The translations under genes and the position numbers were made by a program. From Lachnospiraceae bacterium (GTDB lineage Bacteria; Bacillota; Clostridia; Lachnospirales; Lachnospiraceae), in NCBI GenBank assembly GCA_045640465.1, contig JAZUFC010000096.1, positions 1-37,862 of the forward strand: DNA of 37,862 nucleotides, given 5' to 3'. A model generated the notes under the pieces. It was given only the letters and a program-made list of their open reading frames with translations. It made no database searches and was not told the DNA's origin. Positions 1-37,862 of this stretch are shown one piece after another; within the stretch, counting starts at the first letter, position 1, and each line of letters starts with the position of its first letter.

Positions 1-419
1 TCATACAGGAAAGGCATGATGACATTGACCCGTTTTGCTTTTCCCTGAATGGCACCGATGATACGCTTCAGATCCTGGAAATGATCGTCCGGAGACATGT
101 GATTGATCATTCCGCAAAGTTTATAAGTAAGGCTGTAGTTCAGCACATCCACCATGATATAGATATCGTCGCCGCGGACGGATTCGGAGATATGTCCTTT
201 TCCTTCGCCAGAACCGAATCTGGGGGTCTGTGCGTCAATCAGATAGCTGTCTCTCTGATAACCCTTCAGATGAAGCTCGTTGTCACCTGTCAATGCTTCT
301 CTTTCTTTTCTCCAGCTCGCAATATACGCATCCACCTTTTCCGCAAAAGGTTCGATGTTCTTCATTGCAATGATGCCCAGAGGGCCCACCGGAAGGGTCT
401 GCAACTTTACATCTGCCAT
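1..419 (-). CDS. prs: ribose-phosphate pyrophosphokinase (PRPP synthetase), N-terminal part; the ORF runs off the left edge
   Basis: Absent from the ORF track because it is open at the window edge. Reading the reverse complement from the ATG at 419-417 gives MADVKLQTLPVGPLGIIAMKNIEPFAEKVDAYI...RFGSGEGKGHISESVRGDDIYIMVDVLNY...RVNVIMPFLYE. This fits the Prs N-domain pattern (RFxxGE, VRGxDvyI, viMPflYE). An AGGAGGA RBS lies at 424-430. The + strand ORF 81-446 is its antisense shadow. Confidence 0.7.
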   Translation of the reverse strand, partial: MADVKLQTLPVGPLGIIAMKNIEPFAEKVDAYIASWRKEREALTGDNELHLKGYQRDSYLIDAQTPRFGSGEGKGHISESVRGDDIYIMVDVLNYSLTYKLCGMINHMSPDDHFQDLKRIIGAIQGKAKRVNVIMPFLY

Positions 420-548
420 AATGTCCTCCTGAAAGTGTTGAAATAATAATGGTGTCAGAGGAAAATATCTTTGCCCCGGACCTGATGTACGTTCCGCATG
501 CTGCGGATCTATGGTATCTGCACGTGTCTTTGCCGCTGCAGCAGTACC

Positions 549-1535
549 TTAATTCATGATTTTTCTGTTCTTCAGCTGACGGATATCCGCGCCGCCCGTC
601 TGGATCAGCAGAAAACTGTTGAGGATCCGCGATGCCACGCGGTCCGTGTAAAGATCCGCCAGCGACTGCGGCCGCAGGTTGGTGGATATGATCATGCTCT
701 TGTTGTTCAGAAGACGGTCGTTGATGCAGCTGAACAGCTTGCCGGTGCTGAAGCCTGTTATGTTTTCCGTTCCGAGATCGTCAATGATCAGAAGATCGCT
801 GTCCAGAATATAGCGGTCCATTTCCTCCGCATCCTCTTCATCAAAGTCACGGCTGTTCTTCCGGAACATTTCAAACAGCGCATCCGCCGTAAAATAAACA
901 ACAGAATGACAGGTATCGATCAGCTCCTTTGCGATGCAGTGGGTCAGGAAAGTCTTTCCCGTGCCCGCACTTCCGTAAAACAGGATGCTGCCGCCCTTTT
1001 CGTCAAATTCCTCTGTATATCTTCTGAGGCGTGCGATCCGGTCCTGCATGTATTCATACTGGGATACGGACCCGTTTTTTGCCTCTTTTTCATAGTATTC
1101 GTAAGAAAGCGTGCCGAAGTTCTCTCTTTTCAGCACTTCCTTCATATTGCTCTGGTCGTAAAGAAGATCGATCGCCGCCTGACGGAAGCAGTGGCACTTC
1201 TCATTGCCGATAAAGCCGGTATCTCTGCAGTCCGGACAGGTATAGCGAAGCTCCAGATAATCATCCGGAATGCCCGCGTTCTGAAAGAGCTCTGCTTTTT
1301 TTCTCCTGAGCTCCGAAGCCTCTTTCTCCAGAAGAAGGCTTTCCTGCTGTCTTCCGAGGATCCCCGCGCGTGCGCGCGATGCCGCATTTTCACTGATGCG
1401 GTTATTCAGACTCTGAAGCTCCGGGATCTTCCGGAGGACCTCTTCCTTCCGCCGCTCCAGATCATGCATATTGTCTGCCTGCCGGAGATCGTATGCACGC
1501 ATCAGGGCATTGTACTGTTCTCTTTTCAGGGGCAT
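549..1535 (-). CDS. DnaC/DnaI-type AAA+ replicative-helicase loader (IstB-like ATPase)
   Basis: Walker A GSAGTGKTF and Walker B LLIIDDLG are present. An N-terminal Cys/His cluster (CPDCRDTGF..EKCHC) resembles DnaI. An AAGGAGAA RBS precedes the start, and the gene sits directly downstream of the DnaD-domain gene. Confidence 0.8.
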   Translation of the reverse strand: MPLKREQYNALMRAYDLRQADNMHDLERRKEEVLRKIPELQSLNNRISENAASRARAGILGRQQESLLLEKEASELRRKKAELFQNAGIPDDYLELRYTCPDCRDTGFIGNEKCHCFRQAAIDLLYDQSNMKEVLKRENFGTLSYEYYEKEAKNGSVSQYEYMQDRIARLRRYTEEFDEKGGSILFYGSAGTGKTFLTHCIAKELIDTCHSVVYFTADALFEMFRKNSRDFDEEDAEEMDRYILDSDLLIIDDLGTENITGFSTGKLFSCINDRLLNNKSMIISTNLRPQSLADLYTDRVASRILNSFLLIQTGGADIRQLKNRKIMN

Positions 1536-1544
1536 ACTTTCTCC

Positions 1545-2684
1545 TTAATCGTCAAAAAATCCGGCATATACCTTATTGTAATCCGTTTCGCGGTTCTCGA
1601 AATTACGGAAGGAGTTCTTTCTCGCGGCCGGTTCGCTTTCCTGGCTCTTCTGCTGCTTCTTCTGATGCAGGGCGTCCAGTCCGGCGATATCCTTCATGTA
1701 TCTGACGCCGGCGGATTTCCACGCCTTCAGGATGGAGTCCGCATAGTGGAAGTTCGGTGAATGGATCGCGTCCATGGTCCTTGCACAGGCCTCCGTGACG
1801 ATGTCCAGATCGAAGTCACTTGTCCAGCGTTCGATATAGTTCAGTTCATTCTCAACCGGTGAGCGGTTGGAAAGACCGAATGCTTTCATTACACTATACA
1901 CCTTTTTGTTCCGGGCTGCCACTGCATTTTTGATTTCCTGAAGCGTATTCAGTCCTTCCTTCTTCCAGCCGCGGCAGGTCGCCTCGATATAATTCACGGA
2001 AGAATGTCCGAGACCGATGCAGTATTCCAGCAGAAACTCGATGATCTCCGCCTGTCTGTCATACATCAGATAGCAGGATGCCAGCCCTGTCCGCTGCGTG
2101 GAGGAGAGCGGCATCTTCAGATAGAATTCCGCCATGCCGAGAAGCTCGGAGAAGTTCTCGTCTTCGGAAAGCTCCCGGAAATCGATCGGTTTTGCAGCCT
2201 CCGTGATATCAGGCAGCGCTTCGGTATTCTGCACGGCGGAAACGGCAGACGGGACGTCGGATCTCTCCGGCTTTGCGGGAAGCTCAGGTTCTGCGGAAAG
2301 AGGCTTTTCCTCCTGATACGCAGGCTCCTCGTACCGCACCGGCTCTTCACGGCGCAGAGACTCCGCGTATTTCACGGCCGGTTCACGGCCCGGAACGGGC
2401 ATCAGCGTAATGCAGGACACTTCCCCCTGCGCATACTGAAGCTTCAGAAGGCCCTTGCTCTCCCAGTAGGAAAGAGATGACACGATCTTATTCGCAGTCA
2501 CATCAAACAGATCCGCCATGTCGTTCACGGACAGAATGATAGACGGGTCCTGTGACGCACGAAGCAGATACAGATAGACCCGGAGCGCATCCAGAGATGC
2601 TTCGGGCATATATATGTCGATAAATTCCACGGGGATCTGTACATAGCCCGCGGTCAGTTCTGATTGCAAAGACAGTTTTTTCAT
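1545..2684 (-). CDS. DnaD/DnaB_2-domain replication initiation / membrane attachment protein
   Basis: Two C-terminal DnaD-type repeats are visible (..NYIEATCRGWKKEGLNT.. and ..NYIERWTSDFDLDIVTEACARTM..FHYADSILKAWKSAGV..). I moved the start from 2723 to the ATG at 2684 (MKKLSLQ...) because AGGAGAA lies 4-5 nt upstream of it. Confidence 0.75.
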   Translation of the reverse strand: MKKLSLQSELTAGYVQIPVEFIDIYMPEASLDALRVYLYLLRASQDPSIILSVNDMADLFDVTANKIVSSLSYWESKGLLKLQYAQGEVSCITLMPVPGREPAVKYAESLRREEPVRYEEPAYQEEKPLSAEPELPAKPERSDVPSAVSAVQNTEALPDITEAAKPIDFRELSEDENFSELLGMAEFYLKMPLSSTQRTGLASCYLMYDRQAEIIEFLLEYCIGLGHSSVNYIEATCRGWKKEGLNTLQEIKNAVAARNKKVYSVMKAFGLSNRSPVENELNYIERWTSDFDLDIVTEACARTMDAIHSPNFHYADSILKAWKSAGVRYMKDIAGLDALHQKKQQKSQESEPAARKNSFRNFENRETDYNKVYAGFFDD

Positions 2685-2840
2685 GTGTTTCTCCTGCCCC
2701 CGGCGGATCCTTCGGTTCCGCATAACGGTTTCCGGTATTTTTTCAGACAGAAATTGCGGAAGATATTAACTCTTCCGTACTTTTCCGACACAAGTATAAC
2801 ACAAAAAGGGCAAAAGAAAAGCCGAGTAAAAATCGGTACT

Positions 2841-2988
2841 TATGGATAATTCGCTGTGGATAATGTGGATAATGTGGACTCTTTATGCCGTTTTTCAAAA
2901 AACAAAGCAAACATCACGCTTTCAAGACCGGAATATTCCGCGGCGGAAAATCGCTTTTTTCTGTGAATCATGTGGATAATGTGGAGTA
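2841..2988 (-). promoter_or_regulatory. two arrays of abutting DnaA boxes upstream of the dnaD-like / dnaC-like operon
   Basis: Perfect TGTGGATAA (reverse complement of the consensus TTATCCACA) occurs at 2855-2863, 2864-2872 and 2971-2979. Near matches occur at 2841-2849 (tatggataa), 2873-2881 (tgtggactc), 2962-2970 (tgtgaatca) and 2980-2988 (tgtggagta). All share one orientation, and within each array they are spaced exactly 9 bp apart. Confidence 0.7.
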
Positions 2989-3016
2989 TTACACCCGTTT
3001 TTCTGAAAAGGCAAGT

Positions 3017-3058
3017 AAAAAAGAGCTTTGAAAAGTGAACCTCTTCAAAGCTCTTTTT
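3017..3058 (-). terminator. intrinsic terminator (bidirectional shape) after the aminotransferase gene
   Basis: An 11-bp perfect stem pairs agagctttgaa (3022-3032) with ttcaaagctct (3044-3054). An A-run precedes it and a T-run follows. Confidence 0.7.
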
Positions 3059-3063
3059 GTGAA

Positions 3064-4254
3064 TTACTGAATCGCTTCCGCAAAAACATCGCCCAGACGG
3101 CGGATGCCTTCGACGATCCTTTCATCGGACATGGTGGAGTAATTCAGGCGGAGCGTGGAGCTCGGCTTGTCCATATCGACCATAAAGGTAGCGCCGGGCA
3201 CGTAGACGACCTTCTTCTCCACTGCCTTTGCAGACAGCACCTGCGTATCGATTCCGTGGTACAGATCGCACCAGATGAACAGACCGCCGTTCGGTCTCGT
3301 ATACATGATGTCCTTCGGGAAATATTCTTCGATCGCATCCAGCATGGTCCTGCACTTATGTGAGTAGTTCTCACGCATGACAAGGATCGCGCTGTCGATA
3401 TCATAGCGCTTCAGATACTCGGATGCGAGGATCTGTGTCAGGCAGGGCGTATGCACGTCGGATACCTGCTTCGCAATGACCATTCTTGCGATGATCTCCT
3501 TCGGAGCGGTGAAATAACCCAGTCTCAGGCCGGGAGCCAGGATCTTGGAGAAGGAGGAGCTGTACATGACATAGCCTTCCGTATCCATCGATTTGATCGT
3601 CGGAGTCTTCACACCGTTGAAGGTCAGTTCGCCGTAGGGGTTGTCCTCGAGGATGAGCACACCGTACTTTTTCGCAAGCTCCAGCATTTTCCGTCTCTTC
3701 TCCACGGGCATCGTCACGCCGGAGGGATTCTGGAAGGTCGGGATCGTGTAGATGAAGCGTACGTTTTTATTGTTCTGAAGCGCTTCCTCCAGTGCCTCCA
3801 TATTCATGCCGTCCTCATCCATCTTTACGCCTGCGAGATTTGCTCTGTAAGCGCGGAAAGAGTTCAGTGCGCCGATGAAGGAGGGTTCCTCGACCAGAAT
3901 GGTGTCGCCTTCGTTTACGAGGCATTTTGCGGCCAGATCCATGCCCTGCTGACCGCCGGTCAGGATGATCGTCTCGTCATAGTCCTGCCCGATGTTTTCG
4001 ACCCGTTTCAGGCGCTCTTTGATCTGCTCCCGAAGTTCGGGATAACCCTCGGTCACGCCGTACTGAAGTGCCGCTACCGGTCTCTCGGAAAGGATCTCCT
4101 TTGCAAGGTCCGCAAGGATCTCATTCGGGAAAAGCTCCGGTGCGGGATTGCCGCCTGCCAGACTGATGACCTCCGGATTTGCTGTGTACTTGAAGATCTC
4201 ACGGATCGCGGAGCCCTTCATGCCTGCCATTCTGTCAGAAATTTTATATTCCAT
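3064..4254 (-). CDS. PLP-dependent class I/II aminotransferase (aromatic/aspartate-type)
   Basis: The 396-aa product carries the PLP-lysine motif SSSFSKILAPGLRLGY and the N-terminal GxxNP pattern (LAGGNPAPELFP). Confidence 0.85.
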   Translation of the reverse strand: MEYKISDRMAGMKGSAIREIFKYTANPEVISLAGGNPAPELFPNEILADLAKEILSERPVAALQYGVTEGYPELREQIKERLKRVENIGQDYDETIILTGGQQGMDLAAKCLVNEGDTILVEEPSFIGALNSFRAYRANLAGVKMDEDGMNMEALEEALQNNKNVRFIYTIPTFQNPSGVTMPVEKRRKMLELAKKYGVLILEDNPYGELTFNGVKTPTIKSMDTEGYVMYSSSFSKILAPGLRLGYFTAPKEIIARMVIAKQVSDVHTPCLTQILASEYLKRYDIDSAILVMRENYSHKCRTMLDAIEEYFPKDIMYTRPNGGLFIWCDLYHGIDTQVLSAKAVEKKVVYVPGATFMVDMDKPSSTLRLNYSTMSDERIVEGIRRLGDVFAEAIQ

Positions 4255-4277
4255 ATCTCTTTCCTTTCTGCGGCCCG

Positions 4278-4715
4278 TCAGCCGGTAATTCTGTAGATAT
4301 CATCCGGTCTGACATTGTTGAAGTTGTTCTTCGTCAGGATCTCCTCCGTCAGCTCCGTGTTGTCCGTACGAAGCACCATCAGCGCTTTTCCGCTGATTTT
4401 GCCCACGCAGGCATACATATACTCAATGTTCAGTCCTGCCGCAGAAAGCAGCCGGATGATGCTTCCTGCGCCGCCCGGCACATCATTCATGGCGACAGCC
4501 GCCACATGGGAGATACGCACGGCAACGCCCGCCTCGGAAAGTACGGATCTGGCAAAATCCGGCTGGTCCACGATGAGCCTTAAAACGCCGAATTCCGACG
4601 TGTCCGCGAGCGACAGGGCGCTTACATCGATGCTGTTCTCCGCCAGCACCTCCAGCACCTGAAGCAGTTTTCCGGGCTTGTTTTCCACAAATACAGATAA
4701 CTGTCTGATGACCAT
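4278..4715 (-). CDS. ACT-domain amino-acid-binding protein
   Basis: The 145-aa product shows two ACT-like beta-alpha-beta-beta-alpha-beta halves (QLSVFVENKPGKL...; VAAVAMNDVPGGAG...). This is the usual companion of PaaK-type ligases in anaerobes. Confidence 0.7.
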   Translation of the reverse strand: MVIRQLSVFVENKPGKLLQVLEVLAENSIDVSALSLADTSEFGVLRLIVDQPDFARSVLSEAGVAVRISHVAAVAMNDVPGGAGSIIRLLSAAGLNIEYMYACVGKISGKALMVLRTDNTELTEEILTKNNFNNVRPDDIYRITG

Positions 4716-4728
4716 TGTTTTTCCTCCG

Positions 4729-6024
4729 TCAGATCTTTCCTTTGCGGTTGTCGATGACGCGCTTTGCTTTTCCTTCAGAGCGGATGATGGAGCTCGGGTT
4801 CACCAGATGCACCTTTGCACCGATCCCGAGAACGTTTCTGAGCTCTCCCGTGATCGTCTTTTCGATCCGCTCAATGGACCTGATATCGTCCGCAAACAGC
4901 GCTTCGGACATTTCCACATTGATATCGAAGGTATCGTTGTTTCCCACGCGGTCCACGATGATCTGATAGTTCGGCGTGATTCCGCTCAAGCTGACCGAAA
5001 GAAGCACTTCTTCGATCTGGGACGGGAAGACGTTTACACCTCGGATGATGAGCATATCGTCGCTCCGTCCACTGGGCTTATGCATTCTCAGATGCACGGA
5101 ACCGCAGCTGCAGGGCTCATAGATCAGCGAGCAGATATCCCGCGTGCGGTAGCGGATCACCGGAAACGCCTCTTTGTCAAGAGAGGTGAAGACAAGTTCA
5201 CCCGTTTCTCCTTCCGGGAGCACTTCTCCGGTCTCCGGATCGATGATCTCCGCAATAAAATGATCCTCGCAGATATGCATGCCCGCCTGGCAGGCACACT
5301 CGCCCGCGACGCCGGGACCCATGACCTCGGAAAGGCCGTAGATATCATACGCTTTGATGGAAAGCGCATGCTCGATGCGGCCGCGCATCTCTTCAGACCA
5401 GGGTTCCGCACCGAATATGCCGATCCTGAGCTTCAGCTGATCCTTCACGCCGGCCTTTTCGATCTCCTCCGCCAGGTACATGGCATAGGAGGGCGTACAC
5501 ATCAGTACGGTCGCCTGAAAATCGATCATAGTCTGGATCTGGTTCGCGGTATTGCCGGAAGAGATCGGGATCACGGTCGCGCCAAGTCTCTCCGCGCCCG
5601 CCTGCACGCCGAAACCGCCCGTAAACAGGCCGAAGCCGAAGGCGATCTGGACGATATCATCCTCAGTCACGCCGACGTTTCTGAGCATCCTTTCGATGCA
5701 GGAGGCCCACATGTCCAGATCGTTTTTCGTATAACCGACAACGATCCTTTTTCCGGTGGTTCCGGAGGACGCATGCACGCGCTGCACATCCTTCATGGGA
5801 ACTGCGAAAAGACCGTAGGGATAATAGTCTCTCAGATCCTTTTTATAGGAGAAGGGGAGCTTCCCGAGGTCTTCTATACCCGTGATATCATCGGGTGTCA
5901 GATGCAGTTCTTCCATTCTTTTCCGGAAGCATTCCACATGCTCGTAGGAATTCCGGACGGTGCGCACCAGTTTTTCGCTCTGCAGTTTTTTCAGTTCTTC
6001 TCTTGTTGTGATTGATTCTGTCAT
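4729..6024 (-). CDS. paaK: phenylacetate--CoA ligase family protein (PaaK-like)
   Basis: The product is 431 aa and has the adenylate-forming motif SSGTTGKR. It has PaaK-typical size and the C-terminal ...GKAKRVID. Confidence 0.8.
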   Translation of the reverse strand: MTESITTREELKKLQSEKLVRTVRNSYEHVECFRKRMEELHLTPDDITGIEDLGKLPFSYKKDLRDYYPYGLFAVPMKDVQRVHASSGTTGKRIVVGYTKNDLDMWASCIERMLRNVGVTEDDIVQIAFGFGLFTGGFGVQAGAERLGATVIPISSGNTANQIQTMIDFQATVLMCTPSYAMYLAEEIEKAGVKDQLKLRIGIFGAEPWSEEMRGRIEHALSIKAYDIYGLSEVMGPGVAGECACQAGMHICEDHFIAEIIDPETGEVLPEGETGELVFTSLDKEAFPVIRYRTRDICSLIYEPCSCGSVHLRMHKPSGRSDDMLIIRGVNVFPSQIEEVLLSVSLSGITPNYQIIVDRVGNNDTFDINVEMSEALFADDIRSIERIEKTITGELRNVLGIGAKVHLVNPSSIIRSEGKAKRVIDNRKGKI

Positions 6025-6053
6025 TTTTGCAGCTTCAGATCCTGTTCTGACCC

Positions 6054-6626
6054 TTACTCCATGAAATATCCCGCATCAAATGCCTTCAGATTGACATCGA
6101 TGAATTTCGGGGGAACGGTGGCGCGGACGGTCTCTTTCCAGTCTTCGTAAGGAATATCCGTGTTCTTTGCCATTACGCCGATCAGAACCACGTTGACTGC
6201 CTTGATGGAGCCGGCTTCCTCCGCCTTCTTCAATGCGTCCACGCACGTCACGTCGGCCTTGCCGCTCATTTCCTCAAGAATGCCTTCGGGGTATTCCATC
6301 GCACCGGTAATGACCGGCATCGGATTGATCTCCTGATCATTTACGACGAGCTTTCCGCCCTTTTTGAGGTACGGAAGCATCCGGTAGGCTTCCAGCTTTT
6401 CAAATGCCAGAATGATATCCGCTTCCCCTTCCTCGATAATGGGGGAATAGACCTTGTCGCCGTACTTGACGTAAGTGACCACGGAACCGCCGCGCTGGCT
6501 CATGCCGTGGACTTCGGAGACCTTGACATCATATCCTTTTGCAATGACTGCATTTCCCAGGATACGGCTTGCCAGAAGTGTTCCCTGTCCGCCGACACCC
6601 ACGATCAGAATATTGGTTGTACTCAT
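6054..6626 (-). CDS. iorB: indolepyruvate:ferredoxin oxidoreductase subunit beta
   Basis: The product is 190 aa with the N-terminal motif GVGGQGTLLAS. It lies immediately downstream of iorA. Confidence 0.85.
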   Translation of the reverse strand: MSTTNILIVGVGGQGTLLASRILGNAVIAKGYDVKVSEVHGMSQRGGSVVTYVKYGDKVYSPIIEEGEADIILAFEKLEAYRMLPYLKKGGKLVVNDQEINPMPVITGAMEYPEGILEEMSGKADVTCVDALKKAEEAGSIKAVNVVLIGVMAKNTDIPYEDWKETVRATVPPKFIDVNLKAFDAGYFME

Positions 6627-6627
6627 C

Positions 6628-8370
6628 TTAATCCTCCTTCACAATGGCGCCGAAGGGGCATACGTTCATGCAGAGGCCGCAGCCGTTGCACTGTGTTCTG
6701 TCGATACGGACCGTGCCCTCTTTGTCAACGGAGATCGCCGGGCAGCCCAGCTTCATGCACATTCTGCACTTTTTGCAGGCATCGGAGACGGCGCAGTGGC
6801 CTTCGTACTTCACATATTTCAGGAGTGCGCAGGGACGCTGTGCGATGATCACGGAGACCTCGTCACGCTCTGTTTCCTCTTTTACGACCTTCTCGAAATT
6901 CTTCACATCGAAGGGATCCGCCACAACGATGTGCTCCACGCCGAGGCCTTCACAGAGTTTGATCAGATCGACCTGTCTTGTGGGCTCCTTGCGGATGGTG
7001 AAGCCGGTGGTCGGATTGTCCTGATGTCCGGTCATGCCGGTGATGGAGTTGTCCAGAATAATGACGGTATTCGCGCCCTTGTTGTAAACGATGTCGGAAA
7101 GGCCGGTGATGCCGGAATGCATGAAGGTGGAGTCACCGATCACGCTGACCAGCTTTTTATTGAATTCCGGTCCCTGTATGACTGCCATGCCGTGTGCCGC
7201 AGAAACGGACGCGCCCATGCAGATCGTGGTATCCACGGACTGCAGAGGTGCCGCTGCGCCGAGCGTATAGCAGCCGATATCGCCTGAGACGGTCAGTCCC
7301 AGCTTCTTCAGCACATAGAAGGTTCCGCGGTGCGGGCAGCCCGGACATAAGACAGGCGGACGGTTGGGAACCGGCTTGTCTGCAGAAAGGAGTTCGGGTG
7401 CTTCTTCGCCTTTCACTGCCTTGCGGATCATTTTTGCGGTATATTCACCGAGCATCGTGAAGCATTCCTTGCCTTTTACGGAAATGCCGAGGGCTTTTAC
7501 ATGCTCTTCAATGAACGGATCCAGCTCTTCGATCACGAAAAGCTCTTTTACGGAAGCTGCAAAATCGCGGATCTTCTTTTCCGGAAGCGGCCATACCATG
7601 CCGAGCTTCAGGTAATTGACGGAATCGCCGAGCGCTTCCTTCGCATAGCCGTATGTCACGCCGTTTACGATGACGCCGGTCTCTTTTCCGTTGTCTTCGA
7701 TGACGTTCAGGCCTGTCTCCTCCGCAAACGCGATGAGCTTCTTCGTGCGCTCTTCAACGACCACGTGACGCGCGATCGCCATAGCAGGCATCATTACGTT
7801 CTTCGGAATGTTCTTTTCATAAGGCTTCACCGCATGCTCTTCGCGCTCCGCAAGCTCGACAAGGCTCTGCGAATGAGAGACTCTTGTGGAAAGGCGGACG
7901 AATACGGGTGTATCGAATTCCTCGGAAAGATCGAAAGCCTTCTTTGTGAATTCCTTGCACTCCGCGGAATCCGAAGGCTCCAGCATCGGGATCTTCGAAG
8001 CTTTAGCATAGTGTCTGGAATCCTGCTCGTTCTGAGAGGAATGCATACCGGGGTCGTCTGCCACGCAGATCACCACACCGCCGGACACGCCGATGTAGCT
8101 GTCCGTGAAGACCGGGTCTGCCATAACGTTCAGGCCGACATGCTTGCAGGCCGTCATGGCTCTGCCGCCTGCAATACCTGCACCGATCGCTGCTTCCGCA
8201 GCGACCTTTTCATTGGGCGCCCACTCGACGAAAACATCTTCCTTCGGGAAGGCGGCCATTTCTTCCGTGATTTCCGTGCTGGGAGTTCCCGGGTAAGAGG
8301 ATACGAAACGGACGCCCGCTTCATAAGCTCCTCTGGCAACAGCCGCATTACCAAGTAACAGCTTTTTCAT
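6628..8370 (-). CDS. iorA: indolepyruvate:ferredoxin oxidoreductase subunit alpha
   Basis: The product is 580 aa with the TPP-binding motif GDSTFMHSG. Two ferredoxin-type clusters are present near the C-terminus (CKKCRMCMKLGCP and CNGCGLCMNVCP). Confidence 0.9.
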   Translation of the reverse strand: MKKLLLGNAAVARGAYEAGVRFVSSYPGTPSTEITEEMAAFPKEDVFVEWAPNEKVAAEAAIGAGIAGGRAMTACKHVGLNVMADPVFTDSYIGVSGGVVICVADDPGMHSSQNEQDSRHYAKASKIPMLEPSDSAECKEFTKKAFDLSEEFDTPVFVRLSTRVSHSQSLVELAEREEHAVKPYEKNIPKNVMMPAMAIARHVVVEERTKKLIAFAEETGLNVIEDNGKETGVIVNGVTYGYAKEALGDSVNYLKLGMVWPLPEKKIRDFAASVKELFVIEELDPFIEEHVKALGISVKGKECFTMLGEYTAKMIRKAVKGEEAPELLSADKPVPNRPPVLCPGCPHRGTFYVLKKLGLTVSGDIGCYTLGAAAPLQSVDTTICMGASVSAAHGMAVIQGPEFNKKLVSVIGDSTFMHSGITGLSDIVYNKGANTVIILDNSITGMTGHQDNPTTGFTIRKEPTRQVDLIKLCEGLGVEHIVVADPFDVKNFEKVVKEETERDEVSVIIAQRPCALLKYVKYEGHCAVSDACKKCRMCMKLGCPAISVDKEGTVRIDRTQCNGCGLCMNVCPFGAIVKED

Positions 8371-10013
8371 TATTTCTCCTCGATCTCATTCTGCTGTGCG
8401 ACCAGCGCATCTGCGCCGTACCGCTGACGAAGCACCGGCTTTTCGATCTTGCCGGTCGGGTTTCTGGGAACATCCGCGAAGATGTACTTGCGGGGTCTCT
8501 TGTATCTGGGAAGTCCCATGCAGAAGTCGGTGATCTCCTCTTCCGTCAGGGTATAGCCGGGCTTGACTTCGATGATCGCAGCTGCGATCTCGCCGAGACG
8601 GGCATGCGCAAGGCCGATGACTGCAACGTCCTTGACCGCGTCATTCTTCCGGATATAATCTTCGATCTGTACCGGGTACAGGTTTTCACCGCCGGTGATG
8701 ATAACGTCCTTCTTACGGTCTACCAGATAGATGAAGCCATCCTCGTCCTCCATGGCCATATCGCCGGTGAAGAGCCAGTCGCCCTTCAGGACTTCGTTCG
8801 TTGCTTCTTCATCTTTGTAATAGCACTTCATGACGCCGGGGCCCTTGACGCAGAGCTCGCCGACGGAGCCTCTCTCAACAGGTTCGCCGTTTTCGTCCAC
8901 GATCTTGGTCTCCCAGCCGTAGCCTGCCTTGCCGATCGCGCCGACCTTATTGACATTTCCGACGCCCAGATGTACGCAGCCGGGTCCGATAGACTCGGAA
9001 AGGCCGTAGTTGGTATCATAATCATGATGCGGGAAAATGGTCAGCCAGCGGTGGATGAGCGACGGCGGAACGGGCTGTGCACCGACATGCATGAGTCTCC
9101 ACTGGGAAAGCGTCAGCTTGGAAAGATCGATATCGCCTCTGTCGATGGCATCCAGAATATCCTGTGCCCACGGAACCAGAAGCCAGACGATGGTCGCCTT
9201 TTCATCGGACGCCGCCTGCATGATCCATTCGGGCTTGGTGCCCTTCAGAATGACGGCACGGGAGCCTGAATACAGGGAGCCGAACCAGTGCATCTTTGCG
9301 CCGGTATGATAAAGCGGCGGAATGCAGAGGAATACGTCGTCATGGGTCTGTGAATGATGATTCTGTTCTGTTCTTGCTGAATGGATCAGGCTTCTGTGCG
9401 CATGCAGGATCGCTTTCGGGAATCCGGTGGTTCCGGATGAATAATAGATCGCTGCGTTGTCGTCTTCCGTAAGCGGGATCGCGGGATCATGAGAAGAACA
9501 GTATTTGATCATTTCGTCGTAGCTGTCCGCAAATACCGGGCAGTCTTCACCGACGTAAAACAGATGCTTGATATCCTTCAGACGGTCTACGATCTCTTCG
9601 ATACGGCCGATGAATTCCGGTCCGAATACGAGCATAGAGCTGTCCGCCTTGTCCAGACAATACTTGATCTCTTCAGCCGTATAACGATAGTTTAAGGGTA
9701 CGACCACGCCGCCTGCTTTCAGCACGCCGAAATAGATCGGCAGCCACTCGATGGAGTTCATCAGAAGGATCGCGACCTTATCGCCCTTCTTCAGACCTCT
9801 TGTCAGCAGAAGATTGGCAAAACGGTTCGCTCTCTTTTCGAAATCGTTCCAGGTGATCTCTCTTCTGAAGGGCTGACCCGGTTCCGGGGGAACCAGTACA
9901 TAGTCTCTCCATGTGATCCTTGATTCCGGCTCAAAGCTGGGATTGATCTCCACCAGCGCCGTTTCATCCGGCCATTCCCGGGCATTACGGTCAAGTAAAT
10001 CAACAATTGTCAT
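8370..10013 (-). CDS. AMP-dependent acyl-CoA synthetase/ligase
   Basis: The product is 547 aa with motifs YSSGTTGFPKA and TGDMAMEDEDGFIYLVDRKKD. Its stop overlaps the iorA start by 1 nt (TAATG). Confidence 0.85.
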   Translation of the reverse strand: MTIVDLLDRNAREWPDETALVEINPSFEPESRITWRDYVLVPPEPGQPFRREITWNDFEKRANRFANLLLTRGLKKGDKVAILLMNSIEWLPIYFGVLKAGGVVVPLNYRYTAEEIKYCLDKADSSMLVFGPEFIGRIEEIVDRLKDIKHLFYVGEDCPVFADSYDEMIKYCSSHDPAIPLTEDDNAAIYYSSGTTGFPKAILHAHRSLIHSARTEQNHHSQTHDDVFLCIPPLYHTGAKMHWFGSLYSGSRAVILKGTKPEWIMQAASDEKATIVWLLVPWAQDILDAIDRGDIDLSKLTLSQWRLMHVGAQPVPPSLIHRWLTIFPHHDYDTNYGLSESIGPGCVHLGVGNVNKVGAIGKAGYGWETKIVDENGEPVERGSVGELCVKGPGVMKCYYKDEEATNEVLKGDWLFTGDMAMEDEDGFIYLVDRKKDVIITGGENLYPVQIEDYIRKNDAVKDVAVIGLAHARLGEIAAAIIEVKPGYTLTEEEITDFCMGLPRYKRPRKYIFADVPRNPTGKIEKPVLRQRYGADALVAQQNEIEEK

Positions 10014-10530
10014 AATCTTTCTCCTCTTTATTCTTTTCGCTCTTCCAGTGCAGGCGATGGAGCTGTCCGTACTCCTGCATGCCTTCGAAGCGGTTCTGTC
10101 TCAATGCTTCGTATAATACGACGGCGACCGAATTGGCCAGGTTCAAAGACCGGATGGATTCGTTCATGGGGATGCGGATGCACCGGTCCTCGTTCTCCAC
10201 CAGGATCTCCTCGGGGATCCCTGCGGTCTCCTTTCCGAACATCAGATAGTCGTCCGGCCTGTATTCGACCTCGTCATAAGTATGATGCCCCTTGGTCGTG
10301 GCCATAAAGATCCGCGCACCGGGGTTTCTGTCCAGAAAATCCTGATAGTTTTCATATACCCGGACATCCAGATCCTGCCAGTAGTCCAGTCCCGCGCGCT
10401 TCAGGGACTTTTCATCCAGCTTAAAGCCGAGCGGCTTGATCAGATGGAGGACCGTTCCCGTCGCTTTGCAGGTTCTGCCGATATTCCCCGTATTGGAAGG
10501 GATCTCGGGCTCGTGAAGCACCACATTCAT
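10000..10530 (-). CDS. trmL: tRNA (cytidine/uridine(34)-2'-O)-methyltransferase, SpoU/TrmH family
   Basis: The product is 176 aa. It starts NVVLHEPEIPSNTGNIGRTC and has the knot-region motifs LMFGKETAGIP and SLNLANSVAVVLYEA. Confidence 0.85.
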   Translation of the reverse strand: MNVVLHEPEIPSNTGNIGRTCKATGTVLHLIKPLGFKLDEKSLKRAGLDYWQDLDVRVYENYQDFLDRNPGARIFMATTKGHHTYDEVEYRPDDYLMFGKETAGIPEEILVENEDRCIRIPMNESIRSLNLANSVAVVLYEALRQNRFEGMQEYGQLHRLHWKSEKNKEEKDYDNC

Positions 10531-11081
10531 TGTCCGTTCTCCTTGCTGCCTTTGTGTTTTTTCGGTCTCTCCAGATAACGGAACTCTCCGTCTTCCCGGA
10601 AGATCATCTTCTGTTTTCCGGAAATGGTCTGCCCGATATGAAACGCTTTTATCCCTTCATCCGAAAGAAGCCTTTCGACGCCCGATCTCTTCTCTTCCGG
10701 ACAGGCCAGAAGATATGTGCCCTCCGAATCAAGAAGATACGGATCCTCATCCGTCTCGTTGCAGATCTCAATAGTCTCCTGCCGTACGGGAATGTCCCGC
10801 TGACGGACGGAAAAACCCGTTCCGGTCTCCGTAAACAGTGTCCACAGGGCACCGTAGATACCGGTATCCGTGCAGGGTATCAGAAGAATGCCTTCATTTT
10901 GAAGCGTATTCTTCAGGCTGTCCGGAAATTCCGTCTTTTTCAGGTTCCGTACCGGTTTCAGAAACGCGGCGGAAAAGCGCATTTTCAGCTTTTCTTCGTT
11001 TTCCGAGCAGAGCACTGCCGTCCCGTTTTCCCCTGCATAGCCCGTGCATATCAGGTCGCAGGGATGAAACTCTCTGCTCAT
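10527..11081 (-). CDS. AIR-synthase-related (PurM C-terminal-like) domain protein, function unknown
   Basis: The product is 184 aa. The segment IPVRQETIEICNETDEDPYLLDSEGTYLL resembles the AIRS_C pattern. The call rests on pattern memory only. Confidence 0.4.
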   Translation of the reverse strand: MSREFHPCDLICTGYAGENGTAVLCSENEEKLKMRFSAAFLKPVRNLKKTEFPDSLKNTLQNEGILLIPCTDTGIYGALWTLFTETGTGFSVRQRDIPVRQETIEICNETDEDPYLLDSEGTYLLACPEEKRSGVERLLSDEGIKAFHIGQTISGKQKMIFREDGEFRYLERPKKHKGSKENGQ

Positions 11082-11082
11082 A

Positions 11083-11196
11083 TCAGCCCAGCGCGCCGAT
11101 CACGGTCGTGAGCAGCATGGCTATGATGATCACGATGATCACGATCGCCATGATCTTTTTTGTGTTTTTGTTTTTCTTACTGTTCAGATTGATCAT
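11083..11196 (-). CDS. 37-aa single-pass membrane mini-protein (hypothetical)
   Basis: Absent from the ORF track. The reverse complement reads MINLNSKKNKNTKKIMAIVIIVIIIAMLLTTVIGALG*. The ATG overlaps the nth stop (ATGA), and the stop lies 1 nt from the next start, which looks like translational coupling. Confidence 0.4.
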   Translation of the reverse strand: MINLNSKKNKNTKKIMAIVIIVIIIAMLLTTVIGALG

Positions 11197-11837
11197 TTGA
11201 CTTCTCCGCTGAAGGAAGGACATTCCTCCTTCAGAAAACATTCACCGCACTTCGGATTCCGGGCCGTACAGACCGTTCTTCCGAGCGTGATGATCTGCAT
11301 ATTGTAAAGGATCCAGTGATCCTCGGGAAGGATCTTCATGAGATCGTATTCCACCTTTTCGGGTTCTGTCTCCGCTGTGAAGCCGAGCTTTTTCGAGATC
11401 CTTTTGACATGCGTGTCTACCACGACAGACGGCTTGCGGTACAGATTTCCGAGCATCACATTGGCCGTCTTTCTGCCGACGCCGGGAAGCGTCAGAAGCT
11501 CCTCCATGGTATCGGGCACGCGGCCGCCGTATTCGGAAACAAGACGCTTTGCGCATCCGATGATATTCACGGCCTTCGCGTGATAAAAACCGATGGAATG
11601 GATCTCCCGCTCCAGAAGAGACAGATCCGCCTCCGCAAACGCTTCAAGAGTCGGAAACGTCCGGAACAGATGCGGCGTCACCATATTGACACGGGCATCG
11701 GTACACTGTGCGGACAGGATCACTGCGATCAGAAACTGATAATCCGTTTCATGATCCAGATAGCACCTGTCATCCGTTCCGTATTCACGGTCCAGAAGCG
11801 CAAGCACCCGTTCCACATGCTCCTTATTCACTTTCAC
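11193..11837 (-). CDS. nth: endonuclease III (DNA-(apurinic or apyrimidinic site) lyase)
   Basis: The HhH-GPD motif LPGVGRKTANVML is present. The C-terminal 4Fe-4S loop reads CTARNPKCGECFLKEEC. Confidence 0.9.
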   Translation of the reverse strand: MKVNKEHVERVLALLDREYGTDDRCYLDHETDYQFLIAVILSAQCTDARVNMVTPHLFRTFPTLEAFAEADLSLLEREIHSIGFYHAKAVNIIGCAKRLVSEYGGRVPDTMEELLTLPGVGRKTANVMLGNLYRKPSVVVDTHVKRISKKLGFTAETEPEKVEYDLMKILPEDHWILYNMQIITLGRTVCTARNPKCGECFLKEECPSFSGEVK

Positions 11838-12498
11838 CGGTCTCCGCCTCCGTCAGTTCCGGCATCACCCACACGAAGCCGAGCGTGATATAGGCAGGCT
11901 CCGATGCATTGCCGGTGGTCGCCTTGGCCCACTGAAGCTGCGTCTCTTTTCCGTCGGCCGCTGTCCTGTTCCAGCAGCAGGTGAGGTAATGTGTCGTGAT
12001 GTTCTCGATGGTACGCTCATCCTCGACCACATCGTCCGGCTCACCGAACTTCTGCGTCAGCGTCAGGAAATATCCGTCGTACAGTTCTCCCTGAGGAAGC
12101 TCGCCAATCTCGGGCTCCTGATTATCAAAGACCAGTGATATCACGTAAGGAACATCATTTTTTGCGGTCACGCCGGAGTCATCGTTTTTACGGCCGTTCA
12201 AAGAATTGCTCAGATAAGCCGTGTAATAGATAACGTCGTTCTGGTCATAGGCATTCATCTTGCCGATCTTGTAGTTCAAGGCTTTCTGCGCCTCGCTCAT
12301 ATTCATGCCCCAGAGAACGGACGGATAATGAAAACCGTTCTCTTCGTCATAGGCCGCATCCAGGTCCAGTTCATATACTTTTTTTGCTTCCTCCGCTGCC
12401 AGAAGTGCGGGTACCAGCGTGGATTTACAGGAAGTCAGGCCAGACAGTGCCAGAAGAAAGCAGAGCAGAAGGATTCCTGTTTTTCCGGATTTTTTCAT
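11824..12498 (-). CDS. lipoprotein of unknown function
   Basis: A signal peptide with a lipobox is present (LALSGLTSC). Confidence 0.65.
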   Translation of the reverse strand: MKKSGKTGILLLCFLLALSGLTSCKSTLVPALLAAEEAKKVYELDLDAAYDEENGFHYPSVLWGMNMSEAQKALNYKIGKMNAYDQNDVIYYTAYLSNSLNGRKNDDSGVTAKNDVPYVISLVFDNQEPEIGELPQGELYDGYFLTLTQKFGEPDDVVEDERTIENITTHYLTCCWNRTAADGKETQLQWAKATTGNASEPAYITLGFVWVMPELTEAETGESE

Positions 12499-12501
12499 AT
12501 T

Positions 12502-13593
12502 TTATTCTCCCAGATAGCTTGAGATCAGGCTGTTCTCTTCGAAATAATTGATCCGCATGGCTTTTTTGACTTCGTCCAGCGTACGTGCCGCGGTCTCCTC
12601 CGCGACTTCGGTACCCTTCTTCAGGATCTCCACCACTGCGTCCAGATTCTTCTCGTATTCCGCTCTTCTTGCGCGGATGGGCTCCAGCATCTCTTCCACG
12701 ATCGCATTCAGGAAACGCTTCACCTTCACGTCGCCCAGACCGCCTCTGGTATAATGATCCTTCATCTCCTGCAGGCAGCTGTAATCCGGGAAATACTTTT
12801 CGAAATGCTCGTCTCTGCAGAAAGCATCCAGATAAGTGAATACCGCATTGCCTTCCAGATGTCCGGGATCGGAGACCTGCAGATGCTGAGGATCCGTATA
12901 CATGGACATGATCTTGGTCTTGACTGTCTTCACATCGTCACAGAGATAGATGCAGTTGCCGAGAGATTTGCTCATCTTAGCCTTGCCGTCCGTGCCGGGA
13001 AGACGCATGCAGACTTCGTTCTCGGGGATCAGTGCTTCGGGCTCCACCAGGACCTCATCATAGATCCGGTTGAAGGAACGCACGATCTCACGGGTCTGCT
13101 CGATCATCGGAAGCTGATCCTCACCGACCGGAACCGTCGTTGCCTTGAATGCGGTGATGTCCGCCGCCTGGCTGATGGGATAGCACATGAAGCCGACCGG
13201 AATGGAGGTCTCGAAATTTCTGAGCTGGATCTCTGCCTTGACGGTAGGATTCCGCTGCAGACGGGAGACCGTTACCAGATTCATGTAATAGAATGTGAGC
13301 TCTGTCAGTTCCGGAATATGGGACTGGATAAAGATATTGCATTTTGCCGGATCCAGACCGACGGAAAGATAGTCGAGCGCCACTTCCAGAATGTTCCTGC
13401 GGATCTTTTCCGGATTGTCAAAGTTGTCCGTCAGCGCCTGCGCATCGGCGATCATAATGAAGATCTTTTCAAAATCACCGGTGTTCTGAAGCTCCACTCT
13501 TCTTTTCAGGGATCCTACATAATGACCCATGTGCAGTTTGCCTGTGGGGCGGTCACCTGTCAGTATGATCTTCGGGTTTTTCTTTTCTTCCAT
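12502..13593 (-). CDS. trpS: tryptophan--tRNA ligase
   Basis: Class I motifs are present: HIGH-type GKLHMGHY and KMSKS. The product is 363 aa. Confidence 0.9.
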
Positions 13594-13657
13594 GTTTCTG
13601 TCTCTCTTTCCGTTATTGATATGTTGATGATTGATCTTTCAGAAGCAGCCTTCTGTT

Positions 13658-14437
13658 CTACAGGAACAGAAGTGCAAGCAGCAGAAGATGCACCGGATAG
13701 AAGAAATAGGTTCCGTACTGGAATGCCTTCGATGAATAACCCTTCTTCCGGTTATATAAAAAGATGGGGATCAGCGCATAAAACGCGTAGATCTCGCTGC
13801 GGCTCGTAAGCAGGACACACACGGTGATCCCGGCCGCGCAGACCGCTGTTCTTGCGATCTGATCCAAAAGAAGCGGAAACACAAGCTTCTCTCTTGCCTT
13901 CCGGATCACACCGGAAAAACGGTCCTCTAAAAAGCTCAGATCCACTGCCGTGAGCCCCATGACCGCGATCATGAATACACCCGCCCAGCGGTAATCACAG
14001 TGCAGGATATACTGTGCGGCACACCCTGCCGCCGCAGCCGTGCAGGCGCTCAGAGCGATCCCGGCCGGCTTTTTTCTTCCCTTCAGGGAAAATCCCCACT
14101 GCATCACATAGATCACAAGAAGTCCCAGAAGCAGTGTAAAAAACACGTTCTGATGCTTCGGATCGATCCATTTTCCGAACAGTGCCCTGTCAAAGGGAAG
14201 CTCTGAGAGTACGGCAAGCGCCAGCAGCCGGAGCGCATACTTCTTTTTGTTTTTCGTATGGACCGCACCCTGTGCAAGCTGATAGCAGAAGATCGGAAAG
14301 GCGATCCGTCCGACAGCCCGCATGGCCGTGTAAAGAGGTGTTCCGTACCGGAGGATATCTGCCCTTCTGAGGACTGCCGCCGTATGATCGATGAGCATAC
14401 AGAAAAGCGCGGTCAGCTTCAGGAATAAAGCACTCAT
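13658..14437 (-). CDS. TraX-family membrane protein
   Basis: The product is a 259-aa polytopic protein. The N-terminal LKLTALFCMLIDH is typical of the TraX family. Confidence 0.65.
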   Translation of the reverse strand: MSALFLKLTALFCMLIDHTAAVLRRADILRYGTPLYTAMRAVGRIAFPIFCYQLAQGAVHTKNKKKYALRLLALAVLSELPFDRALFGKWIDPKHQNVFFTLLLGLLVIYVMQWGFSLKGRKKPAGIALSACTAAAAGCAAQYILHCDYRWAGVFMIAVMGLTAVDLSFLEDRFSGVIRKAREKLVFPLLLDQIARTAVCAAGITVCVLLTSRSEIYAFYALIPIFLYNRKKGYSSKAFQYGTYFFYPVHLLLLALLFL

Positions 14438-14463
14438 GATTCTTCCTTTCGAAAAGCGTCCGC

Positions 14464-16119
14464 TTACGCTTCCGTTTCAGTGCGCTTTTCCTCCTCTTCC
14501 GCATCTGAAAGCGTGTAGATCGTACGCTTCTTTGCCATCTCATCCGATGCCAGATACTCGTCGTAGGTCGTCATCTTGTCGATGATCGAGCCGTGAACGA
14601 ATTCGATGATCCGGTTTGCGGTCGTCTGTACCAGCTGATGGTCACGGCAGGCAAACAGGATCACGCCCGGGAATTTGATCATGCCCTGGTTCAGTGCGGT
14701 GATGCTTTCCATGTCAAGATGGTTCGTCGGCTCGTCGAATACCAGAATATTCGCGCCGGAGATCATCATCTTGGAAAGGATGCAGCGCACCTTTTCACCG
14801 CCCGAAAGCACACGGACGATCTTTTCGCCGTCTTCACCCGCAAAAAGCATTCTGCCCAGGAATCCGCGGACGTATGTGATATCCTTGATCGGGGAATAGG
14901 ACTGCAGCCAGTCATAGATCCGGATGTCGGAATTGAATTCTTTGCTGTTGTCCTTCGGGAAGTACGCTCTTGATGTTGTCACGCCCCACTTGTAGGAACC
15001 GGAATCCGGCTCTATCTCACCCATCAGGATCTGGAAGAGCGTGGTCTTTGCCAGCTCGTCACCGCCGACAAAAGCGACCTTTTCGTCACGGTTCAGCGTG
15101 AAGGAGACATTGTCCAGCACTTTGATCCCGTTGACCGTCTTTGTCAGATTCTCCACGATCAGCACATCGTTTCCGATCTCCCGGTCGGGACGGAAATCGA
15201 TATAAGGATACTTTCTGGAGGAAGGCTTCATCTCGTCGAGCTGGATCTTTTCCAGCGCACGTTTTCTGGAGGTCGCCTGCTTGGATTTGGAGGCGTTCGC
15301 AGCAAAACGCTGGATGAATTCCTGCAGTTCCCTGATCTTTTCCTCTTTCTTCCGGTTTGCTTCCTTCATCTGGCGGACCATCAGCTGAGAGGATTCATAC
15401 CAGAAATCATAGTTGCCGGAATAAAGCTGGATCTTGTTGTAGTCCACGTCCGCGATCGCGGTGCAGACCTTGTTCAGGAAATAACGGTCGTGGGAGACCA
15501 CGATCACGGTGTTTTCAAAATCGATGAGCCAGTTTTCCAGCCAGTCGATCGCTGCCAGGTCCAGGTTGTTGGTCGGCTCATCCATCAGAAGGATGTCCGG
15601 ATTTCCGAAGAGTGCTCTGGCAAGAAGGACTTTGACCTTTTCATTGCCGTTCAGGTCGCCGACTCTGGAATAATGATACTGTTCGTCGATATCCAGACCG
15701 TTCAGAAGGGCCGATGCGTCCGATTCCGCTTCCCAGCCGTTCATTTCGGCAAATTCAGACTCCAGCTCCGCCGCTTTTTCACCGTCTTCATCGGTGAAGT
15801 CCTCCTTGGCGTAGATGGCTTCCTTTTCCTTCATGATCTCAAAGAGGCGGGCATTTCCCTGCATGACCGCGTCCATGACGATCTCGTCATCGTATTTGTT
15901 ATGATCCTGTTCCAGTACGGAAAGACGCTGGCCGGGAGTCATCGTAACGGTTCCGTTCGTAGGCTCCAGCTGGCCCGAAAGGATCCGGAGGAAGGTGGAT
16001 TTTCCCGCGCCGTTGGCACCGATGATGCCGTAGCAGTTGCCTTCCGTAAATTTGATATTGACGTCCTCGAATAATGCTTTTTTTCCGATCCGCAGTGTGA
16101 CGTTATTGGCACTGATCAT
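14464..16119 (-). CDS. ABC-F family ATPase (YbiT/YkpA-like translation factor type, no TM domain)
   Basis: There are two ABC cassettes. The first has Walker A GANGAGKST and Walker B LLMDEPTNNLD. The second has signature LSGGEKVR and Walker B LVFDEPTNHLD. An inter-domain linker and an acidic tail are present. The first signature (LNGNEKVK) and the second P-loop (GGDELAKTT) are degenerate. Confidence 0.85.
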   Translation of the reverse strand: MISANNVTLRIGKKALFEDVNIKFTEGNCYGIIGANGAGKSTFLRILSGQLEPTNGTVTMTPGQRLSVLEQDHNKYDDEIVMDAVMQGNARLFEIMKEKEAIYAKEDFTDEDGEKAAELESEFAEMNGWEAESDASALLNGLDIDEQYHYSRVGDLNGNEKVKVLLARALFGNPDILLMDEPTNNLDLAAIDWLENWLIDFENTVIVVSHDRYFLNKVCTAIADVDYNKIQLYSGNYDFWYESSQLMVRQMKEANRKKEEKIRELQEFIQRFAANASKSKQATSRKRALEKIQLDEMKPSSRKYPYIDFRPDREIGNDVLIVENLTKTVNGIKVLDNVSFTLNRDEKVAFVGGDELAKTTLFQILMGEIEPDSGSYKWGVTTSRAYFPKDNSKEFNSDIRIYDWLQSYSPIKDITYVRGFLGRMLFAGEDGEKIVRVLSGGEKVRCILSKMMISGANILVFDEPTNHLDMESITALNQGMIKFPGVILFACRDHQLVQTTANRIIEFVHGSIIDKMTTYDEYLASDEMAKKRTIYTLSDAEEEEKRTETEA

Positions 16120-16149
16120 GTTTTATGCTGTTTCCTTCCTTACTTAATC

Positions 16150-17844
16150 TTAAAGAGTCTGCATCTCGCGGTTCTGACAGGACATCAGAAGGACCTGCCG
16201 TCCGACAGACCTGAGAAGCGTTACGGTGTTTCCGAGTTTTTCCGAATCGAAATTCGTCAGCGCATCGTCCAGGATCAGCGGAAGCTTTCTGTCCGGATCC
16301 TCTTCGTTGAACGCTGCCAGACGCACGGAAAGAAATACCTCCTGCGCCGCACTGGCGGAAAGATCCCGTACCGGAAGCTGCCGTCCGCTGTTTGCAAGCG
16401 TCAGGACACCGGTGCCGCTGATGGTCACGGCGTCCTCTTTATCGGCATCCATGCGTGCAAGGAACTCTCCCGCAAGCGCACTCAGCCGGTCTTCCTTTTC
16501 GATTCCGCCGATATTGCATATACTTTCGAAAATGCGGATGGCCTCGTCAAGTGCCAGGATCTCGTTCTGCAGATCCGTCTGCGCCTCCACGCTCTTTTCG
16601 ATCTTTTTCTTTTCCTCTTTTGCTTCCGAGATGCGTTTCTTTTCTTCCGCCTGCTGCGCCCGCTGGATCTCCAGACGGCTCTTCAGGCTTCTGATATGCT
16701 CCGCACGGATGCCTCCGTTCATCAGAGCGGCTGTCTGGGCCTCCTGCTCCTTCTGATAAGCCAGATATTCCGCTTCCTCCCGGCGGATCTCTTCTTCCAG
16801 ATCCGCGATCTCGTCGGAAACGGTCTCTATCGTCTTCTTTTTTCTGTGATGCACGACAAACGTAATGACCGAAATGATCAGAAATACGATCGAGACTCCG
16901 GCTGCAGCCGCGGCGATCATCACCTTCTGCTCCGAAAGACCGGACAGAAACTGCGTGACGGCGATATCATTTGTCTGAATGTAATAAATGTCGCAAGCAA
17001 GAAGCAGAAGCCCCAGGATCAGAAACAGTATGCCGACGGCATTTTTCCGGTTTTTCAGCCTCCCCGCATATTCCATGTCTTCGGCAAGCGTCTTTTTCTT
17101 TTCGTTCAGACTGCCGAGCAGCTTGTCCTCTTGAAGACGCTTCTTCGCATCCGCCTTCTTCAGTTCGCTTCCGTAATTCTGTTCTGCGTTTTCCAGATTG
17201 TCCAGCAGGATCTTTTCGGAATCCGTAAGAGATCTCAAGCTTCTTTCGGCATCGGCGATCCGCTCTTCAAGAAGCTGATGCTTTCCGCGAAGTGCGGGAT
17301 CAATACCGCTTTTCAGCGCCTCGCGCTTGGCAAGGAGCGCTTCTCTTGCATAGTAGCATTTTCTGCGGACGGCACGTTCGCTGGCATAGGCGGCCTCTTT
17401 CTCCTCCGTCTCCTCCCAGCGGGCGAAATCGTTCAGAAAAGTGGTCTGTGACATGAAGCCGAGCGCTTCATACTGTGCGGCGGTGATGCCGGCTGTCGCG
17501 GTCCTGATCCATCTTTCCGGATCTTCGATCTCTCTCTGGTCCGTCAGATTGCATACCTTCAGAAAGGACGCGCCCTTCAGAAAGCTTCTGGTGATCTCAT
17601 AGGTCACGCCGGAATCCAGCACCTCGAGCCTGCCGCCGAAAACGCCCTCGAAATCATACGGATAGTAATGACGGTAGGCATCCGAATCCGGATCGATACC
17701 GAAGAGCATTCCCTCAATGAATGCGGCAATGGTCGTTTTTCCGGACTCATTGTTTCCGGTGATCACATTGATCCCCGGCCGCAGACGGATCTGTCTGTTT
17801 TTCAGTTTTCCGAAGTGACCGATGTCCACTGTAAGTAGAATCAT
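16150..17844 (-). CDS. SbcC/YhaN-like AAA ATPase with coiled coils and a central TM hairpin
   Basis: Walker A GNNESGKTT is N-terminal and Walker B LPLILDDALTNFD is C-terminal. The middle is long and charged-helical. Two hydrophobic helices (AVGILFLILGLLLLACDIYYI and VMIAAAAAGVSIVFLIISVITFVV) are flanked by basic residues. Confidence 0.7.
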   Translation of the reverse strand: MILLTVDIGHFGKLKNRQIRLRPGINVITGNNESGKTTIAAFIEGMLFGIDPDSDAYRHYYPYDFEGVFGGRLEVLDSGVTYEITRSFLKGASFLKVCNLTDQREIEDPERWIRTATAGITAAQYEALGFMSQTTFLNDFARWEETEEKEAAYASERAVRRKCYYAREALLAKREALKSGIDPALRGKHQLLEERIADAERSLRSLTDSEKILLDNLENAEQNYGSELKKADAKKRLQEDKLLGSLNEKKKTLAEDMEYAGRLKNRKNAVGILFLILGLLLLACDIYYIQTNDIAVTQFLSGLSEQKVMIAAAAAGVSIVFLIISVITFVVHHRKKKTIETVSDEIADLEEEIRREEAEYLAYQKEQEAQTAALMNGGIRAEHIRSLKSRLEIQRAQQAEEKKRISEAKEEKKKIEKSVEAQTDLQNEILALDEAIRIFESICNIGGIEKEDRLSALAGEFLARMDADKEDAVTISGTGVLTLANSGRQLPVRDLSASAAQEVFLSVRLAAFNEEDPDRKLPLILDDALTNFDSEKLGNTVTLLRSVGRQVLLMSCQNREMQTL

Positions 17845-17857
17845 ACTGCCTCCTCTA

Positions 17858-18913
17858 TCAGGCGTTTTCAGAGTCTCCGTTCAAAAGTGCATTGATCCCG
17901 TACCACATCGCCTTCTGGCGGACGGAATCGTTTTCGATCTTTTCCGCTTCTTTTGCAAAACGGTCTGCCGCTTCATCGCCGGCCCTTGCCCGGAGCAGGA
18001 ACGAAACGTCCGCTTCATGGGCCGTTTCATCCCTGACAGAAAGGATCCCGCTCAAGCTTTTCAGGGACTCCTCCTGCAGAAGAAGGGACGGTGAAAGTCT
18101 GCCCTGCAGAATGATCTCGTAATAGTTTTCTTTTCCGTATTTTTCCATGATGCCGCGGATCTGCCGGACAGCTTCGTTATAGCTTAAGTCCGCCGTGCAG
18201 TTCACCTTCAGGGAAATATATTCTCTGGATGCCGACGGAACGAACTGGCGGATCAGAGACGGCTGACCGTTATGCGTCCGGACTTCGCAGATGAAAAAGC
18301 CGTGGCGGATCTGTCCGGAAAAGCCCTCCGGCTCGAAATCGCCGGGCGAAAAGGTCTTGTTCCGTTCGTTTCCGATATACAGCTCGTGGCTTCCCGCGCC
18401 GGTATAGTCAAACGGGAGCTCGATCCGGTCCGCTTCTTCGGGAAAATCATCCTGCGATTCCCCTAAGAAAGGCAGAAGAAGGATCTGGACTGAGCCCTTT
18501 TTCCCTCTTGAAAGTTTTTCCGGGTCCACCTTGTCCCACGTATCGGCACTGTAGCCTACGCCGGTGATCTCCGTATCCTGTTTTGCCATATATACGCGCT
18601 GGATACAGTCGCCGTAAAAGACAGTCACCTTGCTTTTCCACTCGTAGCCTGTATGCATCTCTCCGGGAGCCGGAGCATCCAGATCACCGGTCAGGATAAA
18701 GACGCGGCAGCTGTTCAGCTGTGAAAACAGGCTGTCCGCCTCCGAAAGATCGGCCGCAGACGGTTCGGATGCAAACAGGTTTCCGGTAATGAAAAGCGCA
18801 TCCGCCTGACTGGCATTGCAGGCTTCGATCACCTTCTGAAGGTCCCTGCGGTATTCCGCCCGCTTTTCCCCGGTGATATTCAGTTTGATGTTGGCTGCAT
18901 GAACAAATTTCAT
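17858..18913 (-). CDS. YhaO/SbcD-like calcineurin-type phosphoesterase homolog with degenerate catalytic motifs
   Basis: The position upstream of the YhaN-like ATPase and the overall motif layout fit SbcD/YhaO. Motif I reads HAANIKLN where D-x-H-x-D is expected. Motif II reads TGNLF where GD is expected. Motif III reads TGDLD where GNHD/E is expected. Confidence 0.55.
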   Translation of the reverse strand: MKFVHAANIKLNITGEKRAEYRRDLQKVIEACNASQADALFITGNLFASEPSAADLSEADSLFSQLNSCRVFILTGDLDAPAPGEMHTGYEWKSKVTVFYGDCIQRVYMAKQDTEITGVGYSADTWDKVDPEKLSRGKKGSVQILLLPFLGESQDDFPEEADRIELPFDYTGAGSHELYIGNERNKTFSPGDFEPEGFSGQIRHGFFICEVRTHNGQPSLIRQFVPSASREYISLKVNCTADLSYNEAVRQIRGIMEKYGKENYYEIILQGRLSPSLLLQEESLKSLSGILSVRDETAHEADVSFLLRARAGDEAADRFAKEAEKIENDSVRQKAMWYGINALLNGDSENA

Positions 18914-18987
18914 TGCCGCTCCTCGTCTTTCAAAAATGTCTGCCCGGTCCGGAAAACACAGTCCCGGCGAATACTTTCAGATCTTCG

Positions 18988-20379
18988 TTACAGTTCGCAG
19001 TTGTTGACGGTTCTCGGGAAGGGAAGCACGTCACGGATATTGCCCATACCGGTCACATACATGACGCATCTTTCAAAGCCGAGGCCGAAGCCTGCGTGAC
19101 GGACCGTGCCGTACTTGCGGAGGTCCATATAGAAATCATAATCCGCTTCCCGCATCTGAAGCTCTTCAATACGCTGCTTCAGCTTGCCGTAGTCCTCTTC
19201 TCTCTGGGAACCGCCGATGATCTCGCCGATACCGGGAACCAGACAGTCCATAGCCGCCACGGTCTTTCCGTCCGGATTCTGCTTCATATAGAAGGACTTG
19301 ATCTCCTTCGGATAATCCGTTACGAATACGGGGCGCTTGAAGATCTCTTCGGTCAGGAAACGCTCATGCTCGGTCTGCAGATCGCAGCCCCAGCTGACCT
19401 TGTAATCAAATTTATCATTGTGCTTTTCCAGAAGTTCGACTGCTTCGGTATAGGTCACGCGGCCGAAATCGGAATTGACGACGTGGTTCAGTCTCTCCAG
19501 AAGGCCCTTGTCCACGAAGCTGTTGAAGAATTCCATTTCTTCCGGTGCATTCTCAAGCACGTAGCGGATGATATACTTCAGCATATCTTCCGCAAGACGC
19601 ATATCGTCCTCCAGATCCGCAAACGCGATCTCCGGCTCGATCATCCAGAACTCCGCCGCATGACGGGTCGTGTTGGAATTTTCAGCACGGAAGGTCGGTC
19701 CGAATGTGTAGATGTTGCGGAACGCACAGGCAAAGGTCTCGCCGTTCAGCTGGCCGGAAACGGTCAGATTCGTGGGCTTGTTGAAGAAGTCTTTGCTGTA
19801 GTCGATGTTTCCGTCCTCTGTCATCGGCGGATTCTTCAGATCCAGCGTAGTGACCTGGAACATTTCGCCTGCGCCCTCACAGTCGGAGCTGGTGATCAGC
19901 GGAGTATGCACATAAACGAAATCACGTTCCTGGAAGAAGCGGTGGATCGCATACGCGATCAGCGAACGCACACGGAATACAGCCTGGAAGGTATTGGTCC
20001 TGGGTCTTAAATGCGTCATGGTGCGCAGATATTCCAGTGTGTGGCGCTTCTTCTGAAGCGGATAATCGGACGGGCTGTCACCTTCCACGAAGACCGTTTT
20101 TGCCTGCAGTTCGAAGGGCTGCTTTGCTTCCGGAGTTGCGATCAGAGTACCTTCCACGATCAGAGCCGCACCGACACCGATCTTTGCGATCCGCTGGAAA
20201 TTCTCCATTTCATCATGGTATACGACCTGAAGGGGATTAAAATAGGTTCCGTCATTTAATACGATAAAGCCGAAGCTCTTGGAGTCACGGTTCGAACGGA
20301 CCCAGCCGCCTACGGTGATCTCCTTTCCGATATACTTGTCTGTCTCTTTAAAAAGCTCTCTGACTGTAATGCAATCCAT
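18988..20379 (-). CDS. asnS: asparagine--tRNA ligase
   Basis: The class II motifs [21 protein letters not shown] and GFGLGFERC are present. I moved the start from the GTG at 20403 to the ATG at 20379 (MDCITV...), which has AAAGGAGA 8 nt upstream. Confidence 0.9.
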
Positions 20380-20573
20380 AATTGCGGTCTCCTTTTCAAA
20401 CACTTTTCAGGGCAGAAGACGATGATTTCCCGCTGCTGCCCAAACAGTTAAAACTTAAAAGATAATTATAGTACAAAAAGTGCCAAAAAACAACTGTTTT
20501 GCGGGATTCCGTGAACCTGTTTGCAAAACTGACGCGCCGCGCCGTCCTTTTGAGATCTGCCGGCCGATTTTGT

Positions 20574-20602
20574 TTGACTTTTCGGTTATGTACTTATATA
20601 AT
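20574..20602 (+). promoter_or_regulatory. sigma-A-type promoter TTGACT-17-TATAAT
   Basis: The -35 element is at 20574-20579 and the -10 at 20597-20602, with an exact 17-nt spacer. It lies about 130 nt upstream of plsC. Confidence 0.55.
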
Positions 20603-20654
20603 TAGTGTGTAACATTGTTAATTATCTGTCAATATCACGTTTGCAATGATCACA

Positions 20655-20685
20655 GACCGCTTTTACAGGGCCGGTCCGTTTTTTT
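20655..20685 (+). terminator. weak hairpin plus U-run between the promoter and plsC (attenuator or short-transcript end)
   Basis: gaccg(c) at 20655-20660 pairs with (g)cggtc at 20670-20676. A run of seven T at 20679-20685 follows. Confidence 0.35.
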
Positions 20686-20730
20686 GCACCTGGTGTGAGT
20701 CAGTACATACTTAAATGATAAGGTGTTTTC

Positions 20731-21477
20731 ATGATTCGAATGTTTTTAGCCTTTCTTCAGGCAGTGGCATTTTCGGTCCTGAGCCCCTTTCTGTGGCTGA
20801 TCGTTCTGATCCTTCGTCTGTTCAGCCAGAAAGCAGCCGACCGGTTCGCCGTAACATACATTCAGGGTTCGTTTCTGCTTTTCCGTTACGTGACCGGCGT
20901 CAAACTGACCGTCACCGGACGTGAAAATCTGATCACGGACCGTTCCGTGCTTTACGTGATGAATCACCGCAGCTTTTTCGACGTGATCCTGACCTACCCC
21001 ATGATGAAGCGCCTGACCGGCTTTGTTGCCAAGATCGAATTCAAAAAGATCCCGATCATCGCGCAGTGGCTGCCGATGTGCAACAGCCTGTATTTAGACA
21101 GAAAAGACATCCGTCAGGGACTCAAGACCATCCTTGCCGCAACGGAAAAGATCAAAAACGGCATCTCGATGGTCATCTTCCCGGAGGGGACCCGCAATAA
21201 GGACGCCGATCCTTCCACGATGCTTCCTTTCCACGACGCTTCTTTAAAGCCAGCCAAAACGAGCGGCTGTCCGGTGATCCCGATAGCACTCTACAATACC
21301 GCCGAATGCTTTGAAAACCACAAGCCCATGCTGAAGCCGGCACGCGTTCACATCGTCATCGGCAAGCCCGTCACTCTCTCCGAACTGGATCCGGAGGCGC
21401 AGAAACGTCCCGGACTTTACTTCCAGAATGTGATCCAGGAGATGCTGAACGGGATCCGCGATTCACAGGCAGAATAA
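20731..21477 (+). CDS. plsC: 1-acyl-sn-glycerol-3-phosphate acyltransferase
   Basis: The HX4D motif NHRSFFD and the FPEGTR motif are present, along with an N-terminal TM segment. Confidence 0.85.
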   Translation: MIRMFLAFLQAVAFSVLSPFLWLIVLILRLFSQKAADRFAVTYIQGSFLLFRYVTGVKLTVTGRENLITDRSVLYVMNHRSFFDVILTYPMMKRLTGFVAKIEFKKIPIIAQWLPMCNSLYLDRKDIRQGLKTILAATEKIKNGISMVIFPEGTRNKDADPSTMLPFHDASLKPAKTSGCPVIPIALYNTAECFENHKPMLKPARVHIVIGKPVTLSELDPEAQKRPGLYFQNVIQEMLNGIRDSQAE

Positions 21478-21493
21478 AATTCAGAAAGACAAT

Positions 21494-21535
21494 GATCGCC
21501 CGGACAGGCAGCCGCAGCTGCTTTTCCGGGCGATC
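21494..21535. terminator. hairpin between the convergent plsC and TPM genes
   Basis: An 11-bp perfect stem pairs gatcgcccgga (21494-21504) with tccgggcgatc (21525-21535). The U-runs are poor in both directions. Confidence 0.5.
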
Positions 21536-21543
21536 GTTGTTTA

Positions 21544-22299
21544 TCAGAAGGATCCGCTGGAACCGCTGTGTCCGGTCGAAGATTTTCCGTCACCGGAAGG
21601 CGTACTCTTTTCGATCTGCCTTACTTCACGCGTTGTCCGGTCGAATCTGTCCTCTTTCTTTGTGACATTCAGCTTTCCGCTCTTTAAGTAATGACGCTTC
21701 GGAACAAATGCCCGCGCATTGTGTGAACCTACCGCGATCTTAGAGGCAATACCGCCGCCGCCGAGACCGAACAGAAGCCATGACCAGACGGTCTTTAAAA
21801 AGCCCTTTTTGCCGGCTTTTCTGATCCCGTTTACGAAGATCTCCGCCGCGCTGTCATAATCACCGTCCGCCATGGAGGACGTCAGACTCTTTACGATGCT
21901 GTCTGTCTTATCCTGACTGATCCGGTCTCCGTCTGCCGTACTGTAGGTCTGCACACGGAAGTTCCGGTTTTCCATATCCACATAAAACAGTGCGATATCC
22001 TTGTTTTCTCCGTATCCGAGACCGGAGGAGGCCGCCTCTTTGATGATCCTGTCCGCTGCAGAGACCACATCGTCATCTGCGGGATCCTTTGTGAAGACCA
22101 CCATAAGGTCCATGCCGATCTCTTCACGGACTTCCGAGATCTTCTGATTCAGACTGTCTTTCGCTTCCTGCGAAAGAAAACCGCCGTCATCCGAGATCCA
22201 GTCACCGCCGGCTTCTGCTGCAGCTGAAAAAGCGCAGAACACAGACAGAAGCACGATCATCGTACATAAGATCCATGTCGTTTTTCTCATACCGCTCAC
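21544..22299 (-). CDS. TPM-domain protein with signal peptide and C-terminal TM plus Gly/Ser tail (YdjH-like)
   Basis: The signal peptide ends ..SAAAEAGG. The TPM-like start reads DDGGFLSQEAKDSLNQKISEVREEIGMDLMVVF. A C-terminal TM (WSWLLFGLGGGGIA) is present. Size and layout match B. subtilis YdjH as I recall it. Confidence 0.65.
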   Translation of the reverse strand: MSGMRKTTWILCTMIVLLSVFCAFSAAAEAGGDWISDDGGFLSQEAKDSLNQKISEVREEIGMDLMVVFTKDPADDDVVSAADRIIKEAASSGLGYGENKDIALFYVDMENRNFRVQTYSTADGDRISQDKTDSIVKSLTSSMADGDYDSAAEIFVNGIRKAGKKGFLKTVWSWLLFGLGGGGIASKIAVGSHNARAFVPKRHYLKSGKLNVTKKEDRFDRTTREVRQIEKSTPSGDGKSSTGHSGSSGSF

Positions 22300-23330
22300 C
22301 TCAAAATCAGGAACATCAGAAGGAAGATGACCGCGAACGCGATCAGGAACACTGCGAGTACCTTCACTCGGCTCACCGGAAGCGTTCCGTCGATCTTACC
22401 GGTCTGTCCGTTCATAAAAAGTCTGTATTCCTTACCGAAATACATGAAGCTCAGCATCCACACCGGGAGCAGCGCATAAAGCGCCTCACTGTCTTTCAGC
22501 ACCACATCGGAAGCCTCGACTTCGACTTCGTCGTAGCCTTCGATCTGCTCTCTTGCAGCCTCTACGGCATCTTCTCTGATCTGTGCCTTTACTTTTTCCT
22601 CGTACTGCTCCGCGCCGTGATTCATGCGGTCTGCAGAGAAGCCGGAAAGATAAGGCATTGCAAACTCCTGAAGCTTCTCATAATCGAAGGGCTCCAGAAC
22701 CGCCATGGCGTCATCCGGGACCTTGCCGGAAGCGTTTGCAGGCACATATTCGTAACGGCCCTCATCTTCGCGGTGGACCTTGTAGTGCTCCGTGACGACA
22801 GTCTCCGTGCTGCCGGTCTTTGTCGTTTTGGAGATGGAGGCATCCGCATCCAGAGAGACCTCAGCCGTATAGCTGTATAACCAGAAGGGCACATATACGC
22901 CGGTGACCTTGTCCATGACCGCCTGCGATCTGAATGCGGAAGGGGTCAGACGGCCGCTTCCGGTCCAGTTTCTGAAATAGTTCTGCGCCTGCTTTTTATC
23001 AAACGCAAAGGGGATCACTCTGTCAGGCTTCAGATCGCCTGTCAGACGGCTTTCGATAAAAGCCGGATAAGAACAGTAGGGGCAGTTCGTCACGGCGGTG
23101 AATTCGTCCGCAGTCAGCGTGCCTCCGCAGTTTCTGCACTGATAGATACGCTCTCCGCTTCCGGAATTCTCCACGCTCTCTTCCGGAGCCTTCACCGAAA
23201 GATCCGGAAAGCCTGCATTCGCGTCCGCAATTTCCGCGGTCGTGCCGCAGTTCGGACATTTCAGTTTTCCCGAGCCGGGATCATACAGAAGACGTGATCC
23301 GCAGCCGGGACATTTGATCGTTTGAATCAT
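22296..23330 (-). CDS. double zinc-ribbon protein with C-terminal TM anchor (YdjG-like)
   Basis: Two ribbons are present (CPGCGSRLLYDPGSGKLKCPNCG and CRNCGGTLTADEFTAVTNCPYC). The C-terminal TM is VLAVFLIAFAVIFLLMFLIL. The gene overlaps the TPM gene by 4 nt. Confidence 0.6.
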   Translation of the reverse strand: MIQTIKCPGCGSRLLYDPGSGKLKCPNCGTTAEIADANAGFPDLSVKAPEESVENSGSGERIYQCRNCGGTLTADEFTAVTNCPYCSYPAFIESRLTGDLKPDRVIPFAFDKKQAQNYFRNWTGSGRLTPSAFRSQAVMDKVTGVYVPFWLYSYTAEVSLDADASISKTTKTGSTETVVTEHYKVHREDEGRYEYVPANASGKVPDDAMAVLEPFDYEKLQEFAMPYLSGFSADRMNHGAEQYEEKVKAQIREDAVEAAREQIEGYDEVEVEASDVVLKDSEALYALLPVWMLSFMYFGKEYRLFMNGQTGKIDGTLPVSRVKVLAVFLIAFAVIFLLMFLILR

Positions 23331-23354
23331 TTTCTTCCTCCTGCATTACTTCGC

Positions 23355-24428
23355 TCAGTCAGGCATCACGATCTTCGGCATCTTCTTCGGTTCTTCCGGT
23401 TTTTTTCCGAATAAGCCGCCGGACCGGTTGTCGTGATGCTTGCTTTTCAGCATTTTAACATCATCGGGCATATACTTCGCAACGACCTTCACGGTATAGA
23501 ACACCACTCCCGCCGTCAGAAGGACCGACAGCACGAACAGGATCCACGAAGGAATGCCGAATTCCAGATATGCCGATGTATAGCCGATCAGGTTCGGGAT
23601 CGCCGTGATGATCAGGACACCGAACGCTGCGACCGTATATTTCTTTTCCAGCTTTTCGCCGCGCACGCCGTAGAACAGGACCGCTGCCGCAGTCTGTGCC
23701 AGTGCGCTCAGCACATAAGCCGCATGCTCGCCGAGATAGACAAAGCCGGGCGTCTTTGTCAGGCTGAGAAGCGCATTCGTTGCAGCCTCCAGATCTTCGC
23801 CGTTCTGCACCATCATGGTGAGCGTTCCGTCAAAACCGCTCTGGTTGACTGCGGACATGATCATCAGATACTGGAAACTGTAGGTGATCTGCTGTCCTAA
23901 AAAGATCGCAGCCGCATAAGCCGAAACACCGTAAGCAAGAGCCGCGCCGATATTGGTCTTCAGATGACGCCTGTCCAGCATGCGGAAGGCATATCTGACG
24001 CCGAAGAAGGCAGCCACACCCTCCAGTATGAAAGAAAAGACCGTCCCCGTCATTGACAGAATAAATGTATACCGGTCCGCACGGGCCGGATCCTCCGACA
24101 TGGCTTTCATGCCCGGGATCAGACTGATGCCGCTCATGACCATCGTATAGGCCAGATAACAGAACAGCACGTTGAAAAGAAGACCGGCAATCACACCGGG
24201 CCCCCAGTTGAACGTACGGTTTTTGACCTGAATAAATGCAATGATGCCGATCACGATCAGAAGCAGTGCACCGCCTGCAAGCGCGATCATGGAAAAGGCA
24301 GGTACCTTCATATCGCTGTACTGGGTCACTACGGTCTCCACTGTCTCCGTAACTGTCTGCTGAATGACAGTCACGCCGGGAGCTGTCTCCTCAGATGCCT
24401 GCAATACAAGCTGTGTCAAACCAAACAT
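23355..24428 (-). CDS. polytopic membrane protein, unknown function (possibly YhfC-like)
   Basis: The product is 357 aa with roughly 7-8 hydrophobic helices and a basic C-terminal tail. No secure family motif is visible. Confidence 0.5.
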   Translation of the reverse strand: MFGLTQLVLQASEETAPGVTVIQQTVTETVETVVTQYSDMKVPAFSMIALAGGALLLIVIGIIAFIQVKNRTFNWGPGVIAGLLFNVLFCYLAYTMVMSGISLIPGMKAMSEDPARADRYTFILSMTGTVFSFILEGVAAFFGVRYAFRMLDRRHLKTNIGAALAYGVSAYAAAIFLGQQITYSFQYLMIMSAVNQSGFDGTLTMMVQNGEDLEAATNALLSLTKTPGFVYLGEHAAYVLSALAQTAAAVLFYGVRGEKLEKKYTVAAFGVLIITAIPNLIGYTSAYLEFGIPSWILFVLSVLLTAGVVFYTVKVVAKYMPDDVKMLKSKHHDNRSGGLFGKKPEEPKKMPKIVMPD

Positions 24429-24587
24429 AGGCTGCTTTCCTCCGCTTCATAAGTGTCAGGATACATCAATATCCAGTGTTAATCATACATGATTCGGCCT
24501 GTTTTTGCAAGAAAAGTACCCGAAACATTTCCCAAAAGAATTCGTCATTTTTTGTGCAGAATATCCAAAATTTGAAGGCATTCTTCC

Positions 24588-24616
24588 TTGACCCCTGTAT
24601 CTATTTCTGTTAAAAT
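24588..24616 (+). promoter_or_regulatory. csp promoter TTGACC-17-TAAAAT
   Basis: The -35 element is at 24588-24593 and the -10 at 24611-24616. This leaves a 5' UTR of about 95 nt, which is typical for cold-shock genes. Confidence 0.55.
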
Positions 24617-24717
24617 AATAACGAACTGCATCATTATAATGATTTCGATAACATGATTCATTTCAATTCGATCTCGTTGGAACCGGCGGTTCAAATCAGT
24701 TTGGAGGTAAGATCAAT

Positions 24718-24918
24718 ATGAACAAAGGAACAGTTAAATGGTTCAACAACCAGAAGGGCTACGGCTTCATTTCCGATGAGAACGGAAACGATGTATTCGT
24801 ACATTACTCCGGACTCAACATGGAAGGCTTCAAGTCTCTGGACGAAGGCCAGGCTGTTGAATTCGATATTATCGAAGGCGCAAAAGGCCCTCAGGCAGTA
24901 AATGTAACAAAGCTGTAA
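24718..24918 (+). CDS. csp: cold-shock protein (CspA family)
   Basis: The product is 66 aa. RNP1 (KGYGFI) and RNP2 (VFVHY) are present, and a GGAGG RBS precedes the start. Confidence 0.95.
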
Positions 24919-24935
24919 AAAGAACTGTTTCAGTC

Positions 24936-24980
24936 GAGAACGGCCTCCGGTTTTCTTCCGGAGGCCGTTCTCTTTCTTTT
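24936..24980 (+). terminator. intrinsic terminator after csp
   Basis: A 15-bp perfect stem pairs gagaacggcctccgg (24936-24950) with ccggaggccgttctc (24958-24972). A T-rich tract follows. Confidence 0.8.
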
Positions 24981-25858
24981 TATTTCTGTGCCAGGATCGT
25001 CTGAAGGTCCTCCGGCGAAAAATGATACTTTTTGCTGCAGAACTGGCAGACCATCTCCACTTCTCTGCCCTCATCGATCAGCGACTGTATCTCCTCCTTC
25101 GGAAGAGACATCAGCATATCCTTTGTCTTCTCTTCGGAACAGCTGCAGGTGAACGCCACCGGGATCCTGTCCAGAAACTCCGGGTCCATCCCCTCAAAGA
25201 AGTCCTTCATCATATCTTCCACGGTCTTTCCGCTCTCCAGATATTCGGTCACGGAAGAAAAGCCGGAAAGCTTCTTTTCCAGCGCATCGATCACCCCGTC
25301 CGAAGCGCCGGGCATCATCTGAATGATGAAGCCGCCCGCATTCTTCACCTGCGCGGTCTCTTTGTCAAGAAGCACGCCGAGCGCCACGGAGGAAGGCGTC
25401 TGTTCGGATGTCGCGAAGTAATAGGTAAGATCCTCCGCGATCTCTCCGGTCTCCAGGATCGTCTGTCCCACGTAAGGATCCTTCAGGCCCACGTCCCGGA
25501 TCACGGACAGCACGCCCAGACCGAGCGCCTCGCCCACGTTCAGATGGCCTCTGTCGTTTGCGGGAAGGATCACCACCGGATTTTTGACATAGCCCTTCAC
25601 ATGTCCGAAGGCATCCGCAGTTACGGTAAGGCCCTGGATCGGCCCGTCACAGTCGATCTTAATGGTCAGAAGGTCCTTTTCCCCCTTCATCATGAAGCCC
25701 ATCATGGCACCTGCAGTCAAAAGGCGGCCGAGCGCTGCCGCGCAGATCGGGCTCAGTTCATGTGCGGCTCTTCCGAATTCCGCCGTTTCCTTTGTACTCG
25801 CCGCAAAGAAACGGACCTGTCCCTGTGCCGCCGTTCCGCGGATCATATAATCACTCAT
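24980..25858 (-). CDS. hslO: Hsp33 redox-regulated chaperone
   Basis: The product is 292 aa. The C-terminal zinc switch reads CSCS...CQFC. Confidence 0.9.
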   Translation of the reverse strand: MSDYMIRGTAAQGQVRFFAASTKETAEFGRAAHELSPICAAALGRLLTAGAMMGFMMKGEKDLLTIKIDCDGPIQGLTVTADAFGHVKGYVKNPVVILPANDRGHLNVGEALGLGVLSVIRDVGLKDPYVGQTILETGEIAEDLTYYFATSEQTPSSVALGVLLDKETAQVKNAGGFIIQMMPGASDGVIDALEKKLSGFSSVTEYLESGKTVEDMMKDFFEGMDPEFLDRIPVAFTCSCSEEKTKDMLMSLPKEEIQSLIDEGREVEMVCQFCSKKYHFSPEDLQTILAQK

Positions 25859-26612
25859 GCTTCTTTCCTCTCTCCTTCAGGATCACATAGATCCTTTCTG
25901 CATTCCTGCCGGGCTTCTTCTTTTTCATCGCCTCATACACAGCCACAAATTCCATGCCTGCGCGTTCAGCCATCTCCCGTATTTCCTCTATGCTCCATGC
26001 GCGCTGTTCGTGATACTCCGAAAAGCGCTCGTACATGCCGTTATTCTTCTGTTCAAAGACGGTGAGCGCATATTCGTTGATCCGCCGTCTCCTGTCATAG
26101 TAGTTCTGCCAGATATAAGAGGCTGTTTCCTCCTCCGCCGCTTCCGTGCGCTCGCCGAGTACATCGCGGTAGTAGTGTTCGGTCTTCAGGTCGAAAATAA
26201 AGAGGCCGCCGGGATCCAGATAATTGTTGACAAGCTTCAGCGTTTTGAGAAGATCCCGCCGCGTCAGAAGATAGTTCATCGTATCGCAGACGGCAAAGAC
26301 CGCACGCATGGTTCCGTACAGTTCAAACGATCTCATGTCCTGATTCAGGTACAGAATATCCAGCCCGCTTTTTTCCTTTTTCAGGAGTGCCTCCTGAAGC
26401 ATCTCGGCGGATGAGTCGATGCCGGTCATATCATAGCCCTTCTCCGCCATGAGCTCTGTCATCGTTCCGGTGCCGCAGCCGAGCTCTAAAAGCAGGCCTT
26501 CCGTGATCCCGTGATCCTTCAGAAGCATTTCCAGATAATCGCTCCAGGCCTGATAAGGGATCTCGTCCATGAACAGATCATACACCCTGGCAAAATCTCC
26601 GTATTCGCTCAT
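25851..26612 (-). CDS. class I SAM-dependent methyltransferase
   Basis: SAM-binding motif I is present (LLELGCGTG). The gene overlaps hslO by 8 nt. Confidence 0.8.
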   Translation of the reverse strand: MSEYGDFARVYDLFMDEIPYQAWSDYLEMLLKDHGITEGLLLELGCGTGTMTELMAEKGYDMTGIDSSAEMLQEALLKKEKSGLDILYLNQDMRSFELYGTMRAVFAVCDTMNYLLTRRDLLKTLKLVNNYLDPGGLFIFDLKTEHYYRDVLGERTEAAEEETASYIWQNYYDRRRRINEYALTVFEQKNNGMYERFSEYHEQRAWSIEEIREMAERAGMEFVAVYEAMKKKKPGRNAERIYVILKERGKKHE

Positions 26613-26710
26613 TTACGTCCTCCCGCTGCGTTTTTCGCATCCCACATTCTACCATATCCCAGGTAAAATGTGAAGCCTTTGTGAAGCGGCGATTCTCTTC
26701 CCGCTTTCTA

Positions 26711-26739
26711 TTGATTCAGCGCATCTTTTGCGGTATGAT
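26711..26739 (+). promoter_or_regulatory. promoter TTGATT-17-TATGAT
   Basis: The -35 element is at 26711-26716 and the -10 at 26734-26739. It lies upstream of the 26763 gene, which has an AGGAGGG RBS. Confidence 0.45.
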
Positions 26740-26762
26740 AAGAGCAGGAAAGGAGGGATCTG

Positions 26763-27788
26763 ATGAAGCACAAAGGCATCCTGCATTATATCCGTCTGAC
26801 GCAGCTGAAACGGATCCTGTATCCGGTCCTTTTTCTTGCGCTGGTTTTTGCGATCCTTTTCAATCTGCCGTTTTTTGATTTCCTGGCGCTCGGAAGCATC
26901 GGTGCGGATACGCCCCTTTCGGAAGCGGTCAACAGCCGGCGGAAATACGTCCGCACGCAGGCCCGCGACCTGTACTATACCGGAGACGACTGTTATATCA
27001 ACGGCGTTCTGACCGGCCACTACTACTATCAGCTGAACGACAGCGGCTGCCGGATCTATATTCTGAAGCCGCAGGCCGGAAGACCCGCGGAGCCTTATAT
27101 CGAAAAGGCTTCCGTCACCGGAAAGCTGGAAAAATTCACTCCCGCTTCGGATCCGCTGTTTGAGGATCTTGCCGGGGAGCTGAACTGGACCGTGGAAGGT
27201 CTTACCTCCGTCTGCGATCCTTACTGTGTCAACCAGGCCTACCGGCTTCCGGCTCTGCAGATCGTGCTTCTCGTGATCACGGTGCTGGCCCTGATCGCCG
27301 GTATGATCAGCCTTTTCTACATGCTGCTTCTTCTGGCCTTTCCGAAGCTTTCCGTCACCTACAGACGGCTGAAGAACTACGGAAATGCAGATGATATTCT
27401 GGACGATGCCGAGGACGAGATCCTGCATTACGAGCTTCTCCGTCAGGGCAATATGATCCTCACCCCCAAATATCTGACAGAGCTTTCCGCGGAACAGAGC
27501 TTCATCGTTCCTCTGGAATCCGTGCTCTGGGTCTTCCACACCAGAGACATGCGTTTTTCCGTAAAAGACAAACGCCGCCGCATGTATTACGCGCTCTGGA
27601 TCATTACGATCGCAGGGGATAACTTTATACTGAAAAACCGGTCCAAGGCAGAGATCGACACGATCATGGATGTGCTGACGGACCGTTACCCGAATTTCTT
27701 CTATGACTATTCCGAAGAGCAGGAAAAGATGGTCCGCTACATCCTGCGTGAAAGCAAACGGGAACTGGCCGAGAAGAAGAACCGTTGA
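26763..27788 (+). CDS. two-TM membrane protein of unknown function
   Basis: The product is 341 aa. The TM helices are near residues 20-40 and 165-195. The long minus-strand ORF 26649-27929 is its shadow. Confidence 0.6.
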   Translation: MKHKGILHYIRLTQLKRILYPVLFLALVFAILFNLPFFDFLALGSIGADTPLSEAVNSRRKYVRTQARDLYYTGDDCYINGVLTGHYYYQLNDSGCRIYILKPQAGRPAEPYIEKASVTGKLEKFTPASDPLFEDLAGELNWTVEGLTSVCDPYCVNQAYRLPALQIVLLVITVLALIAGMISLFYMLLLLAFPKLSVTYRRLKNYGNADDILDDAEDEILHYELLRQGNMILTPKYLTELSAEQSFIVPLESVLWVFHTRDMRFSVKDKRRRMYYALWIITIAGDNFILKNRSKAEIDTIMDVLTDRYPNFFYDYSEEQEKMVRYILRESKRELAEKKNR

Positions 27789-27804
27789 AAGGAAGTGATG
27801 ACTG

Positions 27805-28473
27805 ATGCGTATGGAACGGATCAATGACCGCCAGGTGCGGTGTGTGATCACCAGTGAAGACCTTGCGGAGAGAAGCCTCTCTCTTCGTGAACTGAAATAC
27901 GGAAGCATGGAGACCGCAAAGCTTTTCAAGGAAATGCTCTCTGCCGCTTACGATGAATACGGCTTCAACGCCGACAATCTGCCGATCATGATCGAAGCTG
28001 TCCCCATGAACCGTGACGAGCTTCTGATCATTATTTCCGCTGTTGAGGATGCGGAGGAACTGGACCCGCACTTTGCGCGTTTTGCTCCTCAGGAGGATCC
28101 CGGCGCGTCTTTTTTGCAGGAGCCGAATGCAGGCACACAGGGAAGCAGCTTTCTTCCCACGGAAAACGAAAGCTTTGTGCTTTCCGTCGGTCTCGTGGAA
28201 TTCAACTCGATCGACGATGCCATCCTCTTCTGCAAACAGGTCGGGGATTCCTTCCCCGGTCATACCGCCCTGTACCGCACACCTGGCGGGCCCGGCTATC
28301 TTATGGTCATTCTGAAGCCTGATGAGATGTCCGCGCACGATTTCCATACATTCCTGAACAGTCTGATGGAATACGGAGATCTGCGGGAAGACGGACGGAT
28401 CTTATATGCCTGGCTTTCCGAACACGATTCTCCCGTCATGGAGGAACCGCTGCACATTTTGTCCGGAATGTAA
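27805..28473 (+). CDS. mecA: adaptor protein MecA (Clp adaptor family)
   Basis: The start MRMERINDRQVRCVITSEDLAERSLSLRELKYGS..AKLFKEML is the characteristic MecA N-terminal domain. The C-terminal domain is also of MecA type. Confidence 0.75.
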   Translation: MRMERINDRQVRCVITSEDLAERSLSLRELKYGSMETAKLFKEMLSAAYDEYGFNADNLPIMIEAVPMNRDELLIIISAVEDAEELDPHFARFAPQEDPGASFLQEPNAGTQGSSFLPTENESFVLSVGLVEFNSIDDAILFCKQVGDSFPGHTALYRTPGGPGYLMVILKPDEMSAHDFHTFLNSLMEYGDLREDGRILYAWLSEHDSPVMEEPLHILSGM

Positions 28474-28544
28474 GGTGTTTATGCGGCCCTGCTCCATCCG
28501 CCGCATAAGATCACCGAAATATAAAGAGAACAGGAGAAAAAGAA

Positions 28545-29177
28545 ATGCTGAATTTTGATGAACTCGCTGCTGCAATGGGAGATCTGGATGAAGACACTGT
28601 GAAAGAGATCCTGAATGGTGTAATGGATGAAGGCGGCAGTGAAGCCGACCTTGCCCTGGAAGCTTGCCAGAAGGGCATGGATCAGGTCGGAAAGCTGTTT
28701 GAAGACGGAGAATATTTTGTCGGCGATCTGATCTACGCAGGTGAACTGATGACCGATGCCGTGAATATTCTGAAGGATGCACTGGTCTCGGGCGGAAGCA
28801 GCGACGCAAAGGAAAAAATGCTCCTCTGCACCGTAAAAAACGATCTGCATGATATCGGCAAGAACATCGTGAAAGCCATGCTGGAGGCAAGCGGCTTCAA
28901 CGTGATCGATCTCGGGATCGACGTTCCCGCAGAAAAGATCGTGGAGACCGTCAAGGCGGAAAATATCCGCATCGTTGCCCTTTCCGGCGTACTGACACTT
29001 GCGATCGACTCCATGAAGGAGACCATTCAGGCCATCCGCGATGCCGGCCTCGACTGCAAGGTCATCATCGGCGGCGCCCCCGTTTCCGAAGACGCCTGCC
29101 GTATTACCGGTGCTGATGAATGGGCTCACAGCCCGCAGAAGACCGTTGAGACCTGCAGAGCGTGGGTCAAAGCGTAA
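28545..29177 (+). CDS. cobalamin-binding (corrinoid) protein, MtaC/MtbC-like
   Basis: A helical B12-binding_2 cap is followed by a Rossmann domain. The domain carries DxHxxG (DLHDIG), SxL (SGVLT) and GG (IIGGAP). Confidence 0.8.
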   Translation: MLNFDELAAAMGDLDEDTVKEILNGVMDEGGSEADLALEACQKGMDQVGKLFEDGEYFVGDLIYAGELMTDAVNILKDALVSGGSSDAKEKMLLCTVKNDLHDIGKNIVKAMLEASGFNVIDLGIDVPAEKIVETVKAENIRIVALSGVLTLAIDSMKETIQAIRDAGLDCKVIIGGAPVSEDACRITGADEWAHSPQKTVETCRAWVKA

Positions 29178-29189
29178 AACCATAGTAAG

Positions 29190-29249
29190 AAAAAAGCCGA
29201 AGGACTACAGATACTCCGATATTTGCAGTTCTTCAGCTTTTTTCTTTTT
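29190..29249. terminator. bidirectional terminator shared by the corrinoid gene (+) and the islet operon (-)
   Basis: An 18-position imperfect stem pairs 29196-29213 with 29220-29237, with 2 mismatches and 2 G-U pairs. An A6 run precedes it and T6/T5 runs follow. Confidence 0.65.
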
Positions 29250-29250
29250 G

Positions 29251-29439
29251 TTATCTCTTTTTTCCAATAGGAGGATGAAGATCCCAATCCGGAAAACAAC
29301 TTGCAAAGCCTTCCAAATTCTGCGTCAGAACGATTTTTTCAGCTTTTTCGAGTTCTGTTTCAGGTTTACCGAATAATTCACCCAATTCGTTAAAATCATC
29401 TTCCATGCTTACAATGTTTTGATTATTGTTGTCAGACAT
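29251..29439 (-). CDS. 62-aa acidic protein, unknown function (islet gene 5)
   Basis: I placed the start at the ATG at 29439, with AAGGAG 6 nt upstream; the ORF track began at the GTG at 29442. The sequence reads MSDNNNQNIVSMEDDFNELGELF...FPDWDLHPPIGKKR. Confidence 0.55.
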   Translation of the reverse strand: MSDNNNQNIVSMEDDFNELGELFGKPETELEKAEKIVLTQNLEGFASCFPDWDLHPPIGKKR

Positions 29440-29451
29440 CACTTTCTCCTT

Positions 29452-31161
29452 TTACGCCACTATATGCTCGCCTTCACTATTATACTGATCCATAATTATG
29501 CATATATCATTCCATTGACTTAATGATGATTCAAGTTTTGCCTTTCCTACGGCAATTCTATTATCAAAATCGTTATTTACTCTTGCAATACGTTTTTCAA
29601 TGGTTTTGAGCTCACTGAAGCGCATGCTGAATAATATTATACTAACAACGGTCATACCGATTGAAGCAGGAATCAAAATCGGCACAGTAATACCGCACAC
29701 AACTGCAAGCACGAACATAACTACTGAAACAAGCAGAAATGTTCTGGGTTTTTTTTCGATAGTACTGATTTCCTCTTCCCTTAATAAATTCATTGTTCTT
29801 TCATAATCTGCAGCAAGTTCGGAGAATTCTGTTCCATCATTTGATAATCCGGTCCAATCATCTAACTTCAAAGTAATTTTATCAGGGAACGAATTCTTTG
29901 CTTTATCTATATATTTTGAGTAACCGCGATTAATATAACTACTCAAGAAGGTGACTGCAGTCCTCCGTTTTGACGGGGCGGCATCCGTCTCATCAATAAT
30001 TTCACTAGACATTTTTTCTATAAAATCAAGTTTCTTCTGCTGACGTTTAATTTCTCTGCTCAAAATCTCTCTCTTAGCTTTTTCTTCATCACCCTCATAA
30101 TATTTTACAAGAGAAAGATACTCTTCTTCCCGTCTGATATCAGTCTCGGCTTTATCATAATTGCTAATTAACTGGACCAATTCGCTATCGATTGCTTTCT
30201 TCATCGTTTCCTGATCTACAAAAGCATCTTTGATGCCCTTAAAGTTTTTACGAATCACTCCATAAGAATTTACCGACCCAACAGCTGAATTGATTCTTGA
30301 AAACTCATCTGCCGTTTGAGCAAGATCCGGATACATCGACTTAACATCGATTTGAAAACGCTGACAGTAGTTTGCCCATTTTTCCTCCTGTGCTGTCTCA
30401 AAATCACCCCGATTACCGCGTATCTCATCAATCCATTTTGCAATATATCCTTGACACATATTTCTATCATCAGGACCAAAAACACCGTTTACATAAGCAT
30501 CAATATACGTAAAGGTTTCTTCTGTGATGCTTTGTGCGCTTTGTTTGGAGAAATAAATAGAAAGCCATTCAAAACCGGTTTCGATTCTTCCATTACGCCG
30601 ACAGATCAATGCCATCGCAAGTGCAGTTTTTTCTTCATCTCGCTTCATGGCCTCAGCAATCGCCCGCTCAGCGAGATTGCGGTCGTTTGAAATCCAGGCT
30701 GAAACCGCAACCAGACACGGAGAAAGCCAATACTCCGGTGTTGAAAGCATCAATTCCTCAGACACCTGTGAAATCGTATTTTTCTTAACTAAAGCCGCAT
30801 CAGTTGCCTGAATCACACCAAGCATTGTCTCACGAATGAGAGAATAGTTACCATACTTCTGTCCAATTTCCTGACGGACACGAATTAACTCACTTATGGC
30901 TTTCTGCAAAGCCGTAGCACTTTTCTGCTCCTTAACCATTTGCTGAAAGTCCTGAGTGAGCTTTAACAAATCTTGTTGAACACTATCTATTTTTCGCTCG
31001 ATTTGCGATGCCTTTCTATCGATGTCAGCTACTGTTTCGCTGACGGTTTCAACAGATTTTTTCAATTTGTTGATTTCACTAAAGTCCTTACTGAGAGAAT
31101 CTACTGACTGTTTCAGCTTACTGACCTTATCGCTGACTGTAGCAAAAGTTTCTTCTGACAT
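29452..31161 (-). CDS. 569-aa coiled-coil protein with C-proximal TM hairpin, unknown function (islet gene 4)
   Basis: An AGGAAGGA RBS precedes the start. Heptad-like charged helices run from about residue 1 to 125. The middle is helical. A hydrophobic hairpin (FLLVSVVMFVLAVVCGITVPILIPASIGMTVVSIILF) is followed by a tail of about 60 aa. Confidence 0.7.
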   Translation of the reverse strand: MSEETFATVSDKVSKLKQSVDSLSKDFSEINKLKKSVETVSETVADIDRKASQIERKIDSVQQDLLKLTQDFQQMVKEQKSATALQKAISELIRVRQEIGQKYGNYSLIRETMLGVIQATDAALVKKNTISQVSEELMLSTPEYWLSPCLVAVSAWISNDRNLAERAIAEAMKRDEEKTALAMALICRRNGRIETGFEWLSIYFSKQSAQSITEETFTYIDAYVNGVFGPDDRNMCQGYIAKWIDEIRGNRGDFETAQEEKWANYCQRFQIDVKSMYPDLAQTADEFSRINSAVGSVNSYGVIRKNFKGIKDAFVDQETMKKAIDSELVQLISNYDKAETDIRREEEYLSLVKYYEGDEEKAKREILSREIKRQQKKLDFIEKMSSEIIDETDAAPSKRRTAVTFLSSYINRGYSKYIDKAKNSFPDKITLKLDDWTGLSNDGTEFSELAADYERTMNLLREEEISTIEKKPRTFLLVSVVMFVLAVVCGITVPILIPASIGMTVVSIILFSMRFSELKTIEKRIARVNNDFDNRIAVGKAKLESSLSQWNDICIIMDQYNSEGEHIVA

Positions 31162-31202
31162 AGAGATTGTCCTTCCTAATCTATTGTAGATTACCAGAAT
31201 CT

Positions 31203-32009
31203 TTATTGTATACCTGCATCTTCTTCATATTTGCGTTTTCTTTGTTGATAAGCTCGTTGAAACATCTCTTTGTATTGGCAATCAGCCATAGAATCAATAA
31301 TCTTACCAACAGACAAAACAAAATTATCGTAGAAATAACGTGTTTTCGATTTCAGAAGAAATGTGTTGCTTGCATATGGTGAATCCGGATTGGTTTGGAT
31401 TGCAGAAAGCAATGCATAACAAAGTTTCGGGACGCCACAATGTTCTGCCAGCTCACTATAGATAGCAACCATCTCCTTTGACAAAAACCCCATTGAAGGT
31501 CTCTTACCAATCAGATATGGGCATAATTTATCCAAAAAATCGCAAATCATCTGTGCATCTCTTTCATCCTGCAAATTCTTGGCTACAACAGTAATCACAT
31601 TCTTTTCATACTCAATCAGGCTGTACGGCGAAGCCAGAAAAAGCTGCATCAATTCTTTAATTTCATCATATTCGAGCGCACTGCTTTCCGCAAAACGAAA
31701 AAAAGACTGTATGCTTCCATTTTTACCAAGTATATGTTCATCATAGTATGCCATGATATATAAAGCTGGAGCATTATCTATGAATATATTAATTACATCG
31801 TGTGCGTATTGACTTGCTGTATCGTATTTCCCGCCGACAAAGAAAGTAATCGCATTCTGTCTGCTATATGCAACCTGGCCATTAACATTCAATGTAGCTC
31901 TCGAGTAATACTCTTCTTTTCCGCACTGATTGCACAACAATACACGACGTTGTGGATCAAATGTTACATTTGTGCTTCCGCAACCGGAGCACTGCATTCC
32001 GCTTATCAA
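31203..32009 (-). CDS. zinc-ribbon plus helical-domain protein, unknown function (islet gene 3)
   Basis: The likely start is the TTG at 32009, with AGAGGAGAG about 5 nt upstream. An N-terminal ribbon (CSGCGSTNVTFDPQRRVLLCNQCG) is followed by a domain of about 220 aa with no motif I recognise. Confidence 0.6.
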   Translation of the reverse strand: MISGMQCSGCGSTNVTFDPQRRVLLCNQCGKEEYYSRATLNVNGQVAYSRQNAITFFVGGKYDTASQYAHDVINIFIDNAPALYIMAYYDEHILGKNGSIQSFFRFAESSALEYDEIKELMQLFLASPYSLIEYEKNVITVVAKNLQDERDAQMICDFLDKLCPYLIGKRPSMGFLSKEMVAIYSELAEHCGVPKLCYALLSAIQTNPDSPYASNTFLLKSKTRYFYDNFVLSVGKIIDSMADCQYKEMFQRAYQQRKRKYEEDAGIQ

Positions 32010-32035
32010 AACTACTCTCCTCTATTTCAGGCTTT

Positions 32036-32728
32036 TCAAGCCCTGGTCCTCCACATCAGCAATGCCTTATCTATCATGCCGATGATACATTCACTATTTT
32101 CATTATTATCAATAGCTTCTTGAATTCTGGAAAGTTGACTGAAAAAACACTTTTCCTTTTCAAAATTTTGAAATGATATGGTATTTGTACCATAATCAAT
32201 ATTTTCTTTTAATTTAAGAATTGATTCTTTTACAACGTCATCTTTAACACTTGCCAACATATTTTTCAAAGCGGTTGACATCCGTACGGTCTTTTCAGTT
32301 TTGTCCCGCATAATCTCATTCTTTTTCTTAAGACTTCCCAAATAGAAAAGAATATATACAGAATAAATCAAAGCCCCCGCAGTCAATATAATATTAACTG
32401 TCAAACAGATTTTTTCCGGTATCTGTGATTGGCCATTTGAATTGCCTGAAACCAGAATAAACACAGTATTCAAAATGATAGAAATACAGATATAACCAAT
32501 AGAGAAATAGGCAGGAATCACAGGCGCAGAAGTTTCATTAGGGATCTCATCTGTTTTTTGAACAAGATTCAGTATAAACACCAGTAAAAAACTGAAAGTT
32601 CCAAATGCCAGCCCACATTTTCCAACACTGCCGGCTGCAGCAATGTTGCAAAGCAAAGCAATAAGAATCAACCATGTGATTCCCAATACCGTTACCGCAA
32701 AAAGGAAAAGTTTCCTATTCATTTTCAT
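32036..32728 (-). CDS. 4-TM membrane protein with about 95-aa cytoplasmic helical tail (islet gene 2)
   Basis: I moved the start to the ATG at 32728 (MKMNRKLF...), which has GGAAGGA 8 nt upstream. This removes the 61-nt overlap with the SPFH gene. Four hydrophobic helices are followed by KKKNEIMRDKTEK... Confidence 0.65.
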   Translation of the reverse strand: MKMNRKLFLFAVTVLGITWLILIALLCNIAAAGSVGKCGLAFGTFSFLLVFILNLVQKTDEIPNETSAPVIPAYFSIGYICISIILNTVFILVSGNSNGQSQIPEKICLTVNIILTAGALIYSVYILFYLGSLKKKNEIMRDKTEKTVRMSTALKNMLASVKDDVVKESILKLKENIDYGTNTISFQNFEKEKCFFSQLSRIQEAIDNNENSECIIGMIDKALLMWRTRA

Positions 32729-32748
32729 GGCACATATCCTTCCATCAA

Positions 32749-34119
32749 TTATAGTTTCTCTCCACACTCCATGCAGAATTTGCTGTTTTGTGATAATTTG
32801 GCTCCGCATTTCGGACAGATCTGATAATCAATCATCTTTCTACCACAATTATAACAATATCTGGCTCCTTTTACCAAATGTGTTCCACAATCAGGACATA
32901 TAAGTTCATACTCTATTTTTTCTCCGCAGTTGTAACAGAAATGTGCTTCCTTAGGCAATTTTGTATTACACGCCGGACACACAGTTTCATTTTCAGAGGC
33001 AACAGTTTTCTCGGATCCAGTCTTTTGAAAAATATCGAATGTATCCTGTGCTACAGAATTTATTCCACTTCCGAATGCATTTCCAATCCCTACACCCATA
33101 CCTAATCCCATACCTGCACCTAAAAAAGATCCCGAAGAACCCTCATTTTCAGCTGCAGCATGCATGACTCCATAAGCCTTTTCTTGCTGATAAGTAAACC
33201 CTTCGCGCTCGCGCATCCGTGCCCTGGCTGCAGACTCAATATCCATCCTGACAGCATTTCCTTCTGCCTCAAGTTGATTGCGCTTTTTTTGGATTTTCAT
33301 CTCATTGATAGAAATCAAGTCCTCTTCAGGTACATTAATGTTATGAAAAGAAAAATTGTCCAAAGACAAGCCAAACTCATCAAAATATGGCATCAATTTT
33401 TCTTGAATATCTGCTGACAGTTCGGATAAATATGCACTGATTCTCATTACACCAATTTTATTGGCAACAATGCATTCTGCAAGAAGATCGGGAACATATT
33501 CGAGAATTTTCGCCCTCATAAACCCAACCAGTTCGTTTCTTGTATAATCCGAACGCGTTCCGACTATTTTCCGAAGGAACTTCGTTGCCTGAATCGAAGC
33601 AATGCTTGTATCCAACTGCTCAATATGAACACCGAACAGGCCAAACGCACGAACATGTACATTAACCTCTTCTTCAGGGTCTGACACAACAATCGGTGCA
33701 TGAGTCCCCCAGTTCAGTTCATTCATATACGTTGCATTTATAAAATATACTGTACTGTGATATGCTGACTCTCCATTGGTCAATGTATGTGAAAGGTTAC
33801 GGAACGGAGCAAAACGACTGTCACCCGTCTCCAGTTTTGCTTTACACGGTCCAATAAAAACAGCTACTTGCGAAGTAACTCCGCCCTCTTCATTCAGGGA
33901 ATTGCCGGACGCAATATTATTAACAAACACAGCAATTTGAGAAGGATGAACAATCAACTGGGAACCAGATGGAAAATCCTCAGCCTCAAACTTATGAACG
34001 ATTATAGAAGCCTCTTCATCAGTTTTAGGTTCCCATTTAATAAGATCAACAGCAAAAGCATTGAGAAGACTATGTTTTTCCATTTTGGGTTGATCGGAAT
34101 TGTTTGAAAACAATGACAT
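32749..34119 (-). CDS. SPFH/Band-7 (YdjI / COG4260-type) protein with Gly-rich linker and three C-terminal zinc ribbons (islet gene 1)
   Basis: The N-terminal DLIKWEP..IIVHKF....PSGSQLIVHPSQIAVFV matches the YdjI-family start. The linker reads GSFLGAGMGLGMGVGIGNAFGSG. Three CxxC-x10-CxxC units lie at DNA 32752-32979. A GGAGGG RBS precedes the start. Confidence 0.8.
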   Translation of the reverse strand: MSLFSNNSDQPKMEKHSLLNAFAVDLIKWEPKTDEEASIIVHKFEAEDFPSGSQLIVHPSQIAVFVNNIASGNSLNEEGGVTSQVAVFIGPCKAKLETGDSRFAPFRNLSHTLTNGESAYHSTVYFINATYMNELNWGTHAPIVVSDPEEEVNVHVRAFGLFGVHIEQLDTSIASIQATKFLRKIVGTRSDYTRNELVGFMRAKILEYVPDLLAECIVANKIGVMRISAYLSELSADIQEKLMPYFDEFGLSLDNFSFHNINVPEEDLISINEMKIQKKRNQLEAEGNAVRMDIESAARARMREREGFTYQQEKAYGVMHAAAENEGSSGSFLGAGMGLGMGVGIGNAFGSGINSVAQDTFDIFQKTGSEKTVASENETVCPACNTKLPKEAHFCYNCGEKIEYELICPDCGTHLVKGARYCYNCGRKMIDYQICPKCGAKLSQNSKFCMECGEKL

Positions 34120-34157
34120 CTCTATCCCTCCATTCCTTCAGTATCATATACTATCTG

Positions 34158-34186
34158 ATTATATTAATCTTAAGTCTATCATGCAA
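34158..34186 (-). promoter_or_regulatory. islet promoter TTGCAT-17-TATAAT
   Basis: On the minus strand the -35 element is at 34186-34181 and the -10 at 34163-34158, with an exact 17-nt spacer. It lies about 40 nt upstream of the SPFH start. Confidence 0.6.
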
Positions 34187-34238
34187 AAAAAGATTTATCA
34201 ACACATCTTCTGTGTGAACTGAACAGCTTGAATGCTCA

Positions 34239-36302
34239 TTAGCTCTCCCGCCTCAGTCTGAAACCGGGATCTTTCCCCTCTCTTGCAAAAACAGGAATTG
34301 AAGAAAGCGGCGCGTCAGCGGTGATCCACTGTCCGCCGCTGTATTTTTTGCCGTCGCGCATATCAGTCCATTCCGCTCCTGCGGGCAGATACAGTCTGCG
34401 TGTCCGCTCTCCCGCGGTATAAACAGGCGCCACTAAGACCGCATCGCCGAACAGATACTCATCCTCAATATTCCAGCATTCGGAATCCTTCGGGAATTCA
34501 TAAAACAGGGTACGCATGACAGGGCGTCCGTAAAGGTGCGCCTCCTCCATGAGTCTTGTGATATAAGGCTTCATCCGTTCGCGGAGCTGAATGCAGTCCG
34601 TGAGGATCGGATAGGCTTCTTCTCCGTAGGACCAGACTTCATTGTCCGCACCGGTAGAGCACATGCCGCCGCCGCTTTCCGGCCAGCCGTATTTCTGACC
34701 GGGGTTATCCGTCGCAGGCTCGCGGTCACCGTGAAGCCGCATGACAGGACAGAAGGTCCCGTATTCAAACCAGCGGAGCAGGATCTCGCGGAAAGCAGGA
34801 TCATCGGGATCGCCGCCGTGGAAGCCGCCGATATCCGTCGTCCACCACGGGATTCCGGCTAGGCCCATGTTCAGGCCTGCCGCCATCTGATTCCGGAGCG
34901 CTTTGAAGCTCGAATGGATATCGCCCGACCATACGAGCGCGCCGTAGCGCTGGCTTCCCGCCCAGGCACAGCGGAGCAGATTGATCGGATTTTCGATCCC
35001 CTCTTCTTTCATGCCTTCATAAAAACCCTGTGCATAGAAACGCGGATACAGATTGCCGATCTGCACATTCGGTCCCATCGCATAACGGTACAGGTCAAAG
35101 TCATATTTACCGTATTCAGGCTCAGCCTCATCCAGCCAGAAAAGGCTTACGCCCTTCTTCAGATAGTTCTCCTTTGCCTTTTCCCAGACAAAGCGGCGCG
35201 CTTCCGGATTCGTCGCATCAAAATGCACGGTCATTTCCATGAAATCCATCGCATAGCGAAGGCCTCTGTCTGTCCGGATCAGATATCCTTTTTCCAGCAT
35301 TTCCGGGTAGTTTACGCTCTGTTTCGTTACCGTCGGCCACACGGAGACCATCAGACGGATCCCCATCTCATTCAGCTTCCTGACCATTCCCTCCGGATCC
35401 GGCCAGTAGTTCCGGTCAAAATCCCAGTCGCCCTGATGCGGCCAGTGGAAGAAGTCGATCACGATCACGGATACCGGGATCCCGCGGCGATGATATTCCT
35501 CCGCAACGGACAGAAGCTGCTCCTGATTCCAGTATCTGAGTTTGCATTGCCAGAAGCCCATCGCCCAGTCCGGCATCATCGGCACGGTTCCGGAAACAGC
35601 CGCGTACTGTGTTTCGATCTCGTCCGGCGTATCTCCTGCCGTGATCCAGTAATCCATCTGCTTCGTGGACATCAGCTGCCAGCGGGTCACATTCTTTCCG
35701 AATACGACCGAGCCGATGCCCGGATTGTTCCAAAGGAACCCATAACCCTTTGAAGAGACTACGAACGGCACGCTCGCCTGGGAATTCCGGTGCGCAAGCT
35801 CCAGCTCACACCCCTTCAGATCCAGCTGCGGCATCTGATACTGCCCCATACCGTAAAGCTTTTCCTCCGGGTCCGACTCAAAACGGACCGTCAGGCGGTA
35901 ATCGCCGCCGGGGATCGGATAGAACTCGCGCGCATCGATGTCCAGTGCACTGCAGTAGTCCGCCTTGAGATCCAGCCGGTTCCGCAGAAATTCCTCCAGA
36001 AGGACTTCACCTTTTTCATTTTCAAAGAAAAGCTTTCCGGCTGCCGTGATCCTGGCAAGGATCCTGCCGTTTCTGATCGTAGCTTCTTTTTCGCCGATCA
36101 CGATCTCCGCATTTTTCTCTTCTTTAGGAAGAAGGGCCCAGTTTTCGGAAAGCTCCAGCCTGTCATTCATCGTGCAGCGCACGCGCAGACTGTCCTTTCC
36201 CCAGGGCTCGATCAGAAGCTTTTCCGCATCAAAACGTCTGCAGAGCTTTCCGTCCTCCGCACTGAAGACTTTCGAATATCCGACTGCTGTAATAATTCCC
36301 AT
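34239..36302 (-). CDS. glycoside hydrolase family 31 (alpha-xylosidase/alpha-glucosidase-like)
   Basis: GH31-type blocks are present (VIVIDFFHW, MVSVWP, FWLDEAEPE, WSGDI). I moved the start from 36398 to the ATG at 36302 (MGIITAVGY...), which has AGAGGAGAA upstream. Confidence 0.8.
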   Translation of the reverse strand: MGIITAVGYSKVFSAEDGKLCRRFDAEKLLIEPWGKDSLRVRCTMNDRLELSENWALLPKEEKNAEIVIGEKEATIRNGRILARITAAGKLFFENEKGEVLLEEFLRNRLDLKADYCSALDIDAREFYPIPGGDYRLTVRFESDPEEKLYGMGQYQMPQLDLKGCELELAHRNSQASVPFVVSSKGYGFLWNNPGIGSVVFGKNVTRWQLMSTKQMDYWITAGDTPDEIETQYAAVSGTVPMMPDWAMGFWQCKLRYWNQEQLLSVAEEYHRRGIPVSVIVIDFFHWPHQGDWDFDRNYWPDPEGMVRKLNEMGIRLMVSVWPTVTKQSVNYPEMLEKGYLIRTDRGLRYAMDFMEMTVHFDATNPEARRFVWEKAKENYLKKGVSLFWLDEAEPEYGKYDFDLYRYAMGPNVQIGNLYPRFYAQGFYEGMKEEGIENPINLLRCAWAGSQRYGALVWSGDIHSSFKALRNQMAAGLNMGLAGIPWWTTDIGGFHGGDPDDPAFREILLRWFEYGTFCPVMRLHGDREPATDNPGQKYGWPESGGGMCSTGADNEVWSYGEEAYPILTDCIQLRERMKPYITRLMEEAHLYGRPVMRTLFYEFPKDSECWNIEDEYLFGDAVLVAPVYTAGERTRRLYLPAGAEWTDMRDGKKYSGGQWITADAPLSSIPVFAREGKDPGFRLRRES

Positions 36303-36432
36303 CGCAATTCTCCTCTGTCGATCTGTTTTGAAAAAAGCTCCCTCTATATGATCTCCGGCGTGCTGCCGTTTCATATAAAGGGAGCATATTTCTGTCATTT
36401 CTCTGTTACATTCCGCTGCCGCTCCGCTGTGC

Positions 36433-37596
36433 TCAGTCGATCACTCTCACGCGGATCACACCGTCGATCGCACTGATATCCGCGACCAGTTTTTCCGGAA
36501 CGGAACCGTTAAAGTCCATAATGGTATAAGCGATATTGCCGCGGGCCTTGTTGACCAGGTTTTCGATGTTGAGTCCTTCACCGACGACCAGATCCGTCAT
36601 CTTGCCGAGCATACCGACCTTATTGTCATGCATGACGCAGACACGGGCGCCTTCCGCTCTTGCAAAGACCACATCCGGATAGTTGACGGAATTGCTGATG
36701 TTGCCGTTTTCCAGATAGTCAATGGTCTCGTTCGCTGCCATCACGCTGCAGTTTTCATCTGCCTCGGGCGTACCTGCTGCAAGGTGCGGGGTAAACAGAA
36801 CATCCGGACGCTGCATTTCGCGCGGTGTCGGGAAATCGGTTGCATAAGCCGTGATCTTTCCGCTCTCCAGTGCATCACAGACTGCATCGTTGTCCACGAT
36901 GGGGCCGCGTGCATAGTTGACAAGATACACGCCGTCCTTCATCTGATCGATATATTCCCTGCCGATATAACCGCGGGTGGATTCGTTCAGCGGGCAGTGG
37001 ATCGTGATCACGTCACAGACAGGAAGCAGTTCCTCCAGGTTCTTGGCAAATGTCAGATACTGGGAAAGCTCCTGTACGCGCGCATGGCCGAGATAAGGAT
37101 CGTAGCCGATGACCTTCATGCCGAGATCATGGCAGCTCTTCGCCATGATGGAACCGATCGCGCCGACACCGATAATGCCGAGAGTCTTGCCCTTGATCTC
37201 CGGGCCGCGGAACTGTTCCTTGCCTTTTTCGACTGTCTTGCCGGCTTCGGATTCCTCCGTGGGAAGACTCTTTACCCACTGCATGGCCTTCACGCCGTTT
37301 CGCATAGCCATGATCATTGCGGAGATCGTCAGTTCCTTGACTGCATTGGCATTTCCGCCGGGGCAGTTGAACACGACCACGCCCATCCGGGTCAGCTTGT
37401 CGACCGGGATCGTATTCACGCCTGCACCGATCCGGACGATCGATTTCAGATTTTCGCCGAACTCCACCTCGTGAAGAGGGGTACTGTGTACCAGAATACC
37501 GTCAGGATCGGAGACGTCATCAGCGATTCTGTAATTATCGTTGAAAATATTTCTGCCAGCCGCCGCAATTTTGTCAAAAGTCTGAATCTTATACAC
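36433..37596 (-). CDS. serA: D-3-phosphoglycerate dehydrogenase with C-terminal ACT domain
   Basis: The NAD-binding motif is GIIGVGAIGS, in a D-2-hydroxyacid dehydrogenase core. An ACT-like C-terminus is present. The start is GTG, with an AAAGGAGAG RBS. Confidence 0.85.
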   Translation of the reverse strand: MYKIQTFDKIAAAGRNIFNDNYRIADDVSDPDGILVHSTPLHEVEFGENLKSIVRIGAGVNTIPVDKLTRMGVVVFNCPGGNANAVKELTISAMIMAMRNGVKAMQWVKSLPTEESEAGKTVEKGKEQFRGPEIKGKTLGIIGVGAIGSIMAKSCHDLGMKVIGYDPYLGHARVQELSQYLTFAKNLEELLPVCDVITIHCPLNESTRGYIGREYIDQMKDGVYLVNYARGPIVDNDAVCDALESGKITAYATDFPTPREMQRPDVLFTPHLAAGTPEADENCSVMAANETIDYLENGNISNSVNYPDVVFARAEGARVCVMHDNKVGMLGKMTDLVVGEGLNIENLVNKARGNIAYTIMDFNGSVPEKLVADISAIDGVIRVRVID

Positions 37597-37667
37597 TTCT
37601 CTGCTCTCCTTTATTGTACTCTGTCATATCCGGTCCGGAGCTGTCCTTCCGAATCTGATATTCGTAT

Positions 37668-37696
37668 AGTATATCGCTTTATTACTTTACTGTCAA
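37668..37696 (-). promoter_or_regulatory. serA promoter TTGACA-17-TATACT
   Basis: On the minus strand the -35 element is at 37696-37691 and the -10 at 37673-37668, with a 17-nt spacer. Confidence 0.5.
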
Positions 37697-37745
37697 GAAG
37701 TACACACAGCTGCCTTCTGCTCCTTAGAGTAAAATAATAGTTGGC

Positions 37746-37776
37746 AAAAAAACAGGAAGAGGCCGAAACCTCTTCC
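37746..37776 (-). terminator. intrinsic terminator for a minus-strand transcript entering from the right
   Basis: The stem pairs ggaagagg (37755-37762) with cctcttcc (37769-37776). The A7 run at 37746-37752 becomes a U-run on the minus strand. Confidence 0.6.
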
Positions 37777-37862
37777 CAATCATACAGAAATAGCTTAGTA
37801 TTTAATTGTCCAGAAAAAATACGAAAGGGTCTGTATGATGGATACTATAGTAAACGGAAACG

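Follow-up and report, generated by a model that had tools for sequence, protein, structure and literature searches.

Islet composition and operon layout

The window analysed here, a stretch of 37,862 nt from a Lachnospiraceae bacterium, contains a low-GC islet of five co-directional genes (g1 to g5), which is foreign in origin and was acquired horizontally (Table 1). The GC content in 1-kb windows averaged 0.384 in the islet and 0.526 ± 0.021 elsewhere (z = -6.8), and the lowest value in the rest of the window was at least 0.460. The GC3 of the five genes was 0.31-0.35, compared with 0.635-0.660 in the adjoining corrinoid, GH31 and 2-hydroxyacid-dehydrogenase genes. Tetranucleotide profiles of islet and host correlated at r = 0.30, whereas host-only 5-kb chunks reached r = 0.93-0.97. 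In 60-nt bins, GC fell from 0.58 to 0.33 over positions 29081-29260 at the left border and rose from 0.22 to 0.52 over positions 34141-34320 at the right border, each change being about 60 nt wide. The computed values (38% against 52.5% GC; GC3 of 0.31-0.35 against 0.64-0.66) thus bear out the first-pass annotation, which had claimed an abrupt change of base composition at both edges and A/T-rich third codon positions. It had also seen no marks of mobility, and our searches agreed: no tRNA was found in the window, no direct or inverted repeat of at least 9 nt joined the two borders, and no integrase or transposase ORF lay within the islet. At the loci L001-L003, of which L001 holds the closest cassette, the GC of the cassette differs from either flank by no more than about 0.06 (least in L003), compared with a gap of 0.14 here; the cassette therefore looks native in those genomes.

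Table 1. Features of the islet and their positions in the window
Feature	Position	Strand	Description
Whole low-GC islet	29178-34238	-	Between the stop codons of the convergent corrinoid-protein gene and the GH31 gene; GC 0.382, host 0.525
Terminator hairpin	29187-29246		Bidirectional intrinsic terminator, -30 kcal/mol; common to the convergent corrinoid-protein gene
g5	29251-29439	-	62 aa acidic mini-protein; ATG one codon after a GTG
g4	29452-31161	-	569 aa; coiled coil, helical repeat, TM hairpin; core protein
g3	31203-32009	-	268 aa, TTG start; Zn ribbon and all-alpha TPR-like repeats
g2	32036-32728	-	230 aa; 4-TM membrane protein with cytoplasmic C-terminal domain
g1	32749-34119	-	456 aa; SPFH (Band_7_1) with three C-terminal Zn ribbons
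Promoter-like TTGCAT-17-TATAAT	34158-34186	-	38 nt upstream of the g1 start; consensus match

The five genes form an intact operon. From g1 to g5 the genes are separated by 20, 26, 41 and 12 nt, and a GGAGG-like ribosome-binding site precedes all five starts. The terminator hairpin, for which positions 29190-29249 had been proposed, folds far better than expected (z = -7.1; none of 200 shuffles was equally good); it is a 27-nt inverted repeat between an A-run on one side and a U/T-run on the other, and is therefore bidirectional, used by both the islet and the corrinoid gene. The claim of a complete expression unit thus stands for the ribosome-binding sites, the gaps of 12-41 nt and the terminator. 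The promoter is a consensus match only, because promoter-like sites as a class do not exceed chance in this AT-rich stretch (18 observed against 15.1 expected from shuffles).

Architecture of the encoded proteins

g1 is the sole islet protein with a known family, Band_7_1 of the YdjI/SamI class (Pfam, 3.7e-28; 99 bits against a cut-off of 24). Its C-terminal part matched DZR and Zn_Ribbon_1 at about 1e-19 and carries six CxxC motifs, i.e., three CxxC...CxxC pairs; a low-complexity Gly-rich stretch lies at about residues 328-352. Hydropathy revealed no hydrophobic TM segment, which corresponds to the cytosolic SPFH type, and identity between cassettes is 49-72%.

Both g2 and g4 are integral membrane proteins by hydropathy and AF2. 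g2 has four hydrophobic segments and a C-terminal domain bearing the family motif LKExVDYSxN; the longest ORF opens upstream at 32809, and homologues favour the ATG at 32728. At the g2 position, 34 of 37 lineages carry a 4-TM ORF of 225-245 aa with an identity of only 23-39%, and a 35th (L046) has only a 158-aa one-TM ORF there. Searches of g2 against Pfam, NCBIfam and PADLOC gave no match. In g3, a CxxC-x17-CxxC Zn ribbon at the N-terminus precedes an all-alpha domain of TPR-like repeats (AF2 pLDDT 92), and there is no TM segment. Foldseek returned generic TPR matches only, at E values of at least 0.013, and the Zn_Ribbon_TF (TFIIB-type) score of 20 bits is sub-threshold against a 29-bit cut-off; the 267 homologues of g3 are 261-288 aa long.

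In g4 (AF2 pLDDT 78), the N-terminal helix, about 115 residues long, is variable, whereas the helical-repeat domain (residues about 85-430) is very conserved; the C-terminal part is made up of a beta hairpin, a TM helical hairpin (about 470-520) and a C-terminal helix. Its fold matched nothing in the PDB and a viral fold library at E ≤ 1e-3, and the top 50 Foldseek hits in the PDB were helical-repeat or coiled-coil proteins only. The g4 alignment A1 has 121 invariant columns, and at 50% identity the relatives among 1.84 billion representatives fell into 828 clusters. NCBIfam gave a weak ESAT-6-like match (E = 0.004, far below cut-off). One g4 homologue had been automatically named a "type VII secretion" protein by one source. 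The tail of the mini-protein g5 is near-invariant and reads LTQNLEGFASCFP[DE]WDLHPP, after which come basic residues (alignment of 41 lineages). Strong purifying rather than diversifying selection acts on g4 and g5, and g2 and the g4 N-terminal helix evolve fast.

These architectures uphold the domain calls made from the sequence at first reading (SPFH with three Zn ribbons, 4-TM, Zn-ribbon/helical, coiled-coil/TM and mini-protein), on the evidence of Pfam, AF2 and hydropathy. g2 to g5 had no accepted match in Pfam, NCBIfam, PADLOC, the PDB or the viral fold library, and no enzyme domain was found in g1 to g5 with Pfam and NCBIfam.

Distribution of the cassette and its g4-g5 core

The five-gene cassette (type A) was found at 143 loci among 185,579 species genomes, that is, in less than 0.1% of them. 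Its spread is rare, patchy and cross-phylum, covering Bacillota (Lachnospiraceae, Oscillospiraceae and Christensenella), Collinsella and one Spirochaetales MAG. The order g1-g2-g3-g4-g5 is kept in essentially every sufficiently long locus (86 loci, about 42 lineages), and all five islet ORFs are intact with full-length homologues at 39-76% identity. Neighbours vary: no single Pfam family was present in more than 3 ORFs of the 101 upstream, or in more than 6 of the 111 downstream. Most flanking genes have housekeeping roles, such as those for tRNA synthetases, acetate kinase and ABC transporters, and defence-type flanks occurred in few of the 42 type-A lineages, among them a single type IV and a single type I restriction system. 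In L001 the cassette is preceded by an overlapping WYL-regulator gene, an arrangement common in defence systems. Among 35 species-level Collinsella genomes with the cassette, the 27 whose contig reaches g1 have g1-g5 spacing identical within a few bases; judged by this spacing inside the cassette, it appears to be stably inherited.

Similarity to cassette components among the 5027 PADLOC models was confined to coiled coils or generic AAA, and no description of the five-gene operon was found in the libraries and literature searched. The block is a conserved and widely shared operon that is undescribed there; the first-pass view of a self-contained and uncharacterised five-gene unit holds, since about 42 lineages have these genes in the same order and of the same sizes amid unrelated neighbours.

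g4 and g5 constitute a deeper conserved core, newly recognised here, that is shared beyond the SPFH set. In type-B cassettes, which are likewise undescribed and are first defined here, this core is paired with a Cdc48/VAT-like AAA+ ATPase that replaces the g1-g3 set. The type-B g4 aligned with the islet g4 over 516 columns (hhalign probability 100%, E = 1e-85). The mini-protein of about 62 aa directly after it matched g5 over the tail at 95.7% probability and ends in FP.WDL.P plus basic residues, the motif FP[DE]WDLxP thus being retained in other phyla. Type B is a self-contained five-gene operon with variable neighbours as well; the partners of its core are two proteins of about 158 and 188 aa and a classical AAA ATPase (about 517 aa; nearest solved relatives VAT, p97 and Cdc48, 5e-61), none of them with detectable homology to g1-g3. 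The hosts are Betaproteobacteria, Komagataeibacter plasmids (26 and 38 kb, with the cassette beside an IS3 transposase and integrase), Fusobacterium and the Streptococcus satellite phage Javan368, whose accessory end the cassette occupies. The AAA+ proteins of Streptococcus and Fusobacterium share 74% identity, which points to recent exchange, and L171 is flanked by a Schlafen/AlbA_2 protein and a TacA antitoxin. The g4-g5 core had escaped the first-pass annotation.

Possible function and comparison with known systems

Our best explanation, to which we give a probability of about 0.4, is that the horizontally acquired islet encodes a membrane-anchored SPFH scaffold or surveillance complex serving as an accessory envelope-stress module. 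Its products probably assemble into a protein scaffold at the inner (cytoplasmic) side of the membrane. g4 would anchor in the membrane and expose a large cytoplasmic part, formed by its coiled coil and helical-repeat domain, on which the C-terminal FP[DE]WDLxP peptide of g5 may dock. In type A, this core would be coupled to g1 as a soluble SPFH scaffold of the YdjI/SamI class, recruited to the membrane by the putative Zn-ribbon/TPR-like adaptor g3 and the 4-TM protein g2, by analogy with SamG/SamH-SamI. The most likely role would be membrane surveillance or stabilisation, with the SPFH oligomer corralling or stabilising the g4 assembly where the membrane is perturbed. The contacts among g1-g5, as well as the physiological trigger and output, are inferred here.

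The main rival, possible though in our judgement rather doubtful, is a membrane-acting anti-phage or anti-plasmid system that works through abortive infection or exclusion. In that case g4, g2 or both would be membrane-damaging or injection-blocking effectors freed upon infection, restrained until then by the SPFH scaffold and an antitoxin-like g5, with the Cdc48-like unfoldase of type B doing the releasing. The rare and patchy cross-phylum spread, together with core relatives on plasmids near an IS3 transposase and integrase and at the accessory end of Javan368, fits a conflict system at least as well as a scaffold. Also in favour of this reading are a recently transferred, self-contained accessory operon, a fixed g4-g5 core with exchangeable partner sets, the recently exchanged AAA+ protein, the fast-evolving g2 and g4 N-terminal helix, and the WYL, Schlafen/AlbA_2 and TacA, type IV and type I restriction neighbours. 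However, g4 relatives occurred in only 1 of 50,697 phage and 4 of 72,556 plasmid records and in none of 2.9 million viral contigs, the usual effectors, such as a nuclease, protease or NADase, are missing from type A, and nothing among the PADLOC models went past the similarity described above. Clear defence genes lie in the flanks of just a few of the 42 lineages, selection on g4 and g5 is purifying rather than diversifying, and inheritance in Collinsella is apparently stable.

A further membrane-linked function of a housekeeping type, such as an accessory role in secretion or surface assembly, scaffolding for cell division or shape, or a chaperone platform serving a membrane client whose gene lies elsewhere, is unlikely. 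The parts are all scaffold-like (TPR-like repeats, coiled coil, SPFH and Zn ribbons) with no enzyme among them, and the "type VII secretion" name and the sub-threshold ESAT-6-like match point the same way. Yet such automatic names depend on coiled-coil similarity, the cassette has no linked secretion ATPase, signal peptides or substrates, neighbours never recur, and a presence in so few species genomes fits poorly. That the block is native DNA with an unusual composition, or a set of decaying genes brought together by chance, is close to refuted. Mobility genes and end repeats are absent, and a search for an empty site for comparison found none, as this explanation would have it; but GC3 is half that of both flanks, the tetranucleotide profile is unlike the rest of the window, the five intact ORFs have full-length homologues, gene order is kept across phyla, and conservation extends even to the 62-aa g5.

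The scaffold or surveillance complex that we prefer has parallels in several known systems. In HflK/C-FtsH, stomatin-NfeD and YqiK/YuaG-YqiJ/YuaF, the SPFH gene adjoins membrane-protein genes, as it does in the islet, and the general idea for SPFH proteins is that an oligomer encloses or organises a membrane client. Unlike HflK/C, stomatin and YqiK/YuaG, g1 is an anchor-less Band_7_1 protein rather than Band_7 (PF01145 matched only at E = 0.078), and the islet contains no NfeD, FtsH or YqiJ-like partner and no protease. Band-7 proteins and AAA+ ATPases are two recurring partner types of membrane-remodelling PspA systems (Ravi et al. 2024, PMC11237479), and one membrane module may have SPFH and AAA+ as alternative or joint partners (PMC11237479). 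The g4 cassettes are similar in that a membrane helical protein has a Band-7 partner in some lineages and an AAA+ partner in others. The resemblance to PspA/ESCRT-III is one of context only: g4, about 570 aa long and integral to the membrane, has a TPR-like domain and carries no PspA_IM30 or Snf7 signature. As g4 showed neither a PspA_IM30 match nor an ESCRT-III-like fold match, PspA was rejected as its identity.

The Bacillus subtilis pspA-ydjGHI (samGHI) operon, to which the islet had been loosely likened, offers a partial parallel. The correspondence holds for g1, which has the YdjI architecture, and weakly for the g3 Zn ribbon; it fails for g4, and for g2 as YdjH, since Pfam detected no TPM domain in g2. 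No PspA gene accompanied the cassette in any of the 42 lineages, and because no PspA/ESCRT-III gene lies in or beside it, it lacks the one output that has been characterised for the YdjI class. Nothing in pspA-ydjGHI corresponds to g4 and g5, and the gene order is different as well. YdjG has a TFIIB-type Zn ribbon (PMC9239133), whereas g3, which is no homologue of YdjG, lacks its second Zn ribbon, NTF2-like domain and TM segment; the host's own YdjG-like/TPM pair at 21544-23330, 5 kb from the islet, is a far better ydjGH match than the islet genes. YdjI has no TM segment, a low-complexity stretch and C-terminal Zn fingers (PMC8581546), all of which recur in the anchor-less g1, and it reaches the membrane only with the membrane proteins YdjG/YdjH (PMC8581546; bioRxiv 10.64898/2026.02.06.704340). 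In the islet, too, the SPFH gene is co-operonic with integral membrane proteins and a TFIIB-type Zn-ribbon protein, and it likely follows the samGHI logic, in which membrane proteins bring the soluble SPFH scaffold.

Horizontal acquisition and operon structure of the islet

The window comes from a chromosome of Bacillota type and consists of housekeeping DNA (52.5% GC), with genes for DnaD/DnaI-like replication proteins, indolepyruvate oxidoreductase, several tRNA synthetases, endonuclease III, Hsp33 and MecA. The five-gene islet, g1 to g5, is limited by the stops of a convergent corrinoid-protein gene and a co-directional GH31 gene. In 1-kb windows, mean GC was 0.384 in the islet against 0.526 +/- 0.021 outside (z = -6.8), and the lowest value outside did not fall below 0.460. 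Third codon positions showed the same difference (GC3 of 0.31-0.35 in the five islet genes and 0.635-0.660 in three flanking genes), and the strand-symmetrised tetranucleotide profile of the islet correlated with the rest of the window at r = 0.30, compared with 0.93-0.97 for all host-only 5-kb chunks. At both edges the switch was complete in one or two 60-nt bins. The abrupt change in base composition described by the first-pass annotation was thus confirmed by windowed GC, GC3, tetranucleotides and 60-nt bins, including the three computed checks it had proposed. Foreign composition and codon usage, together with sharp borders, indicate that the islet was horizontally acquired.

There is no tRNA in the window, no border repeat of 9 nt or more at the islet edges, and no IS or transposon end. 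No integrase or transposase was found in the islet, where the five ORFs occupy the whole block and leave a recombinase gene no space. A phage or viral origin was rejected, with no relative of g4 found in 2.9 million viral contigs and no fold match in the viral fold library BFVD. In the lack of a recombinase, tRNA, such repeats and a viral-contig relative, the islet is, as first described, not a recognisable IS, ICE or prophage. Exact-sequence look-ups of g4, the corrinoid protein and the GH31 protein found no record. For an empty-site comparison, a metagenome scan with GH31 gave 80 loci of at most 70% identity, none of them close to a corrinoid gene or a cassette and none in synteny.

The five minus-strand ORFs each have a Shine-Dalgarno site and are separated by gaps of 20, 26, 41 and 12 nt, in agreement with the earlier description of five tightly spaced co-directional genes. 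The starts of g2 and g5 were chosen because homologue lengths and N-termini agree with them (Table). These data show an intact, tightly packed foreign operon. The promoter proposed for it is indeed present as a hexamer pair, yet such pairs are no commoner at the islet than in shuffles (18 observed, 15.1 expected), so it is a plausible promoter and does not count toward autonomous expression; transcription may come by read-through from the co-directional GH31 gene. The hairpin terminator noticed 3' of the islet proved solid, and its flanking A- and U-runs make it able to serve both convergent units. Rfam gave no match to a cis-regulatory RNA at E <= 0.1.

Two other places in the window drew our attention. 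A second, small GC dip is probably just an AT-rich promoter region, and an ATPase gene pair resembles an SMC/OLD-like module and could be a defence-type pair (Table).

Table. Positions and properties of features in the window and in related loci
Feature	Sequence	Position	Strand	Description
Corrinoid-protein gene stop	window	29177		convergent with the islet
Islet (g1-g5)	window	29178-34238	minus	five genes
GH31 gene stop	window	34239		co-directional with the islet
Promoter-like pair	window	34158-34186		TTGCAT-17-TATAAT; consensus match
Terminator hairpin	window	29187-29246		27-bp imperfect; -30 kcal/mol, z = -7.1; A- and U-runs flank it
g2 start	window	32728	minus	most likely ATG, not the longest-ORF start at 32809
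g5 start	window	29439	minus	most likely ATG
Band_7_1 (PF13421) in g1	g1 protein	residues 48-266		E = 3.7e-28; 99 bits against a Pfam cut-off of 24
g4 part 1	g4 protein			one helix of ~115 residues; sequence almost unconserved
g4 part 2	g4 protein			helical-repeat domain; carries most of the family alignment's 121 invariant columns
g4 part 3	g4 protein			small beta hairpin
g4 part 4	g4 protein			two long helices with TM hairpin
ATPase pair	window	16150-18913	minus	351-aa protein without Pfam match, then 564-aa AAA_23/AAA_27-type ATPase (6.7e-15)
Native host set	window	21544-24428	minus	357-aa polytopic membrane protein, 344-aa Zn-ribbon/TM protein, 251-aa TPM protein; normal GC
YdjH-like gene of native set	window	21544-22299	minus	TPM domain, 1.3e-16
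GC dip	window	24400-24999		GC 0.38-0.42 (400-nt windows); intergenic, between the Hsp33 gene and the 357-aa membrane-protein gene
WYL-domain gene	L001	6132-7082		316 aa; overlaps the SPFH gene start by 14 nt
Type-B cassette of Javan368	L175 (MK448457.1)	9674-14257		last 4.6 kb of the 14.3-kb satellite
g5-like ORF of Javan368	L175	~11405-11581		unannotated; ends ...FAEGLPSWDIVPPQLLVRRKRQK; between the annotated g4-like gene and the next gene
SPFH set of plasmid pNP21	L176 (NZ_CP146965.1)	6700-10053		SPFH/Zn-ribbon-type gene, then two hypothetical proteins (145 and 464 aa)

Conservation and surroundings of the five-gene unit

Our strongest result is that the five genes are one unit. Full-length homologues numbered at least 505 for g4 and at least 267 for g3, all unnamed or 'hypothetical' and of very uniform length. 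Exact protein look-up led to three contexts with the same five genes, order and sizes and entirely different neighbours. A total of 143 cassette loci were found among 185,579 genomes (one genome per species). The 80 retained loci belong to Lachnospiraceae, among them Butyrivibrio sp. X503 and Oribacterium sp. P6A1, both cultured; to the Oscillospiraceae genera Lawsonibacter, Flavonifractor, Faecousia and Faecalibacterium; to Christensenella, Herbinix, Catonella and Johnsonella; to Collinsella (Actinomycetota), with many loci; and to one Spirochaetales MAG. Clustering of g4 DNA at 88% identity defined 42 lineages, and tblastn with the window's five proteins recovered g1-g2-g3-g4-g5 on a single strand in essentially every locus with enough sequence, so that the order, whose conservation across unrelated taxa had been proposed as a test, is kept.

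In Collinsella and a few others g2 has diverged beyond the reach of tblastn and was found as a gap ORF. Specifically, in 34 of the 37 lineages with both neighbours the g2 position was occupied by a 225-245-aa ORF that has four hydrophobic segments near its N-terminus and shares the C-terminal motif LKExVDYSxN; in a 35th (L046) the g1-g3 gap held only a 158-aa ORF with one hydrophobic segment. Two lineages (L011/L012 and L045) have no 4-TM gene, with g1 and g3 spaced by ~45-58 nt, and one further lineage (L016) carries g3-g4-g5 alone; these three are natural reduced cassettes.

Amino acid identity to the window proteins was 49-72% for g1, 23-39% for g2, 42-75% for g3, 38-62% for g4 and 44-75% for g5. 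The nearest cassette, L001 on an 18.8-kb ENA metagenome contig, reached only 72, 39, 75, 62 and 75% for g1 to g5, so the donor of the islet is absent from the collections searched. In L001 and the related loci L002 and L003, cassette GC lay within ~0.06 of either flank, compared with a gap of 0.14 in the window, which supports transfer from a lower-GC Bacillota lineage into the present host.

The flanks of the 42 lineages (up to three ORFs per side; 101 upstream and 111 downstream ORFs) encoded mostly housekeeping functions. Even the commonest Pfam family covered at most three upstream and at most six downstream ORFs, the top downstream family being the ubiquitous ABC ATPase. PspA, integrases and any sixth partner were absent from the 25 commonest flank families per side, among which families of one or two ORFs are represented in part. 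A conserved sixth gene or regulator was accordingly rejected, as none recurred within these flanks of the 42 lineages, and the cassette is thus self-contained. PADLOC matches in these flanks comprised a single type IV restriction enzyme, a single type I restriction-modification set and a few helicase/ATPase genes; by this crude test, which carries no background rate, the cassette is apparently not tied to defence islands. In L001 a WYL-domain gene, preceded by an HTH gene and a gene for a 1084-aa protein without Pfam match, overlaps the SPFH gene (Table); no such WYL-type regulator is present in the window.

Components of the cassette and the g4-g5 core

The SPFH/Zn-ribbon, 4-TM, Zn-ribbon/helical, TM-protein and mini-protein calls of the first-pass annotation agree with Pfam, structural models and hydropathy, and, as it had stated for motifs, no enzyme was found among the five products. 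By its domain match, g1 is clearly assignable to the SPFH Band_7_1 family (YdjI/SamI class). It has no hydrophobic segment or N-terminal anchor, a Gly-rich stretch at residues ~328-352 and three CxxC...CxxC pairs at residues 381-452; YdjI is likewise built without an anchor, with a low-complexity stretch and C-terminal Zn finger(s) (PMC8581546). Beyond g1, nothing in g2-g5 scored above threshold in Pfam, NCBIfam or PADLOC. The lack of a TPM match ruled out g2 as a YdjH/TPM protein. In the g3 model (pLDDT 92), a Zn ribbon of three strands leads into an all-alpha repeat domain, and there is no TM segment; Foldseek returned generic TPR proteins only (best E = 0.013, TM-score <= 0.39), and the ribbon scored 20 bits against Zn_Ribbon_TF, below the 29-bit cut-off. 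This TFIIB-type model is the one reported for YdjG (Popp et al., PMC9239133). A paralogous origin of g3 and g4 was ruled out by an hhalign probability of 1.9%.

The model of g4 (pLDDT 78) has four parts (Table). Foldseek searches against the PDB and BFVD gave nothing at E <= 1e-3, the top PDB matches being generic TPR, and a g4 profile search of PDB sequences yielded coiled-coil noise only. In PADLOC-DB 2.0.0, residues 4-113 drew coiled-coil-type matches only (best E = 1.4e-4), and g2 and g5 drew none. The suggestion that this coiled-coil protein corresponds to PspA had to be abandoned: g4 has no PspA_IM30 or Snf7 Pfam match and no match to the ESCRT-III helical-hairpin fold, which rules out a PspA/ESCRT-III identity. 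Names attached to its homologues in source databases ('DUF308', 'type VII secretion', 'chemotaxis protein', 'prenyltransferase') were disregarded, since they are artefacts of similarity in TM or coiled-coil segments. The family profile matched 828 clusters at 50% identity in 1.84 billion representatives (383 at E <= 1e-30), nearly all of 540-620 aa, and such uniform length over 828 clusters marks g4 as a large family without a model. The 62-aa g5 is the best-conserved element of the cassette and not a spurious ORF. In an alignment that took in 41 of the 42 type-A lineages, its tail, LTQNLEGFASCFP[DE]WDLHPP plus basic residues, showed almost no variation across Lachnospiraceae, Collinsella and the Spirochaete MAG.

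When plasmid and phage records were searched in translation with g4, distant relatives (25-32% identity, 76-95% coverage) turned up on two Komagataeibacter nataicola plasmids, a Comamonas antarctica megaplasmid, a Fusobacterium vincentii replicon and the Streptococcus satellite phage Javan368. These amount to 1 of 50,697 phage and 4 of 72,556 plasmid records, among which the Fusobacterium replicon (L169, NZ_CP084075.1), labelled 'plasmid' in PLSDB yet 2.1 Mb long and unannotated, is almost certainly a chromosome and should not be counted as plasmid-borne. The relatives belong to a second, regular five-gene cassette (type B), also present in Achromobacter, Paraburkholderia and Quatrionicoccus chromosomes, which encodes proteins of ~158 aa, ~572 aa (g4-like), ~62 aa (mini-protein), ~188 aa and ~517 aa (a classical AAA ATPase). 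Its g4-like protein aligned to the g4 family with 100% hhalign probability (E = 1e-85, 516 columns), and its mini-protein, ending in AFPEWDLLPATPFVRRVK or a close variant, to the g5 tail with 95.7%. The nearest solved structures to the AAA ATPase are VAT, p97 and Cdc48 (5e-61), and its PADLOC match, to IetA, covers the AAA domain only. With hhalign probabilities of at most 2.1%, the accessory proteins were ruled out as diverged g1-g3. Javan368 and Fusobacterium vincentii share 74% identity in the AAA+ protein.

The window, all 42 type-A lineages and the type-B loci L167-L175 have in common a g4-type protein (540-620 aa) directly followed by a mini-protein that ends in FP.WDL.P plus basic residues. 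Because the pair recurs in type-B cassettes, g4 and g5 are a conserved two-protein core, joined to the SPFH set in type A and to the unfoldase set in type B.

Two further observations concern gene surroundings. The Achromobacter loci L170 and L171 share an identical type-B g4-like protein (P0411) and the same downstream genes, with different genes upstream (SSB and UvrA in one, a Schlafen/AlbA_2-HATPase protein and TacA antitoxin in the other), which suggests a variable region directly upstream of the cassette. The 20.5-kb Butyrivibrio fibrisolvens plasmid pNP21 (L176) encodes another kind of SPFH/Zn-ribbon-type protein, which matches g1 at 28% identity across 94% of its length. Its gene set, with genes for a restriction S subunit, a recombinase and the YoeB/RelB toxin-antitoxin pair on its sides, may be another SPFH module on a mobile element.

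Possible function and comparison with known systems

Of the five products, g2 and g4 are integral membrane proteins, g1 is a soluble SPFH scaffold with Zn ribbons, g3 is likewise soluble and Zn-ribbon/TPR-like, and g5 is a peptide-like partner of g4. We propose that g4 would oligomerise on the inner face of the membrane via its long helix. The tail of g5 may bind g4, because g5 co-occurs with g4 and not with g3, and a short terminal peptide is a typical ligand of helical-repeat domains. g3 could connect g1 with the membrane proteins in the way that YdjG, also a Zn-ribbon protein, does in the case of YdjI, and the SPFH oligomer would organise or stabilise the g4 assembly. SPFH cages and AAA+ machines cooperate in HflK/C-FtsH. 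In comparative genomics, the two kinds of partner seen time and again beside membrane-remodelling PspA systems are Band-7 proteins and AAA+ ATPases (PMC11237479). Given these two precedents, the simplest function that types A and B could share is control of the assembly state of a membrane complex, and on this ground we tentatively favour, with a probability of about 0.4, an accessory module for membrane surveillance or stabilisation.

As the main rival we consider a defence or abortive-infection system that acts at the membrane, which is somewhat less likely. Mobility, patchy cross-phylum spread and modular design would suit it, as would the plasmids and the phage satellite that carry relatives, the WYL gene overlapping g1 in the closest relative and the occasional defence-type neighbours; however, PADLOC was negative, the flanks hold mostly housekeeping genes, and relatives are rare on mobile elements at one phage and four plasmid records. 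The g4-g5 core is also under strong purifying selection and its inheritance in Collinsella is apparently vertical, both of which argue against defence. A known anti-phage system was ruled out, as no component matches a PADLOC-DB 2.0.0 model beyond coiled-coil or AAA-domain similarity. Membrane surveillance and defence are compatible readings, since a membrane-integrity sensor could serve either purpose. We are doubtful that the g4-g5 core represents a categorically new, widely transferred class of membrane system, in which a membrane-anchored helical protein and its invariant peptide partner are driven by interchangeable machines, an SPFH cage in type A or a Cdc48-like unfoldase in type B; an example of such a class would be a new membrane-acting immunity or membrane-protein quality control with no characterised relative.

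Within Pfam, NCBIfam, PADLOC and the literature on SPFH/YdjI-class proteins, to which this statement is confined, we found no description of the operon, the g2-g5 families or the type-B cassette. The g2-g5 families are without a Pfam, NCBIfam, PADLOC or structural match, with no fewer than 828 clusters at 50% identity for g4 alone, and conservation of the operon extends over at least three phyla of bacteria from gut and rumen. As a system it is clean, conserved widely and wholly unannotated, and many other conserved operons likewise have no assigned function. It also provides the anchor-less SPFH proteins of the YdjI/SamI class with a second setting, one free of PspA, and offers a natural experiment in which the same core goes with an SPFH scaffold in some lineages and a Cdc48-like AAA+ protein in others; features common to both partner sets could reveal how bacterial SPFH scaffolds act on clients. 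If the cassette served phage defence, it would do so with no conventional enzymatic effector. For binding and mutagenesis work, g5 provides a handle in its invariant tail of 20 residues.

In B. subtilis, the soluble SPFH protein YdjI/SamI gains membrane access via YdjG/YdjH and positions PspA (PMC8581546; bioRxiv 10.64898/2026.02.06.704340). The parallel with pspA-ydjGHI suggested at first holds in part, as g1 has the family and architecture of YdjI and g3 a sub-threshold ribbon. The other partners differ. PspA_IM30 gave no match in g1-g5 at E <= 0.1 and none among the other scanned large window ORFs; a TPM partner such as YdjH is lacking, with no TPM_phosphatase match in g1-g5; and YdjG combines Zn ribbons, an NTF2-like domain and a C-terminal TM segment, in contrast to the single weak ribbon, all-alpha repeat and lack of TM in g3. 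With PspA, the TPM partner and a YdjG-type partner all missing, the cassette is not a pspA-ydjGHI operon. A far better match to ydjG/ydjH than the islet genes is a native pair ~5 kb from the islet, preceded by the polytopic membrane-protein gene without Pfam match (Table); its YdjG-like member has several N-terminal CxxC Zn-ribbon motifs (Zn_Ribbon_TF 1.8e-6) and a C-terminal TM segment. No Band_7_1 or PspA gene lies beside this pair, and the acquired g1 is the window's sole Band_7_1 gene. In its proposed way of working, the cassette resembles the Sam/Ydj logic and, more loosely, SPFH-client systems, and it is akin to SPFH-scaffold operons with dedicated membrane partners.
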